A stretch of DNA of 64,000 nucleotides from Verrucomicrobiia bacterium (GTDB taxonomy: Bacteria > Verrucomicrobiota > Verrucomicrobiia > Limisphaerales > JADLHS01): the NCBI GenBank assembly GCA_026125285.1, contig JAHCLO010000023.1, forward strand, positions 41,855 through 105,854, in the 5' to 3' direction. Shown one piece after another: positions 1 through 64,000 of the stretch. Numbering within the stretch: the stretch's first letter is position 1; every line of letters begins with the position of its first letter. Position numbers and translations under genes: made by a program. The notes under the pieces are model-generated. The model was given only the letters and a program-made list of their open reading frames with translations. It searched no databases and had not been told where the DNA came from.

Positions 1-2003
1 AGCGTCTGATTCTGCGGCGCGAACAGCAACGATTCCGTGCCCTGTCCGCCCGCACAGTCCGGCTCGGTGCAATCGCGGGTGTAGGCCACGGCCACTTGGG
101 CAACGCCCGCCATCACGCTGGCACCCGTGGTCAGCAAATCGTTGGCGATATTGACGGTGGTGCTGTTGGTGCTCACGACCACGGCTTGATGCGGGAAATG
201 CGCGAGGAACGCGTTCGTTCCCACCGTCAAGTCCATTGTCATCCGCGCGCTCTGCCATTGCGGGTCCGCGGCCACGATGACTTGCGGACTGACGACCTGC
301 AGCACCGACTGCATCTGCGCTTCGTTGGAGGGTTTGAATTTGTACGAGAGCGAAACCGGCGCGGCTTTTAGCGCCGCGAGTTCATCTGCGCGCGTGTATT
401 TGATCTCGCCCGTCGGATCGAGGACGAAGCGGCCATTGGGAATGTCCCAGGCCTGCGAATTGAATTTGAACAAAAAGGGCTTGGTCTCTTCACAACCCCA
501 CGCGGGCGTGGAGTTGACCGGATTCACCGTCGGAAGCAGTGATCCATTGAGCGCGAGATTGAGGAATCCGGCATAAGGCATGAGCAAGCGATTCGTCGGC
601 TCCGCGTTGGCGCGCGTGCCGAAACCGGCGGGATACCAGGCAATGAAGCTTCCCGTGCCGCCGTTGGTGCCAAGTTGAACGTTGAAACGCTGGAAGCGGA
701 TGCCGTTCAGCGTGTTGGTGTCCGGGGCGGGCCCGGCGATGTTTACCGGCGTGACCCCGACGTAGTGCGACGTTCCATCCGCGCGCAGATGGACGGAAAG
801 CGTCGTGCCGTCACCGTAAGTGTGATTTGTGGCGGCCAGGACATGGCCCTTTTGGTTGTCCACGTTGAGGAACGTCAATATGGCATCGGGCGGAAAGCTC
901 ATTGGGAACGGCGAATTGGCGATGCTCTCAAACCGGGTCTTGAGCGCGCCGAAATGGAGGTCGCCGTTGAAATGAAGCAAACGGTTCAGTCCACTTTGCC
1001 CACTGTTGCCGTTCACCACCGGCTGGCCCAGCACTTCCAAGTGCGCAATGCTGACGATCGTGCGGAACTGGTGGTTGACCGAATCCAGTTGCACGCCGTC
1101 CGCCGGCTGCAAGTCGAGGACGTCCGTGAACGTGGTGGTGCCCGGCGATTTGATCGCGGCCTGCACCCAGTTGGGGACGCTCTTGAGCAACACCGTGGAA
1201 TTGGTCTTGAGCGGCACGAACTGGCCGGTGGTGTCGTTGTACAATTGATGATTGAAGACCACCGCCACCACGCTGTTGGCCGACGGCGCGTTGAAGTCGT
1301 CATAGCGCCGCACCGAATAGGTCACGGAGGATTGAAACGTGTCCTTGCCAGGAACGGTCTTGACCGCGAACGTGCGGGAATTGACCACATTGTTCAGCGT
1401 GGCGAACGCATTCACGGATAGGTCGCCACTGACCTGATTCGTGAAGTGATACACCGTGAAGCCGGTGGTGGTTTGCTCGTCGCCGGTGAAAACGAATTGA
1501 TTCGTGCCCGTCGTGCCTGGCCGTTCGGACAGGCGCAATTCCACGCGGTAACCCAGCAGCGGACTCAGCCTGGTCGCCGGCTTCAACTGGACATTCAGAC
1601 TGGCAACCGTGCTGGTGACGCCCGGGATGAAAATGGAGGGTAGGGTGATCTGGTTGGTCACATAAAGGGCCGTGTTGGTCTGGCCCGGCGCCGTGATCAG
1701 GTCCACGGCGTTGCTCTGACTGTCCAACAGGCGGAACGCGGCTTGATACTGGTACGTGCTGTACAACGAGTTGGTGGTCGTGTAACGGATGGCGGCATTG
1801 ACGCTAAGGGCGTCGCGGTCATAACCAGCGTTGGCGTTGTTCGCGTCCGAATCCACAAGCCAGCCGACGAAATTGGTCAAAGCAAGGTTTTCAATCGTCT
1901 CGTAAGTGTGCGCCCGGGCGGAATGGGTGAGACCCAGGACCACGAAAGCCAGACTCAAAATTCTGATCGCGAGGTTCGCGAGTGTACCGAGAGGTCGTTT
2001 CAT
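1..2003 (-). CDS. large secreted protein of unknown function; 3' end lies beyond the window start (N-terminal ~667 aa visible)
   Basis: Absent from the ORF track because its stop is outside the window. My manual minus-strand translation from ATG 2003 (MKRPLGTLANLAIRILSLAFVVLGLTHSARAHTYETIEN...) stays open to position 1. It has a Sec-type signal peptide. The only long + ORF here (675..1421) has antisense-type R/G/V/H-rich composition. Confidence 0.6.
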   Translation of the reverse strand, partial: MKRPLGTLANLAIRILSLAFVVLGLTHSARAHTYETIENLALTNFVGWLVDSDANNANAGYDRDALSVNAAIRYTTTNSLYSTYQYQAAFRLLDSQSNAVDLITAPGQTNTALYVTNQITLPSIFIPGVTSTVASLNVQLKPATRLSPLLGYRVELRLSERPGTTGTNQFVFTGDEQTTTGFTVYHFTNQVSGDLSVNAFATLNNVVNSRTFAVKTVPGKDTFQSSVTYSVRRYDDFNAPSANSVVAVVFNHQLYNDTTGQFVPLKTNSTVLLKSVPNWVQAAIKSPGTTTFTDVLDLQPADGVQLDSVNHQFRTIVSIAHLEVLGQPVVNGNSGQSGLNRLLHFNGDLHFGALKTRFESIANSPFPMSFPPDAILTFLNVDNQKGHVLAATNHTYGDGTTLSVHLRADGTSHYVGVTPVNIAGPAPDTNTLNGIRFQRFNVQLGTNGGTGSFIAWYPAGFGTRANAEPTNRLLMPYAGFLNLALNGSLLPTVNPVNSTPAWGCEETKPFLFKFNSQAWDIPNGRFVLDPTGEIKYTRADELAALKAAPVSLSYKFKPSNEAQMQSVLQVVSPQVIVAADPQWQSARMTMDLTVGTNAFLAHFPHQAVVVSTNSTTVNIANDLLTTGASVMAGVAQVAVAYTRDCTEPDCAGGQGTESLLFAPQNQT

Positions 2004-2214
2004 TGGGGCGTGGTTTTACTCTGACCTCGCCGCGTTGAGAACTGTGCAAGCCACGCACAGGGGTGTGCATCTGGGGCACACCTGCGTCCGGATGTCCGGT
2101 GGCGGATTCGGCAGGACCCACGCGCCAACATCGGTTTGGAGAGGTGAATGGCGGAGGACTATTGAGCAATTGTTGCTTGCCCCAAAACCAGGTGCATGCC
2201 GGCTCAACGGGAAA

Positions 2215-2505
2215 TCAAGCCGGCGGAAAGAGTCCCATAACCGCGTCGTGACACCGGCAGCAGACCAACCCACGCTCCCGACCATCATGGGTGCCAGCGT
2301 GTTCGTGATTGATAACGCAGGCCGCCAGCGCATGCCGTTTCCGCAGGTCGGCCAGATCGAGTTCGAGATCGAAGTACACCCACAACCGGCAGTTCTGGCT
2401 CCACGCCTGACCCGCAAACGTGATGCGCGCTCCCCGCGCCAGCAAATCACGAAGTGCCGGTTGCAGATGCGCGCAGAGCTTGGGTGTCTCGGCTGGCGGT
2501 TTCAT
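2215..2505 (-). CDS. small hypothetical protein with Cys/His-rich C-terminus
   Basis: 96-aa ORF starting 4 nt after the stop of the upstream membrane-protein gene. Codon usage is coding-like. The C-terminus reads INHEHAGTHDGRERGLVCCRCHD, suggesting metal binding. I recognise no family. Confidence 0.45.
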   Translation of the reverse strand: MKPPAETPKLCAHLQPALRDLLARGARITFAGQAWSQNCRLWVYFDLELDLADLRKRHALAACVINHEHAGTHDGRERGLVCCRCHDAVMGLFPPA

Positions 2506-2508
2506 GCG

Positions 2509-2946
2509 CTACCTCGCAAGCAACCGACCCAGGAGAAATGCGGCAATCCCGATCAGAACGGCCGCCGGAAGCGCTACGTGGAACAATCCCCATGCCGCCC
2601 GTTCTCCGGCGTAATTGGAAATCCCGCGCGCTTCCGCCAGATGGGTGCCAAGGATCAGACCCAACCCGCCCACAATGATCGCGGCGGGCACCGCGATAAG
2701 CAATCCCAGAGCGAGAGACCGCCAGAGAGTGTAACTGCTGAAAAGCAACCAGGTCGTCACGGTGTGACCCACGATAAATCCAGTGAACAATCCAACGGGA
2801 ATTCCCAGCACTCCGGCCAGCAGACCACGACGGCCTTGATTTTCAGCCATGAAAAGACAAAACACACCGTACGTCGCCAACGTTACCACCACGGAAGCGA
2901 TGGGGGCGGAGAGCAGGCCAACGAGAATTGGGTAGAACACTTTCAT
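2509..2946 (-). CDS. integral membrane protein, unknown function
   Basis: Multiple hydrophobic helices (MKVFYPILVGLLSAPIASVVVTLATYGVFCLF..., LGLLIAVPAAIIVGGLGLILG, HVALPAAVLIGIAAFLLG). I start it at ATG 2946. The track ORF extends to 3033 and would overlap the response-regulator gene by 28 nt. Confidence 0.6.
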   Translation of the reverse strand: MKVFYPILVGLLSAPIASVVVTLATYGVFCLFMAENQGRRGLLAGVLGIPVGLFTGFIVGHTVTTWLLFSSYTLWRSLALGLLIAVPAAIIVGGLGLILGTHLAEARGISNYAGERAAWGLFHVALPAAVLIGIAAFLLGRLLAR

Positions 2947-3005
2947 GGCTGCATCCTGCGACTGTTGACTCCCGGAGGGAAGCGGCGACGAGAAAAGCAA
3001 TGTGA

Positions 3006-3668
3006 TCAGTCGCCGCCCACGTCCTGACGCCATTCGGGATAAATGTCCTCGGGCAGTTGCCCGCGGCGAATCAAGTCTTGCAGGTCGCGAATGATGGTCT
3101 TGCGCGAGACATTGAAATCGCGCGAAAGACCGGAGACGTTCGGTCGCTCGGTTGTGCCGCGCAGGCGTTTGATCATTTCGTGCTGGCGCGCGAGGCGTTC
3201 CGTGAAGCGGCGGTCGGGTTCTGACGATTCAATCTTCTCAGCCCGTTCCAGCGATTGGAGGAGGGCCACGGTTTCCCCGAGGCCACATTCGGTGAGGGCG
3301 ATCTCCACGGTTCGGTCGAGTTCGTCCAGGTCCACGGGTTTTTCCAAAATGTAATGCGCCGAGCGTGGACCTTGCAGCGCGGCGAGTTTCTCGCGGATTT
3401 GCAGCGTGCCAGAAATCATGATGACGGGCACGTGCGCGGCAACGGCCTTGAGCTTGGGCAGGAATTCCAAACCCTTCTCGCCTTCGTCCAGGATGTTGTC
3501 GAGGATGATGAGGTCGGGCTTGGTGTCGGCAATGGATTCGAGGGCCGCACGGCCCGTGGAGACGCAGGTGAGGCGATAACCGCGCAACGCCTTGCCGTAG
3601 AGCTTGAGCTGCTTCGGATCGTCTTCGACAATCAATATCGAGGCCATGGTTTCTTCAGTTGCCGTCAT
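3006..3668 (-). CDS. response regulator: REC domain plus C-terminal helix-turn-helix
   Basis: Receiver motifs ILIVEDD, DLIILDNIL and VPVIMISG. C-terminal HTH-like segment NVSGLSRDFNVSRKTIIRDLQDLIRRGQL. Starts 10 nt downstream of the kinase stop. Confidence 0.85.
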   Translation of the reverse strand: MTATEETMASILIVEDDPKQLKLYGKALRGYRLTCVSTGRAALESIADTKPDLIILDNILDEGEKGLEFLPKLKAVAAHVPVIMISGTLQIREKLAALQGPRSAHYILEKPVDLDELDRTVEIALTECGLGETVALLQSLERAEKIESSEPDRRFTERLARQHEMIKRLRGTTERPNVSGLSRDFNVSRKTIIRDLQDLIRRGQLPEDIYPEWRQDVGGD

Positions 3669-3678
3669 CCGGGCGAGT

Positions 3679-6600
3679 TTAGGGTGAATTCCGGGTTTGG
3701 GAACTGTGCGTCTCGCGCACAGGGGACAGTCCGGCAGCCACGGGAATGACGAGTGTGAACGTTGCCCCTTTGCCCGCTTCGCTTTCCACGCTCAAACCCA
3801 AGCCGTCCTGCTGGGCAATCGAGTAAACCAGGGACAAACCCAGCCCGGTGCCCGCCTTCGCACTCGTGCGCTTGGTGGTGAAAAAGGGTTCAAATAAACG
3901 CGCCTGCACTTCCGGCGCGATGCCCGGCCCGGAATCCACCACGGTCATTTCGACAAACTGCGACGCTTCGACGGGGCGCAACGCATAGGGCTTGGCGGCA
4001 GGACGCGTGCGGGTGTGAACCGTTATTCTCAGTCTGCCCCTGCCCTGCATGGCTTCGGAGGCGTTCACCACCAGATTTAAGAGCACCTGCTCCAATCGGC
4101 CCCGACCGACATTCACCGACGGCGCCTCGCGATCCAGTTCCAGGGTCAGGGCGATGCCGCTCAGGAATTCCTTGCTCAACAGCGAAACCGTTTCCTCCAC
4201 CACCGCGCTCACGTCGGTGGGTTCGGCAGCGGCGGATATGGATTCATTTCGAGCATAACCCAGCATCGAGCTGACGACGCTCTTGCCCTGCATGACCGCC
4301 TGTTCGATATCGGCGACGTTTTCCTGGATGTCCGGCTGATGGCGGGTTTCGCGCCCAATGAGTTTGTTCGACATGCGGATGACGGACAGCAGATTGTTGA
4401 AGTCATGGGCAATGCCGGTGGCGAGTGTGCCCAGCGCCTGCATCTTTTGGCTGTGCATCAACTCGACCTTGGCCACTTCGAGCTCGCGATTGCGTTGCGC
4501 GGCGCGGCGTTCCGCCGCAAGAAAACCCACGATGGCCGCGCGATGCCGCCGAAGCGTGAGCAGCGCGAAGGCGGACGCCAACCCGAATCCCGCCAGACTG
4601 ATGAACAACGTGGCTTGCATGGGGGTCACGCCAGCGGGGAGCGATGCAACATCGTCGCGGATGGAGGGAATTCCATTCCAATCGAGTCCGATCAAGGCGA
4701 GCTGCTGTCTCGCCCGATCCATGTGCCACACCTGTAATTTGTCTGTCGCACTCGCGGTCACGATCACCGATGCATCCAGCGCCATGCGGACACTGCTGAC
4801 GCTCTGTGGTTGGGGTGCGATCAAATTGGCATACACCTCGTCGGTGAGGGTGGCACGCAATTGCGCCTGCTGGCGGGTGCGGGTGACCACCATGTCGCTG
4901 CCATCCCCCAGGAACGCCAACGAGCCGTGGGTGATGGCGGGTTCATCGCGGGCAATCTTTTGGAGTTGATTCCAGTCGCCCACCGACCAGATGGCGGACG
5001 CCGCCGTTCCCGCCGTCCCCAGCAGCCGGCCATCTGCGCTGAAGGCAACGACCGAGCTCGGAGCATTAAGCGTGATGATCTTCTCCCCGGTGCGTGCGTC
5101 CCAGACTTTGGGGTGATCTCCTTCCCCCACACCGAAACCGGTGACCACCCATCGGCCATCGGGGCTGATGGCAAATCGCCCCGCACCGGTGGGACTGGCC
5201 GGACTGCGCAAGCTGGCAAAGCGGCACTTTTCCCCAAGGAACACCGGGGCCTCCTCAGTCGTAAGGTTGAGCACCACCAACCGCGCATCCGTCAACTCGA
5301 CCACGGCATGATGTCCGGCAAGGCTGATGGCCAGTGCCCGCGCGCCGCGTTCCTCGGGCAGGGGAATCCGTCGGAGGTCCGCCGGATTAAGAGTAGGTGG
5401 AAGGGAATGTCCATCGAACGGCCAGACCTCCAGCCCGCTACGGCGGCATAGGTAGAGTGAACGTTCATCCGGGGCCATGCGCGCGGAAACCAAATCTTCC
5501 ACCGCCACGAACACTTCCGCCTCCTTGCTCGCCAGGTCCCAGAGCCGGAACCCCTTGCTCTGCGTGGCCAGACACCAGCGGCCACTGGGCGAAAGGTCCA
5601 CGGACAGGAACGCCCCGTCAGCCTTGGGACAAACCAACTGGCGATAAATCTCACTGCGCGACAACCGCCAGACCCCGAAGCCAACAGAAGGCCGCCAGAA
5701 ACCAATCCGCTCGCCGTCATTCGAGAAAATGTGTCCGACCCCCTCGTGCGCTGACACAATGGTCTGGCCAAGGGCCGCGTCCCAGAGCCGGGTCGTGCCA
5801 TCTCGCGAACCGGAGAAGAGAAACGCGCCGTCCGGACTAAAACCCAGCCGAACGCAGGGCTCGCTGTGGCCGCGGAGAATGCGTTGCGCGCTGCGACGGA
5901 CGCTCCAGAGATAGACATCGCCATCCTCTGTCGCCACTGCAAGTTGACTGCCATCCGGTGACCACGCCATGGTGAACACGCGGGTGGTGGTTTCCAGGGT
6001 GGCGAGTTTCCGGCTTTCGGGATAGGCGTACAAATCCACCGACGCATCCGTGGCCACGGCCACTTCCATTGTGCCCGGTCGAAAGCGAAAGGTTCGCGCG
6101 CCAACCCGGATGGCGCGATGCAAGATTTCCCAGGAGTCGAAATCGAACAATGCAATCTGGCCGTTGGCGTCCGCGTCACCAAAGCTTAACCGGTTCGCAT
6201 CCGGCCAAAACGACATTCCGGCGATGACGAGGTTCGTGGCATTGACTCCGCTGGCCAGCAGACGCGCGCCGGTGGCCACGTCCCACACCACCATGGCCCC
6301 ACCCTCAAAACGGGCCGCCAGTTTTCGGCCCTCCGGGTCGAACGCCACACTGCGCACCGGCATTCGTGTGCCGGGACCGAGTTCCTGCGCCGCAAAGGTC
6401 CGGTGCGTGATGCCGTCTGTCAGCCGGCCGATGAAAACGTTGCCCTGGGAATCTCCGTGAGCGAAATAGGTGAGTGTGGCATCCATTTCCACCTGGACGG
6501 TGTCGCGCGGGGCAGGCCGGACATCGCCTACAATATCAATGTCCGAAAGCGCCAGGGCGGCGATGGCTTCCGTGCGCAATCCGGGAGAGGTTTGAATGGC

Positions 6601-6909
6601 CGCCGCGTTGCTGATGACCGTGAGCGCGTGCTGACGACGCCCCGCTTCGGGGGTCAACCGTACGGATCGCGCCTGCGCCGCGTAAGCGTGCCACAAACGT
6701 TCGCGAGCTGCCGTCTCCGCGGTTTCGGCACGATGCAGGTTCCGTGCGGCCCGCAGGCTGGCGAGCACCGCGGCCAATGCGAGCGCCAGCACCATCACCA
6801 GAATAATCGCAATGGCCGTGCTGGTGCGTTGAATGTCGCGGCGACTCGTCGCCCGCACCGTTTCGAGATCGCTGGGGGCTTGGAAATGTGGTTCTGGAGT
6901 GTCGGTCAC
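3679..6909 (-). CDS. sensor histidine kinase with a very large extracytoplasmic WD40/beta-propeller region
   Basis: TM1 is IAIILVMVLALALAAVLA. About 650 aa carry recurring WD40/TolB-like motifs (FDPEGRKLA, WSPDGSQLAVATEDGDVYLWS, FSPDGAFLFSGSRDGTTRLWD, ISPDGRWVVTG). TM2 is LFISLAGFGLASAFALLTL. Then come the H-box GIAHDFNNLLSVI and the ATPase boxes LLNLVVNASEAM, DSGPGI and GTGLGLS. Confidence 0.9.
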   Translation of the reverse strand: MTDTPEPHFQAPSDLETVRATSRRDIQRTSTAIAIILVMVLALALAAVLASLRAARNLHRAETAETAARERLWHAYAAQARSVRLTPEAGRRQHALTVISNAAAIQTSPGLRTEAIAALALSDIDIVGDVRPAPRDTVQVEMDATLTYFAHGDSQGNVFIGRLTDGITHRTFAAQELGPGTRMPVRSVAFDPEGRKLAARFEGGAMVVWDVATGARLLASGVNATNLVIAGMSFWPDANRLSFGDADANGQIALFDFDSWEILHRAIRVGARTFRFRPGTMEVAVATDASVDLYAYPESRKLATLETTTRVFTMAWSPDGSQLAVATEDGDVYLWSVRRSAQRILRGHSEPCVRLGFSPDGAFLFSGSRDGTTRLWDAALGQTIVSAHEGVGHIFSNDGERIGFWRPSVGFGVWRLSRSEIYRQLVCPKADGAFLSVDLSPSGRWCLATQSKGFRLWDLASKEAEVFVAVEDLVSARMAPDERSLYLCRRSGLEVWPFDGHSLPPTLNPADLRRIPLPEERGARALAISLAGHHAVVELTDARLVVLNLTTEEAPVFLGEKCRFASLRSPASPTGAGRFAISPDGRWVVTGFGVGEGDHPKVWDARTGEKIITLNAPSSVVAFSADGRLLGTAGTAASAIWSVGDWNQLQKIARDEPAITHGSLAFLGDGSDMVVTRTRQQAQLRATLTDEVYANLIAPQPQSVSSVRMALDASVIVTASATDKLQVWHMDRARQQLALIGLDWNGIPSIRDDVASLPAGVTPMQATLFISLAGFGLASAFALLTLRRHRAAIVGFLAAERRAAQRNRELEVAKVELMHSQKMQALGTLATGIAHDFNNLLSVIRMSNKLIGRETRHQPDIQENVADIEQAVMQGKSVVSSMLGYARNESISAAAEPTDVSAVVEETVSLLSKEFLSGIALTLELDREAPSVNVGRGRLEQVLLNLVVNASEAMQGRGRLRITVHTRTRPAAKPYALRPVEASQFVEMTVVDSGPGIAPEVQARLFEPFFTTKRTSAKAGTGLGLSLVYSIAQQDGLGLSVESEAGKGATFTLVIPVAAGLSPVRETHSSQTRNSP

Positions 6910-6983
6910 GGCAGTTGGTTCACTGCGCAGACTCTAGGCATTTGCCGGGATCGTCGTCAACTCGGGGTGTTATCGAGAGCAGG

Positions 6984-7535
6984 TTACGTGCGCCCAAGTC
7001 TCGTAAGTCGTTTCTCCGCACCAAGGAAATCCGCCACCGCACAAAGTCTCGTGTAGTACTCCTCTTCCATCATCCCGAGCAGCGTGGCGCCGTAGGCGAG
7101 GCAGTGATCGTCGGTGATGATGTCACCGTAGTTGAGGAGCGGGATCATGTAGGCGACGGCGAGCGGGAGGAGGTCGGGCCGGTCGCGCAGCAGGGGGCGA
7201 AGGTAGAGGACCCGGCCATCCTGCTCGGGGTTGCGCCAGTCCAGGTCCGGTTGCGCGAACTGGTGCATGGCCATCTCACCGAACTCGAAGACGAGTCGCA
7301 CGGGATGGCGGAGACAATCCGGGTCGTGCAACAGGGCATCAAGTTTGTCGGCGGTAAGCGGGCCGTGCTTCTGATGGGCGACAATCGCTTGGGCCACGAG
7401 ATGTTCGCGCAGGCTTTGCTGGCCGAGGTGTTCCAGTTCGGCAGAATTGAGTTTTCGCAACTCAACGGCGTGAGTGCTGGTCGTCATGCGTTTACAACTC
7501 TTCAATCTTTTTGCATCTGGGTCGCTCGTCTTCAC
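6984..7535 (-). CDS. hypothetical protein, first gene of the kinase cluster
   Basis: 183-aa ORF, same strand, ending 74 nt upstream of the kinase start. Composition is non-repetitive and coding-like (..LVFEFGEMAMHQFAQPDLDWRNPEQDGRVLYLRPLLRDRPDLLPLAVAYMIPLLNYGD..). Alternative start ATG 7487. No family recognised. Confidence 0.55.
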   Translation of the reverse strand: MKTSDPDAKRLKSCKRMTTSTHAVELRKLNSAELEHLGQQSLREHLVAQAIVAHQKHGPLTADKLDALLHDPDCLRHPVRLVFEFGEMAMHQFAQPDLDWRNPEQDGRVLYLRPLLRDRPDLLPLAVAYMIPLLNYGDIITDDHCLAYGATLLGMMEEEYYTRLCAVADFLGAEKRLTRLGRT

Positions 7536-7630
7536 CTCACCGCACCGGTTTAGCTTTTACCCACCAAATCCCGGAGCGGCTGGCCTCCCGAACAAAAAGC
7601 ATTGGCAATGACATTAGCTCGGACGGCAAT

Positions 7631-7670
7631 TCTCCCTCTCCCAGCGGGAGAGGGCCGGGGTGAGGGAGAG
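7631..7670. repeat. end-fragment of the CCCTCACCCCGGCCCTCTCCC palindromic repeat family, reverse orientation
   Basis: 7646-7666, GGGAGAGGGCCGGGGTGAGGG, is the exact reverse complement of the left terminal repeat of the 151-bp units at 11465 and 11657. It contains the small hairpin CTCTCCC-AGC-GGGAGAG. Degenerate relatives lie at 7859-7875 and 7965-7990. Confidence 0.75.
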
Positions 7671-7737
7671 TTGGCGGTGAAGCTCATTGCTACCATGGCA
7701 CATTCACCTTAACCCTCCCCATGAACCCTCGACCGGA

Positions 7738-7801
7738 GCGCGGGTCTGTGACCCGCAACGGTCTCGGCCAGTCCAGCGCGCTGCGGGTCACAGACCCGCG
7801 C
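7738..7801. repeat. perfect 20-bp-stem hairpin, REP-like, possible terminator downstream of the nap cluster
   Basis: GCGCGGGTCTGTGACCCGCA (7738-7757) and TGCGGGTCACAGACCCGCGC (7782-7801) are exact reverse complements separated by a 24-nt loop. Confidence 0.8.
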
Positions 7802-8044
7802 TCCGACCGCGCCCTCCGGTTCAGGGGTTCAAGGCGCGAGATTTCATCTGGGAGAAATCTCTCCCTGAGGGAGAGGGAATGGTCATCACCTGATTTGCTT
7901 TTGCCATAGCATTGCTGAACCGACTCCGTCGCAGGTTTTCCACAGCGTCGGCGAACGATTATCCCCCTCCCGCGGGGAGAAGGAGAACGCCGACGGATGA
8001 TCTCCAAGTTTTTCACCGTTTGTGCGTGATGTCTTGTCATGGCA

Positions 8045-8677
8045 TCACAATTCCCCTCTCAGTTCCTCCCACGGCAGCGGGCGGTCGTAGTTTTTCGATG
8101 CGTCGGGGACATGGCACTGCTGGCATTGGCTGCGCCAGGGATGCGGGGTGGCGATGCGCTGCTTGCCGGTCGGGCCGTGGCAGGAGAGGCAGTTATCGCG
8201 CATGAAGGTCTTGTGCGGGATGGTCGGCGGCGCGAGGGGATGGGCGCGCGTGCCTTTGCCCGGGAAATCCAGCCCCAGAAAATCGCTGGCGCGAAACAGG
8301 CCAACGGTCTTGTCCGAACCATTGACGTGGCATTGCTGGCATTGGGAGTACTCGGCGTGCGGTACGGGCGCGATGGCTTGCTGGCGCTTTTCGATGCGCG
8401 TCTCCCGGGCGTGACATTCGAGGCAATAACGCCCGTCGCGATCCCCGGCAAAGGTGTGCGGCATGACGGGCGGCGCGCCCAGGAACGCGCGGTCAGCGGT
8501 GATGTTTGTGCCGAGGACGTCCGGGCGGATGGGTTGGGCGAAGGAACGGGGCTGAGGGTAAACTTGGCCCGTGTTCCTGGTGATGATGGGGGAATCAGCG
8601 GCGAGCAAGAACGACGCGATGCCCGCAGCCCCGAGCAATCCAAGAATCCAGAATCGGTGGATCGCTTTCCCCCTCAC
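8045..8677 (-). CDS. napB: tetraheme cytochrome c made of two tandem NapB-like diheme units
   Basis: Four CxxCH motifs (CLECH, CQQCH, CLSCH, CQQCH) form two NapB-style units: APPVMPH..CLECH..PH..CQQCHV and APPTIPH..CLSCH..PH..CQQCHVPD. N-terminal anchor RGKAIHRFWILGLLGAAGIASFLLAA from GTG 8677. The track ORF reaches 8962, but that extension crosses palindromic repeats. Confidence 0.75.
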   Translation of the reverse strand: MRGKAIHRFWILGLLGAAGIASFLLAADSPIITRNTGQVYPQPRSFAQPIRPDVLGTNITADRAFLGAPPVMPHTFAGDRDGRYCLECHARETRIEKRQQAIAPVPHAEYSQCQQCHVNGSDKTVGLFRASDFLGLDFPGKGTRAHPLAPPTIPHKTFMRDNCLSCHGPTGKQRIATPHPWRSQCQQCHVPDASKNYDRPLPWEELRGEL

Positions 8678-8741
8678 CCAGACCCTCTCTCCCGGGGAAA
8701 CAATTCCCCGAACCAGAGTTCGCGCTTTGACCCCCTGGACT

Positions 8742-8813
8742 GTAGCAGCCGACGTGAGTCGGCTCTGACTTCTCCCCGTTCGCGGATGGAGCGGACTCAC
8801 GTCCGCTGCCACA
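8742..8813. repeat. imperfect inverted repeat pair in the napA-napB spacer
   Basis: GTAGCAGCCGACGTGAGTCGGCTCTGAC (8742-8769) and GAGCGGACTCACGTCCGCTGCCAC (8790-8813). Each arm holds its own small hairpin (CCGAC-GTGA-GTCGG; GCGGAC-TCAC-GTCCGC). The arms are near reverse complements of each other. Confidence 0.7.
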
Positions 8814-8948
8814 AGGTTCGCGGGGAGGGGACAGCAAGTGGATGTGCTCGAAACACCCGGCGATGGCGCAGCATACTCCGTCGCCGGTCTCCGGTCTGAA
8901 AACCGCTGCTTCCACGCGGCCATTTGCGAATTGGAGATGAATTTCATT

Positions 8949-11303
8949 TCACACCTTCGCAATGCCCACGGCGCATTTCTTGTAGTCCGGTTCCTTGGAC
9001 AACGGGCAATGCGCTTCGAGCGTGACCAGGTTGATCAGCGCTTCCTCGGCGAAGAACGGCACGAACACCGAGCCGCGCGCGGGAATCGAGCGGCCATTGA
9101 TCCAGGCGGGCAACAGGATTTCGCCCCGACGCGATTTGATGCGGACCTGGTCGCCGGTGGCGATGCGCATTTCGGCGGCATCCATGGGATTCAACTCGAC
9201 GTAAGCGCGCGGCATGGCGCGGTGCAACTGGGGCACGCGGCGGGTCATCGTGCCGGTGTGCCAGTGCTCGAGCACGCGCCCGGTGCAGAGCCAGAACGGA
9301 TAGGTCTTGTCCGGCACCTCGGGCGGCGCTTCGTAGGGCCGCGCCCAGACGAGCGCCTTGCCGTCCTTGAGTTTGCCCCAATAAAAATCCACCCCGCTGC
9401 CGGGCTTCACGAACGGGTCTTCGCCCTCGACGAAGCGCCGCGCCGTCTCGCGCCACGCGCCGTTCTGTTCCTGCACCACCGGCCAGCGCATCCCGCGCGC
9501 CTTGACCAGTTCGTCGTACGGCGCGAGCGCGTACTTCTTCATCATCGTGAAGGGGCGGTATTCATCGAAAAGCAACTTGTCCGCGTTGTGCGCTTTGAAC
9601 ACGTCCCACTTCCACAACTCCAGCGGCTGGCCGTCCGCGCCTTTATAGCTGAAGATAAATTCGCCGTTCTGGTTCTTCATGCCGGGATGGCCCAGTTCGA
9701 AACATTTTCGCGCGGCGGCGATGACCTGCCAGACGTCGTCGCGGGCGTCGCCGGGCGGCTCGACCATTTTGAACCATTGTTGGGTGCGGCGTTCGCTGTT
9801 GCCGAACATGCCGTTCTTTTCGATCCACATCGCGCTGGGCAGAACCACCGTGGCCAGGTCGGTGGTGGCGGTGGGATAAACATCCGAGACGACGAGGAAC
9901 CGCTCGCGCAGTTTGCTGGTGAGCCGGTTCAAGTTGGGCATGGTCTGGCCGGGGTTCGTGACTTGAACCCAGCAACCGGTAAGTTCGCCGCTTTGCAGCG
10001 CCTCGAACATCGCGACCGCGTGATGGCCGGGTTTGGCGTTGATGCGGCCGGCCGGGAGATTCCACAGTTCCTCACATTCCTTGCGATGCTCGGCGTTGGC
10101 CACGAGGCGACCACCGGGCAGCGCGTGGCCGAGCGTGCCGACTTCGCGACAGGTGCCGCATGCGCTCGGCTGGCCGGTGAGCGAAAACGCGGTGCTGCCG
10201 GGCTTGCCGAATTTGCCGCTCAGGAAATGGACGTTATAGACCAGGTTGTTGATCCACGTGCCGCGCGTGTGCTGGTTCATGCCCATGCACCAGAGCGAAA
10301 CGATCTTGCGGTTCGGGTCGGCAAAGCGGTCGGCAAGCAACTGCAACTGCGCGGGGCGCACGCCGGCCACCTTCCGCACGAATTCGGGCGTGTAGGTTTC
10401 GAGCCATTTGGCGTATTCCTCAAAGGTCATGGCTTCGCCCTCGGCATCGCCGCCCTTGCGGAAGTTGCAGTGTTTCGTCACCCAATCCTTGTCGTATTTG
10501 CCCGACTTGATCAGCAGGTGGCAGATGCCGTTGGCGATGGCAAGGTCGCCCTGCGGCGTGAACGCGATGTAATGGTCCGCCTCCTCGGTGCTGCGCGTCC
10601 GGCGCGTGCCCAGGTCAATCACCTCGACCTTCTGCCCTTTGGCGCGGCGATCAATGATGCGCGACCAGAGGACCGGATGCATCTCGGCGGGATTGTTGCC
10701 CCAGAGAATGATCGTGTCCGCCAGATCGAAGTCGTCGTAGCAACCGCTGGGTTCGTCCACGCCGTAAGTGGTGGTCATGCCGACGACGGCGCTGGCCATG
10801 CAGAGGCGGGCGTTGGGGTCCACGTGATTGTTGCCCAGACCGCCCTTCATGAACTTCATCACCACGCAGCCTTCGGGAATGGTCCATTGGCCCGAGCCAT
10901 AGATGCTGAACGTGCCCGGGCTGCGCACAATCTCCTTGGCGATCAACTCGATGGCTTCGTCCCAGGTGGCGGGCGTGAGCTTGCCGCTCTTGCGGATCAG
11001 CGGGGTGGTGAGCCGGTCTTTGCCATAGAGCGCAACGCCGGCGTGATAGCCCTTCACGCAGAGCAATCCGCGATTGACGGGGTTTTCGAGATCGCCCTGA
11101 ACGGCGACGACGCGGCCGTCCTTGACGCCGACCATCACGCCGCAGCCGGTGCCGCAGAAGCGGCAGGGTGCTTTCTGCCAGGTGAGACCGTCCGCGCCCT
11201 GGGCAGTGGCGGCAAACATTTGGCGGGGGATCGTGCCCGCGAGAACACTCGAAGCGAACGCGAGCGCGGCTTGTTTGAGGAAGTCACGACGGTTGGTTTG
11301 CAT
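8949..11303 (-). CDS. napA: periplasmic nitrate reductase catalytic subunit NapA (molybdopterin, 4Fe-4S)
   Basis: Twin-arginine signal MQTNRRDFLKQAALAF. N-terminal cluster motif KAPCRFCGTGCGVMVGVKDGRVVAVQGD..PVNRGLLCVKGY is collinear with NapA. About 785 aa. Start set at ATG 11303; the track ORF start at 11471 runs through repeats. Confidence 0.95.
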   Translation of the reverse strand: MQTNRRDFLKQAALAFASSVLAGTIPRQMFAATAQGADGLTWQKAPCRFCGTGCGVMVGVKDGRVVAVQGDLENPVNRGLLCVKGYHAGVALYGKDRLTTPLIRKSGKLTPATWDEAIELIAKEIVRSPGTFSIYGSGQWTIPEGCVVMKFMKGGLGNNHVDPNARLCMASAVVGMTTTYGVDEPSGCYDDFDLADTIILWGNNPAEMHPVLWSRIIDRRAKGQKVEVIDLGTRRTRSTEEADHYIAFTPQGDLAIANGICHLLIKSGKYDKDWVTKHCNFRKGGDAEGEAMTFEEYAKWLETYTPEFVRKVAGVRPAQLQLLADRFADPNRKIVSLWCMGMNQHTRGTWINNLVYNVHFLSGKFGKPGSTAFSLTGQPSACGTCREVGTLGHALPGGRLVANAEHRKECEELWNLPAGRINAKPGHHAVAMFEALQSGELTGCWVQVTNPGQTMPNLNRLTSKLRERFLVVSDVYPTATTDLATVVLPSAMWIEKNGMFGNSERRTQQWFKMVEPPGDARDDVWQVIAAARKCFELGHPGMKNQNGEFIFSYKGADGQPLELWKWDVFKAHNADKLLFDEYRPFTMMKKYALAPYDELVKARGMRWPVVQEQNGAWRETARRFVEGEDPFVKPGSGVDFYWGKLKDGKALVWARPYEAPPEVPDKTYPFWLCTGRVLEHWHTGTMTRRVPQLHRAMPRAYVELNPMDAAEMRIATGDQVRIKSRRGEILLPAWINGRSIPARGSVFVPFFAEEALINLVTLEAHCPLSKEPDYKKCAVGIAKV

Positions 11304-11464
11304 AGGCGAACGAAGGGTGATTACGAAAGAGTTGGAGATGTTTGGTGCGGCGAGTGTGGGTGATAACGCGTCCGTGTGTTGGCTTTTTGTTGCCAAACCA
11401 ATGATGAAAATGACGACGGGACGATGGACGTAACTCGACCTCATCACAAAAGCCCTGGGACTCT

Positions 11465-11615
11465 CCCTCACCCCGGCCCTCTCCCGCTGGGAGAGGGGGA
11501 ATCATCCGCCGGGCCAATTGAAGTCGTGAGTCTGTTGGCGTTTCGGCTCGCAGACGATTACAGCAAAGAATCGCCTGCTGTTCCCTCTCCCTCAGGGAGA
11601 GGGTCAGGGTGAGGG
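11465..11615. repeat. 151-bp MITE-like palindromic element, copy A
   Basis: Left end CCCTCACCCCGGCCCTCTCCC (11465-11485). Right end GGGAGAGGGTCAGGGTGAGGG (11595-11615), whose reverse complement matches the left end at 19 of 21 positions. Each end also forms a small CTCTCCC/GGGAGAG hairpin. Confidence 0.8.
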
Positions 11616-11656
11616 TGAGCGCAACCGGAGCTTGAGCGGACTTGGCGACACGTTCT

Positions 11657-11807
11657 CCCTCACCCCGGCCCTCTCCCGCTGGGAGAGGGGGGATCATCCG
11701 CCGCCGATTTGAAATGTCGTGTGACGGGCGCAGCCGGCGGTTCATCCGCCAATCTGAAACCGAACGATAGCCGTTCCCTCTCCCGGGGGAGAGGATCAGG
11801 GTGAGGG
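11657..11807. repeat. 151-bp MITE-like palindromic element, copy B
   Basis: Same terminal sequences as copy A (11657-11677 and 11787-11807) and the same 151-bp length. The interior has diverged. It lies 41 bp from copy A. Confidence 0.8.
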
Positions 11808-11822
11808 CGGGCGCGAGGACAT

Positions 11823-12095
11823 TCATGCCGTGCGGAAGCTGTTGGGCAGCGGCGCAGCTTCATCCGCCACGTCCTCGAAGTTGTGATAAACGAGCACGGC
11901 GGATTTCACGCCGGGCACATTCTGCAATTGCGCGCCCAACTCCTCTGCGGCGCGGGTGGTGGGCGTGTCCGCTACGGCGGGAATGCCGGCGACCATCGGC
12001 TCACCGAGCTCGACGCCAGGCAGCGCCCGCAGTCGGTCCTGCACGGCGGGTTGATCCACCAGCGCGCAGCGGATGACGTAGGAGGAGATGGGCAT
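11823..12095 (-). CDS. napD: NapD-like chaperone for NapA
   Basis: 90 aa with the NapD pattern: ISS-V start, LRALPGVEL, GVKSAVLVYHNFED. Located between the octaheme gene (8-nt gap) and napA. Confidence 0.75.
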   Translation of the reverse strand: MPISSYVIRCALVDQPAVQDRLRALPGVELGEPMVAGIPAVADTPTTRAAEELGAQLQNVPGVKSAVLVYHNFEDVADEAAPLPNSFRTA

Positions 12096-12103
12096 GGTTC
12101 AAC

Positions 12104-13546
12104 TCATTTGGCGTAGCGTTTCTGGAATTCCTTGAGTTGCTGTTCGCGGCGGGCCTTTTCCTCGGGGTCCATCTTGCCGAGATACCACTTGTGATTGTCG
12201 TGGTTCAGCGTGTCTTCGATGAGCTTGTTCAACGCCTCCGCTTGCTGCTTCTTTTCCGGGTCGGTCGAGTTGATGTTCTTCTCCACCAATTCCTGCAACT
12301 CGGGGATGTATTTCGAGTAGAAATGTTTTGCGACCTCGTAGGTGCCGTGCCAGTGCGTGTAGTCCGGGCCCATCATCGAAGCGCCGTGCCGGGCGCGGCG
12401 GCCTTCGTGATGCCAGATTTCATACCAGGTGAAGTCCACCTTGTTGGCGAACTGCGGGCGCGGGAGCAGCGGCCTGGCGGCCTTGTAAAGCGCCAACCCG
12501 GGCTCGGCGAACTTGCCGTGGTAGAGGTCAATGAGCGCGTCATACTGCTGATAGAACGCGCCGACATAGTTCGCGTTGTGACAATTGATGCAGACGTTCT
12601 GCATGTTGGCACGGCGTTTTTCCCAGGAGATATTCGCGCCGGGCAAACCGAGTTTGGCGTCGCCGACCTCCGGACGGATGGAGAGTTCCGGGCGGTTGTT
12701 CCAGGAGATGCGCATGCCGACGTCGTGCGTGACCGGTTGGTCCTTGGTGGCGCTCATGTGGCAGGTGGCGCAGGTGGGCGCGGCGCTGTAATCCTCGCCG
12801 ACGATCCATTTGGGATTGTCGAGGTTCATCCGGGCGATGTTGGCATAGTAGGCGATGCCATGTTTGGATTCGTTGTAGATTTCGATCTGCGGATGGTCTG
12901 GTCCCATGTGGCACTTGCCGCAGGTGTCGGGTGTGCGGGCCTGCGCGGCACTGAACGAATGGCGCGAGTGGCAGGCGGTGCAGGAGCCTTCGCTGCCGTC
13001 GGGGTTGATGCGGCCGATGCCGGTGTTCGGCCAGGTGGCGGGATCCAGCCGGCCGGTGGGCAGCACTTTCACCTCCGAGCCATGACATTGCCAGCAGCCG
13101 TTGACGGCCGCGGCGCTGACCCCGTGGGGGAACGCCGTGGTCTTGAAAGCCCGGTTGCCCTCGACCACCTCGGCCAGCGTGTTGTCGAGCGACCCCAGGA
13201 TGCGTGCGCCCTTGGCGTGGTGCGAGTCATTGAACTCCTGCACCTCGCGTTCATGGCAGCGGGCGCAGTCCCTGGGTGAAGCGATGGTCGAGATGAACTG
13301 GCCGTAATGCTCGTAGGCGTCGCTGTCGGTCTGGTTGGCCATGTGACATTCGTAACAACCGACGTTGGCGCGGAAGTGTTTGGACGAACCCCACTGTTCG
13401 TAGATGGCCGCGCTCTCCTTCTTGTGGCAGGCCACACAAGCGGTGCTTTGCGGCGACATTTCCTTGAGGGTGAAACCGGCGAAGGCCAGCGGCGCGGCCA
13501 GCAGCACGGCGAGGGTCGGTGCGAGTTTCATGGTGGTTGTAGGCAT
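12104..13546 (-). CDS. octaheme cytochrome c of the hydroxylamine oxidoreductase (HAO) family
   Basis: Eight CxxCH motifs (CVACH, CYECH, CARCH, CWQCH, CTACH, CGKCH, CATCH, CINCH). CTACHSRHSFSAAQARTPDTCGKCHMGPDHPQIEIYNESKHG and APTCATCHM parallel HAO as I remember it ([51 protein letters not shown]). Signal peptide from ATG 13546 (MPTTTMKLAPTLAVLLAAPLAFAG). The track ORF start at 13810 crosses a repeat. Confidence 0.85.
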   Translation of the reverse strand: MPTTTMKLAPTLAVLLAAPLAFAGFTLKEMSPQSTACVACHKKESAAIYEQWGSSKHFRANVGCYECHMANQTDSDAYEHYGQFISTIASPRDCARCHEREVQEFNDSHHAKGARILGSLDNTLAEVVEGNRAFKTTAFPHGVSAAAVNGCWQCHGSEVKVLPTGRLDPATWPNTGIGRINPDGSEGSCTACHSRHSFSAAQARTPDTCGKCHMGPDHPQIEIYNESKHGIAYYANIARMNLDNPKWIVGEDYSAAPTCATCHMSATKDQPVTHDVGMRISWNNRPELSIRPEVGDAKLGLPGANISWEKRRANMQNVCINCHNANYVGAFYQQYDALIDLYHGKFAEPGLALYKAARPLLPRPQFANKVDFTWYEIWHHEGRRARHGASMMGPDYTHWHGTYEVAKHFYSKYIPELQELVEKNINSTDPEKKQQAEALNKLIEDTLNHDNHKWYLGKMDPEEKARREQQLKEFQKRYAK

Positions 13547-13563
13547 AAGTGTGGTCCTTTCAA

Positions 13564-13690
13564 GAATCCGAAATCCGAAATCCGAATCCCGAAGGAATCC
13601 CGAAATCCGAAAACCGAACACACGGATACGTTTTCCGCTTCGGCATTCGGGCTTCGGATTTCTTTCGGATTTCGTCATTCGGATTTCAGG
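13564..13690. repeat. long imperfect inverted repeat built from CCGAAATCCGAA / TTCGGATTTCGG units
   Basis: Left arm GAATCCGAAATCCGAAATCCGAATCCCGAAGGAATCCCGAAATCCGAAAACCGAA. Right arm TTCGGCATTCGGGCTTCGGATTTCTTTCGGATTTCGTCATTCGGATTTCAGG. It fills the gap between the NrfD-like stop (13693) and the octaheme start (13546). Confidence 0.75.
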
Positions 13691-13692
13691 TT

Positions 13693-14919
13693 TCAATTTG
13701 GTTGAGCGGAGAGTTCGGGTTTGTCGCGCAATGAACCGTTCATGATGGGAATCGCCACGTGCAGCATCCACGAGAACATCAACAGGCCGAACGCCCAGAT
13801 GCCGAGGCACACGAGCGTTTCGTTGAGCGTGGGCAGGTATTCCACAATCTGCCCGAGCGGCGAGGGCACAAAGCCGGGGATGATCAGTCCCATGCCCTTC
13901 TCAATCCAGATGCCGACGAAGCAGGTCAGGCACGCGAGGTTGAGCCAGCCGATCTTCCGGCTCAACGGCGTGATCAGCAACGTGAGCCCGATGGCGTTCA
14001 ACGTGATCGCGGTCCAGATCCACGGCACCAGTCCGCTGTGTCCGTGCAGGCCAAAGTACAGATAGTGCGCCGCCGCCGTGTGCTGCGTCGGAGAGTAGAA
14101 CTCGGTGAAGACCTCGCAACCGAGCAGGAACATGTTGATGATCATCGCCACGGTCATGATCATGCGCAGGGTGAAGATGGGTTGATCACCGATGAAATAA
14201 TTCGTCGTGCGGCGGATGATCTGAAACGTGAGAATCATCAGCGCCGGTCCGGCCACAAACGCCGACGCCAGGAAGCGCGAGGGCACGAGCGGATTGTGCC
14301 AGTAACCGCGCCCCGCGAGCCCGACGTAGAGAAACGCCGTGACGGTGTGAATGCTGACGGCCCACGCGATCGAGAGGAACACAAACGGGATGTAAAACCT
14401 CTTCGTCGGCTTCTGATGCCGGTAACGGCAGTAAAGCAGGTAGCCGGCGATGTGCAGGTTCAACAGCAGGTAGCCGTTCAACACAATCACGTCCCAGGAG
14501 AGAATCGAGCCGGGGAAATTGAAGATGCCGAACGGCGGGATCATGTGATGGAAACGGTCGGGCCGCCCGAGGTCCACGGTGACAAACAGCAGGCACATGA
14601 CGATGACGGCGATGGCGAGCAGTTCGCCAAACAACACGACCTCGTGCATGTGCTCCTTCTTGTAGATGTAGGCCGGGATGACGAGCATCACCGCCGCCGC
14701 CGCCACACCGACGAGGAAGGTGAAGTTGGCGATGTAAGCGCCCCAGCTTACCTGATTGGTCATGCCGGTGGTTTGCAGCCCGTCCACAAACTGCCGCGCC
14801 CAGGCGTGCAACCCGACGAGGGCCACGACAGTGAGCAAGGTCATCCAGGCGTAAAACATCCAACTCCCCTGAAACGAAAGCCGCCAGACGCGGAACAGGA
14901 ATGTCAGGTAGGCTTTCAC
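13693..14919 (-). CDS. NrfD/PsrC-family polytopic membrane subunit (quinol-interacting)
   Basis: Polytopic membrane protein with an NrfD-family N-terminal signature: GLQTTGMTNQVSWGAYIANFTFLVGVAAAAVMLVIPAYIY. It follows an NrfC-like FeS gene. Start chosen at GTG 14919 (alternative ATG 14859). The track ORF start at 15033 lies inside a repeat. Confidence 0.85.
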   Translation of the reverse strand: MKAYLTFLFRVWRLSFQGSWMFYAWMTLLTVVALVGLHAWARQFVDGLQTTGMTNQVSWGAYIANFTFLVGVAAAAVMLVIPAYIYKKEHMHEVVLFGELLAIAVIVMCLLFVTVDLGRPDRFHHMIPPFGIFNFPGSILSWDVIVLNGYLLLNLHIAGYLLYCRYRHQKPTKRFYIPFVFLSIAWAVSIHTVTAFLYVGLAGRGYWHNPLVPSRFLASAFVAGPALMILTFQIIRRTTNYFIGDQPIFTLRMIMTVAMIINMFLLGCEVFTEFYSPTQHTAAAHYLYFGLHGHSGLVPWIWTAITLNAIGLTLLITPLSRKIGWLNLACLTCFVGIWIEKGMGLIIPGFVPSPLGQIVEYLPTLNETLVCLGIWAFGLLMFSWMLHVAIPIMNGSLRDKPELSAQPN

Positions 14920-14927
14920 GTGAAGGT

Positions 14928-15043
14928 GTAGCGCAGACTGGCAGTCTGCCGTATCGCGGATTGGCAATCCGCGGCCATCCCAATTCTCGAGCGTCCTGCC
15001 GACTGCCAGTCGGCGGACACAGCAGATTGACAATCTGCGCTAC
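14928..15043. repeat. 116-bp MITE-like element bounded by GTAGCGCAG / CTGCGCTAC
   Basis: Ends GTAGCGCAG (14928-14936) and CTGCGCTAC (15035-15043) are reverse complements. Internal mini-hairpins: CAGACTG-G-CAGTCTG, GCGGATTG-G-CAATCCGC, CAGATTG-A-CAATCTG. Same architecture as 51587-51719. Confidence 0.8.
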
Positions 15044-15082
15044 AAGCTTGCGCACGCGCCGTGGGTTGATCGTTGTTCCAAT

Positions 15083-16057
15083 TCATTTGTCGAAGAAGTA
15101 GTAGAAGCGCGGCTGCGTGCCGACGTCTTCCTTGAGGATGTAAACGCGCTTGTTTTTCAGGATGTAGTTAATCTCGCTGTTGGGATCGAGCAGGTTGCCG
15201 AACACGCGCGCGCCGGTCGGGCACACTTCCAGGCAGGCAGGGTATTTGCCATCGCGGGTGCGATGGAGGCAAAACGTGCATTTCTCCACCACGCCCTTGG
15301 GCCGGATGCGATTGCTCAGGTAGGTCTGGTTTGGGTTGATCTGCTCCTTCGCGATCGTGGGCTTCTGGTAATTGAACCGGCGGGCGTCGTAAGGACACGC
15401 GGCCATGCAGTAACGACAGCCGATGCACCAGTTGTAATCCACCACCACGATGCCGTCCTGCTCCTGCCACGTCGCCTGCACGGGACAAACCTTGGTGCAG
15501 GGCGCCTGCCGGCACTGATGGCATTGCACCGGCATGTAATACTTGTCCGGCTGCGGGACGGTCTCCGGGTTGTAATAAACGTTCGAGGTTTCGAGGTTGA
15601 TCGCGCCCTTGTCGAGTTCGAGCACGCGAATGTAGGACATTTCGATGTCGTCGGGATTCGCGCGTGATTGATTGTTCTCCGCGAGACAGGCGTGGGCGCA
15701 TTTGCGGCAGCCGATGCAACGGGTGAGATTCAGCGCGTAACCAAACTCTACGCCATCGAGCGGCTGAAGGTCGCGCAGGGTGGGCTGAACGCCGTATTCC
15801 TTCCCGGCTTTGGCAGCGAGGTTGTCCATGATGCGCCGCAGGTCTTCGGGGGTGAGTTGGCGGTAATGCTTTTGCAGCAACTCATCCAGCGAGATCGCGC
15901 CACGCTCCAGTTCGAGCAGCGGCTTGAGCGCCGCCATCAAACCCGCCACGCCCACCATCGAAGCCGCGGCGCCTTTCAAGAACGTCCGGCGCGTCATCGG
16001 CCGATAGACCTGCTCAATGGTCCTGGGACTGACTTCGTTCTGTGGTTCTGGAGTCAT
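15083..16057 (-). CDS. TAT-exported 4Fe-4S ferredoxin-type subunit (NrfC/PsrB/DmsB-like)
   Basis: Twin-arginine motif MTRRTFLKGAAASMVG. Four Cys clusters: CIGCRKCAHAC, CHQCRQAPCTKVCP, CIGCRYCMAACP, CTFCLHR...CLEVCP. Its start overlaps the upstream stop as ATGA at 16054-16057. Alternative start ATG 15997. Confidence 0.9.
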   Translation of the reverse strand: MTPEPQNEVSPRTIEQVYRPMTRRTFLKGAAASMVGVAGLMAALKPLLELERGAISLDELLQKHYRQLTPEDLRRIMDNLAAKAGKEYGVQPTLRDLQPLDGVEFGYALNLTRCIGCRKCAHACLAENNQSRANPDDIEMSYIRVLELDKGAINLETSNVYYNPETVPQPDKYYMPVQCHQCRQAPCTKVCPVQATWQEQDGIVVVDYNWCIGCRYCMAACPYDARRFNYQKPTIAKEQINPNQTYLSNRIRPKGVVEKCTFCLHRTRDGKYPACLEVCPTGARVFGNLLDPNSEINYILKNKRVYILKEDVGTQPRFYYFFDK

Positions 16058-16767
16058 GGGGCGTGAAGCGCGTGAGCCGCATCCGCGCCGGCCGCTCGTG
16101 CCGGATAGGTGAGCGGCGGCAGTGGTTTCATAGCCTGGAACCTGGGACTGTGCGGATCATGGCATTGGATGCACCGGAGCTTGGTTTTGTCGCCTTTGGT
16201 TTCATCCCAGTGCCCGTTCTGGCGGCCATGGACGCCGGCATTCCAATCCCGATAAGTCGTCCCATGGCACTTGGCGCAAAGCTGCACCACGTTCGCCTGG
16301 GCGATCTCCGCGCCGTCGTAATCCACCCACGCGTTGCGATTCGTGGGATGATGGCAGTTGAGGCAGAAACGATTGTTCCCATGATCGAGCCGGATGTCCT
16401 TGTGCTCCACCATGGGCCGGTCGTAATGCCAGCGCGGTTTGAGCAGCGTGTGGCACTCCATGCAATTGTAGGTCCAACCCAGCTTGACCAAGTCGAGGCC
16501 CTTCGTTGCGCGCGGCGGGGTTTTGTCGAGGTGCGTGTCGGAAGCCAGCCCAACGGGCGGCTGCTCGGCGGGAGGTTTGGCGACGATGGGGAGCGTCGTG
16601 GGCGGCAATACCTGCCCGCGTGTCGGGACCACAGCCTCGTTTGCAATGCCGGAACGCCACCATCCGCCGAGGATGGCTATGACTGCGACCACCAGCGCTA
16701 AACGAACTACCTGTCTGGCAACTCGATTCATAAGGCCCGTTACGGTCCTGAGTCTAGTTGGCCGCAA
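16054..16767 (-). CDS. membrane-anchored tetraheme cytochrome c
   Basis: N-terminal TM VVRLALVVAVIAILGGWW, a Pro-rich linker, then four CxxCH motifs (CMECH, CLNCH, CAKCH, CIQCHDPH). First gene of the cluster. Alternative start ATG 16731. Confidence 0.8.
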   Translation of the reverse strand: MRPTRLRTVTGLMNRVARQVVRLALVVAVIAILGGWWRSGIANEAVVPTRGQVLPPTTLPIVAKPPAEQPPVGLASDTHLDKTPPRATKGLDLVKLGWTYNCMECHTLLKPRWHYDRPMVEHKDIRLDHGNNRFCLNCHHPTNRNAWVDYDGAEIAQANVVQLCAKCHGTTYRDWNAGVHGRQNGHWDETKGDKTKLRCIQCHDPHSPRFQAMKPLPPLTYPARAAGADAAHALHAP

Positions 16768-16935
16768 ACAACATGAATTTGATTTAAGTCAACAGGTGGG
16801 TGAATTGCCGTTCCATATCAACAACCGGATGAGGGGGTACAGCCTCTTTAGCTTCGGCGGAGCGTTGGCCAAGGGCACAGGAATTTCACGCTTGCTTGGG
16901 GAGGCGAACGCCTGTTGCATATTGTTGGCTCGGCG

Positions 16936-18396
16936 ATGCAGGAGTATCCCAAACATTATTGCGGTGTGTTCGGCGTGTTCGGTCATCCGAACGCGGCGGA
17001 ATTAACGTATTACGGACTGTTTGCGCTGCAACACCGAGGGCAGGAGAGCGCCGGCATCGTCACCAGTGATGGCCGCCAATTTCACAAGCACGTCGGCATG
17101 GGGCTGGTGTCGCAGGTCTTCGACGGCGACATCCTTCACAACCTCGTCGGGCATATCGCCGTTGGGCACACGCGTTATTCGACCACGGGATCATCGCATT
17201 TGCGCAACGCCCAGCCGTTGACGGCGGATTGCAGGCGCGGCCAGATCGCCGTGGCGCACAATGGCAATCTGACCAACGCCAACCAGTTGCGCGAAAGTCT
17301 CGAAGCGCGCGGCTCGATTTTTCAAACCTCGGTGGACAGCGAGATTATCGTGCATCTGCTGGCCCAGCCCAGCGTCGGCAACGGCACCAATCATCTGGTC
17401 AATGCCATTCACCGTCTCGAAGGCGCCTATTCCCTCGTCATCATGACCGAGCACGAATTGGTCGGCGTGCGGGATCCGCACGGCTTCCGTCCACTTTGTC
17501 TTGGCAAGCTGGGCGACGGCTGGGTGCTCGCCAGCGAAACCTGTGCGTTGGATTTGATCCATGCCAAGTTTGTCCGCGACGTTGAACCGGGCGAGATCAT
17601 CATCATCAACAAGGATGGACTTACGAGCCTCAAGCCGTTTCCCGATCACGCACAGCGGGCGTTCTGCATTTTTGAGTACGTGTATTTTGCGCGCCCGGAC
17701 AGCCATTTGGCGAATCAGAATGTTTACCGAGTGCGGGTGGAGATGGGCCGCCAACTTGCGCGGGAGCATCTGGTCGCTGCCGACCTCGTGGTCCCCGTGC
17801 CCGACAGCGGCAACTGCGCGGCACTGGGTTATTCCTTGGAGTCGGGCATTCCCTTTGAGATGGCCTTTGTGCGCAATCATTACATCGGCCGCAGCTTCCT
17901 TCAGCCGACCCAGCTCATCCGAGATTTCAACGTGCGCGTGAAGTTGAATCTCATCGGCGAACTGGTGCGGGGCAAGCGCGTGGTGGTGGTGGATGATTCC
18001 ATCGTGCGCGGGACGACGTGCAAGGCGCGCGTGAACAATCTCAAAGAAGCCGGCGCGAGGGAGGTCCACGTCATGGTGAGCTGCCCGCCGCACATGCATC
18101 CGTGCGTGTATGGCATTGATTTTCCCGATCGCAACAAATTAATGGCGGCCAATCATTCCCTGGATGAAATCCGCAAGTACCTCAACGCGGATTCACTGCA
18201 CTATCTTTCCCAGGATGGAATGATCCGCGCGACCGGCCAACCTCGGGACGGGTTTTGCATGGCGTGTTACGACGGTAAATACCCCGTGCCGTACGATCCC
18301 GCTGTCAGCAAGCACATCATCGAGCGCCGCAATGGCCGCGTCATGGGCTTGAGCGACGCCATAGTGGCCGAGCGTGCGCAGATCCCGCTAATTTAA
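16936..18396 (+). CDS. purF: amidophosphoribosyltransferase
   Basis: A short propeptide is followed by the catalytic Cys: MQEYPKHYCGVFGVFGHPNAAELTYYGLFALQHRGQESAGIV. PRTase motif VVVVDDSIVRGTT. C-terminal Cys ligands are present. The track ORF begins at TTG 16915. Confidence 0.95.
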   Translation: MQEYPKHYCGVFGVFGHPNAAELTYYGLFALQHRGQESAGIVTSDGRQFHKHVGMGLVSQVFDGDILHNLVGHIAVGHTRYSTTGSSHLRNAQPLTADCRRGQIAVAHNGNLTNANQLRESLEARGSIFQTSVDSEIIVHLLAQPSVGNGTNHLVNAIHRLEGAYSLVIMTEHELVGVRDPHGFRPLCLGKLGDGWVLASETCALDLIHAKFVRDVEPGEIIIINKDGLTSLKPFPDHAQRAFCIFEYVYFARPDSHLANQNVYRVRVEMGRQLAREHLVAADLVVPVPDSGNCAALGYSLESGIPFEMAFVRNHYIGRSFLQPTQLIRDFNVRVKLNLIGELVRGKRVVVVDDSIVRGTTCKARVNNLKEAGAREVHVMVSCPPHMHPCVYGIDFPDRNKLMAANHSLDEIRKYLNADSLHYLSQDGMIRATGQPRDGFCMACYDGKYPVPYDPAVSKHIIERRNGRVMGLSDAIVAERAQIPLI

Positions 18397-18469
18397 TGCG
18401 TGATGCGTGATGCGTGAAATCGGAGGTTGCCGACCGCAGGTCACGTTTCACGCATCACGCATCACGCAT
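18396..18469. terminator. perfect 24-bp-stem hairpin directly after the purF stop (REP-like, possible terminator)
   Basis: ATGCGTGATGCGTGATGCGTGAAA (18396-18419) pairs with TTTCACGCATCACGCATCACGCAT (18446-18469) across a 26-nt loop. It overlaps the last base of the TAA stop. There is no U-tract, so terminator function is inferred only. Confidence 0.5.
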
Positions 18470-18516
18470 CACCTCCAGACTGGCGCAGTCTCCGACCGCC
18501 CGTTATTCTCCCACCC

Positions 18517-19626
18517 ATGGATTCCCGTGAAGCTCTGGTGGCGCTTAATCTGATCGAGGGTGTTGGCCCGGTGCGGGTGCGACAGTTGTTAGGACATTTC
18601 GATGACGCCTCCAGTATTCTCTCCGCTAGCAAATCCCAACTCCTTCAGGTGCGCGGCGTCGGCGACGACACGGCGGAGGCGATTGCCAACTGGGAAAAGT
18701 CGGTGGACCTCGCGGGGGAATTGAAACGCATCGCGGACTTCGGCTGTCGCGTGGTGATTCCATCCGACGAGGAATACCCCGCCTCCCTCCGCGAAATCTA
18801 CGACCCGCCCATCGTGTTGTATGTTAAAGGCGAACTTACCGCGAAAGACAAGAACGCCGTGGCCATGGTCGGTTCGCGGCAGACCACGCATTACGGCATC
18901 GAAACGGCGCGCAAGTTGGCGTATCAACTCGCCTACGTCGGCGTGACCGTTGTGAGCGGCGGCGCGCGAGGAATTGACACCGCGGCGCACCAGGGCGCGT
19001 TGAGCGCGAAAGGCCGCACCGTCTGCGTGCTCGGCACCGGTATCAATGTTGTGTTCCCCTCGGAGAACCAGGAGTTGTTCGAGCGCATTGCGGCCAATGG
19101 TGCCGTCATAACGCAGTTCCCCTTCAACCGTAACGGCGACCGGCAATCCTTCGCCATCCGCAACCGCATCGTGGCCGGCATGACGCTGGGCACAGTAGTC
19201 GTGGAAGCAAACCTCACGAGCGGTGCGCTCATCACCGCGAACTTTGCCACCGAATACGGCCGGCAGGTGTTTGCCGTACCCGGACGCATTGACTCGCCGC
19301 GCAGCAAAGGCTGTCACGACCTTATCAAGAAGGGCGCCAAACTGTGTGAAGGCGCGGAAGACATCCTGAGCGAGTTCGAGTATTTGTTTCCCGCCAGCAA
19401 TCGTCCGCCTTCCCCAAGTGAAACCGGCGTGCTCCCGGCGCTTGAGCTTTCGGAGAACGAACAGAAAGTCTTCGACACCCTGCGGAGCGAAGAGGAGACG
19501 AGCATTGACGAAGCGATCCGCAAGAGCGGCCTGCCCAGTTCCGCCGTGAGCGTGGCCCTGTTGAGTCTGGAAATGAAGCGGGTCGTGAAACAGATGCCGG
19601 GAAAGCTGTTCGTCCGCAACCGTTGA
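18517..19626 (+). CDS. dprA: DNA-processing protein DprA (Smf)
   Basis: LNLIEGVGPVRVRQLL, VVSGGARGIDTAAHQGAL, TVCVLGTGINVVFPSEN and a C-terminal winged-helix-like tail. Start at ATG 18517. The track ORF start at 18427 lies inside the hairpin repeat. Confidence 0.9.
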   Translation: MDSREALVALNLIEGVGPVRVRQLLGHFDDASSILSASKSQLLQVRGVGDDTAEAIANWEKSVDLAGELKRIADFGCRVVIPSDEEYPASLREIYDPPIVLYVKGELTAKDKNAVAMVGSRQTTHYGIETARKLAYQLAYVGVTVVSGGARGIDTAAHQGALSAKGRTVCVLGTGINVVFPSENQELFERIAANGAVITQFPFNRNGDRQSFAIRNRIVAGMTLGTVVVEANLTSGALITANFATEYGRQVFAVPGRIDSPRSKGCHDLIKKGAKLCEGAEDILSEFEYLFPASNRPPSPSETGVLPALELSENEQKVFDTLRSEEETSIDEAIRKSGLPSSAVSVALLSLEMKRVVKQMPGKLFVRNR

Positions 19627-19645
19627 ATCATGTCCTGAATGTAGG

Positions 19646-20596
19646 TCAGCCCCGGATGAGTTGTTCCAATTCGTGTTCGTCCATGTCCGTGCGGATTTGC
19701 ATCCAGAGCGGGAGGTGATCGGAAAGTTGATAGGTGAATTTTTCCTTCGTCATGCCCTCCGGGAAAAGTTCGGCGATGTGCGCTTCGCTTACGAAGAAAT
19801 CCAGTGCGCCGCCAACGTTGGCGAATTCTTCCGGGTAGATCGGGTAGTGCAGTATCTGGTCGTAGCGTTTGTCCTTGGCCAGATTAGTCCCGTGCGCTCC
19901 TAATAGCGCCTTGGGAATTTCCAGGCCGTGCTTGGTAATGGCCTTGAACAGCACGCTGGTGCGGGAGAGGATGTTGAAGTCGCCCATCACCATGAGGTCC
20001 TTGTCCTCGTTGTGCTTTTCGCGGCGCTTGGCTTCGATCCAGTCGGCCAGCATTTCCAACTCCGCGCGGCGGGCCTCGGTGTTGTCCCCCCAGCGGATGT
20101 GCGCGGAGAGGACGGTGAAATCGAAGTTGCCTGCCCGAAACGATGCCAGGTAGGGCGCCCGCCAGAAGGATTGCTCCGGCAGGTACTCGAACCCCTTCTT
20201 CTTGCGCGGTGCGTTGGCCTCGGCGGCCAGACCGTTGAAGACCACGGCCCGTTTGTCGTAGATGAAGGCGAGCCGCTCGCGATTGCCGCCGGCATCAGGG
20301 ATCATGTCGGAGTACACCGCGCGCCAATACGGTCCAAGGATCTTCAGCACACGCCCCAGGTCGGTGAGGTCGTCCCGCAGCTCGACGATCCCGATCAGGT
20401 CGAATTGGCCGAGGATTTCCGCGAGGTAATGAACCGCGGGTTGCGTGCGGCGCGTCTTGCCCAACTCGCGGATATTCCAAGTGGCGAGGTTCAGCGTTTC
20501 ATCCAGTTTCGACGATGGGATTTTGGCCGCCGCGATGCGTTGTTTGAGGGCGAGGAGGCCCTGGGCGATTTCCGGGGAGACTTTGCCGTGGTGCAT
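19646..20596 (-). CDS. endonuclease/exonuclease/phosphatase (EEP) family protein
   Basis: LNLATWNIRELGK, IGIVELRD, TVLSAHIRWG, LMVMGDFNI and SDHLPLWMQI match EEP catalytic motifs. Confidence 0.85.
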   Translation of the reverse strand: MHHGKVSPEIAQGLLALKQRIAAAKIPSSKLDETLNLATWNIRELGKTRRTQPAVHYLAEILGQFDLIGIVELRDDLTDLGRVLKILGPYWRAVYSDMIPDAGGNRERLAFIYDKRAVVFNGLAAEANAPRKKKGFEYLPEQSFWRAPYLASFRAGNFDFTVLSAHIRWGDNTEARRAELEMLADWIEAKRREKHNEDKDLMVMGDFNILSRTSVLFKAITKHGLEIPKALLGAHGTNLAKDKRYDQILHYPIYPEEFANVGGALDFFVSEAHIAELFPEGMTKEKFTYQLSDHLPLWMQIRTDMDEHELEQLIRG

Positions 20597-21263
20597 GATG
20601 GAGGAGATTTGGTTGCGGGAAAAGTACGAGGCAAGAGCCGCAATTCAAGGCATAATCTTCGATGGTCAAACACGTGCGGTCACGCCATGAGCCGGGGAGT
20701 TGCCCAGGCGTCTCGGCCGGTCGAATGGCAACGAACGGGCCGTATGCCCGCGCCGATTCCATCTCCTCGAGGCACGCCGTGAACCTCCAACGCTCCGGAC
20801 GGAAATTCCTGTGGTGCCCGTTGTCGTTCTTACCGCATTGCCAAGCGCTCAGATGATCCACTTCACCTCCCATCTCGCTTGGTGGGAATGACGCCAGCAA
20901 TTGACGTGCGTCGAACCACTCCTGCCTGGCGCTTAATCCTAATCCGAAGCAACGCTTAATTGCCGGGCGCGGAGAAGGTGATTTCGACACATTTTACGCT
21001 TGCAGGATTTTGCATTCGGGTAGAAAACCGGATTGCCGGTCGAGCCTGGTTGGTGAATCGGGGTTGCTCATGAAAGCCAGAGCATCGTGGTCTTCAGGTC
21101 GGGTGACGTGCATTGTTTCCTTCGCCCGCGATGGGGATTGCTTGCGCCTCCACCTCGCCCTTGACTCCGCCCAGGTCGCGCCGGCCGGCGGACCTGTTTT
21201 CCGACTCTCACTTCCGGTCGGTGGTCGAGACCCGCCGTGACGCAATTCAACCTGCCTGGATCC

Positions 21264-24200
21264 ATGAAATCATTCAGACTTCCAATTATCCTTGCCGCGT
21301 TACTCATCAACGTCGGTGAGCCTGTCAAAACAGATGCCGCCGTGTGGTTCGTCCGCACCAATGGCGACGACGTCATGCCGGGCACCAGTTGGCCCGACGC
21401 CAAGCGCACAGTCGGCTCTGCCCTGAACGCGGCCGGCGCTGGCGATGAAATCTGGGTGGCGCAAGGCACGTACGCCGGCCACCTGATATTGAAACCGGAC
21501 GTGGCGCTGTACGGCGGTTTCGCCGGTGTCGAGGTGACACGCGTCGAGCGCAATTGGACCAATCATCTCTCGATACTCTGGGGAACGACCAACCAGGTGG
21601 TGGTCAGTATTACCAACTCTGGTCCAGCGACTCGGTTGGATGGATTCACGATCGGCGGCGGCATTGGCATCCACGGTGGTGGCATCTCCGTGGTCGGCTC
21701 GGGTCCAATCATTGCGAACAACACCATCCGCAACAACATTACCGACGGTGCGGGCGCGGGCATCAGCATCTGGGGTTTCCATTTGATCAGCGGCACCGAG
21801 GCATATTTCCCTGTCATCACGAATAACGTCATCGTTGACAACCAGGCCATCAACGACGAAGGGGACGGCGCGGGCATCGCGGTGGTCGGGTCGTCGCCCG
21901 TGATTGCGTGGAATGTGATCGCGCGTAACACCGCCACGCGCAACGGCGGCGGCATCGCCTGCTGGCGGCACTCCTTTCCGGTCATTGCCAACAACTTCAT
22001 CGTCGCCAACTCGGCGAGTTACGATGAACTCACGGCCAGCGCGGGCGGCGGCGGCATCTTTGCCTCCGCGACGGACCTGGACGGTCGGCCAATTCCTTTC
22101 GCCATCAGCGCGCCCGTCATCGTCAACAACGTCATTGCGGCCAACGGCGGCAACGATGGCGGTGGTATCTCGGTCGTTGACTCGCTCTATGGCGCGGCCA
22201 CCATCGCCAACAACACCATTGTGGCCAACAACGGTGCCGGGGTTTATTGGGCCAACACCTCGCCCACCAACGACAACAACATCGTCGCGTTCAACGCGCG
22301 GGGTTTCGAGCGCAGTCGCTACTTCACGAACGAGGCGGTCATCCGCTTCAACAACGTGTTCGGCAACACCGTGCTGGGCGCGCCGGCCAATTATCACATC
22401 ACTGCCGACCGCACCGGCACGGAAGGAAACATTTCCGCCGACCCGAATTTTGCCAATTTCGCCATTGGGGATTTTCATATCCAGCCGGATTCGCCCTGTG
22501 TGAACGCGGGCAGCACGGCGCTGGCGCCAAGCGGTTGGCCGGATGCAGACAGCCAGGCGCGCGTGCAGGGCAGCGCGGTGGACATCGGCGCCGATGAATC
22601 CGACGGCACGACCTGGAATGTGCCGACGCCGGTGGTGCGTGTCACTCCAACCGGCGACGATTCGGATGGTAGCACTTGGGCCAAGGCGAAGAAGACGGTG
22701 ACCGGCGGCATCACCCAGGCTGCTGCGACCGGCGGCGAGGTTTGGGTGGCGCAGGGAATGTATCCCGAGCGCGTCGAACCGCGGGCCTTCGTGCGGCTGT
22801 ATGGCGGCTTTGCCGGCAGCGAGACCAATCGCAACCAGCGCAATCCCGCCGCACTGGCCACCATTCTGGACGGCGGGGGCACGGCGCCGGTCGTTTACTT
22901 CCGCAATGCCGGGTACCGGGTGAGCGCGCTCGACGGCTTCATCGTGCAGGGTGGCGGCATTTTCACCGGCGGCGATGTGTTTCACCCCGACCTGTCCCGC
23001 CGCACGAACAACCTTCTCGGCGGCGGCATCTACTGTCGGGTCAGCGGGCCGATGATCGCGAACAGCGTGATTCGCTCCAACTCACTGGGTAGTCCGTTCA
23101 ATTCCTTCAAGGTGTTGGGCGGCGGATTATACGCTTACCTGAGCCATGCCGAAATCACCGGCAACACCTTCGCCCACAACGAAGTGTTGAACACGTTCGA
23201 TGGCAGCGGGGGAGGCCTTTACAGCTTGCGATCCCTCGCCCGGATCGAGCGGAATGTGTTCCGCGATAACCGGGCGGAGAACGGCGCTGCCCTATACGCT
23301 TCCCTGTCCTCGCTTCACATCGTGCGCAACCTCATCGAAAACAATTCGATGTACAACACCTATCCGCTGCCGGTCTATCTCGGGTCGGACAGCGGCGCAA
23401 TCACACTTTCCTTCGCGCCCGATTTCGTCATCGAGGCCAACACGATCACGGGCAATGTCGCCGCGTTTGGCGGCGGCTTGAACCTGGCCAGTTGCTGGGG
23501 CGGGCGGATCGTCAACAATCTCATCCTCGGGAACCGGAGCTATGACCCGACTGCGGGCGGAGCGGGATGGGGCGGGGGTGCTTACTGCATGATCAACCAA
23601 AACGCCACCAACGATCTGGTCATGGCGCACAACACGTTCGCGGGAAACACGGCCACGGCCTCCTTCGGCGGCGAAGTCGGCGGCGCCCTCGCGGCCACCA
23701 TCCTGACCAACAAGCTCGTCCTGGCCAATAACATCATCGTCTCCAACTCCTCCGGTATCTGGCGCCATCCCGGTTCGTTCGCCGCGGCCAGCCTGCATCA
23801 CAATTGCGTGTTCAACAGCAATGCCAATAATTACATCAACCTTGCGCCCGGTCCATCCGACCTCCAATCCGACCCGCAGTTCGTGTATCCCGCCACTGGC
23901 GACTTTCGGTTGCTGACCGCCTCGCCCTGCATTGATGCGGGGACGAACCTGTTCGCGGCGCCAGCGGACTTCGACGGCGTGCCGCGTCCGCTGGACGGCA
24001 ATGCCGACGGCACCGCCCGGTGGGACATCGGCGCGTTTGAGTTCGCCCATGCGCAGGTGGACGCGGATGGCGATGGGATGTCCGACGCCGCGGAGGTCGT
24101 TGCCGGGACGAATCCCACTGATGCGGAGTCCGTGCTCAAACTGAGTGCGACCCTGCTTCCCTTGGAGAATCGGGTCGCGCTTCGCTGGCTTTCGGTGACA

Positions 24201-24362
24201 GGCCGGACTTACACGCTCGATTACGGAGACTCCTTCGGCACGACAGGAAGTTGGCATCCGCTGATGCCAAACCTGCCTGGAGTCGGAGAAATGATGGAAT
24301 ATCGCGACGTGCCGGTGGGACCAACTCAGCGTTACTATCGCCTGGGGGTGAGACGGGATTGA
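21264..24362 (+). CDS. secreted right-handed parallel beta-helix repeat protein with TSP3-like motif and C-terminal beta-sandwich tail
   Basis: Signal peptide MKSFRLPIILAALLINV. N-terminal pattern VRTNGDD..GTSW..A.RT...AL.AA.AGDEIWVAQGTY occurs twice. Many NN(I/V)I..N / GGGI beta-helix rungs. VDADGDGMSDAAEVVAGTNPTDAESVL, then the tail ..LRWLSVTGRTYTLDYG....W.PL....RYYRLGV. Confidence 0.85.
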   Translation: MKSFRLPIILAALLINVGEPVKTDAAVWFVRTNGDDVMPGTSWPDAKRTVGSALNAAGAGDEIWVAQGTYAGHLILKPDVALYGGFAGVEVTRVERNWTNHLSILWGTTNQVVVSITNSGPATRLDGFTIGGGIGIHGGGISVVGSGPIIANNTIRNNITDGAGAGISIWGFHLISGTEAYFPVITNNVIVDNQAINDEGDGAGIAVVGSSPVIAWNVIARNTATRNGGGIACWRHSFPVIANNFIVANSASYDELTASAGGGGIFASATDLDGRPIPFAISAPVIVNNVIAANGGNDGGGISVVDSLYGAATIANNTIVANNGAGVYWANTSPTNDNNIVAFNARGFERSRYFTNEAVIRFNNVFGNTVLGAPANYHITADRTGTEGNISADPNFANFAIGDFHIQPDSPCVNAGSTALAPSGWPDADSQARVQGSAVDIGADESDGTTWNVPTPVVRVTPTGDDSDGSTWAKAKKTVTGGITQAAATGGEVWVAQGMYPERVEPRAFVRLYGGFAGSETNRNQRNPAALATILDGGGTAPVVYFRNAGYRVSALDGFIVQGGGIFTGGDVFHPDLSRRTNNLLGGGIYCRVSGPMIANSVIRSNSLGSPFNSFKVLGGGLYAYLSHAEITGNTFAHNEVLNTFDGSGGGLYSLRSLARIERNVFRDNRAENGAALYASLSSLHIVRNLIENNSMYNTYPLPVYLGSDSGAITLSFAPDFVIEANTITGNVAAFGGGLNLASCWGGRIVNNLILGNRSYDPTAGGAGWGGGAYCMINQNATNDLVMAHNTFAGNTATASFGGEVGGALAATILTNKLVLANNIIVSNSSGIWRHPGSFAAASLHHNCVFNSNANNYINLAPGPSDLQSDPQFVYPATGDFRLLTASPCIDAGTNLFAAPADFDGVPRPLDGNADGTARWDIGAFEFAHAQVDADGDGMSDAAEVVAGTNPTDAESVLKLSATLLPLENRVALRWLSVTGRTYTLDYGDSFGTTGSWHPLMPNLPGVGEMMEYRDVPVGPTQRYYRLGVRRD

Positions 24363-24456
24363 GTCCCAGCGAGAACGCCGGCAAGTAGTCGGTGTCGGTC
24401 GTTGTCATCCGCGGCTCGCCGGGAACGGGATGAGCGCAAGGCGTGCAACGGCGACT

Positions 24457-27400
24457 TCACTGCTGCCTGACGGAGTTGGAGCCAGTCCCGAACCTGCCGC
24501 CAGCCCGTTCAAGCATGGCCGCCAACGAGGGATGGTTGGGTAAATCCAACCATGCCGGCCGGGCTGGAATGAGATTTGCCAGTTGGGGCAATCCCATGCT
24601 GCGAAAGGATGCCGCCAACTCAACCCCTGGCGAACTCAGCGGCGAACCCCATCGCTGGGACATCGGCATGCCGGGGCGGGTCAAATCCAGCGGGGTCTGG
24701 CCGAATGAATTGGTCGCGTTGACGTTTGCCCCTGCTTTAAGCAGAAGCGCCACGATATTCGTCTGACCCGCCGCCACGGCGAAATGCAGTGCGGTGTTCC
24801 CCGGCTGGAGATTGCTGATCCGCATGCGCGAGGGCTCACTGAAAACCGGAATGTCCGGCCTGGCTCCCAGTTCGAGCAGCAGAGCAGCGACGGCCATCGA
24901 ACCGCGTGCCGTTGCATAATGCAGCGGTGTGCAACCGGAATTGTCCCTTAATTCTGCGTTTGCCCCGTGTTGAATCAGCAGCCTGATGGCATTGGTGCGG
25001 TTGCAGGCGGCGGCTACGTGTAGCGGAGAAATCCCCGTCCGGCCAGCGGGAATGTCTGGTGACACTTGTTCCTCCAGGAGCACTTTGAGAATAGCCGGCC
25101 GCTCCAGCGCAACCGCCAGATGCATAGGCGTGAATTCAAACTGGTTGCCCTCCCGGCCAAGCGATGGCTTGAGCGCAAGCAATCCGACCGCCTTTTCCGG
25201 CAAGTCCAGCACGACGGCGTCAAACAAGTTTTCACTGGCGCCCCGGGCACGCAGCATGGCCACAGCGGCGTCTCGCTTGTGCAACAGCGCGATCCCCAAA
25301 GGCGAAAGACCCGAGCGGGCGCGCGCCTCCACGTCCGCGCCGGCAGACAAGAGGCTTCCTAGGATGGTGACGTCGCCCGATTCGGCTGCGAGATGGATCA
25401 ACTGCTTGCCTTGAGATGCGTTGGTGAGCGTCGCTGGATTCCGCGCCAGAAGGTCTTTCAGCACATCTGCGTGCCCCAACAAAGTGGCTGAAACAGCATC
25501 CCACCGGGCGCCCTTTTGAAGCAGCGCGGCAGCCAGGTTTGTTTGACCGAACCGAGATGCGATGCCCAAAGCGGTTTCGCCAGCGCGGCTGGTAGCGTTC
25601 AAGAGGCTCGGGTCCGTCTTCAACGCACGCTCTAGCGTTTCAATCTCTCCCCGCTGCGCTGCGCTCGCCAGTTCGGCGGGGAGGCCCAGATTGAAGCGAG
25701 CAAACGGGCTGGAATTGCGAAGGCCAAGTTGCTGGGGCGTTTCACCGGCGGCGTTGGTGACATCCAGACGCGCGCCCCGGCTGCGCAGCCAGTCGAACAC
25801 GTCCGTTGCGCCCGCTCGCGCGGCGACATGCAGCGGCGTGTCTCCTGCGCGATTGGTGGCGTTCACGTCGAGCGAGGCAAAATGACTGGCGGCTTCAGGA
25901 ACGAAAAACATGGGGCTCGGGTGACCCATTCGTGCGAGGTAATGAAGGGCGGTGTTACCCTGGTTATCAGCAGCGTCGGCGTTGGCGCCGGCGGCGACCA
26001 ATTGACGCAGACTCGCCTCCGCCGCTCGCCAGGGCCATTTCCCCGCCAGCGAGCACAGGAGCGGGGTGCGTCCAGCCTCGTCGCGAAGATTCGGATCCGC
26101 GCCTGCGGCGAGCAACGCCTCGGTGGCTTCGCGGATGAAGATGGAGTCAGACAGCACCAGAACATGGAGCGGAGTCAACCCTTCGTTGTCCTGCGCGTTC
26201 ACGTTGGGTTTGGCATTCAAGATCAGCGCAAACGGCTGACTGTCGCCCCAGCCGCCGAGTCTTTCCACGGCGGCATGGAGAGGCGTGCGGCCCAAGTTGT
26301 TCGTGGCGTTGAGATCGGCGCCGGCCGCGATCAATGCCCCGGCGTTGTCGCCCAGGATTTCGCGCGCGGCGCGGTGCAGCCCGGTCTCGCCGTTTGCGTT
26401 GCGCTCGTCGAGCAGTCCGTCGGCGCGGCCCAACAGTTTCAGCAACGAAGTACGCTCTTCCGTGAACGCCGAGGTGGAAGAACCCAAGATTAGCTGCGAC
26501 ACGGATTTCCCGGCCTTGTTCGTGACGGCTGCGTCCGCCCCGTTCGCCAAAAGAAACCCGATGGCCTGCACCAAATAGCGCGGCCATCCCTGATCCCCTC
26601 CTTCCGTTAGTAATCGCAAATACTCCGCTTTGCGCGGGTCTTGACTGTGACGCGTGAACCAAGCCGCTGACGGCCTGCCCGCGATCGTGTAGCCCCACTT
26701 GCCGCCGATTTGAAGGAGGGCCGTGTTGCCGTCAGGATCAGTCGCATTGATGTCCGCTCCCTTGTCGAGAAGGAACGCCGCGGCGCCCAATTGCCCGTGT
26801 TGCATCGCCAAGTGAAACGGCGTGAAGCCCAGCTCGTTGCGCATTTCCAGGTTTTCGGATGTGGCAAACTCAGTAAGGGCTACGATGTTCCCACTCGCGG
26901 CGGCCTCGTGGATTGTCATCGCGACACCGCGATCTGGTGGTGGCCCCTTCGTACTTCCAAGCAGCAGACGGATGGTTTCGGTTTGTTTCGCCTGCATGGC
27001 GGAATCGAGCGGCGTCCAATTATTTGTGTCGCGCGCGTCGGTCGGGGCATTCGCAGCGAGCAGACATTCCACTTGTTTGGAAAAGCCGATCCCGGCGGCG
27101 ATATGCAACGGAGTCTGTCCTGCTGAATTGGTTGCGCCGGCAAGAGCGCCGGCTTCGAGCCAGAACGAGGTTAGGGAAAGGCGATCCGTGCGCACCGCCC
27201 AGTGCAAGGGAGTTTCACCGAGGTAATCGCGTGCGCCCGCCAGGTTCGGATTTGCGGAAGCCAGGCGCCTTGTCTCGTCCAAATCGCCGAATCCCGTGGC
27301 TGCAAACACGTCGTATTCCGCGCCGTTCTCGCGAAGCAGATCGCGGACTTGCGCCCAGTTGGTTGCGGAAGCATCCGGGTGTCCAGCCGACGACGCCGCC

Positions 27401-28185
27401 GAAAGCGCGCACGATTGAAGTAGCGAGCGATTGGTTGCTACAGATTCCTTTGGCGAAGCGCCGGCCTCCAACAATGCCCGCACTGACTCCAGTTGCCCGT
27501 GATTCGCGGCGGCGGCGAGCAGGGCGAGACCGTTCGTTCGCAGAAATGTTTCCGCCGCCGAGCGGTCCTGCAGCATTCGCGGCACGAGTCTTCCGTCGCC
27601 GTAAATGATCGCCAGTTCGAGCGCGGACTTTTTGTTGTTCCATGGAAAGGGATTCAGCAGAAAAGGGTCTGCGCCATGATCCAACAAGAGCGCCGCGATT
27701 TCGTCGCGCTTGAAGCCGAAGGCCATGTGGAGCGCGCTGCCATCCGAAGGACTGACGTAGTTTGGGTTTGCGCCAGCTTCGAGCAAGCGTTTCACGATCG
27801 CGGGGTGACCTTTCCGGCCGCACCAAACGGCCACCTGCAGTGCGGACATCCGTTTATTGCCCGTATCCCACGTGTCGCCGACCGCGTGAACGTCCGCGCC
27901 GGCTTTGAGCAGCAACTCAACGATATCGAGCGAGCCTTCCGCTGCGGCTTGGAGCAAGGGTCGTCTTTCCCCAAAGCTCGGGGCGTCGGCGAGCCGGACG
28001 TTGGCGGCAAGCAACTGCGCGACGGCGTTCGTATCGTGCCGCCGAATGGCGCGCAGCAACTTTTCCGGCTCTCCCTCCTCGTCCGCACGCTGCGCAAACG
28101 CTGGTGACGGCAGGATCAGAATCAACGTGACCAGCAAGCCGCGAATACCCGAGGTTGCGAATGGTCCCTTTACATTCACAGGCAA
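24457..28185 (-). CDS. giant ankyrin-repeat protein with N-terminal signal peptide
   Basis: 1242 aa. N-terminus GLLVTLILILPSPAFAQ. Ankyrin consensus (G.TPLH.A...G....V..LL..GA..N) recurs along essentially the whole length. Confidence 0.9.
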   Translation of the reverse strand: MPVNVKGPFATSGIRGLLVTLILILPSPAFAQRADEEGEPEKLLRAIRRHDTNAVAQLLAANVRLADAPSFGERRPLLQAAAEGSLDIVELLLKAGADVHAVGDTWDTGNKRMSALQVAVWCGRKGHPAIVKRLLEAGANPNYVSPSDGSALHMAFGFKRDEIAALLLDHGADPFLLNPFPWNNKKSALELAIIYGDGRLVPRMLQDRSAAETFLRTNGLALLAAAANHGQLESVRALLEAGASPKESVATNRSLLQSCALSAASSAGHPDASATNWAQVRDLLRENGAEYDVFAATGFGDLDETRRLASANPNLAGARDYLGETPLHWAVRTDRLSLTSFWLEAGALAGATNSAGQTPLHIAAGIGFSKQVECLLAANAPTDARDTNNWTPLDSAMQAKQTETIRLLLGSTKGPPPDRGVAMTIHEAAASGNIVALTEFATSENLEMRNELGFTPFHLAMQHGQLGAAAFLLDKGADINATDPDGNTALLQIGGKWGYTIAGRPSAAWFTRHSQDPRKAEYLRLLTEGGDQGWPRYLVQAIGFLLANGADAAVTNKAGKSVSQLILGSSTSAFTEERTSLLKLLGRADGLLDERNANGETGLHRAAREILGDNAGALIAAGADLNATNNLGRTPLHAAVERLGGWGDSQPFALILNAKPNVNAQDNEGLTPLHVLVLSDSIFIREATEALLAAGADPNLRDEAGRTPLLCSLAGKWPWRAAEASLRQLVAAGANADAADNQGNTALHYLARMGHPSPMFFVPEAASHFASLDVNATNRAGDTPLHVAARAGATDVFDWLRSRGARLDVTNAAGETPQQLGLRNSSPFARFNLGLPAELASAAQRGEIETLERALKTDPSLLNATSRAGETALGIASRFGQTNLAAALLQKGARWDAVSATLLGHADVLKDLLARNPATLTNASQGKQLIHLAAESGDVTILGSLLSAGADVEARARSGLSPLGIALLHKRDAAVAMLRARGASENLFDAVVLDLPEKAVGLLALKPSLGREGNQFEFTPMHLAVALERPAILKVLLEEQVSPDIPAGRTGISPLHVAAACNRTNAIRLLIQHGANAELRDNSGCTPLHYATARGSMAVAALLLELGARPDIPVFSEPSRMRISNLQPGNTALHFAVAAGQTNIVALLLKAGANVNATNSFGQTPLDLTRPGMPMSQRWGSPLSSPGVELAASFRSMGLPQLANLIPARPAWLDLPNHPSLAAMLERAGGRFGTGSNSVRQQ

Positions 28186-28262
28186 ACTTTAGCCGGCGGC
28201 ACATGAACGTCACGCACTATTTCGGTTGTTCACGAGGCGCTTCGGGACTACAAAGACGACGT

Positions 28263-30509
28263 ATGAGGGCCGGATTCTTTCTAGGGATTTTCCCATTGTT
28301 CACCGCGCTTTGTTGCGCTCAATTCCTAAAGCTCCCCGTCCCGCCGCAACAGAACGCCGCCTGGCGTGAACCGGCGGACATACCCACAAACATCTTGTCG
28401 GCAGCGAACGCGGTGTTCGCGCTCGGCTTTCCCGACCCGCGCGGTTGCGAGTATCGCGAAATTGAAGTCATCACGAGCAGCGTCTGGGACGGACGCACCA
28501 ATGCAACCGCCACGCGCGGATGGGTGCTGCCGGAAACGACCGGCGCGCCACGCTTTGCGATTGCCTGGAATGGGTTGATTTATCCGGTGCTCAAGCTCGG
28601 AGACGCGGCCGACCTGCGCTCGGAAATCGAAGGGCGCGAAGCCGCGCGAGGCACGAATATCATTCTTTATTCCGGCATTTCCGACCGCGCCATCGGCGAG
28701 TCGCGCTCCGTGTTCCTCGCCACGGCGGCCTCAACGCGCGTGTTGCTCTTACTGCGGCTGGGTGAAACGACTGCGGCGTTGACGAATTTCATGCCGAGGC
28801 ACGCCCTCGAGTACCGGGCCGTTTCGCGAGCCGTCTTGGCGCCGGGTTCAAACGCGCCGGCCTACGATCCGTACCTGCAATTTGCCGGTGACTGGGCGTG
28901 GGCACTGTTCGATCGCACCATCAACTCCCACATGCGCGGCGACGAAGCGCTGGCGCTGGCAACGGTGCGCCCGCTGGCCGACGTGCAACCCAGGATCGAG
29001 GCGGAGGCGGCGCGGCGCGGCTTTCCACGCCAATCGAACTACGATCCGCGCAGGAAGGAAAAGGAGAGACCCTACCTCGATTATCTGGACCAACTCCCGG
29101 AACTGCTGGCTGACCTCGAACGTCGTGTAAGTGAAGGTCCACGGGTCACCGCTCTGGAGCGCGGCCTGACGAACCTCGCCGACGCGGGCCAGCGCATTAC
29201 GGCGCTCATTCGCGATCTTGACCTTGTGGCTGCGCGACAGATGGGTCAGCCGGGCTGGGTGATACCCACCCAGGATCCGATTGTGGCCGCACTGATCGCG
29301 GAGGGCGATGCGGCCGTCGAGCCGTTGCTGGATTGTCTCGAAACCGACCGGCGGTTGACACGCTCGGTCGGTTTTGGCCGGGACTTTTTCCGTTCCCGCA
29401 CGGTGCTTCCCGTGCGCAACGTGGCGAACACCGCGTTGCTCGCGATTCTGCAGGCGCGCTTCGGCAGCGCCGCGGAGATGCGCGCTTATTGGAAGCAGTA
29501 TGGCCATCTGAAAATCCACGACCGCTGGTTCGAGATTTTGAAGGACGATTCCGCGGGCATGGGGCGCTGGCTTGAAGCGGCCGGCTTGATCGTGCAGCCA
29601 ACCAACAAGTGGAGTCTGCCGGGCACGGGCTACAGCACCGAATATCCGGTGACCACCAACGACACCGTCCCGATGCGCGGCGAAGTGTTGCGAGGGCGAA
29701 CCAACCCGTCCGTGGCGGATTTGTTCGCGCGCCGGGCGCTCGAGATTTCTCCGACCAACATGGCGGCTTACGACTTGGCGGCGGCGGGCGAGATGGGATT
29801 TCGGCTCGCGGAGTGGGACGCGGGCGCCGCGCGGCCGGTGCTGAAGAAACTGGCGGAGCGCTGTCGTGCCACCCTGGAATACTCGGCCCCGCCGTCGCGC
29901 GGCGGCATTTCTCCCTGGGGGCCGTTGTTCGCGAGACTCAGCATGGTCCGGGCGGAAATGGGTGGGGACGCAGCCCTGACAGAATATGCCGCCTGGCTCA
30001 AGTCCACGCCGCCCGGAGAACTGGAGCAGTCGCTGGCCGAAAGTCTGGCGCCATTGTGGAAGTTTCCCACCAACGCGATCCTGGAGTCTGTCGCGGAGGA
30101 ATTGTTCGCGAACACGAACTCGCCCTGGGGGCGGCTGCCTTGGACGCCGTCCTTGAGATTCAATCCAGTGGAATCCGATCTTCTGCGGGTGACGGCCTTT
30201 CGGAAGTTGCTCGCACGGGAACTGGACGACCAGACCGTTTGCGGTCACATCGAATGGCGCCCGGCGAATCACGCTGCGATGACATTGACCAATCGCGTGA
30301 AACTCACCAGCGGTCACCCGCTGGACCTGCCGGAGGGTCAACGGCCCGAGGTCGGGAGCCAATCGGTTTTGCGCTGGTGCGACTGGATTGCCTTTTCGCT
30401 TGGAAAGACCCGGCAGATTCCGCCGTTCAATCCGTTTGCATCGGTCGAGGCACGTGACGCCGCCATTGCGGAGGCAAAGGCGGCGCTGGGGCAGCCCTGG
30501 CGGCTTTGA
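28263..30509 (+). CDS. secreted hypothetical protein (~749 aa)
   Basis: Start at ATG 28263 gives a signal peptide MRAGFFLGIFPLFTALCCAQ. Long, non-repetitive, helix-rich sequence. Divergent from the ankyrin gene with 77 bp between starts. No family recognised. Confidence 0.65.
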   Translation: MRAGFFLGIFPLFTALCCAQFLKLPVPPQQNAAWREPADIPTNILSAANAVFALGFPDPRGCEYREIEVITSSVWDGRTNATATRGWVLPETTGAPRFAIAWNGLIYPVLKLGDAADLRSEIEGREAARGTNIILYSGISDRAIGESRSVFLATAASTRVLLLLRLGETTAALTNFMPRHALEYRAVSRAVLAPGSNAPAYDPYLQFAGDWAWALFDRTINSHMRGDEALALATVRPLADVQPRIEAEAARRGFPRQSNYDPRRKEKERPYLDYLDQLPELLADLERRVSEGPRVTALERGLTNLADAGQRITALIRDLDLVAARQMGQPGWVIPTQDPIVAALIAEGDAAVEPLLDCLETDRRLTRSVGFGRDFFRSRTVLPVRNVANTALLAILQARFGSAAEMRAYWKQYGHLKIHDRWFEILKDDSAGMGRWLEAAGLIVQPTNKWSLPGTGYSTEYPVTTNDTVPMRGEVLRGRTNPSVADLFARRALEISPTNMAAYDLAAAGEMGFRLAEWDAGAARPVLKKLAERCRATLEYSAPPSRGGISPWGPLFARLSMVRAEMGGDAALTEYAAWLKSTPPGELEQSLAESLAPLWKFPTNAILESVAEELFANTNSPWGRLPWTPSLRFNPVESDLLRVTAFRKLLARELDDQTVCGHIEWRPANHAAMTLTNRVKLTSGHPLDLPEGQRPEVGSQSVLRWCDWIAFSLGKTRQIPPFNPFASVEARDAAIAEAKAALGQPWRL

Positions 30510-30547
30510 CCCGGTACGCTTGTGCGGCTCGACCACTTCCATCTCAA

Positions 30548-32182
30548 ATGAAAACCTCACTCACCATCGGCCAGTATCTCATCAACCAACTCTATGCGCA
30601 CGGTGTGCGGCATGTGTTCGGCATTCCCGGCGATTATGTGCTCGGGTTCTACGATCAGCTCTCACGCAGCAAGCTCCGCGTCATCAACACCTGCGACGAA
30701 CAGGGTGCGGGCTTTGCTGCGGACGCTTATGCACGCGTAAAGGGACTTGGCGCGGTCTGTATCACGTATTGTGTCGGCGGACTGAAGGTGGCGAACACGA
30801 CGGCCGAGGCGTTTGCCGAAAAATCACCGGTGGTCGTGATCAGTGGCGCGCCCGGTATCAAGGAGCGTGAAAAGAATCCGCTGCTGCATCACAAGGTTCG
30901 CGAGTTCGACACGCAGAAGAAGGTGTTCGAGCAACTCACCATTGCCTCGACGGTGTTGAGCGATCCGCAGACCGCGTTCCAGGAAATTGACCGCGTGCTG
31001 CACGCGGCGCTGCGTTACAAGCGGCCCGTGTACATCGAACTGCCACGCGACATGATCTCGCAGTCTGGCATTCCGCACTATCGCCCGCCGAAACTGCACG
31101 AGGCCAGCAATCCCCGGGCACTGCGCGCCGCACTCACCGAGGCGGTGGCGATGATCAACGCCGCCCGGCAGCCCGTGATCTTGGCGGATGTGGAAGTCCA
31201 TCGTTTCGGATTGCAGAACGCGCTTCTGAAACTTGCGCAACGGACGAACCTCCCCGTGGCGGCGACGATTCTGGGCAAGTCGGTGATCGGCGAGCATTAT
31301 CCGTTTTATCTCGGCGTGTACGAAGGCGCGATGGGCCGCGAGGAAGTGCGCAGTTACGTCGAATCGTCCGATTGCGTCATTCTGCTCGGGGCGTTCATGA
31401 CCGACATGAATCTCGGCATCTTCACCGCGCGGCTGGATCCGGCCCGCTCGATTTATGCAACCAGTGAGAAGCTGTCCATTCGCTACCACAGCTACGAGGA
31501 GGTACGGTTCAAGGACTTCGTGCGAGGCCTGACGCGGCCGGGGCTGCGTCGCCGGAAGTTGGGGAGAATTCCGCGTCCGCCACGGTCGCAATTATTCAAG
31601 CCGGTGGCCGGTAAAAACCTGACGGTGTCACGACTGTTCCAGCGATTGAACGCGTTTCTCGACGACCGCACCGTGGTGGTGGCGGACGTGGGCGACGTGT
31701 TGTTCGGCGCGGCGGACCTATACATTCACCAGCGCACGGAGTTCCTGGGCCCGGCCTATTACACGTCCATGGGCTTTGCCGTGCCGGCCGGTCTGGGCGT
31801 GCAATTGGCGAATCCCCGATTGCGCCCGCTCGTGCTCGTGGGCGACGGCGCCTTTCAAATGACCGGCATGGAGTTGTCCACCATCGCGCGCTACGGCTTG
31901 AATCCCGTGGTGGTGGTGTTCAACAACGGCGGCTTCGGCACCGAGCGCCCGATGCAGGACGGTCCGTACAACGACGTGGCCGCCTGGCGTTACCATCGGG
32001 TGACCGACGTGCTGGGGGCGGGCCGCAGTTACCTGGTGAAGACCGAGGATGAACTGGATCGGGCCTTGCGGGCCGCGCAAACGCAGCGCGACAGTTTTGT
32101 TCTGATCGAAGCCATCCTTGACCCGCACGACCATTCATCCGCGCTGAAACGGTTGACGGAGCGGTTGGGAAGAAAAATCTAG
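30548..32182 (+). CDS. thiamine-diphosphate-dependent alpha-keto acid decarboxylase (indolepyruvate/phenylpyruvate decarboxylase-like)
   Basis: MKTSLTIGQYLINQLYAHGVRHVFGIPGDYVLGFYDQL is a typical decarboxylase N-terminus. ThDP-binding motif GDGAFQMT...NNGGF. Confidence 0.9.
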   Translation: MKTSLTIGQYLINQLYAHGVRHVFGIPGDYVLGFYDQLSRSKLRVINTCDEQGAGFAADAYARVKGLGAVCITYCVGGLKVANTTAEAFAEKSPVVVISGAPGIKEREKNPLLHHKVREFDTQKKVFEQLTIASTVLSDPQTAFQEIDRVLHAALRYKRPVYIELPRDMISQSGIPHYRPPKLHEASNPRALRAALTEAVAMINAARQPVILADVEVHRFGLQNALLKLAQRTNLPVAATILGKSVIGEHYPFYLGVYEGAMGREEVRSYVESSDCVILLGAFMTDMNLGIFTARLDPARSIYATSEKLSIRYHSYEEVRFKDFVRGLTRPGLRRRKLGRIPRPPRSQLFKPVAGKNLTVSRLFQRLNAFLDDRTVVVADVGDVLFGAADLYIHQRTEFLGPAYYTSMGFAVPAGLGVQLANPRLRPLVLVGDGAFQMTGMELSTIARYGLNPVVVVFNNGGFGTERPMQDGPYNDVAAWRYHRVTDVLGAGRSYLVKTEDELDRALRAAQTQRDSFVLIEAILDPHDHSSALKRLTERLGRKI

Positions 32183-32209
32183 TGCCGTGACGAACATTGT
32201 TCGAGACAA

Positions 32210-32288
32210 GGTAGGGCGCGTCACTCCGTGCGCGCCGGTGGGAAAGCCAGGAGTCGGTGGCGGCGCGCACGGAGTGACGCGCCCTACC
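32210..32288. terminator. perfect 27-bp-stem hairpin 28 nt after the decarboxylase stop (REP-like, possible terminator)
   Basis: GGTAGGGCGCGTCACTCCGTGCGCGCC (32210-32236) and GGCGCGCACGGAGTGACGCGCCCTACC (32262-32288) are exact reverse complements across a 25-nt loop. Confidence 0.5.
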
Positions 32289-32380
32289 CGCGCCCCGCAG
32301 GAGGTAACGACACTTCCGTGTCGCGGCATTAGTGGATAATGCGGTGTGATGCAGCCGCGCTCGTTTTCAGGGCTGCGAGT

Positions 32381-33760
32381 TCACGGATCGTTGCGCACTG
32401 CGTCGGCGTCCGGGGCGGCTGGTGCAATCTCGTAAACCTGCAACCGGGTCGCCGACGGCAACGGTTCGGTGCGGGGCCGGTCGCGATTTGCCCCCAGGGT
32501 TTCCCAACGCAACCACAGGCGCGAATCGCCAATGACAGGACGCAGATGCACCTGCATGCCGGGGAAGGTGGAAACCGGTTTTCCCAACGATGAGGGATAC
32601 TGTGGTTTGACCACGGCGCGCTTGACGATCTTCAGAGATTGGTCGTCGAGCACCCACGTTCCCGACCCGTGATGCCGGTTGGAAAGTCGTTGCTCAATCT
32701 GGCCCTCGGCATTGCGCGTCACCGCCCCCACGCGCACTTCAAATTCGATCGAACCACCCCCGGAAAACTCCCAGCGATAGGTCCAGTCGGTGGCCTGGTG
32801 CGATTTCCATTCGCCGCTTTCCAGCCGGGCATTATAGACCTGCGTGAAGCCGTTGGTGTCGAATTTGTGGTAGGAAACAATCGGACGCTGCTGCGCATCG
32901 AAGCCCAGCGCGACGTTGCCGTTGATGGCGCCACCGTACAAGGGCACGGGGTCCACCACTTCACCCGTCTCGAACGTCATGGGCAGACGGAGCGGATTCC
33001 CTCCGCTCGTTTCCCAGTGGATCAAGTCCCGGCTGCGCGCGTAACACACGTGGTGAGACGTGGCACAATCGGGAGTTTCGCGCCAAATCCAAGTCAGGTG
33101 AAAGTAGCCGTCCGGACCGCGCAACGGCCCGTTGAGATAGGCGCTTTTCTGGCCTTTGCCGTCGAGGAGCGGTTGATCGAGCAACCGTCGCCACGCGCGC
33201 GTTGGCGCCTCATACACGTTGTAAATCTGGTTGCCGTTGCCGCTGCCGCCGGTGCGGTAGGTGAAGACCAGTTCGCCGCGAGCATCTTCAAAGAACTTTG
33301 GGTAAGTGGTTCTTTGTTCATCCTGTCCCGTCATCCCGGGAATGCGTTTCAAGGTGGTGATCTCCAATGGTTGTTCGGAGCGGAAATAGACCAGCGGATT
33401 ACCATGCATGTTGCCGCTCAAATGCAGGTGACCGTTCTTGTCCAGCGCCATTGTGATGTAATTGTGGCTGTCCCAACCGACCCTTTCCGGCAGATGCACG
33501 AAGTTCCAGTTGGTAGCTGACAGATGCCGCGCCGCCACCGTCATCCGCCGGTCGGCATCGTAGAACGCAATGAACTGATGATTGCTGGCGACCAAGGAAT
33601 GGAATCCAACCGGGTGGCCGGACCAAACCGGCGCCACGTCAATCACGTGTTTGATCTCTTGAGCGTCACCCACGGGCAGCACGACCCAAAAACAAATCAG
33701 GAACTGGAATCGGATTACGCCCCGGCTTTTCCAATTATGTGAATGAGAGTGTGTGCCCAT
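32381..33760 (-). CDS. BNR_4-like (BNR repeat-containing family) protein, putatively exported
   Basis: WDSHNYITMALDKNGHLHLSGNMHGNPLVYFRS, VFTYRTGGSGNGNQIYNVY and YFHLTWIWRETPDCATSHHVCYARSRDLIHWE resemble the BNR_4 family as I remember it. Start at ATG 33760 with hydrophobic N-terminus IRFQFLICFWVVLPVG. Confidence 0.65.
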   Translation of the reverse strand: MGTHSHSHNWKSRGVIRFQFLICFWVVLPVGDAQEIKHVIDVAPVWSGHPVGFHSLVASNHQFIAFYDADRRMTVAARHLSATNWNFVHLPERVGWDSHNYITMALDKNGHLHLSGNMHGNPLVYFRSEQPLEITTLKRIPGMTGQDEQRTTYPKFFEDARGELVFTYRTGGSGNGNQIYNVYEAPTRAWRRLLDQPLLDGKGQKSAYLNGPLRGPDGYFHLTWIWRETPDCATSHHVCYARSRDLIHWETSGGNPLRLPMTFETGEVVDPVPLYGGAINGNVALGFDAQQRPIVSYHKFDTNGFTQVYNARLESGEWKSHQATDWTYRWEFSGGGSIEFEVRVGAVTRNAEGQIEQRLSNRHHGSGTWVLDDQSLKIVKRAVVKPQYPSSLGKPVSTFPGMQVHLRPVIGDSRLWLRWETLGANRDRPRTEPLPSATRLQVYEIAPAAPDADAVRNDP

Positions 33761-33952
33761 GCCCTGGATTCTACTTTCTCCCCGGTCGGCTTTCGAGCGA
33801 ATCCCGCCATGAACTGGTCGCGGCCCAAGGCCGATGGACGAATAGAGGCTCGATTGCAGATCAGGTCTTAATGAGCCGGAATGAGCGGTTGACACGCCGG
33901 AAGCCAGCCGTTCAAATCCTTGCGAACAAAGGCAAGTCGAGACTCATTTGCT

Positions 33953-35362
33953 ATGCGCAAGACATTCCGCCCTCAAACATCCCTGGCAATCGCCCTGCTC
34001 ACTTTCTCGTGGATTCCGCTCTGCACCACCCAAGCTGCGTCCGCCGCCCAACCCTGCCGTATCGAAGTCGTCGAGCGCGGCACCGGCTGGCCGGTGCCGC
34101 TGGTTGAATTGCGCACCACGCATCACGCGCGCTTCTTCACCGACAATGCCGGGGTCATCGCCTTCGACCTGCCGGAGTTGATGGGCCGGGAGACATGGTT
34201 CGATATCATCGGCAATGGTTACGAAGTGCCCAAGGACGGTTTCGGCTATCGGGGCGTGCGATTGAAACCTGAACCAGACAAAACCCTGAAAATTGAAGTC
34301 AACCGCACGATCATCGCGAAACGGCTCGGCCGCCTCACGGGGGGCGGGATGTTTGCCGAAAGCCAGAAGCTCGGACAGGAACTGGACTGGCGCGAGCCGG
34401 GGATTCTGGGTTGCGACAGCATCCAAAACGCGGTGCATCGCGGGAAGATGTTCTGGCTTTGGGGCGACACCACGCTCGCCAAATATCCGCTCGGGCTTTT
34501 CCACGGCACGAGTGCGACCACCCCCATTCAGCCGCTGGAGAAGTTCACACCACCGATCCGCCTCAAGCTGGATTACTTCACCGACGACCAGGGCACGCCG
34601 CGGAACGTGGCCACCATGCCGGGTTCGGGGCCAACGTGGGTGACCGGCTATCTCAGTCTGCCGGACCGTCACGGCGAGGCCCGCCTCGTGGGCGCGTACG
34701 TGAAGATCAAACCTCCGCTCGAAGCCTACGAGTGGGGCTTGTGTGTGTGGAACGATGCCACCGCCAACTTCGAGCCGTTGCGCGTGCTGTGGACCAAATC
34801 CGCGGCGACGCCGAAACAACCGCCCGTGCCGGAAGGTCATCCTGCGCTCTGGAAAGACTCCGCCGGCAAGGAGTGGGTGCTCTTCGGCAATCCGCTGCCG
34901 ACGCTGCGTTGTCCGGCCACGTTCGAGGGTTGGCAGGATTCCTCGAAGTGGGAAGTACTCAAACCGCAGGAGAGTTTGGTTTCCGCGGCGGACAGCAAGC
35001 CGGTGAAACCCCACACGGGCTCCATTGCGTGGAATCCATGGCGCATGCGCTGGGTCACAGTGTTCATGGAGCATTTCGGCAAGCCGTCCGTGTTCGGCGA
35101 ACTCTGGTATGCAGAAGCGAAGTCGCCCACCGGCCCGTGGGGCGAAGCCGTGAAAATCCTGAGTCATGAGAATTACACGTTCTACAACCCGCGCATCCAT
35201 CCCGAGTTCACCGCCGCCGACTCGCCGATCCTGATTTTCGAGGGCACCTACACGATGCAGTTTGCGGACAAACCGCATCCCACACCGCGCTACGATTACA
35301 ACCAAATTCTCTACCGTCTGGACCTGGATGACCCGGCATTGAAACCGGCCCAAGCCAACTAG
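33953..35362 (+). CDS. secreted hypothetical protein
   Basis: Start ATG 33953 gives signal peptide MRKTFRPQTSLAIALLTFSWIPLCTTQAASA. Coding-like throughout. The equally long minus ORF 33944..35353 has antisense composition. No family recognised. Confidence 0.7.
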   Translation: MRKTFRPQTSLAIALLTFSWIPLCTTQAASAAQPCRIEVVERGTGWPVPLVELRTTHHARFFTDNAGVIAFDLPELMGRETWFDIIGNGYEVPKDGFGYRGVRLKPEPDKTLKIEVNRTIIAKRLGRLTGGGMFAESQKLGQELDWREPGILGCDSIQNAVHRGKMFWLWGDTTLAKYPLGLFHGTSATTPIQPLEKFTPPIRLKLDYFTDDQGTPRNVATMPGSGPTWVTGYLSLPDRHGEARLVGAYVKIKPPLEAYEWGLCVWNDATANFEPLRVLWTKSAATPKQPPVPEGHPALWKDSAGKEWVLFGNPLPTLRCPATFEGWQDSSKWEVLKPQESLVSAADSKPVKPHTGSIAWNPWRMRWVTVFMEHFGKPSVFGELWYAEAKSPTGPWGEAVKILSHENYTFYNPRIHPEFTAADSPILIFEGTYTMQFADKPHPTPRYDYNQILYRLDLDDPALKPAQAN

Positions 35363-35386
35363 GCGATCACGCCAGAACTACTTCTT

Positions 35387-37492
35387 ATGCTCAAACACAT
35401 TCAACCCTCGCTCGTTCTTGGCATCTTGCTTGCCGGCAGTTCCGCGCTCTCCGCGGCCGAAACCATATCGCCCATTACCCACGAGGCGCTTTGGTTGATG
35501 AAACAAGTGGGGGCTCCCGCTCCGTCACCTGATGGCAGGTGGGTGATCGTACCAGTGACGGAACCGGCTTACGACGAGAAGGACGAAGTCTCCGATCTCT
35601 GGCTTGTGCCGGGCGACGGCAGCGCGCCGCCGCGCCGGTTTACCACGGCCAAGAGCAAGGAATCGTCCCCGGCGTGGAGTCCCGACAGCCGGCAAATCGC
35701 CTTCACTGCCAAACGCGACGGTGACGACGCGGCGCAGATTTACGTGATCGCGATTGATGGCGGAGAAGCGCGGCGGCTCACGCAACTGGCACTCGGCGCG
35801 CGCGCCCCGTTGTGGAGTCCCGACGGCCAGAGCATCGCCTTCCAAGCGCCCATGCACCGCGACGCGACGAATGACGCCGACAACAAACGCATCGCCGACG
35901 AGCGCAAGCAGGCGAAGTCCAAGGTGCGCGCCTACGACGGTTTCCCGGTTCGCCGCTGGGACAAATGGCTCGAGGACGTGCAAACGCGCTTGTTCGTGAT
36001 GCCCGCCGACGGCACCTCTGCCCCGCGCGACTTGCTCGGGGGCACTGCATTGCTGCAACTCCCGGGCTACCGCGGGGCGTTTGGCGAAGGGGCGGGTGAG
36101 GACTTGCAGCCCGCATGGACACCGGATTCGCGGTCACTCGTCTTCACCGCGACAACCAATCTGGACGCCGCGGCCTACGCGGAGGTCCTGTATCAGCTTT
36201 ACGAAGTCGCGGTGGCCGGCGGCGAACCATGGCCGTTGACGGGCGGTGATCTCAGTCATCAACGCGCCACGTTCAGCCCGGACGGCAAACTGCTGGCTTT
36301 CACCACCAGCGCCGTCAAGGAGCATTACTACTCGATCAGCCGCCTGGGCATCGCCGCGTGGCCCTGGGACGGCAGCACCCGCGCGGTCGCGCCGGCGTTC
36401 GACCGCTCAGTTGGAGGCCTCGCCTTTTCGGCGGACAGCGGGACGATCCATTTTACGGCCGAAGAGGCGGGGCGGGTTCGCGTGTGGTCCGCGCCGGCCC
36501 GCGGCGGTGAGGCGCGCCTGGCCGTGGACGCACCGCAAGGTGTCTGGCTCTCGATCAGCGTGCCCGAGAAGGCGGCAACCCCCTTGCTCTTCGCCAACTG
36601 GGAAGCCGCGCACAGTCCGGCGGAAACCTATCGCGTTGATGTGGCGACCGGACGGCGCACGCGGCTGACGAGCTTCAACGTCGAGGCCGTGGCGAAAATA
36701 GACTGGGCGCCGCTGCGAGAGTTCTGGTTCACGAACAAGTTGGGCCGGGCGATTCACAGTTATCTCGCGCTGCCGCCGGCCTTCGACGAATCAAAACAGT
36801 ATCCGCTGCTGGTGCTCATGCACGGCGGCCATGCCGGCATGTGGCGCGACTCGATCACGCGCCGTTGGAATTATCACCTGCTGGCGCAGCCCGGATATGT
36901 CGTACTGCTGACGGATTACGTCGGCTCGACCGGTTATGGCCAGCAGTTCACGCGCGACATTCTCGGCGATCCGTTGCGCGGTCCGGCGGACGACATCAAC
37001 GCGGCGGCGGACGAGGCCATCCGGCGCTTCCCGTTCATTGACGGCACGCGCCAGGCGGCGGCGGGCGCGAGTTATGGCGGGCATCTCGCGAACTGGATGG
37101 AAGCCACGACCACGCGGTACAAATGCCTGATCAGCCACGCCGGCCTCGTCAGCCTGTATTCGCAATGGGCCACCAGCGACGTCATTTATCATCGCGAGCG
37201 GATGATGGGCGGGCCATTCTGGGAGATCACAGCGGCGTGGCTCGACCAAAGCCCGTCCACCTACGCAAAGCACTTTCAAACCCCGATGCTGCTGACCATC
37301 GGTGAGAATGACTTTCGCGTGCCGTTGAACAACGTGTTGGAGATGTGGAGTCTCTTGCAGCGTCAGCGCGTACCCAGCCGGCTGCTGGTCTGGCCGGATG
37401 AGAATCATTGGATTCTCAAAGGCGAAAACAGCCGCGTCTTTTATCGCGAAATCCATGAATGGCTGGCGCGGTGGCTGGGTGAAGCGCCATGA
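35387..37492 (+). CDS. S9 family serine peptidase (prolyl oligopeptidase / acylaminoacyl-peptidase type)
   Basis: Signal peptide, then N-terminal propeller motifs (SPDGRWV, WSPDSRQIAF, WSPDGQSIAF, FSPDGKLLAF). Nucleophile elbow GASYGGHLANW. C-terminal D/H region (GENDFRVP...ENHW). Confidence 0.9.
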   Translation: MLKHIQPSLVLGILLAGSSALSAAETISPITHEALWLMKQVGAPAPSPDGRWVIVPVTEPAYDEKDEVSDLWLVPGDGSAPPRRFTTAKSKESSPAWSPDSRQIAFTAKRDGDDAAQIYVIAIDGGEARRLTQLALGARAPLWSPDGQSIAFQAPMHRDATNDADNKRIADERKQAKSKVRAYDGFPVRRWDKWLEDVQTRLFVMPADGTSAPRDLLGGTALLQLPGYRGAFGEGAGEDLQPAWTPDSRSLVFTATTNLDAAAYAEVLYQLYEVAVAGGEPWPLTGGDLSHQRATFSPDGKLLAFTTSAVKEHYYSISRLGIAAWPWDGSTRAVAPAFDRSVGGLAFSADSGTIHFTAEEAGRVRVWSAPARGGEARLAVDAPQGVWLSISVPEKAATPLLFANWEAAHSPAETYRVDVATGRRTRLTSFNVEAVAKIDWAPLREFWFTNKLGRAIHSYLALPPAFDESKQYPLLVLMHGGHAGMWRDSITRRWNYHLLAQPGYVVLLTDYVGSTGYGQQFTRDILGDPLRGPADDINAAADEAIRRFPFIDGTRQAAAGASYGGHLANWMEATTTRYKCLISHAGLVSLYSQWATSDVIYHRERMMGGPFWEITAAWLDQSPSTYAKHFQTPMLLTIGENDFRVPLNNVLEMWSLLQRQRVPSRLLVWPDENHWILKGENSRVFYREIHEWLARWLGEAP

Positions 37493-37606
37493 AATGGAAG
37501 ACGGATTCGACGCACCTTGCAGAAACTGGCGGGGATGATTTCAAATTTGGATGGCTCGTAGGAATCCGGGCGTTGTGTCTGCGACCTACGGCAAAGCCGG
37601 AGTCTT

Positions 37607-37680
37607 GAGATTGCGTGAACCGCTGAAAGCGGCATGGCTTTCCTTTCGTAAACTTTGAGCGGTTCACGATCGGCAATCTC
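37607..37680. terminator. compound hairpin between convergent genes (S9 peptidase / Hsp20)
   Basis: Outer stem GAGATTGC (37607-37614) / GCAATCTC (37673-37680). Inner stem GTGAACCGCT (37615-37624) / AGCGGTTCAC (37658-37667). A second hairpin GGGAATCCC...GGGATTCCC lies at about 37710-37741. Confidence 0.45.
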
Positions 37681-37746
37681 ACGAACGACTCACGGAACTG
37701 TCAGACTTCGGGAATCCCTCGGCGTAGCCGGGGGATTCCCCAAGAA

Positions 37747-38127
37747 TTAATCGTTCACCACGATTTTCCGCGGCTTGATGCGTTCGGATTTTGGCAAGTT
37801 CAACGTGAGCACGCCCTGATTCATGCGCGCGCTGATCTTCGAGGTGTCAATGGCCGGATCGAGTTCGAACGCCCGCCGGAAATCCGCCACGCGGCGCTCG
37901 CGCAGCAGCGGTTCACCGGAACCGCAGTTGAAGGTGCGTCGTCCGGTGATGGTAATTTCCGTGCCTTCGAGGGTGATTTCCAAGCCGTCCTTGTTGACGC
38001 CAGGCATTTCCGCCTCGAGCACATAACCATCCTTGGTTTCGAAGATGTTCACTTCGGGGGCCAGGAATTGCTCGGTTTGCTCGCGTTGGTTGGTCTTGGA
38101 TGAGTCTTTTTGAAGTGTTGATTTCAT
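37747..38127 (-). CDS. Hsp20/alpha-crystallin small heat-shock protein
   Basis: 126 aa with an alpha-crystallin domain: VNIFETKDGYVLEAEMPGVNKDGLEITLEGTEITITGRR...RRFEL...I.A....GVLTLNLPK. Confidence 0.9.
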   Translation of the reverse strand: MKSTLQKDSSKTNQREQTEQFLAPEVNIFETKDGYVLEAEMPGVNKDGLEITLEGTEITITGRRTFNCGSGEPLLRERRVADFRRAFELDPAIDTSKISARMNQGVLTLNLPKSERIKPRKIVVND

Positions 38128-38159
38128 GGTGTTTTGCGGGTTGAAAGTGCTTTGGATTT

Positions 38160-38187
38160 CCTCCGGCGGATACTTGTCCGCCGGAGG
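38160..38187 (-). terminator. 11-bp perfect hairpin between the two hsp20 genes
   Basis: CCTCCGGCGGA (38160-38170) and TCCGCCGGAGG (38177-38187) with a 6-nt loop, 16 nt after the upstream hsp20 stop. No U-tract. Confidence 0.35.
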
Positions 38188-38202
38188 TTATTCGTTCGTG
38201 AA

Positions 38203-38670
38203 TCAGCCGACCGACACGTCAATTTGCTTGGGTTTGGCTTCCTCGGTCTTGGCCAGCGTGACCGTGAGCACGCCGTCTTTGTAATGTGCTTTGACCTTGT
38301 CCGGTGCGACGGGCGACGGGAGGGTCACGGTCCGATGGAATCGTCCGACGTATCTCTCGGCGCGATAGACTTCGGCGCCTTCGTGCTTCGTTTCGCTCTT
38401 GCGCTCGCCAGAGATGCTCACGGCGCCTTCGTGCAGCGAAACCTCAATATCCTCCTTTTTCATGCCAGGGAGTTCAACGGTCACGACGAAGTTGTCATTG
38501 TCCTCGAACACATCCAAGGCTGGGGTCCAACCGCTCAAGAGTCCCGACGAACCGGCCAACTCGGCTAGCGGCGACTCGAACAGACGGTCAATTTCTGTCC
38601 GGAGATCGGAGAGCCGTCCGAAGCTCTGCCAAGGAGTGAGAAACGGTCTTTGCCATCTTATTACGTTCAT
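38203..38670 (-). CDS. Hsp20/alpha-crystallin small heat-shock protein
   Basis: From ATG 38670: MNVIRWQRPFLTPWQSFGRLSDLRTEIDRLFE...WTPALDVFEDNDNFVVTVELPGMKKEDIEVSLHEGAVSISGERK...GRFHRTVTLP...V.A.YKDGVLTVTLAK. AAAGGA lies upstream of the start. Confidence 0.9.
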   Translation of the reverse strand: MNVIRWQRPFLTPWQSFGRLSDLRTEIDRLFESPLAELAGSSGLLSGWTPALDVFEDNDNFVVTVELPGMKKEDIEVSLHEGAVSISGERKSETKHEGAEVYRAERYVGRFHRTVTLPSPVAPDKVKAHYKDGVLTVTLAKTEEAKPKQIDVSVG

Positions 38671-39176
38671 GTTGGTTATCCTTTCGGTTGCATTGTTCAC
38701 TGTTGTCAGAAGTATAAAAGCTGCCGACATGCCAGCAGCTTGTAACGTGTATAACTACCTATTTAGCAGTTGCATGCGGTGATAGCGGCAACTGCAAATG
38801 CTTGCTGAATGGAGTCGTTATGACTCATCTTGATGTGCATAATGCTGATTGATGTGCCATTGAGTCGCCTTTGTGTGAAGTCAGGCTTTGGCGAAGTCCT
38901 GGGTGTTGTGAAATGGTAAGTTGCCCGGAGTTCAATTGCTACTCAGGCAACCAAGGGCGACAACTGGCAAAGCCCTCGTACAAGGGAGGAGTTGCCGCCT
39001 GTGACTGTTTAACTTGATAGCCCAAATTTCATGGATGCGAGGCGGTTTTGACCTTTTTTCGCCGTGCGCGCGGTGCAAGTGATTGCACGCCAAGCCCCGC
39101 GCTTTCCAAACGCCGCAAGTGGAGACCCAGCCCCTTCCACACCCCGCTCCCCCCATGATACACTCGCGCCCAAAAG

Positions 39177-40961
39177 ATGTTCCTGCGTTTCAACACCCGC
39201 CACAAAGACGGCAAGCGGCATCGCTACTGGAGCGTCGTCGAGAACCGCCGCCTGCGCGCCGGCCACACCACCCAGCGCACCGTTCTCTATTTGGGCGAAA
39301 TCAATGACACGCAACAAGCCGCCTGGCGCAAGCATCTCGACGCACTCAATGAAGCCACCCAACTCACCGAACAAATCTGTCTCTTCCCCGAAGACCGCGA
39401 GGTGCCGCCGGACGTCCTCAACGGCCTGCAGGTCAAACTCTCCGAACTGACGTTGCAACATCCGCGCGTCTTCGGCGATTGCTGGCTGGCCTGCCGCTTG
39501 TGGGATGAACTCAAACTGAACTCCTTCTGGCGCAAGCGCCTGCCCGACGGCAAGGCCGAAGTCCCCTGGTGCAAAGTCCTCGAACTGCTGGCCGTGCGCC
39601 AACTCGTTTCCCCGGGCAGCAAGTGGCAGTTGCATCGCCGCTGGTTTCTCGCCAGCGCGATGGACCAGTTGCTCGATGAGGACTTTGCCCTCGCTGCCAA
39701 GAATCGGCTCTACGAATGTCTGGACCGCATTGACACCCAGCGCGCCGCGCTCTTCACGCACCTGCAAGCCCGCTGGAAAGACCTCTTCGGCGCCCCTTAC
39801 GATCTGTTGCTCTACGATCTGACTCGCCCCGTGAGATAGAGCCCGTTGAGGAATCAAGCGCCGCAGCTTCGCGTATCTCACGGGGCGAGCACTTACTTCG
39901 AGGGCCAAATGGAACAAGCGCCCAAGGCCCGACACGGCCACAGCCGCGACCGGCGCCCCGACTGCCGGCAAGTCGTCATCGCCGTGGTCCTGAGCGCGGA
40001 GGGTTTTCCGCTGGCCTACGAAATCATGCCCGGCCACACCAGCGACAAGACCACGCTGCGGCACTTTCTCCAAAAGATCGAAGCGCAATACGGCAAGGCC
40101 CAGCGCATCTGGATCATGGACCGCGGCATCCCCACCGAAGACGTGCTGCGTGAAATGCGCGCCAGCGATCCGCCCGTCTCCTATCTGGTGGGCGCGCCGC
40201 GCGCCCGGTGGCAACCATTCCGCGCCGGGTTTGAAAAGCTCCGTTGGCAGGAACTGCGCGCCGGGATCGCCGTCAAACTCCTGGTCCACGGCGAGGAACT
40301 CTACGTGCTGGTCCAAAGCCAGGGCCGGCGCGCCAAAGAAGTCGCCATGCGCCGACGCCGACTCGCCCGGCTCTTATGCACCTTGCGTGCGCTGCGGCGG
40401 GTGCGCCAACGCCCGTGGAAAGGCGACACGCTCCTGCACAAACTCGGCGCCGCGCACAAGGAAGCCGGCGGCGCGTGGCGTTTTGTCAAAATCACCTTGC
40501 CCACAGCGCGCCAGAGCGTCCGCCCCGACCCCTTCAAATTTGCATTGCTCAAAGATGCGTTGAAGCAAGCGCAAGCACGCGACGGTTACACGTTATTGCG
40601 CGCCTTCCGCGCCGGCGACCAGGCCGCGCCCCTCTGGGAACGCTACCTGCAACTGGGCGAAATCGAAGGCGCCTTCAAAACCCTCAAGAGCGACCTGCAT
40701 CTGCGCCCCATCCGGCATCACGTCGAGGCGCGGATCGAGGCGCACATCTTGGTCTGCTTTCGGGCGTATTGTTTGCACGTCACGTTGCGCAAGCGCCTGG
40801 CAGCCCACGCGCCGGGCCTGACCACGCGCGAAGTGCTGGCGACGCTCTGGCGCTTTGATTGGCGATGGGAAGGAGAAAGTGGTGGCAATGTTTCGGCCTT
40901 GAGCAGAGGGAACGCCATCGGCCGTGGCGCGGAGTTGCACTCTGCCGTATCGCGCATTTGA
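39177..40961 (+). pseudogene. IS1634-family (IS4 superfamily) DDE transposase, interrupted by an in-frame stop-bearing palindrome and with a replaced 3' end
   Basis: Two same-frame ORFs, 39177..39839 and 39846..40961. They read ...LLLYDLT[63-bp insert]STYFEGQMEQAPKARHGHSRDRRPDCRQVV...IWIMDRGI...YLQLGEIEGAFKTLKSDLHLRPIRH, matching the IS1634-type YDLTSTYFEG/D/D/E layout as I remember it. Similarity is lost near 40855, where a palindromic repeat begins. Confidence 0.8.
39825..39887. repeat. 63-bp palindromic insertion (14-bp perfect stems) inside the transposase ORF
   Basis: CGCCCCGTGAGATA (39825-39838) and TATCTCACGGGGCG (39874-39887) are exact reverse complements across a 35-nt loop. Removing 39825-39887 restores CTG ACT AGC ACT TAC TTC GAG GGC, which is LTSTYFEG. 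The length is a multiple of 3, and TAG at 39837-39839 is the only stop. Confidence 0.85.
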
Positions 40962-41038
40962 AATCCGCAGACGGTGGCGGGCTGCCGGCGCCTGCTGAAT
41001 GCAACTCGGCGATACAGCAGACTGCAAGTCTGCGCAAC
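40931..41038. repeat. degenerate member of the GTAGCGCAG-family palindromic repeats
   Basis: Shares CTGCCGTATCGCG and TCGGCGATACAGCAGACTGCAAGTCTGCGC with the elements at 14928 and 51587. It starts where transposase homology ends. Confidence 0.6.
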
Positions 41039-41195
41039 AATCGGGTACGACTGAGGCCTTGCTATTGGCGGTTTCTGCCGGGCAGACGACAGCCGCCACG
41101 CAGCCGCCGGCCGATGGTCAATTCACACGGGTACCGTCTGCCACCCATGCGGCAAGCGCCAGAGCTTGTGGCGGCAAAACTCGTCGCCCCGCAAT

Positions 41196-43646
41196 TCAGC
41201 TTCCCGGCGGTACCGGGCTGGCACGCAAGCCTTCGAGCAGTCCACCGTCCGGTTTGCGGAGGCGCATGCAGAATTCCCACGGGCCGGTGTCTTGCGTGAC
41301 TTTGAGCAACAAGGCGTTCCAGCCCGCGCGCAGTTCCACCGCTTGCTTGAAGTCACCGGGCACGGCCGCGCCGCCGCGATTGACTTCGGAAATCAGTTTC
41401 CCGTTGAACCAGAGTTTGTGACCGTCGTCGGTGCCGAATTCGATGCGAGCCGACTGCGACTTGTCCGAGTGAATCCACGTGCGGGCGTAGCCGGCACGCT
41501 GTTGCCCGCCCAACGCTGCCAGCAGATCAATCATCCACGGGCGATCCGGCTTGCTGCCGGCCGGCAGCGGCTTCCAAGCCGCCTTGCCACCGGGTTGTTC
41601 CGGAGGGAATGTCGTGTCAAAAATGGAGCGCCCGAGGGCTGCCTGCGTGTAGGGTCCGGAAACCTGCCAGGCCACAATGTAATCTTCCACTTTCTCCAAT
41701 TGCGACAGCAGGGCTGCCGCACGATTACGGATGGTTTCATTCTTGGATTCGGCTTTGAGCCGGGTCGCAACAGCTTTGGCGTCCGTCGGCGACGCGCCCC
41801 TGATGGCGGAAGCCACCCCCAGCATGGCCAGTTCCGCCTCGGCCTGCACTGCGGGGAGGGTCAACAGCGGTTCGACCAACTTGAGCGCCGCGGGGTCGGC
41901 AACGTTGGCCAGACCGGACAGGAGCATTTTGCGATCATCAGTGCGTTGCGTGCGGGCGAACAATTCCTCGAAAGTCGAAACCGTTTGCTGCACGGGCAGA
42001 TCGCCGAGATTGAGCAGACGCACGCAGCCGCGCAACGCGAGAAAGCGGTGCGTCTCCTCCTCTGTCTTACGGAACACGTTCAGCAAATCAGGCAGGGCCG
42101 TCACTTCGGGCCAATCCGCCAGCGCCCGCACGGCGGTGTCGCGCACTGCCGGCTGGGGATCGGCCACGGAGGACTTGATGGCGGCGAGAGCGTTGGGTGT
42201 ATTGATCGTTCCCAACACCCGCAGGAGGGCGCAGCGGGCAGGAATGGCGCTGCCTGAAAGGCGCGCCAGCAGATGATTGGCGGTGGCCGCTTGATCGGGA
42301 ATGCGCGCACAGGCGGATTCCAACGCCGCTTCAACGGTGGAAACTTCCGCCTCGGTCCGCGCCCGGGCGAGCAAGTCAGTCAGGGCGCCAAGATCGGCGG
42401 CATCGGCGGTTTCGCCCAGGGCCTTGATGCCAGCGGCCCGGATGGCCGGGTCCGCGTCACCGGTGGCCTTGATCAATTCCGGCATGGCGGCGGTGATGCG
42501 GCGTTGCCCGGCCAGTTCCACCAGGACACGACGCGTATTGCCGGTGGCCCGGGGCAGGCGCGCCACCAATTGGTCGTCCACTTCCTTGCCCGGCAAACTT
42601 CCCAACGCCGTCTTTGCCACTTGGGCCAGTTCCGGATCGCTTTCCGCCACCGTATCGAGCAACACCGGAACGGCGGCCACGTTGCCCTGACGGACCAGCA
42701 CATCCATGGCGACCAGTCGCAACGGTTTGGCGCCACTGCGCGCGGTGGCCAGCAAGGTGGGCAACACCGCTGCATCCGTACGACCCGCGATTGCGAGCAG
42801 CAAAGGCCCCTGGCGCTCGGCCGGCAGGCGGTTCAATTCCGCAGCCAAAGCTTCGGTGACAGGACGACCGGGCAATTCCCGGGCGGTGCTCAAGCCGATG
42901 TTGAAAAGCTGCTTGTTCGGCGAGCGCAAGGTTTCGAGCAGCAAGGGCAGGCCCTGCTCCTGTCGGGCCAGAATCGCCCCGCGCGTTGCTTCGAGCCGCC
43001 GTTGTTGCGGCACGTCCGCCTGGCGCACGGCTTCATAGAGTCGGGCCGCTTGCGTCGTCTGGCCTTCCTCCAACCAGCGTTCCGCACAGAGGATGCAGCC
43101 TTCGGCCAATGCGGAGCGCACGGATTGAGGCGACTTGGCCAGTGCGGTGAGCAGCGCCTGGGCGGCGTCATTCCCTCCGATGTGTCCCAAAGCCACAGCC
43201 GCGGCGGAAGCCACGTCCGCATTGGCATCGCCGAGTTTGGCAGCCAACGGACGAACCGCCTGTGCGTCACGGCGAACGCCAATCGAATTGATGACGCCCA
43301 CGAGCAGCCGGCCTTGCAGCTTGGGCAACGCGTTGCGCAAAGCCTCTTCGGCGGCTGGCCCGGGGATCGCTTCCAGCGCAATGCGCGCCCACGCCGCCAA
43401 CTGCTCGTCAGCCAGCAACGCCCCCAGCGCAGGCGCCGCCTCGCCGGTGCCGTAAACGGCGAGGTCCTTGCACGCCGAAGCCTTGTCCGCGGATGACGAT
43501 TCAGACTGTAGCACCCGCAGCGCCTGTCGCCCTTTCTCGGCAGAAGTGGTTTGGGCGGGCGCCGTCAGGACGCAGGCGAGAAGGACTCCCGCTGCGAGCC
43601 AACGGGAGACTCCGAAGTCCGTCAATTTGATGCAATTCGTGATCAT
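41196..43646 (-). CDS. secreted HEAT-repeat protein with C-terminal beta-sandwich domain
   Basis: Signal peptide LAAGVLLACVLTAPAQ. Recurrent HEAT-like units (..VR.AA..ALG.IG....A...L...L.D.....). C-terminal about 170 aa: YIVAWQVSGPY...GTDDGHKLWFNGKLI...GWNALLLKVTQDTGPWEFCMRL. Confidence 0.85.
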   Translation of the reverse strand: MITNCIKLTDFGVSRWLAAGVLLACVLTAPAQTTSAEKGRQALRVLQSESSSADKASACKDLAVYGTGEAAPALGALLADEQLAAWARIALEAIPGPAAEEALRNALPKLQGRLLVGVINSIGVRRDAQAVRPLAAKLGDANADVASAAAVALGHIGGNDAAQALLTALAKSPQSVRSALAEGCILCAERWLEEGQTTQAARLYEAVRQADVPQQRRLEATRGAILARQEQGLPLLLETLRSPNKQLFNIGLSTARELPGRPVTEALAAELNRLPAERQGPLLLAIAGRTDAAVLPTLLATARSGAKPLRLVAMDVLVRQGNVAAVPVLLDTVAESDPELAQVAKTALGSLPGKEVDDQLVARLPRATGNTRRVLVELAGQRRITAAMPELIKATGDADPAIRAAGIKALGETADAADLGALTDLLARARTEAEVSTVEAALESACARIPDQAATANHLLARLSGSAIPARCALLRVLGTINTPNALAAIKSSVADPQPAVRDTAVRALADWPEVTALPDLLNVFRKTEEETHRFLALRGCVRLLNLGDLPVQQTVSTFEELFARTQRTDDRKMLLSGLANVADPAALKLVEPLLTLPAVQAEAELAMLGVASAIRGASPTDAKAVATRLKAESKNETIRNRAAALLSQLEKVEDYIVAWQVSGPYTQAALGRSIFDTTFPPEQPGGKAAWKPLPAGSKPDRPWMIDLLAALGGQQRAGYARTWIHSDKSQSARIEFGTDDGHKLWFNGKLISEVNRGGAAVPGDFKQAVELRAGWNALLLKVTQDTGPWEFCMRLRKPDGGLLEGLRASPVPPGS

Positions 43647-43688
43647 CTTTAACTCCTTTAAGTTTTCCAGTTCGTTACCATTCCCTGC

Positions 43689-44993
43689 TCAAATCCGCCA
43701 CGGCTCGCGCAGCGCCTCGGAACGCAGCCGGTTGGCCTCCTCGTCCCCGATGAACTCGCATTTGACCGGGTCAAACTTCACCTTGCGATTCAGGAACTGG
43801 GCAATGTTGGCGGCATGACAAGTGACGTGCGCCCAGCAGGCGGCATCCGCGTCGGCCCGGGTGCGTCCCCGCGTGCGGACACACGCGAGGAAATCGCGCA
43901 CATGGAAATTTGCCGGATAACCCGCAATCCGCGGGCGCGGACTGGCAATCAACCCCTCGGGACTGGCGGCCATTTCTCCGTTGTCGCCGGTTTCCACCCA
44001 GCCGTCCTCGCCTTCGAAGCGCACCGGGCAGGAGCCCAAAGGCAGCCAGCCATCGTCGCGCATGACCAGCTTGACGCCGTTCGCGTAACGCGCGTGGAGC
44101 TGGTTGCCTTCCGGCCAGTATTCCACCGCCGCCGTGTGGTCGGCCTCGTTGGCCCATTGGCAGAGGTCCACGCAATGCGAGCCCCATTCGAGGCAACCGC
44201 CGCCGCCGAAGTCGCCCATGAAACCGCCGCCCTTCTCGAAATTGAACGCGTTGAGCAATCGTTTGTTGAACGGTCGCCACGCCGCCGGGCCGAGGTAAAG
44301 GTCCCAATCCACCTGTTCATCCGCCGGCGCGGTTTCGGGCGGATACCAACCGCTGCTCTTGGCTTCCAGACCGCGGGGTTGCGCGTGGAGCGTGTGCAGC
44401 TTGCCCAGCTTGCCGCGTTGCGCCAGTTCCACGGCAAAAGCGAAGTTGGGCAGACTGCGACGCTGCGTGCCGGCTTGAAACACACGTCCGGTGCGCCGGA
44501 AGGTGCGCGCCAGAATCAAACTCTCGGCAATGTTCTTGGTGCAGGGCTTCTCACAATAAACGTCCTTGCCCGCCTGGGCGGAGAGAATGGAAGCCAGCGC
44601 GTGCCAGTTCGGGCCGGTGGCAATCAGCACGGCGTCAATATCCGTGCGCGCCAGCAATTCGCGCAGGTCACGATACATCGCACAGTCGGTGTTGCCGTAA
44701 AGGGTGTCGGCTTTCTGTTTGACGGCCAACCGCCGCTCCCGGCGCACGTCGCAAATGGCCACGAACTGCACCCCCGGCTCGGGGAGGAAACAATCGAGCA
44801 CATAACTGCCGCGGTTGCCGATGCCAATCGCGCCGAGCACGATGCGTTCGCTCGGAGCCACGGCGCCGCCGCGGCCCAGGGCGCTGGCGGGAATGAAAGC
44901 GGGCACCGCCACAACGGCCGCGGCGGTAGCGCCGGCACGTTTCAGGAAGGTCCTGCGGCTGAGTGCGTTTGGGAATTGATGTGCGTTCTTCAT
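43689..44993 (-). CDS. TAT-exported Gfo/Idh/MocA family oxidoreductase
   Basis: Twin-arginine signal LSRRTFLKRAGATAAAVVAV. Rossmann motif LGAIGIGNRG. The typical family core follows. Confidence 0.9.
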   Translation of the reverse strand: MKNAHQFPNALSRRTFLKRAGATAAAVVAVPAFIPASALGRGGAVAPSERIVLGAIGIGNRGSYVLDCFLPEPGVQFVAICDVRRERRLAVKQKADTLYGNTDCAMYRDLRELLARTDIDAVLIATGPNWHALASILSAQAGKDVYCEKPCTKNIAESLILARTFRRTGRVFQAGTQRRSLPNFAFAVELAQRGKLGKLHTLHAQPRGLEAKSSGWYPPETAPADEQVDWDLYLGPAAWRPFNKRLLNAFNFEKGGGFMGDFGGGGCLEWGSHCVDLCQWANEADHTAAVEYWPEGNQLHARYANGVKLVMRDDGWLPLGSCPVRFEGEDGWVETGDNGEMAASPEGLIASPRPRIAGYPANFHVRDFLACVRTRGRTRADADAACWAHVTCHAANIAQFLNRKVKFDPVKCEFIGDEEANRLRSEALREPWRI

Positions 44994-45221
44994 AATGCTC
45001 CAGTGTCTGCCGGCGGCACAGGTGACAGAGTGTGCTTCACCACGCGGCTGGTTTGGTTGTCCGGTTGAAATTTCATCGCGGCCCCGGCTGTCACCCCAGT
45101 TTCATTCCCGGCTAAACTGAACCCGTTACCGATGGCGTCAAGTCCAGAATCCGGGCTGACACAAATGAATTTCACAAAATCGGACGCTGACAGCCACGCT
45201 GGCTTCAGGTAAACACGGCAC

Positions 45222-47891
45222 GTGAAATTGCCCATTCTCCTGGTCGCGACGCTGGCGCTAAACGTCGCGAGCGCACTTCACGCTGAAGAATCCACGCAGC
45301 AAATCGAGTGTCTTAAATCCAGCGCGTTCCTGGCACCGCCGGATTCGCCGGATCACCGGCAATACGTGCCGGATCGCGCCATCAACGTGTTGAACCTGGC
45401 CATTGACGTTACGCCAGACTTCACAAACCGCACCGTGACCGCCAAGACGACGATCAAGTTCAAACCCATCGCCATGCCGCTGCCGGAACTGGCACTTGAT
45501 GCTGTGGACTTGCGCGTCACTTCGCTGCAATCCAGCGAGACGTTGCTCGAATACCAGGTCACGGACGCGAAAATCATCGTGACGTTCGCGCAACCGATTC
45601 CGCCGGACAAAGAGGCGTGGGTGGCAGTGGAGCATCACGCCGAACCGGTCAAAGGTCTTTATTTCCGCACGCCGGAGATGGGTTACAAACCGGGCGACAC
45701 CCACCTCTTCACGCAGGGCGAGCCCATCGAAGCGCGGCACTGGTATCCGTGCCCGGACGCGCCGAATCAGAAGTTTACTTCCGAGATAACCTGTCGCGTG
45801 CCGGAAGGAATGACGGTGATCTCGAATGGCCGCAAAGTCTCGGAAGCGACCGACGCGGCAACCGGGCTGGTGACCGTCACGTGGCGGCAGGAAAAGCCGC
45901 ACGCGAATTATCTCATTTCTCTCTGCGCCGGTTACTTTGAAAAGCTGGAGGATCGTTATCGGGACATTCCGCTCGCGTTTTACACGCCGCCCTCGGACAT
46001 CAACGAAGCGATGAATTCCTTCCGCGACACCAAGGACATGCTGGCGTTCTTCGAGGAGGAAATCGGTGTGCCTTATCCGTGGCCGAAGTACGACCAGGTG
46101 GTGGTCAATGACTTCGTGGCGGGCGGCATGGAGAACACCAGCGCCACGACACTCACCGACCGCACGCTGTTCACGGACGCCACCGAGAATCTCCGCTCCA
46201 GCCAGGGACTCGTCGCACACGAACTCGCGCATCAATGGTTTGGCGACCTGGTGACATGCAAGGACTGGAGCAGTCTGTGGTTGAATGAAGGTTTCGCGAC
46301 CTATTACGCGCACCTGTATGACGGCCACAAGCATGGCCGCGATTTTCTGCTCTATGGGCTTTACAGCAGCGCCCGGGGAATCGTGAACCGGACCGATGCC
46401 CGCCCGATTGTCGAGCGCAAGTATGATCAGCCCACGGAAATGTTCAGCTACCTCGCCTACCAGAAAGGCGGCTGGGTGCTCCACATGCTCCGTTCGCAAC
46501 TCGGCGAAGACCTCTATCGCCGCTGCATCAAGACCTGGCTGGAGCGCCACGCGTACGGCTCAGTGGTGACCGAAGACCTGAACCGTGTAATCGAAGAACT
46601 CTCCGGGCGATCCTACGACCAGTTCTTCGATCAATGGGTTTATCACGGCGGTGTGCCGGATCTTGAGTCCACCTACGCCTGGGACGCCCGCACGAAACTC
46701 GCACGCGTTTCTCTCAAACAGAATCAGCGCCTGGGCGAAGGGGTGCTGCTGTTCAATTTCCCGCTGACCGTGCGGTTCAAAACCAAATCAGGTACGGAGA
46801 ACCACACCATCACCGTCAAACAAAAGTCCGAGGATTTTTATTTCCCTCTCGCCGAAGCGCCGATCATCGTGCGGATTGATCCCGAGTACACCCTGTTGGC
46901 CCGCGTGAAGTTCGATCCGCCCGCAGCCATGCTCGAGGCGCAATTGGAGGATCAAGCAGACGTCATTGGCCGGTTGCTCGCTGTCGAAGCATTGAGTCGG
47001 AAGCGCGACAAACAAGCGGTGACCAAACTCAAGCGCACGCTGAACCACGATCCCTTTTACGGCGTGCGCGTCGAGGCCGCGAAAGCGTTGCGAACGATCC
47101 ACAGCGACGAGGCGCTGGACGCGCTGCTGGCTGCGACAAAACAAACCGATGCGCGGGTGCGCCGCGAGGTGTTCGACGCCATTGGCGGGTTCTATCACGA
47201 GAAAGCGTATGCCGGCAAAACCGCCGGCCTGAAGGAAGAGAAGAACCCCGACATCCAGGCGGCCATCATCGAAGAATTGGGAGGCTATCCCCACGCTGAA
47301 ATGCGGGAGATTTTGGGGCAATCCTTGAACTCGACTTCCTACCGCAATGGCGTCGCCGATGCCGCGGTGCGCGCGCTGCGCCGCACTCACGATCCGACCT
47401 GGATTGAACCGCTGATGCAGAATCTCCGATCGCGCCAGGCGGATTACACCAGCCGCGGATTCGCCAGTGCATTGGACACGCTGGCCCTGCTCGCCCGCGA
47501 TGAAGCCGGCCAACGGGAGGAGGTGCGGGACTTTGTGGTGGGTTACGTGAACGACCCGCGCCGTCCGGTTCGCGTCGGCGCTTTGAACGCGTTGGGAACG
47601 CTGGAAGACCAACGCGCGGTGGCCGTCCTGCAAAAATTCAGTCTCGCGTCGGCCGGGAGTCCCGAGCACCGGGCCGCCACCAACGCCCTGCACCGCATCG
47701 CCAACGCCAAACGACCGGTGGAAGGTCTGGGCCACCTGCAAACCCAGGTGTTGGACCTGCAAAAGGAAAACCGTGAATTGCGCCAGAACTTCAAAACGCT
47801 GGAACAGAAACTGGACGCGCTGACGCCAACCTTGGCGCCGCCACGCAAACCTACACCGGCCCTTACCTCGCCGCGCGGCAGGGCGAAATGA
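45222..47891 (+). CDS. M1 family zinc aminopeptidase with C-terminal HEAT-like region
   Basis: GAMEN-type motif AGGMENTS. Zinc site HELAHQWFGDLVTCKDWSSLWLNEGFATY. Signal peptide from GTG 45222. Confidence 0.9.
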   Translation: MKLPILLVATLALNVASALHAEESTQQIECLKSSAFLAPPDSPDHRQYVPDRAINVLNLAIDVTPDFTNRTVTAKTTIKFKPIAMPLPELALDAVDLRVTSLQSSETLLEYQVTDAKIIVTFAQPIPPDKEAWVAVEHHAEPVKGLYFRTPEMGYKPGDTHLFTQGEPIEARHWYPCPDAPNQKFTSEITCRVPEGMTVISNGRKVSEATDAATGLVTVTWRQEKPHANYLISLCAGYFEKLEDRYRDIPLAFYTPPSDINEAMNSFRDTKDMLAFFEEEIGVPYPWPKYDQVVVNDFVAGGMENTSATTLTDRTLFTDATENLRSSQGLVAHELAHQWFGDLVTCKDWSSLWLNEGFATYYAHLYDGHKHGRDFLLYGLYSSARGIVNRTDARPIVERKYDQPTEMFSYLAYQKGGWVLHMLRSQLGEDLYRRCIKTWLERHAYGSVVTEDLNRVIEELSGRSYDQFFDQWVYHGGVPDLESTYAWDARTKLARVSLKQNQRLGEGVLLFNFPLTVRFKTKSGTENHTITVKQKSEDFYFPLAEAPIIVRIDPEYTLLARVKFDPPAAMLEAQLEDQADVIGRLLAVEALSRKRDKQAVTKLKRTLNHDPFYGVRVEAAKALRTIHSDEALDALLAATKQTDARVRREVFDAIGGFYHEKAYAGKTAGLKEEKNPDIQAAIIEELGGYPHAEMREILGQSLNSTSYRNGVADAAVRALRRTHDPTWIEPLMQNLRSRQADYTSRGFASALDTLALLARDEAGQREEVRDFVVGYVNDPRRPVRVGALNALGTLEDQRAVAVLQKFSLASAGSPEHRAATNALHRIANAKRPVEGLGHLQTQVLDLQKENRELRQNFKTLEQKLDALTPTLAPPRKPTPALTSPRGRAK

Positions 47892-48072
47892 GTCTCATAT
47901 CCAACCGCGAGAATGGCATGAAGCCGTCAGGCCAGAGGTATTGAAAGCCAATCAGCCGACAGCTTGTGGAAGTTCATTTGTCCGGCAATCTCTCGCCAGA
48001 CCAATCACGCCTAGCCACACGCCAAGCCAATCTTGCGTGAAAAGCGATTCGAACTTACATTCCGGCTGTCCT

Positions 48073-48402
48073 ATGAGCGCACTGGAAGCAGCTGAAGAAA
48101 TCTTTGCCAAACTCACGCGTGCAGAGAAAGCGCAGTTGCTGCGTTGGGCGGCAAGCGATCTGAGCGATGCTTTTCCCGGGATTGAGAGCCGCCCCGGCGT
48201 CTGCGGCGGCGAGCCTTGCATCGTCCGCACGCGCATTCCCGTGTGGGTACTGGAACAAGCGCGGCGGCTCGGCGTCTCCGAAGCCGAGTTGTTGAACTCC
48301 TATCCCACACTGCGCGCCGAAGACCTGGCGAACGCCTGGGCTTACGCCCGTTCGCACCGCGATGAGATAAGCCATCAGATCGAGCAAAACGAAGCGGACT
48401 GA
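48073..48402 (+). CDS. DUF433-type putative antitoxin
   Basis: From ATG 48073. The core PGVCGGEPCIVRTRIPVWVLEQARRLGVSEAELLNSYPTLRAEDLANAWAYA matches the DUF433 pattern. Confidence 0.8.
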   Translation: MSALEAAEEIFAKLTRAEKAQLLRWAASDLSDAFPGIESRPGVCGGEPCIVRTRIPVWVLEQARRLGVSEAELLNSYPTLRAEDLANAWAYARSHRDEISHQIEQNEAD

Positions 48403-48743
48403 TGGCGCGGTTTTATTCCAACGAGAACTTCCCGCTTCCCACCGTCGAGAGCCTTCGCGCGCTCGGCCATGATGTGCTGACCATCCAGGAAGCGGGCAAA
48501 GCCGATCAGGCATTGCCCGACGACAAAGTGCTCAAATTTGCCACTGCTGAGAACCGCATCCTGCTGACTTTGAATCGCCGCCACTTCATCCGCCTGCATC
48601 GGGAAAGCACCCAACACGCTGGCATCGTTGCCTGCACGGTTGACCCTGATTTTACGGGACAAGCAGAACGGATTCATACCGCCATAGCCGGGCGAGGCTT
48701 GCTGAATGGACAGTTGATCCGCGTAAACCGCCCCTCGAAGTAA
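48402..48743 (+). CDS. DUF5615-type PIN-like putative toxin
   Basis: MARFYSNENFPLPTVESLRALGHDVLTIQEAG...DDKVLKFATAENRILLTLNRRHF matches the DUF5615 / Mut7-C-like pattern. Its ATG shares one nucleotide with the upstream TGA (48400-48404). Confidence 0.75.
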   Translation: MARFYSNENFPLPTVESLRALGHDVLTIQEAGKADQALPDDKVLKFATAENRILLTLNRRHFIRLHRESTQHAGIVACTVDPDFTGQAERIHTAIAGRGLLNGQLIRVNRPSK

Positions 48744-48963
48744 GAACTCGCCTGCCGCAATTGCATCATTACGGCTTTGAACACTGGGGTTGAGTCATGT
48801 TGGACCTTTGAGTCCGGCCCGGACGACATTACGCAACTGGCACTAACCGCGTCCACCCTGCGCGACATACGCAAGCCGTCAATTCCGTCAATTCCGTCCT
48901 TGCCTGAACCCCGGTTGCTGGCATAAAACTCAACCGCAGGTTCAGTCAACGAAAGGGGCCGCT

Positions 48964-51552
48964 ATGGCAGTCAAAAAAAATGACACGGGCATCAAACGGA
49001 GGGAATTCCTCAAGCTCTCAGCTACCACCATCAGCGCACTTGGCGTTGCCGGGGTTGCGCCTCCTGCGGCGGCACAAATGGGCGGCGGTTCGGCCATCGG
49101 GTCATCCGCCCGGAATCGCCCGCGCGGCAAGTCCAAATACAACGCCACCTACGCCGGCGACCGCCTGAGTCGCGTCGCCTTTCCGATGGGCGGCATCGGC
49201 GCCGGCATGATTTGCCTGGAAGGCACCGGGGCGCTGTCGCATGTCTCGTTGCGTCACCGGCCCGAGGTGTTTCACGAGCCAGTCACTTTCGCGGGGTTAT
49301 GCGTGAAGGGCGAACCCAACGTGGCACGGGTGCTCGAAGGCCCGGTGCCGATCTGGAAGAAGTTCGGCCAGCCGGGCAGCGGCAATGGCGCGTCCGGCGC
49401 CGCGTTTGGCCTGCCGCGCTTTCGGAGCGCGGAATTTCACGCGCGGTTTCCGTTTGCCACAGTTGAACTGGCGGACAAGGACGTGCCGTTGAAAGTTGAC
49501 ATCACCGGCTGGAGCCCATTCGAGCCGGGCGATGCGGACAATGCCAGCCTGCCGGTGGCCGCACTGGAGTATCGGTTCACGAACCCCGGCAACCAACCGC
49601 GCGACGCCGTGTTCTCCTGGAGCGCCAGGAATTTCATGGCGTTCGGCAAGAATTCCAACGGCGTCAAGTTCGCACCGGGAGGCTTTATGTTGTGGTGTAC
49701 CGCCCCGCAGGAACGCGGCTGGGAAGAAGGTGCGTTCACCGTCACGGTGGATGATCCGGCCGTGAAAGTGAATCATGCGTGGTTCCGGGGTGGCTGGTTC
49801 GATTCCCTGACCATGGCGTGGAAGGACGTTGCGGAAGGCAACTGTTTCGACCGCCCGCCCGTCACCGAAGGCGGATCGTCGCCGGGCGCGACATTGTTCG
49901 TGCCGTTCACCCTGGCACCGCGCGCCTCCAAAACGATCGTGCTGCGGCTCGCGTGGCACGTGGGCGAAACCAGCCTCCGCCTGGGCCGCGACCCGGAGGC
50001 GAAACCCGGTCAGGAGACAGTGCCGGGCAACTACCAACCGTGGTATGCCGGACGCTTCGCCAACATCGGCGACGTGACCCACTACTGGCGGAATCATTAC
50101 GCCGACCTGCGCGAGAAATCCCAACGCTTCAGCGATTGTTTCCATGATTCCACGCTGCCGCCGGAAGTCATTGAAGCCGTCGCCGCGAACCTGACGATTC
50201 TCAAGTCTCCCACCGTCATGCGTCAGGCGGACGGAAAATTCTGGGGCTGGGAAGGTTGCTCGGATGGCGGCGGTTGCTGTCACGGCTCCTGCACGCACGT
50301 CTGGAATTATGCGCAGGCCATTCCGCATCTGTTTCCGGCGTTGGAGCGGACGCTGCGGGAGACGGAATTTGGCCCGTCACAGGACGAGCGCGGCCACCAG
50401 CAATTCCGCAGCGCGCTGCCGATCCGGCCTTTGATCCATGATTTCCACGCGGCGGCGGACGGCCAACTCGGCGGCATCATGAAGGTGCATCGCGAGTGGC
50501 GCATCAGCGGCGACACCGAATGGCTGCGGCGGCTTTGGCCCGCAGTGCAGACCAGTCTCAATTACTGCATCGAATCATGGGATCCGGGTCACAAAGGCTG
50601 GCTGGAGGAACCACATCACAACACCTATGACATCGAGTTCTGGGGACCGGACGGAATGTGTACGAGTTTCTATCTGGGCGCGCTGCAAGCGGCGACGCTC
50701 ATGGGTCAGGCGCTGGGCGACTCCGTCCCGCTTTACGCCGAGTTACTCGAAAAAGGTCTGCGGCGGATGGAAGGCGAGTTGTTCGACGGCGAATACTTCA
50801 TCCAAAAAGTCGAATGGAAGAACTTGCGCGCGCAGAATCCGCTGGAGGTCAAAAGCATGGTGGGCAATTACACGCCGGAAGCGCGCGCATTGCTCGAACA
50901 GGAAGGGCCGAAATATCAATACGGCTGCGGCTGTCTCGCCGACGGCGTGCTCGGATCGTGGCTGGCGCTGGTTTGCGGCGTCGGCCAGGTGCTGGATGCG
51001 CAGAAGATCACCAGCCACCTCAAGGCAATCCACCGATACAACCTCAAACACGACCTAACGGCGCATCCGAATCCGCAGCGGCCCAGTTACGCCTGCGGCG
51101 CCGAAGGGGGACTGCTGCTTTGCACCTGGCCCAAGGGCGGCGAACTGTCCCTGCCGTTTGTGTATTCCAACGAAGTCTGGACGGGTATCGAGTACCAGGT
51201 CGCGTCGCATCTGATGCTGATGGGCTGCGTGAACGAGGGTCTCGACATCGTGCGCGCCGCGCGCGACCGCTACGATGGCCGGGTGCGCAATCCGTTCAAC
51301 GAATACGAGTGCGGCCACTGGTACGCCCGGGCCATGTCGAGTTACGGGCTGCTGCAAGGATTGAGCGGCGCGTGGTACGATGCGGTGGACAAAGTCCTGT
51401 ATCTTCAGCCGAGTTTGAAGGGCGACTTCCGCAGCTTCCTTTCCACGGCTACGGGCTACGGCACGGTGGGCGTGAAACGCGGCAAACCGTTTCTGGAGGT
51501 GAAGGCGGGCAGCATCGAGCTGAAGGAAATCAAATTTGCCAAGCGGGGCTAG
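48964..51552 (+). CDS. GH116-like glycoside hydrolase (GBA2-type beta-glucosidase/glucosylceramidase family), TAT signal
   Basis: RREFLKLSATTISALGVAG signal. N-terminal domain motif FPMGGIGAGMICLEGTGALSHVSLRHRPEVF. Long (alpha/alpha)6-type C-terminal region (DUF608-like), as I remember the family. Confidence 0.8.
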   Translation: MAVKKNDTGIKRREFLKLSATTISALGVAGVAPPAAAQMGGGSAIGSSARNRPRGKSKYNATYAGDRLSRVAFPMGGIGAGMICLEGTGALSHVSLRHRPEVFHEPVTFAGLCVKGEPNVARVLEGPVPIWKKFGQPGSGNGASGAAFGLPRFRSAEFHARFPFATVELADKDVPLKVDITGWSPFEPGDADNASLPVAALEYRFTNPGNQPRDAVFSWSARNFMAFGKNSNGVKFAPGGFMLWCTAPQERGWEEGAFTVTVDDPAVKVNHAWFRGGWFDSLTMAWKDVAEGNCFDRPPVTEGGSSPGATLFVPFTLAPRASKTIVLRLAWHVGETSLRLGRDPEAKPGQETVPGNYQPWYAGRFANIGDVTHYWRNHYADLREKSQRFSDCFHDSTLPPEVIEAVAANLTILKSPTVMRQADGKFWGWEGCSDGGGCCHGSCTHVWNYAQAIPHLFPALERTLRETEFGPSQDERGHQQFRSALPIRPLIHDFHAAADGQLGGIMKVHREWRISGDTEWLRRLWPAVQTSLNYCIESWDPGHKGWLEEPHHNTYDIEFWGPDGMCTSFYLGALQAATLMGQALGDSVPLYAELLEKGLRRMEGELFDGEYFIQKVEWKNLRAQNPLEVKSMVGNYTPEARALLEQEGPKYQYGCGCLADGVLGSWLALVCGVGQVLDAQKITSHLKAIHRYNLKHDLTAHPNPQRPSYACGAEGGLLLCTWPKGGELSLPFVYSNEVWTGIEYQVASHLMLMGCVNEGLDIVRAARDRYDGRVRNPFNEYECGHWYARAMSSYGLLQGLSGAWYDAVDKVLYLQPSLKGDFRSFLSTATGYGTVGVKRGKPFLEVKAGSIELKEIKFAKRG

Positions 51553-51586
51553 ATTGCGATGGATGCAGGACGAGCCTCCTCGGTTT

Positions 51587-51719
51587 GTAGCGCAGGATTG
51601 CATCCTGCTGTATCGCGGATTTTCAACCCGCAACCGCCCGGCAGACTCAAGGCGTAGTTACATTTCGACAATCCGCCGAATGCAATTCGGCGATACGGCA
51701 GATTGACAATCTGCGCTAC
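51587..51719. repeat. 133-bp MITE-like element bounded by GTAGCGCAG / CTGCGCTAC
   Basis: Ends at 51587-51595 and 51711-51719 are reverse complements. Internal mini-hairpins: CAGGATTGCATCCTG, CCGAATGCAATTCGG, CAGATTGACAATCTG. Same family as 14928-15043. Confidence 0.8.
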
Positions 51720-51816
51720 ACCGCGCCCTCACTTGCGGCGGGACTGGCCAAACTGCCGCACCCCCGTTGCGCGAGCGTTGCTTGTCTCGCACGTTGAACT
51801 CCGCTATTTTGCGCGC

Positions 51817-53034
51817 GTGATTCACGACGCTTCGCTCGATGAGCTGCTGCAACGGGTGTGGGACGGCCAGCGCATTACACCGTCCGACGCGTTGCGGCTT
51901 TATCATCTCCCGTTGGAGGAACTGGGCGCGCTGGCGGATCGTCGCCGACAACTCGCCAAAGCGGACGCTTACGATGGACGTGGCAACGCGATCGTCACCT
52001 TCAACATTGACCGCAACGTCAACTACACCAACGTTTGCAATGTCTATTGCAAGTTCTGCGCGTTCTATCGCACCGAGAAGGATGACGACGCCTATGTCAT
52101 TTCCCTCGAAGAAATGGATCGCAAGATTGAAGAGACGGTGGCTCTCGGCGGCACGCAGATTTTGATGCAGGGCGGACATCACCCCAAGCTGACCAAACAG
52201 TGGTATCTGGATTTGCTTGCGCACATCAAAGCAAAGTTTCCGCAGGTGAACATTCACGGCTTCAGCCCGAGCGAATTCATTCATTTCCGCGACGTGTTCA
52301 ACGAACCGCTGTACAAGATCATCGGCGACTTCAAAGCCGCCGGGCTTGGTTCTATCCCCGGTGGCGGCGGGGAGATTCTCGTGGACCGAGTACGGCAACG
52401 CATCGCGCCGCTCAAAGCCATGAGCGACGACTGGCTCGAAGTCATGGACGTGGCGCATCGGCTCGGCTTGTATTCGAGCGCGACGATGATGTTCGGCCAC
52501 GTGGAAACGGTGGAGGATCGCATCGAGCATCTGGAACGGTTGCGGGCGCAGCAGGACAAGTCACTTGCGCACGCGAACGGAGCGCGGCTGTCCTCAGCCG
52601 CAGCGGCTCCAAGCGCAAGCCCCTCGTCTGAAGATTCCCGTCACCTTTCCGCCGGCGAAAGTGCTGCGGCTGGGACAGCCGCGCTCCAGGGCCATTTCAC
52701 GGCGTTCATCTGCTGGACGTTTCAAGCCGAGCACACCAAGCTCCGCGCGCCCACCGTTGGCGCGCACGACTATCTGCGCACCCAGGCGCTCGGCCGCATC
52801 TATCTCGATAACTTCGAGAACGTGCAAAGCTCGTGGGTCACGCAAGGACCGGACATTGGCCAGATCGCGCTCAAATTTGGCGCGAACGATCTCGGCAGCA
52901 TCATGATCGAGGAAAACGTCGTCTCGCAGGCCGGCACCACCTTCCGCATGACCGTGGCCGACATGCAACGGCTTATCACCGAACTGGGTTACAAGCCGCA
53001 TCAAAGAGACAATTGGTATCGCCTGGTGAATTGA
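51817..53034 (+). CDS. radical SAM enzyme of the futalosine menaquinone pathway (MqnE/MqnC family) carrying an about 40-aa low-complexity insertion
   Basis: Cluster motif NVNYTNVCNVYCKFCAFYR. GGGGEILVDRVRQRIAPLK, ATMMFGHVETVEDRIEHLERLRAQQD and FTAFICWTFQ. Start chosen at GTG 51817; the track ORF start at 51703 lies in a repeat. I cannot separate MqnE from MqnC by eye. Confidence 0.8.
   Translation: MIHDASLDELLQRVWDGQRITPSDALRLYHLPLEELGALADRRRQLAKADAYDGRGNAIVTFNIDRNVNYTNVCNVYCKFCAFYRTEKDDDAYVISLEEMDRKIEETVALGGTQILMQGGHHPKLTKQWYLDLLAHIKAKFPQVNIHGFSPSEFIHFRDVFNEPLYKIIGDFKAAGLGSIPGGGGEILVDRVRQRIAPLKAMSDDWLEVMDVAHRLGLYSSATMMFGHVETVEDRIEHLERLRAQQDKSLAHANGARLSSAAAAPSASPSSEDSRHLSAGESAAAGTAALQGHFTAFICWTFQAEHTKLRAPTVGAHDYLRTQALGRIYLDNFENVQSSWVTQGPDIGQIALKFGANDLGSIMIEENVVSQAGTTFRMTVADMQRLITELGYKPHQRDNWYRLVN
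52587..52679. repeat. 93-bp palindrome embedded in frame in the Mqn gene
   Basis: GCTGTCCTCAGCCGCAGC (52587-52604) pairs with GCTGCGGCTGGGACAGC (52663-52679), giving 17 bp with one bulged T. It encodes the low-complexity stretch LSSAAAAPSASPSSEDSRHLSAGESAAAGTA. Confidence 0.75.
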
Positions 53035-53267
53035 ATCTCGGGGATTGCTTGACGCCTGTTTCCATCGAGGTTCAACATCTCGTAGCATCCGATGTTGCCC
53101 AGCCCAAGCTTCCAGGAGACCACTGTGGACTCACTTCCGTTGCCACTGGCTGGAAAGAGACTCTGGACCAACAGGCTTCTTCTTTGCATCGCAGACCTTC
53201 GTGGAGGCGGAATGGCGTTCGCAAAATTGCTGTTCAACCCCTCGGTTTTTCCCGAACCTCCGCCGCC

Positions 53268-54413
53268 ATGTTTGAGTTGCTGAAGACGGATTCCCAAACC
53301 AAGGCGCGGCTGGGCCGGCTGACCACGGCGCACGGCGTGGTGGACACACCCGTGTACATGCCCGTGGGCACGCAAGGCAGCGTGAAGGCGCTCGATCCGC
53401 GTGAGCTGCTGGAGATGGGCACGCAGATCATTCTGGGCAACACCTATCATTTGAACATCCGGCCCGGGCTCGACATCATTCGCGCCGCCGGCGGGTTGCA
53501 CCGGTTCATCAATTGGCCGCAACCCATCCTCACCGACAGCGGCGGCTTTCAAGTCTTCAGCCTCGCCAAAATCCGTAAGATCAAGGCGCACGGCGTCGAG
53601 TTCCGCTCGCACCTGGACGGCTCGCCTCTCTTCCTCGGCCCGAAGGAGGCAATGGAAATCCAGTGCGTGCTCGGTTCGGACATTGCCATGGTGTTTGATG
53701 AATGTCCGCCGCACGATGCGCCCGCGAAGGAACAACGGCTGGCAGTCGAGCGCACGATCCGTTGGGCGCGCGAGTGCCGCGCGCAACCGCGCGCCGCCGG
53801 TCAGTTGGTCTTCGGAATTGTGCAGGGCGGCAGCAACGCCGCGTTGCGCGAGGAATGTGCCAGGGCGCTCGTGGGCTTGGAGTTTGACGGCTATGCGATC
53901 GGCGGGGTGAGCGTGGGCGAACCCGAACCCGAAATGCTCAAGGCCGTGGAATTAACCGAACCGCACTTGCCCACGCACAAAGCGCGCTATGCGATGGGCC
54001 TCGGCACGCCGGCACAAATGGTGGAACTGATCGCGCGCGGCGTGGACATGTTTGACTGCGTGCTGCCCACGCGCGTGGCCCGCAATGGCACCGCGTTCAC
54101 GTGCAAAGGCGCCTACGGCTTGAAGGGCGGCGCGTACAAGGCGGACTTCCGCCCCATCGAGGATGGTTGCGAATGTTTTGCCTGCCAGCACTTCACGCGC
54201 GCGTATTTGCGGCATCTGCTCAACGTGAACGAGATTCTGGGCCTGCGCATGTTGAGCGTTCACAACTCACACGTGTTTCTCAAGGTCATGGCGGACGTGC
54301 GCGCGGCGTTGGCAGCCGGAACCTTTGCCGATTTCCACCGCGAATTCATCGCGAACTATGTGCCCTCGCGCAAGGTGCTCTCCGCCCGGGCAACCGCGCA
54401 GTTGGAGCGATAG
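53268..54413 (+). CDS. tgt: tRNA-guanine transglycosylase (queuine tRNA-ribosyltransferase)
   Basis: MFELLKTDSQTKARLGRLTTAHGVVDTPVYMPVGTQGSVKAL, ILGNTYHL, ILTDSGGFQV, and zinc site CxCxxC...H (CECFACQHFTRAYLRHL). The track ORF start at 52833 overlaps the Mqn gene and is rejected. Confidence 0.95.
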   Translation: MFELLKTDSQTKARLGRLTTAHGVVDTPVYMPVGTQGSVKALDPRELLEMGTQIILGNTYHLNIRPGLDIIRAAGGLHRFINWPQPILTDSGGFQVFSLAKIRKIKAHGVEFRSHLDGSPLFLGPKEAMEIQCVLGSDIAMVFDECPPHDAPAKEQRLAVERTIRWARECRAQPRAAGQLVFGIVQGGSNAALREECARALVGLEFDGYAIGGVSVGEPEPEMLKAVELTEPHLPTHKARYAMGLGTPAQMVELIARGVDMFDCVLPTRVARNGTAFTCKGAYGLKGGAYKADFRPIEDGCECFACQHFTRAYLRHLLNVNEILGLRMLSVHNSHVFLKVMADVRAALAAGTFADFHREFIANYVPSRKVLSARATAQLER

Positions 54414-54555
54414 ACGTTGACCTTGGACGAAAGCCCGGAGCACGGCGGCTGGCCAAAGGGCGCCAAACGCTGCGATTGCCAGCCCCGTCCATCAGGGTTA
54501 CTTTACGGCGTCCAGATTGACGAAATTGACTCGCAACGCCACGCCTGAATCAACC

Positions 54556-56262
54556 ATGCAAACCCCAAACCCGCCCGCGGTGGACTCAGGCAACAAGCGC
54601 AAATGGTTCTGGCTCGCCGGCGTCGTCATCGCGTTGGGGGCCGGACTCTGGTTCGGCGTCCGCTACTACGGAGAATTCAAGGAACAACGCCGCACAGTCC
54701 AGGCGCGGAACTTTTTCGAGGCGGGCAAATACCGTGATGCCCACCTGACCGCACAGTTGATCCTGCGGGCCAACCCGCGGAATGTGGAAGCCTGCCGCAT
54801 CATGGCCGAATTAACCGAGCGCGCCCGCGATCCCTCGACCCTGGCCTGGCGGCGGCAAGTGGCGCAACTGTCCCCCACCCTGGAGAATCAACTCACACTC
54901 GCGGCCGCCGCCATGTTGTTCGAGCGCCCGCCGTATCCGCTCGCGCGCCAGACGTTGGACAGCATTCCGACCGCTGGCCAGACCAACGCCGCCTATCACG
55001 TCATCGCCGCCCAGGTGGCCATCAAATTGAACCAGACGGCGGAAGCACAGGCGCATTACGAGCAAGCCATCAAGCTGGAGCCGGAAAAAAAATCTCACCG
55101 GCTGAATCTGGCCGTGCTGCGATTGCAGGCGGAGGACCCGGCCATCGTGACCGGGGCCCGCGCCACACTGGAACAATTCCGGGAGCACCCGCGCCTGGGG
55201 GCGTTCGCCCTGCGTTCCCTGATCGGCGAAAGTCTCGACAAACGGGACCGCGAACGCGCCCTCAAGTTTTCCCATCAACTGCTGGCCCAACCACAGGCCG
55301 CGTTTGCCGACCGCGTGCAGCATCTCAGCATCCTGCACGCAGCAGGTGATCCAGCGTATGATGAGTTCCTTACAACCCTGCGGCAGGAGGCCTCGACCAA
55401 CGAACTGGCCGTATATCAACTCGCCAACTGGATGATTGGCCGGGGAATGGCCGAAGAAGCTTTGGAGTGGATTGAAGGCCTGCCGGCTGATTTGCAGACC
55501 CGGCAACCCGTGCCCAAAGCCGTGGTGGAAGGTCTGCTGGCCCGGAAGGATTGGCCCAAGCTGGAATCCGTCCTGAACGGTCAGCAGTGGGAAGGGCAGG
55601 AGTTCGTGCGGCTGGCCCTGCTGTCACTGGCCTTGCGCAATCAGGGAATTCGGGACTCCGCTCAACTGAAGTTGCAGGCAGCCGTGCGGGCGGCTTCGCG
55701 GCGGGTGGAACAGCTGGCCATCCTGAGCCAGATGCTGGAATCGTGGGGCTGGCAGACCGAGGCGGAGGAAACGCTGGAGTTGATCGTGAGCCGCTTCCCC
55801 CAGGACCGCCGGGCCACGGCGGCAGTTTGCCTGACCTACTACACCAAAGGCAACACGACCGGGCTTTACCGCGTGCTTGGCCAGATGTTGAAAGCGCAAC
55901 CCGACGACCTGGACATCGCCAATAACTTCGCCATGGTTTGCTTCTTACTGAACACCAATCTGACGCAGGCCCACTCCCTGGCGGAACAGGTCGCCACTCG
56001 GTCGCCTGACAACTCGTCCTTCGTCTCCACACGCGCGTTCTCTTTGCACCTGCAAGGCAAACCCGCTGAAGCGTTGGGACTGTTGCGCAGTTTGCCGGCA
56101 ACGGAACTGCAAAAGCCCAGCATTGCTCTCTACCACGGACTCACACTGGCGGCCATTGGGGAAAAGGAGCAGGCGCGAAAACTCTTGGATCTGGCGGAGA
56201 AGGCGCAAATGTTGCCGGAAGAGAAGCGGTTGTGCAAGGAAGCGATTGAATTGCTGAAGTGA
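54556..56262 (+). CDS. membrane-anchored TPR-repeat protein
   Basis: From ATG 54556. TM WFWLAGVVIALGAGLWFGV, followed by repeated TPR-like helical units through the C-terminus. Confidence 0.8.
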   Translation: MQTPNPPAVDSGNKRKWFWLAGVVIALGAGLWFGVRYYGEFKEQRRTVQARNFFEAGKYRDAHLTAQLILRANPRNVEACRIMAELTERARDPSTLAWRRQVAQLSPTLENQLTLAAAAMLFERPPYPLARQTLDSIPTAGQTNAAYHVIAAQVAIKLNQTAEAQAHYEQAIKLEPEKKSHRLNLAVLRLQAEDPAIVTGARATLEQFREHPRLGAFALRSLIGESLDKRDRERALKFSHQLLAQPQAAFADRVQHLSILHAAGDPAYDEFLTTLRQEASTNELAVYQLANWMIGRGMAEEALEWIEGLPADLQTRQPVPKAVVEGLLARKDWPKLESVLNGQQWEGQEFVRLALLSLALRNQGIRDSAQLKLQAAVRAASRRVEQLAILSQMLESWGWQTEAEETLELIVSRFPQDRRATAAVCLTYYTKGNTTGLYRVLGQMLKAQPDDLDIANNFAMVCFLLNTNLTQAHSLAEQVATRSPDNSSFVSTRAFSLHLQGKPAEALGLLRSLPATELQKPSIALYHGLTLAAIGEKEQARKLLDLAEKAQMLPEEKRLCKEAIELLK

Positions 56263-56450
56263 AAAACCACGGCCATTGACAAAGTCGCGGGGAGGCGTGT
56301 GCAAGGCGAGCGATCGCTGGGCTGAACGATCTCAATGCCGGGTTCTGGCGACGAACGGGGGATTTTCCGGTGATGCAGTCCCTGCACAGGCAAAGCGAGT
56401 CCATCCTCCGAGCAAAGGCTGGAGGCCGATTCTCAATCTCCCGACAACGC

Positions 56451-58380
56451 TTATGGCCCAGCGGTCATGAATCGTCGGATCAAGCTGGCAGGCTGACGGC
56501 ACACGCGCCGCTCGAAATCAGGCAAGGACTTGCTGCCACCGGGGCGGCCACGCTGTTGTTCATGGAGGAAGATTGCCAGGGAGCGAAACAACGAAAGCAC
56601 CCGCGCCGAGTTGGTTTCCCGCACTGTGCATCGGTCCTCGTCCTGGGTGCGATCCCGACGATAGTGCTGGCCGTTTTCGATCTGCCAGTGGTCGCGCACG
56701 ATTTCCAATAATTGCTCCGGTCCGGCTTCTTCGGGCAGGTAACTGGTGAAGGCAAATACAGTTTCCTCGGTGTGTTTGGTCACCCGACCTTGGCGGATCT
56801 CATCGACCTTGCGCTCGATGCGCATCACTTGCGCCGCGCCGGCCAGTCCCATCGTTTGCGGATCGGTTTCACAACTCCACAAAGCCCGATCTTCAATCCG
56901 TCCGTGGCCTTTGTCGGTCGTCTGGGCCGCAGGGGGGAAAAGCGCCCGAGAGGAGCTGGTGCGCTTTGGCAAGGGCGTGGGGCTGATTGGCTTTGAGGAT
57001 CGCCACGTAATCGGCGCCGTTGGCTTGGGTCAGTTGCCGGGCGTTGGCTTTGGTGGTGTGTGCGGCGTCGAAAGTAACGCACAAGCCGGCCAAATCCATT
57101 TTCGGCAAGTGCGCGGCCACGGCCGCTTCCTCGTTGGTGTTTTGCGGCACGGCCACTTGGTCAACCAGCCGCTGTTGGCTGGTGACGAAGTTGACCAGCG
57201 TCAGGGCCTTGTCGGCTTTGGGCTTTTGCAGTTCAACCGGGATTTCATTGGGCACCGACTCGGCTGGAGCGCTCGCCGGCGCAGGCTGCGCGTTTTTGAC
57301 AACCTTGCCATCCAGGTGCAATACCGCAACAGGCTGCGGGTCCTGCTGCTCCATCCATTGGACCAACGCCTCCTTGAGTGGCTCGGCATCCACGGCCTCG
57401 AGCATCCGGCGAAAGGTGCGTTCGCCCGGAACGTCGCATTGACGGCGCGTCCCCGATCGGGGGCGGCAGCGTAAGGCGCGGCGTTGCCCGTGATTGAGGC
57501 TGGCAGCAAACTCGGCAATGGCATGCGGCCCTTTGCAGCCCGCGGCCACGGCCAGGGCGATCAAGCACAGGATCGTGGCCAGTTGATGGCGCTTGCCCTT
57601 GGGCTTGCGCGGGTCGGTAAGCACGGTCCGAAAATACTGCCACAACGAAAGCAATTGATCGGTCGCCACCGGACACGGCGGGGGCAGGGGCCGCTGATGG
57701 GCGGCCAAATGAGCGGGCAGTTCGGCGGCGCGCAACTGCTCCAGGGCCGCAGCACTCAAGGCGCGCACCCAGATCTCCTTGGGATGCTTGGTGTCGGTGT
57801 AAAAATCCTGCCAGTCCCGCTGACAGCCTTGCGTACGCCCCAGTCGCTCCCAACCGGCGGCTTTGTAGCAGGTGCCGCGGAACTGTTGTGGATCGACGAA
57901 CGTCTCGACCGCCAGGACCGGATGGCCAAAGTGCCCCTGCCAGTCCTGGGCCAGACGATCGCAGGCCAGTTTCAAAACGCGCGAGGCCAGATTGGGCCAG
58001 CGGCCCGGCGCCGCCAGCACCAGAAAGCGTTGGTTCTGCGCGAGAAGATGACGCCGTTGCGCCACCTGGCGGGCCGACCAATGCAACCAGCGATCACGCG
58101 GCTTGACGTGAAAGGCCGCCGAACTGAACACCAGCAATGCCAGCCATTGCGCTTGATATTCGGCCACGTAACGCAACGCCTGCCCAACGACGGTGGCGTT
58201 CTTGAGGTAGTGTTCCTTGGCCAGCAGTTCATCAAAGCGGGCTTGTTCGAGAGGTTCAATCAAACGCAGGTTGACCTCCCGCAGCAACAGCGTTTCTTGT
58301 GGCAATCCCGCCACCACCACGTCGGCAAGATGAATAGACATGCCCCTACTGAAGCAAACCGAGAACAATTGCGCCAGCAT
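56451..58380 (-). pseudogene. DUF4338 (DruA-like) domain fused to an ISAs1-family transposase, split by a frameshift at a C6 tract
   Basis: ORF 56893..58380. N-terminal part: ..AVETFVDPQQFRGTCYKAAGWERLGRTQG.. (DUF4338 pattern). Then ISAs1 N-terminal domain DPRKPKGKRHQLATILCLIALAVAAGC and the DDE region HLDGK...TFDAAHTTK...ADYVAILKANQ. ORF 56451..56972 continues GHGRIEDRALW...RDHWQIENGQHYRRDRTQDED. The frames meet at the minus-strand run TTTTCCCCCC (plus-strand GGGGGGAAAA, 56932-56941). One fewer C would fuse them as GAFPPAAQTTDKGHGRIE. Confidence 0.8.
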
Positions 58381-58533
58381 ATTCCACCTAACCCATTAAC
58401 CACAAATCCCGTCCGCCTCTCCTTGGCTACCGCCCTGAGTGAAAAACAAGGATACGCAACGCACACGGGGCGAAGCAGCAAATCGAGGACCAATTCGGAA
58501 ACGTGGAACCGAACCCGGCGAAAGTCAACTCGG

Positions 58534-59181
58534 TCAGGACTTCGCAAGCTTCCGGCGAATCTGCGGCATAAAGCGGAACGCAACCAACCCCAAGGCAAGG
58601 CCGCCGAAGATAAGATTCGATGCCTCTGGTACCGGAGCCACTGTGAAAGTAGCCCAGCCTAGTTCGTCAGCGTTACTTCCTTCTAGCACGCTACTTGCAG
58701 TAAAGAAATTCAGTGTAACTATAGACCCGTCACTCGGCACGACCCAAGGAGCGCTTCCATCCAACCCCGTAGGATGCCGATAGAACCCATACGGGGTGCC
58801 TTCGCCTGGCTCGGTTGCCCCCGCAGTTAAGGTCGGATACCAATACAGCTGCAATAGATCACCTGAGTTCAGCCCGATGAAATCACCTAAATCAAGCCCC
58901 GGGGCGCTGCCTGTAAAATAGCCCGGCCCTTCGTCGATTTCCTGCAAGCTCCACCTAAAGAGAATAACATCATCTCCACTCACAAAATAATCTGCGCGCG
59001 GGGCACCAAAAACTGCATCGGCTGTACTGGCCACCAAGAACAACTGACCTCCGATCGGCATCAACTCCGAACCGTCAGATGATCTCAGTTCGCCTGCATT
59101 GATGGTGAGCGTAATTGTTGCTCGGGCAGCTAGGCAGGAAACGCTAAAGATGGCTAGGACACACAGTAGTCTCACTCTCAT
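58534..59181 (-). CDS. PEP-CTERM sorting-domain protein
   Basis: Signal peptide MRVRLLCVLAIFSVSCLAA. C-terminus VPEASNLIFGGLALGLVAFRFMPQIRRKLAKS has the motif, TM and basic tail of a PEP-CTERM signal. Confidence 0.8.
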   Translation of the reverse strand: MRVRLLCVLAIFSVSCLAARATITLTINAGELRSSDGSELMPIGGQLFLVASTADAVFGAPRADYFVSGDDVILFRWSLQEIDEGPGYFTGSAPGLDLGDFIGLNSGDLLQLYWYPTLTAGATEPGEGTPYGFYRHPTGLDGSAPWVVPSDGSIVTLNFFTASSVLEGSNADELGWATFTVAPVPEASNLIFGGLALGLVAFRFMPQIRRKLAKS

Positions 59182-59232
59182 ATAATCTGGTTGTGGAGGT
59201 TGATGATGTGATGAACTGGACCGACGTCAATT

Positions 59233-60336
59233 TCAAAAATTGGGCGAGTTAATCCAGAAACTGGAGAAACCATCGATGGTGGAATTCTTACGGATGATGA
59301 CACCCGTACCTGGAACAAATACCGCCTGGTTATTCATGTTGGTGGTGCCTGAACCAACGCGACGCCATGTGTTCAAGTAGTAATATGTTTCCACAGGAGC
59401 TTTATTCTTCGCCGCAACCTGATTGTCGAACACTAGCAAAACATCAGTAGGATTCAGCCCGCTAGAACTTGCGAGGAAGGCGCCGCTTTGAAACAAGCCG
59501 GATTCATCCAGCGTCATCGTTGCCGGTCTTGCCACGGCAACGAAATTATCCTGCTTTGTTGATGTTTGAGTCAACATCGGGATGACGAGTTTTGATACAG
59601 GTACACTACCTTGGGCCGAAAAAACCGTACCGTTAGTCGTGTTGTGCCGAACAATGAAATAGACATCCGGAAGCAGCACAGCATCATTCTTATTGACTGT
59701 TCCTTCACCCACCTGTCGCCAAACTCCAGAGAGATTTGCAGCATTGGTTAAAAACACGTAAGAAATCGTCGGACTTAAGTTGATGCCTACACCACTAAGA
59801 TCCGGGATTAACACTTCAGTTCTGGGATTCAAAACACTACTGCTGGCCACGGCCCCTTTCCCCCCCATGAATGCGGTTGCCAGCGTCCAATACGGAATTA
59901 CCGCCGCTTGGTCACCATCGGCCACGGACGAAAGGTCGTCACCACCCAGACTGAGAGTGAGCGTGTCCTCGCCGTTGGCGGTCACAGGGAGGTAACTGCC
60001 TTCCTTGGCGCCGGACAGGAAGCGCAGGTAGTAGGTGTTGGTCTGCGGCACCGGCTCCGCAGTGGAGCTGTAAACAAACTGGTTCGGAGTCCACCCAGGC
60101 GCTCCCTTCACCGTCACCTCATTGCCCGTCACGGAGTCCACCACCACATTAGCGGCGGCGGGGCGCGAGAAAGGAATGGAGACAATCGTGTCGGAATTGC
60201 TGAGGCAGTTGATCCGGTAGAACCCGGCGGGATCGCTGGCGGGCTGCGCCTGCGTGCGAAAAGCCGGCAAGGCCAAAAGCAGAGCGACCAGCATCAAGGC
60301 CAGCTTCACAGAACTATCTGGAGTTGCTCGTTGCAT
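59233..60336 (-). CDS. secreted protein resembling the PVC-restricted TIGR02597 family
   Basis: From ATG 60336, signal peptide MQRATPDSSVKLALMLVALLLALPAF. GFYRINCLSNSDTIVSIPFSRP...YYLRFLSGAKEGSYLPVTANGEDTLTL...AVIPYWTLATAF recalls TIGR02597 from memory only. The track ORF start at 60453 is an alternative. Confidence 0.65.
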   Translation of the reverse strand: MQRATPDSSVKLALMLVALLLALPAFRTQAQPASDPAGFYRINCLSNSDTIVSIPFSRPAAANVVVDSVTGNEVTVKGAPGWTPNQFVYSSTAEPVPQTNTYYLRFLSGAKEGSYLPVTANGEDTLTLSLGGDDLSSVADGDQAAVIPYWTLATAFMGGKGAVASSSVLNPRTEVLIPDLSGVGINLSPTISYVFLTNAANLSGVWRQVGEGTVNKNDAVLLPDVYFIVRHNTTNGTVFSAQGSVPVSKLVIPMLTQTSTKQDNFVAVARPATMTLDESGLFQSGAFLASSSGLNPTDVLLVFDNQVAAKNKAPVETYYYLNTWRRVGSGTTNMNNQAVFVPGTGVIIRKNSTIDGFSSFWINSPNF

Positions 60337-60469
60337 GTCGTTGGTTCGTTGCTCGCCGTCTGCGCTGTATTGCCCGACAGTTCTGCCTGAATCCCGGCGC
60401 AAAATCAAGGATTGTTTTGTAGGTATTTTCGACAAGGTCATCATGGTTTTCATGGTTACTACTCAAAGT

Positions 60470-63400
60470 TTAAGGGGTCACATCCAGCAATCGGAAGAAG
60501 CCGCTCAACGCAACCTCCTCCGCATCTACATCATAGGTGAACGTCTCAAGGGTGGAATCCGCCGTGCGCGTGTCCAGCGGAGTCCATTCTGTGTCCAGCA
60601 GGTTGGCCTTCCACTGCAATTCGTAGGTCCGTCCCACCACCACGCGCCACTCCAGGGTGAATTCACCCGGCGTCTCCGTGGATTCGGCGATGCTCACCAA
60701 AGCCGGCGGCGTCGTGTCGCCCGCCTCCGTGGTGAAAGACCACACTGCATCCGCCACCAGCGCGTTGCCCGACGCGTCCTTCACCCCGGAAACTCCGCCC
60801 ACCACCGTCACCGTGTATTCCGTCGCGTTGGCCAGCGCAGCATCGGGTGTCAGCGTCGCCGTCAACGTCAAAGCGTTGTAACTCACCGTCCCCGCCACCG
60901 CCGGACTTAATACGATCGTCCCTGTCGTCAGGCTCGCGGGGTCCATCGCTTCGTCAAACGTCACCGTCACCACCGCCCCCACACTGACATCCGTCGCCCC
61001 GTCGGCCGGCGTGACCCCCACCACCGTCGGCGCCGTCGTGTCCAGTGCAAACACCACGTCCACCCAGTAGTTCACCCCGCTCGTGCTGTTGTTGGGGAAG
61101 CCCGTCCCCACCCGGGCCACGCCATTGCCCCCGTCCACCCCATTGGGCAACGCCCGCAACGGCGCATTGGTTACTCCCGCCACCAGATTCCCCGCCTGCA
61201 CCGCCGTATCCACCGCATACCCCCCGTTGTTCGCGTAATACGACGCCACATACGTCGTGTTCGCCCCAATCGCCACCGGCACCGCAAAACTCGCCTCCTG
61301 CCACCCCACCGCGACGGGGTCCGCAAACTCCACCGTCCCCAGCAACGCCTGGTCCGAGCGCCGCCACAAATGCCCCGTCCGCGCTCCGCTCCCCACCTGC
61401 CCGTTGTAATACCGCAGCCCCGTCACATACCCCGCCACGTCACTCTGGAACACCACTCCCAATTCATAGTTCCCGCCATCCTCAAACCACGCCGTGGTCG
61501 GCACCGCCGTCTCCGCCCAGATACTGTAACTGGTTTGCTCCGTCGTCGTGAAACTCCACTCCGCGTCCGCCGCCAGCGCCAAGCCCGCCAGGTTCTTCAC
61601 CCCGGCCTCCCCGCCCTGCACCGTCACCGTATATTCCGTCCCCGCCGCCAGCAGGCTGTTCGGATGCAGCGTCGCCGTAAACGTCCCCGCATCGTAACTC
61701 ACCGTCGGCGTCCCCAACGGCGCCGGACTCAAGCTGATCGTCCCCGCCGTCAGGCTCGCCGCGTCCATCGCCTCGTCAAACGTCACCGTCACCACCGCGT
61801 TGCGGCTCACCTCCACCGCCCCACCCGCCGGACTCACCCCCACCACCGTCGGCGGCGTCGTGTCTGGCTCAAACACCACGTCCACCCAGTAGTTGGCCGC
61901 GTTGAAGGACTGGTTGGGAAAGGTGCCGCTCGGACCGTAGGCAAAAACACCGTTGCCACCGCTCTCGCTGTTCGACAGGGCGCGCAATGGGTAGTTGTCC
62001 ACGCCTGCGGTGGTGAAGTACTCCCCAGTCACTGAGTATCCGCCTTCTGGTGCGTGATAAGAGACCACATACGTGGTGTTCGCCGCAATCGCCACCGGCG
62101 TCGCAAAACTCGCCTCCTGCCACCCCACCTCTACCGGGGTCGGAAACTCCACCATTGCCAGCGGCGTCACCGGATTCAGGCTGTTCCAAAGATGCCCCAC
62201 ATGCGGCCCGGGATTGTTTTCGCCGCGGTAGAAGCGCACGCCGGTTATGTACCCGCCAATGGCACTCTGAAACTTCATGCCCACTTCGACCGCGCCAGCA
62301 TCATTGGCGGACGGAATTGCGGGTGCAGCCGAATCGTCCCAGACACTGGTGGCCAGTTGATTGACGGTGGTGAACGACCAACTGAAGTCGGCATCGCCGC
62401 CGAGGGTGTTGCCCGCCACGTCCCTCACGCCTTCGCTGCCGCTCTTCACGGTCACCGTGTACGTTTCCGCAAAAGCCAGCGGGCCGTCCACCAGCGTCAC
62501 CGTGTAGTTGGCGGGGTTATAGGACACTGTGGCCGCCACCGGTTGCGCCAGTGAATCACGCAATAGGATCGTGCTGGAGTTGACGGTAGCTGGATTCATG
62601 GCCTCGCTGAAAGTGAGGCTAATGGTCGGCGACAAGCTGACGTTGACCGCGTCAATCTCCGGCACAACGGAGGTGATGGCTGGTTTTGTTACGTCGGCAA
62701 CGAAATTGATTTCGTAAATGCCATTCAACGCCGGAAACGCGGCGTACTGGATGCCTTTAACCACCCGCAGCGAATACGCAACCGGATCGCCATCGTGGCT
62801 GACGCTGTCCACATCAAAGGCGTCGGGCACCGGCACCATCGCTTCGAGCCCCAGTGCCGCCGCATCCGCCTCCACCGCAATAGTCAGGGTGTCGTTGGCC
62901 CAGCCCATGACTTGCAGGGTCGAACTGTTCCGGGCATCCACCCAAGTCAAGAGTTGACGCGCGGAAATGACCGGGACCCCGCGGCTGATGGCGGAACTGA
63001 CAATGGCGGCGGACAACTCGGCGGAAGAGGGGATTTCGTTGAGAGGGTCCGGGTCCGTGTGGATGTTCGCCACAAAGGCCCCGTAATAACCTTCCGCTCC
63101 CAAGGCGCGATCCAGCAGCACATCCACGGTGTAAGGATACACCTGGCCTGACTCATCGGTCATTTGCGTGGCCGCTTGATAGACGTCAATCGCGGCGCCA
63201 TCGGTCGTGGCGAAGCGCATGGGCATGCCGGAGCCGGTGAACAACCCCGGCCAATCCGCCGCCCAAGCCCCCGGCCAGTAATAGTAACTGGCTTCCATTC
63301 GGATGCCAAACTCCAGCCCCACCTCGGGCAAGACGGTAAATCCGCTCCACGCAATGCAATGGTTGCGGTGTGTGGTCGGGGCCGGGAGATTTCCGTACTG

Positions 63401-64000
63401 TACGCTCCATGCGGCAAGCTGATTCTCAAAGAGCGCATACAACTCACTCGCAGAAGGACTCGCGCAACCGGTGTCGAGATGCAGGCCAATTTCAAAGCCT
63501 TGAGCGAGATAGCCAGCCGCCGCCGCCGCCGGCAGGGAGTTGGCAGTGGGATAAATGTAAGACGTGCTGCGAATGGTCTGCCAATCCTCCACGGACCCTT
63601 CAGGATCGCTGTAGGCCAGGTGCTGATCGAATCGTGCCGAAGTACCATCGTTGCCATGTTCATCCCCCGTCATCACTACCGCTGCCTTGTGCCCATGCGG
63701 GAAGTACCAGAATCGCGGCAGTAGTTTCCGGTCGGAATTCATGTGGATGATCATGTTCGCCAGCAACCGCTGCTGCTCGTCCGCCTGCGGGATTGCCACT
63801 TTGTTCAAATCAACCCAATCCGGGAAGAACAGGTCGTTGGGGCGGAAGATTCCATCCCCGTCGGCATCCGTGTCTGCCAAATTGGGATTGCCCTGGCGGG
63901 TGTAAACCACCGAGCGGGCCAGATCATAGGTAAATGCCGCCGCCTGCCCGCCGTTGCCGCCAACGTTGCGGATCGTCACCGCGGGATTGACCGTTGCGGT
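60470..64000 (-). CDS. giant surface protein: N-terminal enzyme-like region, three SbsA-type Ig-like domains, two DUF4082 domains, C-terminal beta-sandwich tail; 5' end beyond the window
   Basis: The reading frame is still open upstream of GTG 63979 through position 64000 (..TATVNPAVTIRNV..). Ig-like units: DTTPPTVVGVSPAGGAVEVS..VVTVTFDEAMDAASL...TEYTVTV...WSFTT. DUF4082 units: GY(I/V)TG(V/L)R(F/Y)Y....G...GHLW.....L....F.....GWQEASFA.PVAI.ANTTYV.SY......NYWVDVVF. Tail: EFTLEWRVVVGRTYELQWKANLLDTEWTPL...GFFRLLDV. Confidence 0.85.
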   Translation of the reverse strand, partial: TATVNPAVTIRNVGGNGGQAAAFTYDLARSVVYTRQGNPNLADTDADGDGIFRPNDLFFPDWVDLNKVAIPQADEQQRLLANMIIHMNSDRKLLPRFWYFPHGHKAAVVMTGDEHGNDGTSARFDQHLAYSDPEGSVEDWQTIRSTSYIYPTANSLPAAAAAGYLAQGFEIGLHLDTGCASPSASELYALFENQLAAWSVQYGNLPAPTTHRNHCIAWSGFTVLPEVGLEFGIRMEASYYYWPGAWAADWPGLFTGSGMPMRFATTDGAAIDVYQAATQMTDESGQVYPYTVDVLLDRALGAEGYYGAFVANIHTDPDPLNEIPSSAELSAAIVSSAISRGVPVISARQLLTWVDARNSSTLQVMGWANDTLTIAVEADAAALGLEAMVPVPDAFDVDSVSHDGDPVAYSLRVVKGIQYAAFPALNGIYEINFVADVTKPAITSVVPEIDAVNVSLSPTISLTFSEAMNPATVNSSTILLRDSLAQPVAATVSYNPANYTVTLVDGPLAFAETYTVTVKSGSEGVRDVAGNTLGGDADFSWSFTTVNQLATSVWDDSAAPAIPSANDAGAVEVGMKFQSAIGGYITGVRFYRGENNPGPHVGHLWNSLNPVTPLAMVEFPTPVEVGWQEASFATPVAIAANTTYVVSYHAPEGGYSVTGEYFTTAGVDNYPLRALSNSESGGNGVFAYGPSGTFPNQSFNAANYWVDVVFEPDTTPPTVVGVSPAGGAVEVSRNAVVTVTFDEAMDAASLTAGTISLSPAPLGTPTVSYDAGTFTATLHPNSLLAAGTEYTVTVQGGEAGVKNLAGLALAADAEWSFTTTEQTSYSIWAETAVPTTAWFEDGGNYELGVVFQSDVAGYVTGLRYYNGQVGSGARTGHLWRRSDQALLGTVEFADPVAVGWQEASFAVPVAIGANTTYVASYYANNGGYAVDTAVQAGNLVAGVTNAPLRALPNGVDGGNGVARVGTGFPNNSTSGVNYWVDVVFALDTTAPTVVGVTPADGATDVSVGAVVTVTFDEAMDPASLTTGTIVLSPAVAGTVSYNALTLTATLTPDAALANATEYTVTVVGGVSGVKDASGNALVADAVWSFTTEAGDTTPPALVSIAESTETPGEFTLEWRVVVGRTYELQWKANLLDTEWTPLDTRTADSTLETFTYDVDAEEVALSGFFRLLDVTP

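Follow-up and report, generated by a model that had tools for sequence, protein, structure and literature searches.

Two BoxC-type inverted doublets in the napD-napA spacer of a verrucomicrobial nap operon, a probable case of repeat insertion into tolerated gaps

The nap operon and its intercistronic gaps

The window, that is, the whole 64-kb stretch of DNA analysed here, carries on its minus strand an eight-gene nap cluster, recognised from Pfam domains and a gene model. The products encoded are, in gene order, a cytochrome c, a 4Fe-4S protein, an NrfD-like membrane protein, a multihaem cytochrome (HAO), NapD, NapA, a NapB-like protein and a small uncharacterised protein (Table 1). The N-terminus of NapA, MQTNRRDFLKQ, is a twin-arginine leader, and its start at MQTNRR matches those of two orthologues (L003 and L127) in an N-terminal alignment; NapD ends in a tail (…DEAAPLPNSFRTA) that is longer than in its closest relatives when these are aligned. 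NapA homologues, the best of which is 88% identical, place the window in the Verrucomicrobia (Limisphaera/Pedosphaera-like). The window also contains two DDE transposase genes, at 39909-40961 and 56893-58380.

Five of the seven junctions in the operon are expanded. The others are the ATGA overlap between the cytochrome c and 4Fe-4S genes and the 8 nt that separate the multihaem cytochrome gene from napD, and both have the sizes given in a preliminary description of this DNA, which had claimed them to be repeat-free. The same description had proposed that every sizeable gap holds a distinct palindrome. Hairpins do lie in the large gaps, including the elements that it had placed near 14928-15043, 13564-13690 and 8742-8813, but the one at 8671-8700 is not of a different kind, being a degenerate BoxC-type half-module followed by a small hairpin, and the 557-nt gap downstream of the NapB gene, which has a solo module and a hairpin, had been overlooked.

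Table 1. Genes, gaps and repeat elements of the nap operon, with further copies of one repeat family in the window
Feature	Position	Strand	Basis or remarks
Cytochrome c	16054-16767	-	Pfam
4Fe-4S protein	15083-16057	-	Pfam
FeS/NrfD gap			163 nt
GTAG-headed four-hairpin element (REPIN/BIME-like)	14927-15044	.	FeS/NrfD gap; ends GTAGCGCAG...CTGCGCTAC (GTAG...CTAC); fold -72 kcal/mol, z = -6.9
NrfD	13693-14919	-	Pfam
NrfD/multihaem gap			161 nt
Long hairpin, CCGAAAT-type heptamer repeats	13565-13694	.	NrfD/multihaem gap; fold -64.8 kcal/mol, z = -5.7
Multihaem cytochrome (HAO)	12104-13531	-	Pfam
napD	11823-12095	-	Pfam NapD and alignment; intact
napD-napA intercistronic spacer	11304-11822	.	519 nt; gene calls; not present in 7/7 orthologous operons
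Unit 2, 151 nt	11657-11807	.	Architecture and length as unit 1; core unrelated; RNA fold -85.4 kcal/mol, z = -5.5
End module, slightly degenerate (GGGAGAGGA)	11776-11807	-	
End module	11657-11689	+	Identical to module 11465-11497
Unit 1, 151-nt BoxC-type inverted doublet	11465-11615	.	CGG-type module left, 85-nt core, TCA/TGA-type right; RNA fold -88.6 kcal/mol, z = -8.7
End module with TGA spacers	11583-11615	-	Plus strand reads GGGAGAGGG-TCA-GGGTGAGGG
End module CCCTCACCC-CGG-CCCTCTCCC-GCT-GGGAGAGGG	11465-11497	+	Reverse complement = E. coli TM_ECO type B (PMC4666352 Table 1)
161-nt segment adjoining napA start codon	11304-11464	.	Non-repeated
napA	8949-11303	-	Pfam, homologues, N-terminal alignment; intact
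napA/napB gap			310 nt
Inverted doublet, GTAG + GTGG heads (REPIN-like)	8741-8813	.	napA/napB gap; arms 25 nt, 88% complementary; RNA fold -47.2 kcal/mol, z = -6.6
Degenerate BoxC-type half-module	8671-8691	+	napA/napB gap; 3 mismatches
NapB-like	8045-8638	-	Pfam
napB/next-gene gap	7488-8044		557 nt
Hairpin, 27 bp	7734-7805	.	NapB/downstream-gene gap; 96% complementary; fold -70.8 kcal/mol, z = -8.2
Solo BoxC-type module	7634-7666	-	NapB/downstream-gene gap
GTAG-headed family, copy 2	40924-41039	.	Outside operon, between convergent genes
GTAG-headed family, copy 3	51586-51720	.	Outside operon

In the transcribed sense, the RNA folds of the gap elements range from -47 to -89 kcal/mol (z from -5.5 to -8.7 against shuffles), and the whole 519-nt spacer folds at -238 kcal/mol (z = -6.4). 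The stems of the GTAG-headed family covary among its three copies in the window, and the GTAG-headed pattern was found in none of the fetched loci. Strong hairpin repeats also lie beyond the operon (18396-18472, 32210-32288 and copies 2 and 3 of the GTAG-headed family), so that, as far as the 64-kb window represents it, the genome as a whole is repeat-rich. Rfam covariance models, run over the whole window at gathering score, gave no match, and scans of the operon for sigma-70 promoters and intrinsic terminators returned sites at a level not above shuffles and none on the coding strand of the spacer. Occupied junctions number five of seven within the operon and six of 30 elsewhere in the window (Fisher p ~0.006-0.018, a post hoc comparison), and this higher occupancy leaves room for selection or targeting.

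Architecture of the napD-napA spacer

The 519-bp spacer had been described as holding two 151-bp units, and these are confirmed at the positions listed in Table 1, the right end of unit 2 being 15 nt from the napD stop codon. The units are bounded by inverted modules of ~33-45 nt, of the form CCCTCACCC-N3-CCCTCTCCC-N3-GGGAGAGGG, with inverted arms of ~37 nt that are 81-84% complementary, and each has one CGG-type and one TGA-type module. On the plus strand, the module at 11583-11615 forms a G3N3G3N3G3N3G3 tract. With up to 3 mismatches allowed, the motif CCCTCACCCCGGCCCTCTCCC occurs six times in the 64-kb window, against 0.01 expected, and the census of the window comprises five modules and one degenerate copy, all of them within gaps between genes supported by Pfam or by codon usage.

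Regarded as equal-length paired units, as in the preliminary description, the two elements agree in length and in their ends (98% identity in the 50 nt on the left, 85% in the 46 nt on the right), but they cannot be read as copies of each other, as their 65-nt cores share 53.5% identity, which is the shuffled level (0.49 +/- 0.03). The modules of the spacer can be parsed in two ways: the central pair (11583-11689, 107 nt) is 'tails-in', as in E. coli, and the 151-nt parse is 'tails-out'. The segment that adjoins napA is explained by no repeat, and a BLAST search of it (11304-11464) against the window and all fetched loci returned the self-match alone. A stop-free frame of 180 codons (11284-11826) runs from the napD stop (ATGA) to 17 nt past the napA ATG. 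It was considered as a sign of preserved translational coupling and rejected, since in dinucleotide-preserving shuffles this frame is open in 6% of cases and any frame in 16%.

Identity of the end modules

Judged by its sequence, the end module of the spacer is the motif known from E. coli as BoxC, PIT or TM_ECO (PMC4666352, PMC5100583). This motif of 34-37 nt is defined as CCCTC(T/G)CCC, a loop, GGGAGAGGG, a second loop (TTA/CCG) and GGGTGAGGG (PMC4666352), and the TM_ECO sequences listed there (Table 1) correspond, when reverse-complemented, to CCCTCACCC-N3-CCCTCTCCC-N3-GGGAGAGGG. The pattern is fitted by the four modules of the spacer and by the solo module downstream of the NapB gene, loop 2 being either CCG, as in type B, or TCA, where type A of E. 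coli has TTA. The BoxC repeat is also called the PIT element and the TM_ECO intrastrand triplex motif (Holder et al. 2015, PMC4666352), and the same motif has been presented as a G-quadruplex/hairpin switch, HPG1-HPG2 (Kaplan et al. 2016, PMC5100583). The genome of Enterobacter sp. 638 has 100 copies (PMC2869309). E. coli K-12 has 23, all of them intergenic, which include five inverted pairs, always of one loop type A (TTA) and one type B (CCG), and two copies inside operons, in pstA-pstB and yihR-yihS (PMC4666352, PMC5100583). According to earlier work cited in PMC4666352, PIT/BoxC in E. coli has neither promoter nor terminator activity, and no association of the motif with mobile elements is reported (PMC4666352). 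In vitro, TM_ECO folds into a stable triplex, for which in vivo footprinting in E. coli gave no support; among strains of E. coli, TM loci show increased rearrangement (PMC4666352).

The distribution of the motif is wide. A BLAST search with the unit ends gave matches of ~90% identity, in unannotated sites, in 4288 of the 5426 complete E. coli genomes. At least 120 genome stretches of many phyla have the exact pattern (27 specified bases), the hosts among the matches listed being Planctomycetota, Pseudomonas, Enterobacteriaceae, Chloroflexota, Myxococcota, Cyanobacteria, Acidobacteriota and Verrucomicrobiota. In other genomes the modules often form alternating clusters of 2-4, and both orientations of module pairs are common (29 against 24). 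Bachellier, as well as Hoyne and Maher, are reportedly among the sources on the BoxC/PIT motif.

The 151-nt doublet as a recurring unit

A doublet of the same architecture and the same length occurs in a Pedosphaera sp. MAG (L102) and in a further locus (L087). At least 120 metagenome contigs have the pattern of both end types set 95-125 nt apart, and among 80 core clusters drawn from the contigs listed, 151 nt is the modal length (26/80), with 38 of the 80 measuring 150-152 nt. The ends of the unit are invariant and its cores are unpaired and near-random, with a weak positional consensus, of whose 74 positions the window units match 28-32 (shuffles: 18.7 +/- 3.5). The view of the cores as part of a long hairpin was rejected on a mean interior fold z of -0.37. 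A 10-nt periodicity of unit lengths (141/151/161) was also rejected, as the 141 class collapses into one subfamily. Across lineages, the length of 151 nt is sharply conserved despite the near-random cores.

According to crude ORF calls, the units lie between tandem genes in 27 cases, convergent genes in 13 and divergent genes in two, at a median distance of ~35 nt from the stop codon upstream, and their orientation is unbiased (15 against 12). A search of 113 non-redundant copies for target-site duplications, taken as direct repeats of 2-9 nt with all boundary offsets allowed, found none beyond subfamily effects, and none is visible at units 1 and 2 of the window. The repeat family itself is known and published. 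What is new here is the host lineage and the tails-out 151-nt format; no description of a 151-nt doublet class was found in the literature consulted on the BoxC/PIT/TM_ECO motif.

Orthologous operons

The comparison set consists of seven Verrucomicrobia nap operons with the same gene order as the window. Their napD-napA spacings are -4, 11, -4, -4, -4, 26 and 20 nt, so that the orthologous junction is an empty site in all seven. Such empty sites had been named in the preliminary description as a point to look for in relatives, and napD and napA, which it took to be normally adjacent or coupled, either overlap by 4 nt or lie 11-26 nt apart in the orthologues. In two of the operons (L003 and L127) essentially all junctions are tight. 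Compact BoxC-type hairpins lie in the FeS/NrfD and HAO/NapD gaps of the closest relative (L001), whose NrfD/multihaem gap has an unrelated hairpin; another relative (L125) has in its cytochrome c/FeS gap a CCGAAA-type hairpin of the family found in the window at 13565-13694.

Common ancestry of the gap contents of the window and of its closest relative was rejected, because orthologous junctions are unrelated in local alignment. Significant similarity between the two operons appears solely across non-orthologous junctions, which makes the insertions independent and lineage-specific. A convergent occupation of the same junctions by the two operons was likewise rejected, as the overlap of expanded junctions (four of five) is at chance level (hypergeometric P = 0.52).

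Origin of the spacer and alternative explanations

The napD-napA spacer is probably a lineage-specific insertion of two BoxC-type doublets, and the repeats in the gaps of the operon are probably selfish DNA with neutral or mild effects. Two repeats from a widespread, non-autonomous palindromic family would have inserted between napD and napA, in a host lineage (Limisphaerales/Pedosphaera-like) that appears to be heavily loaded with several hairpin-repeat families, and these families would have landed, repeatedly and independently, in intercistronic junctions of the nap operon. At such junctions insertions can be tolerated, because no ORF is broken and the position is downstream of stop codons. 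The elements may spread by a mechanism that leaves no target duplication; it is from their distribution that we infer mobility, since neither a mobilising enzyme nor a target-site duplication nor a polymorphic copy was found. For the operon, the consequences may be neutral or mild: translational coupling between napD and napA would be lost and very stable RNA hairpins gained, which may incidentally slow 3'-to-5' decay of the mRNA. Repeated insertion into permissive gaps had been one of the origins put forward in the preliminary description, and it is upheld by the seven empty sites of seven, by families that shift between junctions and by the unrelated contents of orthologous gaps. As the spacer is lineage-specific and the other gaps hold other selfish-looking repeats, the gap content looks like repeat litter in tolerant gaps, rather than a conserved regulatory design. 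The relatives that lack the elements, the unbiased orientation and the negative promoter and terminator tests of PIT (PMC4666352) argue against a designed role.

Several other explanations have to be weighed against insertion into tolerated gaps. The intercistronic hairpins could have been co-opted, in the manner of REP/BIME or Correia elements, to cut the nap mRNA into segments of unequal stability, by blocking 3'-to-5' exonucleases or by offering RNase III/E sites, with the stoichiometry of the subunits tuned as a result. The stability of the RNA folds in the transcribed sense is in keeping with this, as are the post hoc excess of occupied junctions in the operon, the location of the units shortly after stop codons and the effect of REP sequences on upstream mRNA stability in operons (Stern 1988 and Higgins 1982, as cited in PMC3184786). 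It is nevertheless unlikely, given that the elements are not at the same junctions in the seven relatives, some of which have all junctions tight, that different families occupy different junctions in different relatives, that the four of five expanded junctions shared with the closest relative are what chance would give, that there is no orientation bias relative to the flanking genes and that PIT/BoxC, in the work cited in PMC4666352, lacks promoter and terminator activity in E. coli. A side-effect in which the hairpins stabilise the RNA or alter its processing is a different matter and is plausible by analogy, because the hairpins are very stable and REP elements offer precedents (as cited in PMC3184786); given their extreme stability in the mRNA sense, some influence on the fate of the transcript is difficult to dismiss. 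A larger role is assigned to the same features if the 151-nt doublet is a distinct and ancient mobile element, spread across phyla and fixed in length, which was retained for mRNA stability and is bridged by ribosomes, a proposal that we regard as highly doubtful. Its triplex- or G4-capable ends would need a fixed spacing for a putative mobilisation or binding protein, which would keep the length at 151 nt; in repeat-rich Verrucomicrobia, BoxC doublets, REPIN-like and heptamer-hairpin families would be retained at operon junctions, where their hairpins would set segment-specific mRNA stability; and the stop-free frame from the napD stop to past the napA ATG would keep ribosomes flowing.

The two units might also derive from one insertion followed by a local tandem duplication of 192 nt. 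They are equal in length and share their orientation, and the spacer contains direct repeats of 192-nt period, with blocks of 50 nt (98% identity) and 28 nt (89%). A recent duplication is rejected, since the cores are only about as alike as shuffled sequence and the ends share 85-98% identity, and an age sufficient to randomise the cores would be at odds with near-identical ends, unless these were homogenised or selected; the BoxC-type family, besides, often forms clusters (2-4 alternating modules) in other genomes, and a duplication origin has in our estimate very little probability. The modules may, on another view, act as non-B DNA (intrastrand triplex, G-quadruplex or cruciform), stalling replication or transcription and forming a rearrangement hotspot of which the spacers would be instability products. 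Each module does set a G3N3G3N3G3N3G3 tract beside its own complement, the stable in vitro triplex and the more rearranged TM loci (PMC4666352) and the G4-hairpin-duplex switch proposed for the same motif (PMC5100583) would fit, and the junctions of the nap operon differ greatly among relatives. In vivo footprinting in E. coli speaks against a stable triplex (PMC4666352), and instability leaves unexplained both the de novo origin, at an empty junction, of a 151-nt unit whose ends and register are conserved and the presence of that unit in at least 80 unrelated contexts, so that the probability of this view is close to negligible.

Significance

The nap operons provide a series of filled and empty sites in which the same eight-gene operon is present in eight genomes, with junctions that range from fully coupled to five expanded gaps. 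The series shows BoxC-type and other hairpin repeats entering operon junctions repeatedly, with the genes left undestroyed, and it is natural material for testing the effects of inserts on operon expression. It is also useful for annotation, because such spacers generate spurious ORFs, for example that at 11284-11826. The motif and its spread across phyla have already been published, and it is the length-constrained 151-nt class that could help to address the mechanism of spreading.

Comparison with known repeat families

From the structural perspective, the likeness to REP, BIME and REPIN elements (RAYT, Y1/HUH) is apt as an analogy, since the array is made of alternating inverted modules of two loop types and its RNA hairpins are very stable. 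The shared features include short GC-rich palindromes, inverted doublets and mosaic alternating clusters, as well as a position after stop codons and inside operons without target-site duplication. Two other gap elements, at 14927-15044 and 8741-8813, support the analogy further with their inverted-doublet layout and with GTAG/GTGG heads, which are typical of REPs. The BoxC-type units differ from REP/REPIN in having no GT[AG]G head and in that their cores, with an interior fold z of -0.37, lie outside any hairpin. The window has 38 predicted proteins, and Y1_Tnp (RAYT) is found in none of them. In one relative (L127) a RAYT-like Y1_Tnp gene adjoins the operon, flanked by an unrelated 35-nt repeat. 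A tie between the GTAG-headed elements and a RAYT found no support in the window or the fetched loci, as the window is without Y1_Tnp, the fetched loci lack the GTAG-headed pattern and that RAYT-like gene has other repeats.

The likeness to bacterial MITEs, such as Chunjie of Geobacter uraniireducens and Correia/NEMIS of Neisseria, lies in terminal inverted repeats of ~40 nt with a variable core, a size of ~150 nt, many copies and insertion between cistrons that leaves the operon unbroken. In terminal inverted repeats and small size the spacer elements are of MITE type, with 37-nt arms of 84% complementarity and a length of 151 nt. The term 'MITE-like' used in the preliminary description is fair as regards terminal inverted repeats, variable core and copy number, and not as regards target-site duplication and a cognate transposase. 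In contrast to MITEs, no target-site duplication is detectable for the BoxC doublets (113 copies), and the conservation of their ends from one phylum to another is uncommon in a MITE family; to our knowledge, no parent insertion sequence with BoxC doublet ends has been described.

The closest known system is BoxC of E. coli itself, for whose motif we know of no transposase association. The second loop type is TCA here and TTA there, the inverted pairs of E. coli are 'tails-in' and span 85-129 nt, in contrast to the 'tails-out' format here, with its 85-nt core and a strong preference for 151 nt, and the host here belongs to a Verrucomicrobia lineage. What the two share are the blocks CCCTCTCCC, GGGAGAGGG and GGGTGAGGG with 3-nt loops, a CCG loop 2 identical to that of type B, and a strictly intergenic, also intra-operonic, location in inverted pairs of two loop types and in clusters of 2-4.

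The napD-napA spacer and its repeat units

An open reading frame of 180 codons spans both 151-nt units in the spacer between napD and napA, with its ATG overlapping the napD stop codon (ATGA) and its own stop located 17 nt past the napA ATG. The ORF is probably spurious, of the sort that these repeats generate; when the sequence is shuffled with its dinucleotides preserved, any one given frame stays open in 6% of cases. Directly upstream of napA, the spacer contains a non-repetitive segment that matches nothing elsewhere in the window or in the compared loci. The segment has no counterpart in the relatives, whose napD-napA junctions measure at most 26 nt. It may represent a new ribosome-binding or promoter region.

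The BoxC doublets (inverted pairs of BoxC-type end modules around a core) among the metagenome matches listed (L129-L248) fall into 80 clusters and show sharp conservation of length: 26 of the clusters have exactly 151 nt. In other respects their cores are close to random, with a median pairwise identity of 0.50. The 141-nt class is one subfamily, part of a larger repeat whose flanks are conserved.

Composition of the nap cluster and neighbouring genes

The make-up of the nap cluster is unusual yet conserved in these Verrucomicrobia (the window and relatives L001, L003, L004 and L125-L128). It includes genes for a cytochrome c, an NrfC-like 4Fe-4S protein, NrfD, a multihaem cytochrome of approximately 480 aa (Multi-haem_cyto/HAO-like), NapD, NapA, a NapB-like protein and a small uncharacterised protein. 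Pfam identified no NapC, NapG or NapH among these genes, which suggests an NrfCD-type quinol module feeding NapAB.

Just downstream of the cluster, and adjoining a response regulator gene, lies a gene whose product has both WD40 beta-propeller repeats and a histidine-kinase ATPase domain. At the other end of the window, a very large gene that extends beyond it contains internal DNA repeats of approximately 820 nt (76-86% identity), and its protein has DUF4082, Big_5 and CopC domains.

Features of the window and of two compared loci
Feature	Location	Size or context
180-codon ORF	11284-11826, minus strand	
Non-repetitive spacer segment	11304-11464	161 nt
nap cluster	6984-16767	
WD40/histidine-kinase gene	3679-6909	1076 aa
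Response regulator	3006-3668	
GCGTGAT heptamer-repeat hairpin	18396-18472	perfect, 24 bp; between dprA and a PurF-like glutamine amidotransferase/phosphoribosyltransferase gene
GGTAGGGCGCGTCACTCCGTGCGCGCCG inverted repeat	32210-32288	perfect, 28 bp; between convergent genes
GGTAGGGCGCGTCACTCCGTGCGCGCCG, first 20 nt	L190 2335-2354	
Insertion-sequence-like ORF pair with the adjoining repeat copy	39177-41039	
Second ORF of the pair, DDE_Tnp_1	39909-40961	
GTAG/GTGG-headed repeat copy	40924-41039	
DruA-domain gene	56893-58380	
Very large gene	60470-64000	
Y1_Tnp gene with bracketing repeats	L127 8794-9925	gene product of 350 aa

Other hairpins and transposase-related genes

Two further perfect hairpin repeats are present in the window (see table). 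The first 20 nt of one of them, GGTAGGGCGCGTCACTCCGTGCGCGCCG, are also found in L190, a metagenome contig bearing a BoxC doublet; thus, the two repeat families co-occur in related genomes.

A copy of the REPIN-like GTAG/GTGG-headed family adjoins the insertion-sequence-like ORF pair, overlapping the predicted 3' end of the DDE_Tnp_1 ORF. Elsewhere, a predicted protein matches the DruA (Druantia) domain together with a DDE_Tnp_1-associated domain, and its gene is flanked by gaps of 630 and 852 nt without called genes.

In the relative L127, the nap operon is followed directly downstream by a Y1_Tnp gene (IS200/RAYT-like). Inverted repeats of 35 nt with 97% complementarity (AAGTCAATGGGGTCAGATCTATATCTTTGACAATT) flank this gene on both sides. 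The arrangement is RAYT-like, and its repeat is unrelated to those of the window.

Follow-up and report, generated by a model that had tools for sequence, protein, structure and literature searches.

Ssn proteins have been shown biochemically to bind hairpins in single-stranded DNA (ssDNA) and to cut beside them (PMC11893778). The layout of the gene and its repeats was noted to be like that of an insertion sequence (IS), but mobility was only hypothesised (Chenal et al. 2025, Nat Commun, PMC11893778). The NTS repeats are rarely found within genes (2%), the Ssn-related motif (SRM) reads HGTCWYN(0-2)YYVSBRHN(0-5)WNVSBRGN(0-2)RNCYNB, and Ssn homologues are recognised by a blastp match to N. meningitidis SsnA (E<1e-10, 75% cover) or by CDD domain cd10448 (PMC11893778). 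REPINs consist of two inverted repeat units and a spacer arranged as a hairpin (PMC3337134), and REPIN/RAYT systems pair non-autonomous elements with a small gene that has the repeats on its flanks (Bertels and Rainey 2011, PMC3116915; PMC3337134). The initial annotation of the locus studied here had likened it to REPINs and to the RPEs of Rickettsia, a comparison that is apt in behaviour. We know of no enzyme assigned to RPEs. The RPEs of Ogata et al. (2000) are said to be 100-150 bp long and restricted to Rickettsia and its relatives.

Judged from sequence comparison alone, a 63-base palindrome in a 64-kb stretch of Verrucomicrobiia DNA (64,000 nucleotides; hereafter, the window) is a genuine insertion by which a transposase gene was disrupted, the hairpin family to which it belongs is very widespread across many bacterial phyla, and a gene for a miniature GIY-YIG nuclease is associated with this family. 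The family is apparently undescribed, as literature text searches with the arm sequences, and with GIY-YIG and related terms, found no published description of the element.

The palindrome had been annotated as lying in frame within the first catalytic motif of an IS1634-type transposase and supplying its sole stop codon; indeed, the TAG created by the insert is the only stop in frame between 39177 and 40961 (Table 1). Read in the transposase frame, the insert (39825-39887) is 63 nt or 21 codons long and translates as RPVR*SPLRNQAPQLRVSHGA; in this frame the arm reads RPVR and then TAx, so that an A or G as the first loop base produces a stop codon. Excision of the 63 nt regains YDLTSTYFEG in a single frame, as had been claimed, with the interruption between YDLT and STYFEG, and the same motif is present in 110 of the 120 best transposase homologues. 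The inverted repeat is perfect over 16 nt (39823-39838, CTCGCCCCGTGAGATA; 39874-39889, TATCTCACGGGGCGAG) around a 35-nt loop. Since the host CGAG pairs with the element CTCG, the stem is 16 bp and not the 14 bp first given, the right-hand side of four of these base pairs being host-derived. As ssDNA the hairpin folds at -23.9 kcal/mol, against -12.45 +/- 2.17 kcal/mol for shuffled sequences (z = -5.28; 0/200 shuffles as good). There was no Rfam match to the hairpin at permissive or gathering thresholds. In agreement with the annotation, neither a second or degenerate copy in the 64-kb window nor a target-site duplication at the transposase insertion site was found.

Table 1. Coordinates of features in and around the interrupted transposase gene (positions in the window)
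Feature	Position	Strand	Basis or remark
IS1634-family left terminal inverted repeat AGCCCAAATTTCATGGATGC	39019..39038	+	Reverse complement of L120 right end; L186/L187 repeats
Transposase 5' part, to ..LLYDL and first 2 nt of Thr216 codon	39177..39822	+	Protein identity to homologues
Inserted hairpin element, 63 nt	39823..39885	+	Absent from intact homologues; architecture of 173 copies elsewhere
Element-borne outer CTCG	39823-39826	+	
Arm A, CCCCGTGAGATA	39827-39838	+	
In-frame TAG	39837..39839	+	Last two bases of arm A and loop base 1
Loop, 35 nt	39839-39873	+	
Arm B, TATCTCACGGGG	39874-39885	+	
Host tetranucleotide CGAG, in codons Thr216/Ser217	39886..39889	+	In empty sites of L120 and L183-185 (ACGAGC)
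Transposase 3' part, STYFEG... to ...REVLATL	39886..40847	+	Pfam DDE_Tnp_1 match here
Partial copy of a different palindromic repeat (TGTAGCGCAG...CTGCGCTACA type)	40918..41045	.	Aligns with 14927-15044 and 51586-51720

The interrupted gene meets the criteria for the IS1634 group of the IS4 family (a DDE transposase of ~600 aa and terminal inverted repeats). Its product is 83-91% identical to the closest intact homologues of 600-603 aa (75-91% among the homologues listed), some of which are named IS1634 family transposase by NCBI, and it matches Pfam PF01609 (DDE_Tnp_1, E 5.6e-09); two identical full IS copies of 2047 bp with 19-bp terminal repeats were found in L186 and L187. The window copy retains the left end only. 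Homology to L120 ceases at 40847, the protein alignment diverges past REVLATL, some 45-60 codons at the end of the gene are missing, as is the right IS end, and no right terminal inverted repeat was found in the window. Because the transposase is truncated at its 3' end as well, removal of the insert would not yield a working IS, and this copy is dead with or without the hairpin. The repeat at 40918..41045 adjoins the truncated IS end and is not part of the hairpin element.

An empty site was confirmed at both the protein and the DNA level by the alignment to intact IS copies for which the initial annotation had asked. All nine aligned intact homologues (599-603 aa) have a 21-column gap exactly at the insert, and the 21-aa segment, whose natural occurrence in intact IS1634-family transposases had been named as a refutation, is present in 0 of the 120 best homologues. 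The empty site reads CTGACGAGCACT in L120 (DNA 91% identical), CTCACGAGCACT in L183-185 and CTGACCAGCACT in L186/187. Placement of the insert is ambiguous by 1 nt, at 39823-39885 or one base rightward; because of the empty-site DNA comparison, it is best placed at the former, as CTCG, arm, loop and arm. The element thus entered between GA and CGAG, adding 63 nt without duplicating the target, and the TAG formed by the arm and the first loop base cuts the transposase off after the first catalytic Asp motif.

A second case was found in a CobW/G3E GTPase, for which 120 homologues, about 80-100% identical to the query, were listed: 40 of them have a 21-aa SPREI-X12-ISRG insert and 80 do not. The filled site reads GGACG, then CTCG-arm-N35-arm, then CGAGAAAA, and the empty sites read GGACG followed by CGAAAAAA and GGCCG followed by GGAGAAAA. 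The IS and CobW sites obey one junction rule: the gain is 4 nt plus arm, loop and arm (63 bp), and both insertions lie 5' of a CGAG-like host tetranucleotide (GA^CGAG in the window, CG^CGA(G/A) in CobW, where the caret marks the junction). No target duplication was seen in either filled/empty comparison. In both of these cases the element-borne end lies upstream on the sense strand of the host gene, and five other oriented cases agree, as judged by codon logic or by analogy with the two cases. At the integrase site in L123-132, the rule of 4 nt plus arm to arm puts the host 1 nt out of frame.

A search with the arms beyond the window, as the initial annotation had suggested, recovered the pair CCCCGTGAGATA-N(~35)-TATCTCACGGGG at more than 119 genome loci in many phyla, where our own arithmetic gives a chance expectation of ~0.04 matches (24 fixed bases, 21 gap lengths, 596 Gb). 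Hosts include Verrucomicrobiota, Planctomycetota, Ignavibacteria-like lineages and others, and the CTCG/CGAG subtype of the window was found at 45 metagenome loci. This subtype and the relatives of the IS point to Verrucomicrobiota as the probable origin of the window itself. These searches demanded exact arms, and ascertainment therefore accounts in part for the identical arm cores. Of 126 copies, 98-104 show complementarity at outer positions 1, 3 and 4, position 6 being at chance, and the outer base pairs vary by clade (TATA/TATA, CTCG/CGAG, TTCA/TGAA). In TTCA/TAAA, the most frequent outer pair, a C.A mismatch is always present, so that target choice is not simple base pairing. Loops are most often 35 nt long (precisely so in 33 of 45 CTCG copies), which gives a modal element of 4+12+35+12 = 63 nt or 21 codons within a family range of 63-70 bp; the 21-codon size is a property of the family and not of the window insert alone. 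Loop sequence is free, with 128 loop families in 173 copies. Near-identical loops do, nevertheless, occur in different flanks (twice in L080 and in L161; L006/L028 versus L058), which indicates movement as a unit. The proposal that a mobile hairpin had disabled the IS is accordingly upheld by the recurrence of the hairpin at hundreds of sites in many phyla, by presence and absence in CobW and by common loops in different flanks, while the description of that IS as a competing one remains speculation.

Several other origins for the hairpins or their loops were considered and rejected. A loop copied from flanking DNA is not indicated, as the best local alignment to the +/-150-nt flanks scored no better than shuffled controls (9.3 versus 8.8), and derivation of the loop from a full GIY-YIG unit by deletion finds no support, the loops having no similarity to the arm-adjacent sequence of such units. 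A CRISPR-like arm-spacer-arm arrangement does not fit copies that are mostly solitary with inverted repeats, and the 'spacers' of the L101 and L052 arrays are 8-9 nt long or of gene size. Phage origin was rejected with only 1 hairpin match among the 2.9 million viral contigs of IMG/VR. The origin of loop diversity at a fixed length is unexplained.

In other genomes the same arms directly enclose an 87-codon GIY-YIG gene, forming units of about 284 bp. Arms bracket such ORFs in L074, L078, L101 and L104 (PF01541, E 1e-13 to 1e-17), ORFs adjoin arm copies in L042 and L107, and a check starting from the protein found arms 278-280 bp apart in 12/12 places looked up. The linked ORFs encode 87-90 aa with PF01541 only (87 aa in 109/120 homologues), and the last four codons (YLTG) are arm B itself, a YLTG end being present in 115/120 close homologues; C-terminal variants (YFTG, FLSLTG) also exist. 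The linked protein is 37% identical over 70 aa (pairwise E 1e-13) to an Azospirillum GIY-YIG protein that served as proxy for the SsnA comparison, both of whose flanks carry canonical SRMs, and the C-termini of the two proteins differ; the nearest solved structures are UPF0213 proteins (E 0.008). No gene of the linked family is present in the 64-kb window. Such a gene lies within 8 kb of only ~6 of 119 listed mini loci and of none of the CPR (TATA-type) loci, and the full units seen bear TTCA/TAAA outer segments, none having been seen with the CTCG/CGAG subtype of the window. Full units recur inside integron-integrase-like genes, which they interrupt.

The family resembles Ssn in having a single-domain GIY-YIG gene of ~90 aa between hairpin-forming repeats, further copies of which are dispersed in the genome, and in the IS-like layout of gene and repeats. 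One Ssn criterion, a GIY-YIG protein of a single domain and roughly 90-100 aa, is satisfied in related loci and not in the window, and a gene flanked on both sides by repeats found elsewhere, another, is met in L074, L078, L101 and L104 and in the 12/12 places noted above. The SRM regular expression had no match in the window or in any of the 173 hairpin copies; an NTS control and the Azospirillum flanks did match. Whereas Ssn genes have a tight hairpin on each flank, the arms of the present family lie either side of a gene or of a 35-nt loop, and the C-terminus of the linked protein is distinct and arm-encoded. Copies are often in frame in genes whereas NTS repeats are rarely intragenic (PMC11893778), and filled and empty sites are seen for the hairpin family while Ssn mobility is merely hypothesised. 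With REPINs, the family shares a hairpin of two inverted units around a spacer, here conserved in length and free in sequence, and the link of non-autonomous elements to a small repeat-flanked gene. It differs in an arm (CCCCGTGAGATA) that is not self-complementary and lacks the GTAG or CGTC tag that a REPIN would require, and in being frequently intragenic and, judged by reading frame, translated whereas REPINs are extragenic; the linked gene is a GIY-YIG nuclease and not the HUH tyrosine transposase that defines RAYTs. True GTAG-tagged doublets are present elsewhere in the window. Members of the family, unlike RPEs, are 63-70 bp long and occur in many phyla, and a candidate enzyme can be named. 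It meets the IS200/IS605 criterion of insertion beside a fixed tetra- or pentanucleotide without target duplication, and has hairpin ends, a single-strand logic and an oriented element-borne end in common with that group, but the criterion of an associated HUH (Y1) TnpA transposase is not met, the ORFs being GIY-YIG only, and its ends pair mutually instead of carrying a separate subterminal hairpin each. To our knowledge, the full ~284-bp unit is far smaller than any IS200/IS605 member. The criterion for a classical MITE is not met, for although inverted repeats are present, a target-site duplication is absent at both sites with known empty alleles. An integron attC reading was also rejected by inspection: the R'' RYYYAAC and R' GTTRRRY core boxes are absent from the hairpin ends, which are (N)CTCG/CGAG, TTCA/TAAA or TATA/TATA beside the arm CCCC/GGGG.

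Our preferred explanation, held with moderate confidence, is that the insert is a non-autonomous hairpin element, REPIN- and RPE-like, probably mobilised as ssDNA by the GIY-YIG nuclease. The element consists of a 4-nt outer segment, a 12-nt arm, an arbitrary loop of ~35 nt and the complementary arm. We infer that the nuclease, a putative relative of Ssn, would recognise the folded hairpin in ssDNA and cut at the foot of the stem, and that the element would be pasted beside a subfamily-specific tetranucleotide (CGAG, TAAA or TATA), with an outcome like that of the IS200/IS605 and REPIN/RAYT systems. GIY-YIG nucleases hydrolyse DNA and have, as far as we know, no strand-transfer chemistry; the joining step is therefore unexplained and would need host enzymes or replication. 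Also weighing against this reading are the lack of a linked nuclease gene in the window and near most mini loci, the lack of full units of the CTCG/CGAG subtype among those seen, the C.A mismatch of TTCA/TAAA, the unexplained loop diversity and the frame at the L123-132 integrase site. More tentatively, and with rather less than even confidence, we suggest that the ~284-bp unit (4 nt, arm and a GIY-YIG gene ending in the arm) may be an autonomous transposable element using a hydrolytic, ssDNA-specific nuclease, with the 63-nt hairpins as its non-autonomous partners and their size and arm frame evolved for coding tolerance. We know of no smaller autonomous transposable element. If this suggestion is true, many bacterial phyla would tolerate such insertions in coding sequence and pass them on as new peptide segments. 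The mobility of hairpin-plus-GIY-YIG units was not settled in the 2025 account of Ssn (PMC11893778); here a hairpin with a GIY-YIG partner has been caught as a clean insertion in two unrelated genes, with a precise junction rule (no duplication, a fixed tetranucleotide adjacent, host bases completing the stem), so that a 63-nt substrate and an 87-aa protein would suffice for a direct test. For biotechnology, the range of sequence-specific ssDNA cutters would also grow with a new hairpin/nuclease pair.

It is also possible, though in our view unlikely, that the hairpin is mobile while the GIY-YIG gene is a passenger, or a second parasite with the same ends, some other activity moving the element; a tyrosine recombinase of integron type that works on folded hairpins, template switching in replication or repair and an unidentified transposase can all be proposed. 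The nuclease gene is absent from the window and from most mini loci, GIY-YIG enzymes lack strand-transfer chemistry, and integron integrases, inside whose like the full units recur, recognise folded single-stranded hairpins. The integrase genes are, however, interrupted by the units rather than adjacent to them, and the hairpin ends are without attC core boxes by inspection. Hard to reconcile with a passenger are arms that form nuclease coding sequence (YLTG) in 115/120 homologues and that flank or adjoin the GIY-YIG gene in every place examined, and putative relatives of the nuclease are known to act on flanking hairpins (PMC11893778). An ordinary MITE, that is, a deletion derivative of a DDE-type IS moved through its terminal inverted repeats by the transposase of that IS, appears improbable. 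Neither of the two independent filled/empty comparisons has a target-site duplication, the ends of the host IS bear no relation to the arms, and the only gene between arms is the GIY-YIG ORF and not a DDE transposase; arm cores identical across phyla around unrelated loops misfit deletion derivatives of one IS, even if the perfect terminal inverted repeats and small size are as expected and bacterial MITEs are able to insert in genes.

A functional and possibly removable regulatory hairpin of the IS, whether switch or RNA structure, was the alternative raised in the initial annotation, and an in-frame insert with a very stable stem in a catalytic motif might suggest one. Nothing we found supports a removable switch, and this reading is close to refuted: the insert is in 0/120 of the closest homologues listed, the same hairpin occurs in unrelated housekeeping genes, no Rfam family matches and, because the IS copy is truncated at its 3' end and has no right end, there is nothing left to regulate. 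We give practically no credence to a chance palindrome or an assembly artefact. Chimeric reads can make palindromes and this is the only copy in the window, but the fold lies at z = -5.3 against shuffles, and more than 160 assemblies, produced independently by many laboratories, have the identical architecture, which is conserved at orthologous positions in genes where the loops have diverged.

Many of the copies in other genomes are in frame within real genes, where they read ..SPREI-X12-ISRG... The host genes belong to Pfam families (FGGY kinase, epimerase, CobW, RlmN, FG-GAP), and removal of N+28 nt leaves the ORF open in 7 of the 8 genes tested. Among 54 CTCG-type copies, 41 have a loop whose length is 2 mod 3. 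The modal size of 21 codons, together with an arm frame free of stops (SPREI...ISRG), thus allows many copies to persist in frame in ordinary genes, and in-frame colonisation of genes, as by RPEs, is not peculiar to Rickettsia. In annotation, ..SPREI-X12-ISRG.. and the arm pair are markers of insertions by which genes are split or lengthened.

The 63-nt insert in the IS1634-type transposase gene belongs to a widespread family of hairpin elements, for which we found no description, and this family is linked to a miniature nuclease resembling the single-strand-specific GIY-YIG nucleases (Ssn). The initial annotation had assigned both ORFs at this site to one shared frame with a single in-frame stop and had proposed that deletion of the insert restores YDLTSTYFEG; translation and homologue alignment both confirm this. 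The ORFs are broken only by one TAG, and removal of 63 nt restores ...LLYDLTSTYFEG.... The C-terminal part of the transposase matches Pfam DDE_Tnp_1 (E 5.6e-09). Close relatives of the joined protein (599-603 aa, identity up to 91%) number in the thousands, and some are named IS1634 family transposase. A 21-column gap falls precisely at the insert position in all nine intact relatives that were aligned, confirming the empty site; no insert of this kind occurs in the best 120 transposase homologues, 110 of which contain YDLTSTYFEG. The inverted termini, originally put at 14 nt, measure 16 nt. As single-stranded DNA the hairpin region folds at -23.9 kcal/mol, against -12.45 +/- 2.17 kcal/mol for dinucleotide shuffles (z = -5.28), none of 200 of which folded equally well.

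Features of the interrupted transposase copy and other repeat structures in the window
Feature	Position	Remarks
Inverted repeat	39823-39889	perfect 16-nt arms CTCGCCCCGTGAGATA / TATCTCACGGGGCGAG, 35 nt between
Added bases	39823-39885	63 nt, one-C ambiguity
Translated 63 nt	39825-39887	RPVR, stop, SPLRNQAPQLRVSHGA
In-frame stop	39837-39839	TAG
First ORF	39177-39839	
Second ORF	39846-40961	
Left IS terminal repeat	39019-39038	match to full copies
End of likeness to intact IS copies	40847	following ...REVLATL
Inverted doublet	14927-15044	TGTAGCGCAG...CTGCGCTACA
Inverted doublet	51586-51720	TGTAGCGCAG...CTGCGCTACA
Inverted doublet, partial	40918-41045	just past IS end, abutting truncated 3' end
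Hairpin	32210-32288	between long ORFs
Hairpin	7734-7805	between long ORFs
Hairpin	18396-18469	between long ORFs
Hairpin	13565-13692	

Empty IS alleles read CTG ACG AGC ACT (L120, DNA 91% identical), CTC ACG AGC ACT (L183-185) or CTG ACC AGC ACT (L186/187), and the filled site in the window reads CTGA-CTCG-CCCCGTGAGATA-N35-TATCTCACGGGG-CGAGCACT. From this comparison the added bases are CTCG, arm, loop and arm, and the host contributes the CGAG on the right of the stem. The junction shows no duplication, in keeping with the earlier remark that no target-site duplication was evident. The full IS is 2047 bp long with 19-bp terminal repeats (two identical copies from another sample). As no right terminal repeat was found in the window and likeness to intact copies stops short, this IS copy was already inactive, or later became so, irrespective of the hairpin. 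The repeat just past its end is a partial copy of a different palindrome, a 120-135-bp GTAG-tagged REP doublet of the REPIN type that occurs at two other places in the window. Four other strong hairpins in the window seem to be terminator or repeat structures with no relation to the insert; among them are perfect or near-perfect arms of 28 nt and 27 nt, an inverted (ATGCGTG)n block and short inverted repeats of the AATCCGA type.

A second site with filled and empty alleles was found in a CobW/G3E GTPase. When the protein of locus L055 was searched against the protein collection, the best 120 homologues, which share about 80-100% identity with it, divided into 40 that have and 80 that lack a 21-aa insert placed between ...LLFGIGR and EKK.... 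Empty alleles read GGACG/CGAAAAAA (L179) and GGCCG/GGAGAAAA (L180), and six filled alleles read GGACG-CTCG[arm-N35-arm]-CGAGAAAA: a net gain of 63 nt without duplication, the CGAG-like tetranucleotide on the 3' side coming from the host. The junction rule is thus that of the window. Perfect arms are present in 29 of the 40 filled copies; others have decayed (e.g., SPRDI, SPGEI and ISPGE), indicating that arms drift after fixation. Roughly 10 aa downstream of this SPREI insert, CobW/G3E orthologues (P0260-P0279, P0284-P0285 and others) also differ in the presence or absence of another, independent insert, ..EPGS(SSFAEATADRP)IPATT.., and a similar stretch, PSEACPEQSRRVEG, lies in the epimerase gene of L058 (about 2900-2960). 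Further repeat families appear to lie in frame within genes of these phyla.

Scanning one genome per species with the pattern CCCCGTGAGATA-N(25-45)-TATCTCACGGGG returned at least 119 stretches; by our arithmetic (24 fixed bases, 21 gap lengths, 596 Gb) about 0.04 matches would be expected by chance. The proposal that a hairpin-type mobile element had struck the IS stands on these shared arms, the empty sites and the CobW case, and we hold it very likely that a mobile element inserted here and so inactivated the reading frame of the transposase. Records among the matches listed are metagenome-assembled genomes labelled Patescibacteria (Kaiser-, Nomura-, Campbell-, Saccharibacteria and others), Verrucomicrobiota, Planctomycetota, Ignavibacteriales and Melioribacter, Bacteroidota, Calditrichia, KSB1, Acidobacteria and others. 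The CTCG type also occurs on contigs binned as Bifidobacteriaceae (L002, L049, L073), probably through binning error in public genomes; the L002 locus is the same as that of L018, from a Verrucomicrobiota genome. A phage-borne element was rejected, as IMG/VR gave only one match. Neither an Rfam search nor literature searches by arm sequences and related concepts yielded a matching family or description.

Among 126 copies from the matches listed, the loop is variable in sequence and narrow in length range (13, 31, 22, 20 and 9 copies with 34, 35, 36, 37 and 38 nt, respectively). Loop sequence tracks host GC (0.65 vs 0.42). The 4 bases on the outer side of one arm are paired with those on the outer side of the other, by base pairs that differ with clade: Patescibacteria have TATA/TATA, Verrucomicrobia-like genomes have CTCG/CGAG, and other genomes have TTCA with TAAA or TGAA. 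Of these 126 copies, 98-104 show complementarity at positions 1, 3 and 4, and position 6 is at chance level; the commonest pair, TTCA/TAAA (30 copies), has a constant C.A mismatch. A metagenome scan for the CTCG/CGAG subtype added 45 loci, and in 33 of them the loop measures exactly 35 nt. In an Ignavibacteriales genome (L004, L030, L035, L048, L072) the hairpin sits inside a larger mosaic, reminiscent of BIME or NIME mosaics, with an NTS-like hairpin, GTCATTCCCG...CGGGAATC, upstream and an outer inverted repeat, ATGCCCGA...TCGGGCAT, around it.

The 173 copies among the matches listed fall into 128 loop families, and most multi-member families represent orthologous positions. Near-identical loops were also found in different flanks: two copies in L080 and one in L161; L006/L028 (FGGY kinase) and L058 (epimerase); and L159 and L142/L156/L160. 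This is what copy-and-paste predicts and indicates that the hairpin moves as a unit. Many copies lie within long ORFs, reading ...SPREI-X(11-13)-ISRG..., and in 7 of 8 cases the frame stayed open after removal of the loop plus 28 nt. The host genes belong to genuine Pfam families (FGGY_N/C, Epimerase, cobW/CobW_C, Radical_SAM/RlmN_N and FG-GAP). The size of the element accounts for such copies: 4+12+35+12 = 63 nt gives 21 codons, and one of three arm frames is open (SPREI ... ISRG). Another always contains TGA, and the third, that of the window, reads RPVR then TAx, which gives a stop whenever the loop begins with A or G. Of 54 distinct CTCG-subtype copies, 41 have a loop length of 2 mod 3; the Patescibacteria subtype shows no such bias (8/25).

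The same arms enclose a gene. In L101 they lie 275 bp apart around a small ORF, as in L074, L078 and L104, and in L042 and L107 such an ORF adjoins arm copies. These ORFs encode 87-90 aa, and GIY-YIG is their sole Pfam match (E 1e-13 to 1e-17). They start 5-7 nt past arm A; arm B forms the last four codons (TAT CTC ACG GGG, YLTG), and the stop is supplied by the outer TAAA or by the next arm. A protein search gave 1655 clusters, nearly all of 87 aa, with YLTG ending 115 of the best 120; an exhaustive search (E<=1e-10) gave 907 representatives at 50% identity, with YLTG in 30 of the best 149 and related endings, such as YFTG or FLSLTG, in others. Tracing three proteins to their DNA revealed TTCA-arm ... 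arm-TAAA at 278-280 bp in 12 of 12 places. Units of this length (L121-L132, L074) split integron-integrase-like genes (PF13495 and PF00589) in same-strand orientation, and the two break points fall at conserved motifs, RLRV/KD and GKG.KDR; at the second integrase site the joined flanks are off frame by 1 nt. Full units in L104 and L042 break up one more kind of gene, which, from its sequence and without a Pfam check, we take to be DUF1016-like. Short and full elements also form mini-full-mini arrays, in which arm B, 4 nt and arm A make a tight 28-nt palindrome (L104, L074). Tandem arm-(8-9 nt)-arm arrays with decaying arms lie beside the unit of L101 (150-370), and in L052 (2700-3290) full and half arms are densely clustered. 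No GIY-YIG gene of this kind is present in the window or near the Patescibacteria copies.

Several known systems resemble this element. SsnA of Neisseria meningitidis, a 94-aa single-domain GIY-YIG protein, binds its NTS hairpin repeat as single-stranded DNA only and cuts just upstream, and Ssn-related motifs (SRM) flank thousands of its homologues (Chenal et al. 2025, PMC11893778). These authors remarked on the insertion-sequence look of NTS-ssnA-NTS and its resemblance to REP/RAYT; mobility was not shown, and NTS repeats seldom lie inside genes (2%) (PMC11893778). With an Azospirillum lipoferum GIY-YIG protein as proxy for SsnA, the 87-aa nuclease shares 37% identity over 70 aa (pairwise E 1e-13; tblastn E 2e-5), and the Azospirillum gene has canonical SRM repeats on both flanks. 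That canonical Ssn-type gene lies between sufB and sufC on plasmid AZO_p3 (L181), with inverted SRM doublets on each side (891-974 and 1315-1399) whose 28-29-nt spacers give a REPIN-like arrangement. The closest solved structures to the nuclease are UPF0213 proteins (E 0.008). The element works like the Ssn/SRM pair, but its hairpin lacks the SRM motif: the published pattern matched none of the 173 copies, whereas it matched the NTS control and the Azospirillum repeats. It also works like a REPIN/RAYT pair, although without REP unit palindromy, GTAG tag or HUH transposase, and behaves in genes much as a Rickettsia palindromic element does. The target duplication that marks a classical MITE is absent.

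What we observe directly is a clean 63-nt insertion, without duplication, next to a fixed tetranucleotide of the host, which completes the stem, and arms common to the hairpin element and the GIY-YIG gene. What is known biochemically of Ssn relatives leads us to infer that the nuclease would recognize the folded hairpin in single-stranded DNA and cut it twice, at the base of the stem on its 5' side and four base pairs higher on its 3' side. The strand so excised, or a copy, carrying a 4-nt 5' tail, may then be placed beside a matching tetranucleotide in exposed single-stranded DNA. GIY-YIG enzymes hydrolyse DNA, and the rejoining step is unexplained. We favour the nuclease as the mobilizing enzyme by only a modest degree. 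In the window and CobW, where empty sites are known, the tetranucleotide brought in by the element is the upstream one, read along the host gene's sense strand. Codon logic or analogy suggests the same orientation at the two integrase sites and in L042, L058 and L061. Small as the sample is, with several cases by analogy only, this orientation would agree with the element inserting into either the lagging-strand template or the non-template strand.

Follow-up and report, generated by a model that had tools for sequence, protein, structure and literature searches.

How does a long palindromic DNA segment come to lie in frame inside an enzyme gene whose open reading frame stays intact through it? 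The question is raised by a radical-SAM gene in a 64,000-nucleotide stretch of DNA (the window), which the original prediction placed in the MqnE/MqnC family. The MqnC half of that assignment stands and the MqnE half does not: the predicted protein, which is 100% identical to deposited P0001, scores 434.2 bits against the NCBIfam equivalog TIGR03699, above the cut-off of 428.1, but only 309 against the NCBIfam MqnE model, below the 434.55 of that model. The MqnC protein has Pfam matches to Radical_SAM (residues 68-242) and CofH_C (294-403), and contains the radical-SAM CxxxCxxC motif as CNVYCKFC, with C74, C78 and C81 at least 90% conserved. Because NCBIfam and Pfam searches found no such domains, the idea that the insert is an intein or intron was rejected.

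The features of the locus are collected in Table 1. The inserted unit encodes N254 (third base)-GARLSSAAAAPSASPSSEDSRHLSAGESAAAGTAAL-Q291 (first two bases) and contains no stop codon in the mqnC frame; the insert peptide quoted in the original prediction was correct. Its two arms pair perfectly over 15 nt (52579-52593 with 52673-52687) and 10 nt (52595-52604 with 52663-52672), and the two pairings form a single 26/25-nt stem interrupted by one bulged T at 52594. The 17-bp stem with one bulge that had been proposed (52587-52604/52663-52679) is present, bulge included, but is the inner portion of the full stem, 52579-52604/52663-52687. Each arm is in addition a hairpin in its own right, with a 7-bp stem and a 3-4 nt loop, that is, a short (20-40 nt) imperfect palindrome as in REPs, and the arrangement of two inverted arms about a 58-nt spacer is that of a REP/REPIN doublet. 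Folded as DNA, the region gives -39.3 kcal/mol (z = -4.4; none of 200 shuffles equally stable), and its fold as RNA is very stable (-68.3 kcal/mol, z = -4.4). Rfam 15 gave no match at the gathering threshold and two at chance level (22.8 vs. 70 bits and 14.3 vs. 100 bits). A CRISPR-like array was also considered and rejected: the repeats at the locus are inverted, not direct.

Table 1. Coordinates of the mqnC gene, of the parts of the inserted element, and of further REP doublets in the window.
Feature	Position	Strand	Description
mqnC (cyclic dehypoxanthinyl futalosine synthase), host gene	51817..53034	+	GTG start, 405 aa, stop codon included
Inserted unit: REP doublet (REPIN-like) plus 1 flanking base per side	52578..52688	+	111 bp, 37 codons
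Left arm (one REP)	52579..52604	+	GGAGC-GCGGCTG-TCCT-CAGCCGC-AGC, 26 nt; itself a 7-bp hairpin (52584-52601)
Spacer	52605..52662	+	58 nt; centre GAAGATTCC (52630-52638); encodes low-complexity Ala/Ser/Pro stretch
Right arm (inverted REP)	52663..52687	+	GCT-GCGGCTG-GGA-CAGCCGC-GCTCC, 25 nt; itself a 7-bp hairpin (52666-52682)
Second REP doublet, same GGAGCGCGG...CCGC design	7734..7805		arms GGAGCGCGGGTCTGTGACCCGC, 18-nt spacer
Intergenic GTAG-tagged REP doublet	32210..32288		perfect 28-nt arms
GTAG-type REP doublet (TGTAGCGCAGG...)	51586..51720		gap between GH116 gene and mqnC

Comparison with orthologues indicates that the segment is an insertion and not a conserved family feature, because orthologues with an empty site are common and family representatives mostly carry four residues at this position. 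Close orthologues (77-89% identity) provide 23 distinct DNA sequences with the empty site QQD-KSKG-FTAF; 26 of 37 aligned distant family representatives have four residues (..LQDETGGF..), as the original prediction had it; an insert is absent there from almost all distant family members; and the solved MqnE structure 6XI9 aligns without residues at the site, between its positions 278 and 279. The insert amounts to 42 aa relative to the canonical 4-residue form and to 37 aa relative to the 9-residue loop of close relatives; the original prediction had put the excess over the family at roughly 40 aa for a protein of about 405 aa. In-silico removal of 52578-52688 restores an AAG codon and yields KSLAHAKGH, matching the 9-residue loop of orthologues L025 and L057; the 111-bp deletion thus appears to reconstruct the pre-insertion loop. 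The source of the sequence is a MAG, and repeats are classic assembler break points, so that a chimeric join or a collapsed repeat misplaced in mqnC during assembly or binning deserves mention. However, independent assemblies (NCBI, ENA, JGI and Logan) carry the same element with its nucleotide position and frame unchanged, the reading frame stays open, and both flanks align with orthologues, and we regard an artefact as almost certainly not the explanation.

The element belongs to a dispersed repeat family. A pattern scan of species-representative genomes for the arm motif, the counts from which are lower bounds, yielded at least 144 matching arms in at least 120 loci, so that the stem is not unique to mqnC. 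The exact left-arm 26-mer occurs at least 14 times, and the reverse complement of the right arm (GGAGCGCGGCTGTCCCAGCCGCAGC) at least 13 times, at other loci in other genomes. Among the matches listed, 87 arms have a partner arm, 70 elements are complete (103-111 bp), 59 of 80 locus titles carry Verrucomicrobiota-type labels, and none of the at least 120 loci has its arm match at the mqnC site; several MAGs have matches on 3-5 different contigs each. The copies, which have a G+C content of about 70%, share the arm design GGAG(C/T)GCGG-stem-loop-stem-CCGCAGC, with covarying stems (CTG/CAG, CCG/CGG, GTG/CAC, GCG/CGC and ACG/CGT across the at least 144 copies) and with a spacer of conserved length and variable sequence: in 12 perfect doublets the arms are 81-85 nt apart, start to start, and in the mqnC copy 84 nt. 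The base preceding the arm is C in 56 of 70 copies and the base following it is G in 50 of 70. Direct repeats of 2-8 nt in the flanks of the 70 elements are no commoner than with shuffled pairing; that is, target duplication was not detected. About 66% of reading frames across family members are free of stop codons, and in-frame copies occur in RecG, HypF, ClpB, CcsA, a DUF3516 helicase and a Ser/Thr kinase (in the activation loop). These copies in six further genes lend direct support to the view that palindromic elements can colonise coding sequence with preservation of the reading frame. Their arm-to-arm lengths are 107-110 bp and, not being multiples of three, imply that the element boundaries are not fully defined.

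The dispersed copies bear directly on the alternative that the segment is a lineage-specific protein loop, generated by ordinary expansion and kept for a protein function such as an interaction surface, with an incidental palindrome. According to this hypothesis one would point to the conserved flanking residues KSL..(R/Y) and G(H/N), to the age and wide distribution of the 9-residue loop variant in the family, and to the peptide ends GAR.SS.AA and AAAGTAAL, which are conserved among 30 orthologues. However, the conserved peptide ends correspond to the DNA arms that recur at the at least 120 other loci in other frames and orientations; amino-acid covariation tracks base pairing, not chemistry; the central part of the peptide is low in complexity and hypervariable; the closest relative has unrelated sequence at the site; and the loop has low confidence in the structure model described below. 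The dispersed-copy results largely refute this alternative, which we consider very improbable.

At the protein level, a structure model built on an alignment with diverse representatives has a mean pLDDT of 93.1 and matches MqnE crystal structures with TM 0.80-0.86 (an initial model, from 42 close homologues, had a mean pLDDT of 55.6 and was discarded). Here the insert is modelled with low confidence as a loop linking helix 232-263 to strand 294-301, with an average pLDDT of about 53 for residues 271-290. The 37-residue, Ala/Ser/Gly/Pro-rich loop is probably disordered and, judged from TIM-barrel topology, would lie on the face of the barrel opposite the Fe-S/SAM site. Most probably, the enzyme tolerates the insert as a passenger without catalytic role.

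The site that received the element is an indel hot spot. Among 120 close orthologues this loop is the sole internal indel region, and its occupancy in orthologous mqnC genes ranges from 4 (empty) through 9 and 16 up to 61 residues. At least 10 different palindromic repeat families occupy the site across orthologues; several of these families are also found outside mqnC, and long hairpins are formed by every insert of at least 27 aa, irrespective of family. The site holds a different REP doublet in L001, a syntenic relative with 87-93% identical DNA; possible type-A arm remnants beside that doublet, GCTGCGGG..GGCAGCGCTCCGG, look suggestive but align unconvincingly. Inserts may be nested, as in L009 and L016, where an F-type doublet lies within a (GCGGAAA)n repeat, or composite, as in L017, L047 and L053. 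The insert type is uncoupled from core-protein similarity, type-A and empty-site proteins being up to 97% identical over 290 flanking residues. A neighbour-joining tree and a nearest-neighbour analysis of these 290 residues gave identities of about 0.90 whether or not the insert type was shared; with a core this conserved, the protein tree is uninformative for dating gains and losses.

Type-A inserts share their insertion point and have kept their hairpins. All four type-A mqnC copies for which DNA is available are inserted at the identical nucleotide and in the identical orientation, and yet their arms are of different family subtypes. Thirty further type-A orthologues, available as protein, have the same peptide signature, with both local hairpins kept by compensatory changes. 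This pattern counts against a single insertion of a neutral passenger, the hairpins of which ought to have decayed; it requires either gene conversion, or site-specific insertion more than once, or selection for the hairpin itself. According to one rival hypothesis, the hairpin has been co-opted as a nucleic-acid signal, an mRNA structure that slows ribosomes between the Pfam domains (for folding or Fe-S loading) or tunes mRNA stability, with selection acting on the hairpin and not on the peptide. The great stability of the RNA fold and the formation of long hairpins by every insert of at least 27 aa are consistent with such a signal, as are the position between the Radical_SAM and CofH_C matches and the hypervariability of the spacer peptide while hairpins are kept. 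So, too, is the local hairpin complementarity in 29 of 30 type-A orthologues, which is achieved through compensatory codon pairs: (V,P) in 10, (A,P) in 9, (P,A) in 6 and (L,A) in 4. However, the many orthologues at 77-79% identity that have the empty 4-residue site, together with the nearly insert-free distant members, indicate that the enzyme can do without the hairpin; these compensatory stem variants recur among the dispersed copies, and the covariation could therefore reflect subtypes, gene conversion or re-insertion and not selection at mqnC; and copies in six unrelated genes argue against an mqnC-specific role. We consider co-option as a signal unlikely.

The sharing of one insertion point by mixed arm subtypes, the nested inserts and the uncoupling of insert type from core similarity suggest, tentatively and at odds that we put clearly below even, that the mqnC loop is a self-reinforcing landing pad, in which a resident hairpin leads RAYT-type machinery or hairpin-directed recombination to insert, nest or swap REP families repeatedly at the same nucleotide, and in which local hairpins are maintained by gene conversion or selection. 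If this were so, an indel-free gene would hold a fast-turnover record of the REP populations of its genome.

REP/REPIN elements are mobilised by RAYT (Y1/HUH) transposases (Bertels and Rainey, 2011, PMC3116915; PMC3733652), and REPs of the present design are associated with such genes in other genomes. An ORF at locus L114, which encodes a Y1_Tnp protein with homologues named RayT in the sources, has REPs of the GGAG design on both sides, and REPs or doublets of the GGAGCGCGG..CCGC design border three more RAYT loci, L205-L207. The REPs flanking these four genes are of stem subtypes ACG/CGT or GCG/CGC; L114 is labelled Acidobacteriota, L205-L207 are unlabelled contigs, and none carries a Verrucomicrobiota label. 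Searches of the window and of all fetched loci with a regular expression and a purpose-built HMM found RAYT genes at these four loci and none in the window. Within the at least 120 family loci, L114 excepted, these searches found no RAYT near a copy, and they found none near a copy in the Verrucomicrobiota-labelled records.

We conclude, with a probability of roughly 0.8, that the segment is a REPIN-like doublet copy lying in frame in the mqnC loop, a tolerated passenger at an insertion hot spot that was most likely mobilised in trans by a RAYT. The three checks named in the original prediction, on orthologues, on further stem copies and on a structural model, all bore it out. On this reading, the segment would be one copy of a dispersed, non-autonomous repeat, made up of a pair of REP hairpins in inverted orientation with about 58 nt between them. 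As judged from orthologue comparison, it entered a 9-residue surface loop of MqnC at codon position 7. The ribosome would read through the unit, since it is 111 bp long and stop-free in the mqnC frame, and the enzyme would gain a 37-residue loop leading from a helix into the barrel strand that follows, in the interval that separates the Radical_SAM and CofH_C matches. Mobilisation would most likely depend on recognition of REP hairpins in single-stranded DNA by a RAYT-type Y1 (HUH) transposase, because REPs flank four RAYT genes, target duplication is absent, and the hairpin rather than the sequence is conserved. The hot spot may have two causes: the loop is the sole place in the protein that accepts length changes, and the resident hairpin may attract, or exchange with, further REP elements, as the nested inserts of several orthologues suggest.

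Compared with known systems, the element most closely resembles REP/REPIN sequences. Like them, it has arms that are short imperfect palindromes with a conserved 5' tag and two inverted arms around a spacer of conserved length and variable sequence; like them, it shows no target duplication, consistent with Y1 transposase chemistry. Its family is dispersed, several MAGs having matches on more than one contig and some copies lying in tandem clusters, and REPs of its design flank the four RAYT genes described above. It differs from them in its tag, which is GGAG (invariant in all copies by design of the search pattern) instead of the canonical GTAG or CGTC, and in that the RAYT link is seen only in other genomes and with other stem subtypes. 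Other inserts at the mqnC site in orthologues do start with GTAG. In-frame intragenic REPs have been published, most cases being from the verrucomicrobium Opitutus terrae, and their dimers encode segments of some tens of residues (Di Nocera et al., 2013, PMC3733652); the same study describes degenerate tags (GYAG, GTRG and GTGG), and its main text, the part covered by our search, contains no GGAG tag or family. As far as could be checked, a GGAG-tagged REP-doublet family has not been described before. Also published is a single same-site case, in which Xanthomonas recB carries different REPs at roughly one position (PMC3733652), as compared with at least 10 families at one mqnC site. In-frame REPs are thus already known, Verrucomicrobia included, and what is unusual here is a very busy insertion hot spot.

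Two other classes of repeat are less apt. RPEs, reportedly described by Ogata and colleagues in 2000 and 2002 and summarised in PMC3733652 and PMC10969869, are palindromic repeats of about 100-150 bp that lie in frame in many unrelated genes, essential ones included, and that are translated as extra peptide segments, reportedly on protein surfaces. The mqnC element is likewise palindromic, in frame and, by prediction, translated within an ORF, and the earlier description of it as RPE-like holds for this behaviour, although REP doublet (REPIN-like) is the better name. RPEs are rich in AT and belong to alphaproteobacteria with an obligate intracellular life; the mqnC family has about 70% G+C, occurs in free-living Verrucomicrobiota and Acidobacteriota, and probably has no sequence relationship to RPEs. 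Judged from host phylum and base composition, RPE membership is implausible, and the likeness is mechanistic and not a sign of common family. According to PMC3733652, a number of RPE families have since been reassigned to the CGTC-type REPs. Bacterial MITEs (Correia/NEMIS, RUP, ERIC and others; reviewed in PMC10969869) resemble the mqnC family in being small and non-coding, with terminal inverted repeats, many copies and sometimes an intragenic position. However, MITEs derive from DDE-type insertion sequences and have target-site duplications, of which the mqnC family has none at 70 copies, and each arm of the mqnC family is itself a hairpin, as in REPs. A MITE identity was rejected on these grounds; the ends of the DDE transposase in the window (39846-40961) are unrelated to the mqnC element.

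In-frame colonisation of genes by palindromic repeats, found first in Rickettsia and later in Opitutus, now appears widespread in uncultured soil and freshwater Verrucomicrobiota. Annotation and structure prediction should accordingly expect low-complexity loops of 20-60 residues of REP origin in conserved enzymes, and such loops should be masked in gene alignments; the arm motif can serve as a search pattern for further copies. The mqnC loop constitutes a natural experiment: the enzyme is free of indels elsewhere, and this one site is, across close relatives, either empty or filled by any of at least 10 families. It could be used to measure rates of REP gain, loss and replacement and to test whether hairpins attract new insertions.

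The window itself contains further REPs. The pattern GGAG[CT]GCGG-N8-11-CCGC occurs four times, as compared with 0.14 expected. A search of the 64 kb with three mismatches allowed, and a short-word BLAST search, found no second copy with the same arms, and none of the scanned loci overlaps the window; the family content of the window is the mqnC copy and, with a looser motif, the related second doublet, which is intergenic, between ORFs 6984-7535(-) and 8045-8962(-). The neighbourhood of mqnC is rich in REPs: the GTAG-type doublet between the GH116 gene and mqnC has a sister copy at 14927-15044, and the arms of the GTAG-tagged doublet at 32210-32288 are also those present at the mqnC loop site of L001, the syntenic relative.

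The 405-aa product of the ORF that contains the palindrome is identical to the deposited MAG protein P0001 (source, Verrucomicrobiae bacterium), scores 434.2 bits with the NCBIfam model for MqnC (TIGR03699; cut-off 428.1), and has Pfam domains Radical_SAM (residues 68-242) and CofH_C (residues 294-403). Its score with the NCBIfam model for MqnE is far under the cut-off of that model. Judged by these profile matches, the gene is identified as mqnC: of the original assignment to the MqnE/MqnC family, the MqnC part stands and the MqnE part does not, and the predicted product of about 405 aa with the frame kept is confirmed.

The two arms of the palindrome (Table) are complementary throughout, with a bulged T at 52594 as the sole exception, and the fold far exceeds shuffled sequence in stability, with -39.3 kcal/mol as DNA (z = -4.4) and -68.3 kcal/mol as RNA (z = -4.4). 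The inverted repeat of the original prediction is thus present, but its arms exceed the 17-bp stem first described. Because 56 of 70 family copies among the matches listed have C immediately 5' of the arm and 50 have G immediately 3' of it, we set the limits of the inserted unit one base beyond the arms.

Table. Coordinates of mqnC, its insert and related features (window positions unless a comparison locus, L, is named)
Feature	Position	Description
mqnC ORF	51817-53034 (+)	GTG start, 405 aa
Left arm	52579-52604	26 nt, GGAGC-GCGGCTG-TCCT-CAGCCGC-AGC, itself a small hairpin
Right arm	52663-52687	25 nt, GCT-GCGGCTG-GGA-CAGCCGC-GCTCC, itself a small hairpin
Full inserted unit	52578-52688	111 bp, exactly 37 codons; arms plus one base each side
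Second doublet, same design	7734-7805	intergenic; arms GGAGCGCGGGTCTGTGACCCGC, TGT loop, 18-nt spacer
GTAG-tagged REP doublet	32210-32288	intergenic; perfect 28-nt arms
Related GTAG-type doublet	51586-51720	TGTAGCGCAG...CTGCGCTACA; in the GH116-mqnC gap, immediately 5' of mqnC
Related GTAG-type doublet	14927-15044	TGTAGCGCAG...CTGCGCTACA
Heptamer-repeat hairpin	13565-13692	intergenic; (AATCCGA)n
Heptamer-repeat hairpin	18396-18469	intergenic; (ATGCGTG)n
DDE_Tnp_1 transposase ORF	39846-40961	Pfam match spans 285 residues for 180 profile positions
Inverted repeat, DDE_Tnp_1 ORF	39823-39889	5' end; perfect 16 nt
Inverted repeat, DDE_Tnp_1 ORF	40918-41021	over 3' end; REP-like
In-frame copy, RecG	L089	
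In-frame copy, HypF	L094	
In-frame copy, DUF3516 helicase	L112	homologous, near-identical flank in L100
In-frame copy, ClpB	L150 1458-1565	between AAA-lid and second AAA (AAA_2) Pfam matches
In-frame copy, CcsA	L086	
In-frame copy, Ser/Thr kinase	L129 7594-7700	activation loop, directly after DFG motif
RAYT (Y1_Tnp) ORF with Y1-transposase motifs (HUH, Tyr)	L114 4587-5568	record labelled Acidobacteriota; REPs on both sides
RAYT (Y1_Tnp) gene	L205 3001-3660	homologue of L114 ORF
RAYT (Y1_Tnp) gene	L206 2896-3690	homologue of L114 ORF
RAYT (Y1_Tnp) gene	L207 840-1560	homologue of L114 ORF

Alignment with homologues shows that the segment is an insertion. The solved MqnE structure 6XI9 can be aligned to either side of the site and has 0 residues between its positions 278 and 279 (..QQDKT|GGF..), and the wider family, sampled as 37 aligned diverse representatives, has 4 residues at the site in 26 (mostly ETGG, in line with the short loop of the original prediction), 8-17 residues in ten (often of the form ..SL.....G) and 40 residues in one; the window MqnC has 46. 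Among close orthologues (77-89% identity), the comparison first proposed as a check, the empty site QQD-KSKG-FTAF occurs in 23 distinct DNA sequences. Deletion of 52578-52688 in silico restores an AAG codon and gives KSLAHAKGH, which matches the loops of L025 and L057, likewise of 9 residues (KSLGYKKGH and KSLGYRKGH); on this reconstruction of the ancestral loop, the element would have entered codon 7 of 9.

A first structure model, from close homologues, was poor; a second, from diverse representatives, has a mean pLDDT of 93.1 and a pTM of 0.91 and matches MqnE crystal structures 6XIG and 6XI9 with TM 0.80-0.86. In the second model, helix 232-263 continues into the start of the insert and is followed by coil (264-293; pLDDT ~52-55 for residues 271-290) and then strand 294-301, so that the segment, which the original prediction had proposed to map onto a model, falls in a low-pLDDT helix-to-strand coil. 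In a TIM-type barrel, loops that lead from a helix to a strand are on the side away from the catalytic end, and by topology the insert would lie there.

A scan of species-representative genomes with the pattern GGAGYGCGGNNGTMCN{3,4}CCGCAGC identified at least 144 arms in at least 120 loci; the stem, for which uniqueness had been named as one refuting finding, is not unique. Identical copies of the left arm number at least 14, and those of the right arm at least 13. Among the matches listed, 59 of the 80 titles shown bear the label Verrucomicrobiota, Limisphaerales, Pedosphaera or Akkermansia and the remainder mostly Acidobacteriota or Planctomycetota, several MAGs have matches on 3-5 contigs each, none of the copies is at the mqnC site, and the two variable stem positions are nearly always complementary (CTG/CAG, CCG/CGG, GTG/CAC, GCG/CGC, ACG/CGT). 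At least 12 doublets are perfect, with an arm spacing of 81-85 nt vs. 84 nt in the mqnC insert, and a relaxed partner search paired at least 87 arms and gave at least 70 elements of 103-111 bp. Spacer length is constant and spacer sequence variable across copies; among the matches listed, 20 of 70 elements (about one quarter) have a GAA..TTC-like centre, that of the window being GAAGATTCC. No target-site duplication was seen in these 70 elements, and no Rfam family matches the element. The 64-kb window holds no further copies with the same arms; the intergenic doublet at 7734-7805 is its only other member of the GGAGCGCGG...CCGC design, and the loose family motif occurs 4 times vs. 0.14 expected. 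In a Verrucomicrobiota MAG, five elements of 107-108 bp lie head to tail in tandem with 11-nt gaps and a period of 119 nt (L099 3742-4242), a BIME-like cluster.

A RAYT gene flanked by its own REPs is a classic arrangement, and it is seen at L114, one of the loci from the scan, and at L205-L207. Homologues of the L114 ORF carry the source name 'REP element-mobilizing transposase RayT', and each of the RAYT genes of L205-L207, on contigs that carry no organism label, has GGAGCGCGG..CCGC REPs or full doublets on its flanks or overlapping it, with near-identical doublet sequence on both sides of the gene in L206. The REPs at these four loci are of the ACG/CGT or GCG/CGC stem subtypes. No RAYT was found in the window or, among the matches listed, adjoining copies in Verrucomicrobiota-labelled records. 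Because REPs flank RAYT genes and target duplication is missing, the results point to Y1-type mobilisation of the family, which we infer also for the organism of the window.

Many family copies are spanned by long ORFs, at least six of which Pfam matches establish as genuine genes; in these, the element lies in frame, either within a domain or between two (Table), which supports the claim that such palindromes colonise coding sequence with the ORF kept. The insert positions in the L129 kinase and L150 ClpB would be expected to be important for function. Frames and orientations differ among hosts, giving peptides such as GARVSPPAA...AAAGDSRAP and TERGCPSRS...AAGWTPALH. The elements have ~70% G+C and ~66% of the reading frames through them have no stop codon, so an appreciable fraction of chance insertions would leave the ORF open.

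Across 120 close orthologues, internal indels are confined to a single region of the protein, reference positions 252-290. Site content, tallied over ~200 sequences from two overlapping sources, comprises the empty 4-residue site (26 sequences), 9-10 residues (7), 14-18 residues based on a (GCGGAAA)n heptamer repeat (17), type A, the GGAG-tagged family of the window insert (37), the other palindromic families, types B to H, together with the GTAG doublet of window 32210-32288 (78), and unclassified inserts (37). The largest insert has 61 residues; all inserts of at least 27 residues fold as long hairpins, most start with GTAG, and several of the families are present also outside mqnC, in flanks of other loci. 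L001 gives the clearest example: it is syntenic with the window (GH116-mqnC-tgt; DNA 87-93% identical over 12 kb), yet has in its mqnC loop (L001 10070-10160) a doublet with arms GGTAGGGCGCGTCACTCCGTGCGCGCCG, identical to those at window 32210-32288; these arms recur in L024, L034, L040 and L081, and L001 and L002 also have them a short way upstream of mqnC. The (GCGGAAA)3 repeat underlies the 16-residue 'ISLKRKAESGNEKMGN' loop of L037, L038 and L066, an F-type doublet is nested within heptamer repeat in L009 and L016, and the loops of L017, L047 and L053 hold composite inserts. The window's two heptamer-repeat hairpins (Table) are similar to (GCGGAAA)3. In L030 the loop has 18 aa (KSLARAQAGGAGSSSPAG) and resembles a single type-A arm (GGAGCGGGGTCGTCCTCGCCGGCG), which may be either a solo REP or what a deletion has left of a doublet. 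Insert type is decoupled from core-protein similarity: across the 290 residues that flank the site, mean identity is ~0.90 whether proteins of one insert type or of different types are compared, and identity between type A and empty-site proteins is as high as 97%. The MqnC core is too conserved for an event count from a tree. P0243 (405 aa; a 55% identical representative), a distant MqnC-like protein of another lineage, has a low-complexity insert of 40 residues in this loop too.

Four type-A copies in mqnC are represented by DNA sequence (window, L003, L004, L005); all lie at the same nucleotide in the same orientation, and their arms fall into different family subtypes. In 29 of 30 type-A orthologues known as protein only, left-arm stem residue pairs fit a kept hairpin ((V,P) 10, (A,P) 9, (P,A) 6, (L,A) 4; single exception (E,P)), and the outer pair covaries too (GGAGTG/CACTCC vs. 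GGAGCG/CGCTCC). A single old insertion evolving neutrally should have lost its hairpins; their retention may reflect conversion of the mqnC copy by dispersed copies, recurrent insertion at this precise site, or selection that acts on the hairpin.

Rickettsia RPEs are the classic case of in-frame palindromes. Among in-frame REP inserts, dimers or groups make up over half and encode 20-30 residues, and tags are degenerate in some REP families (Di Nocera et al., 2013; PMC3733652); at Xanthomonas recB, different REPs occupy about the same site (PMC3733652). The in-frame behaviour of the element is therefore already known from both precedents. New, as far as we checked, are this family of GGAG-tagged doublets of 103-111 bp, the spread of the family across uncultured Verrucomicrobiota and Acidobacteriota, and how densely different repeat families populate a single site of a single gene. 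We conclude that the element is most aptly classed as a REP doublet (REPIN-like) that was probably mobilised by a RAYT and would be a tolerated passenger, in frame, in a permissive loop of MqnC. The original observation of a palindrome in frame in a gene is confirmed, with corrected coordinates, and its original interpretation is supported. The finding would be of greater interest if the mqnC hot spot were targeted, not merely permissive.

The DDE_Tnp_1 ORF with the inverted repeats at its two ends (Table) is probably the transposase case cited in the original prediction.
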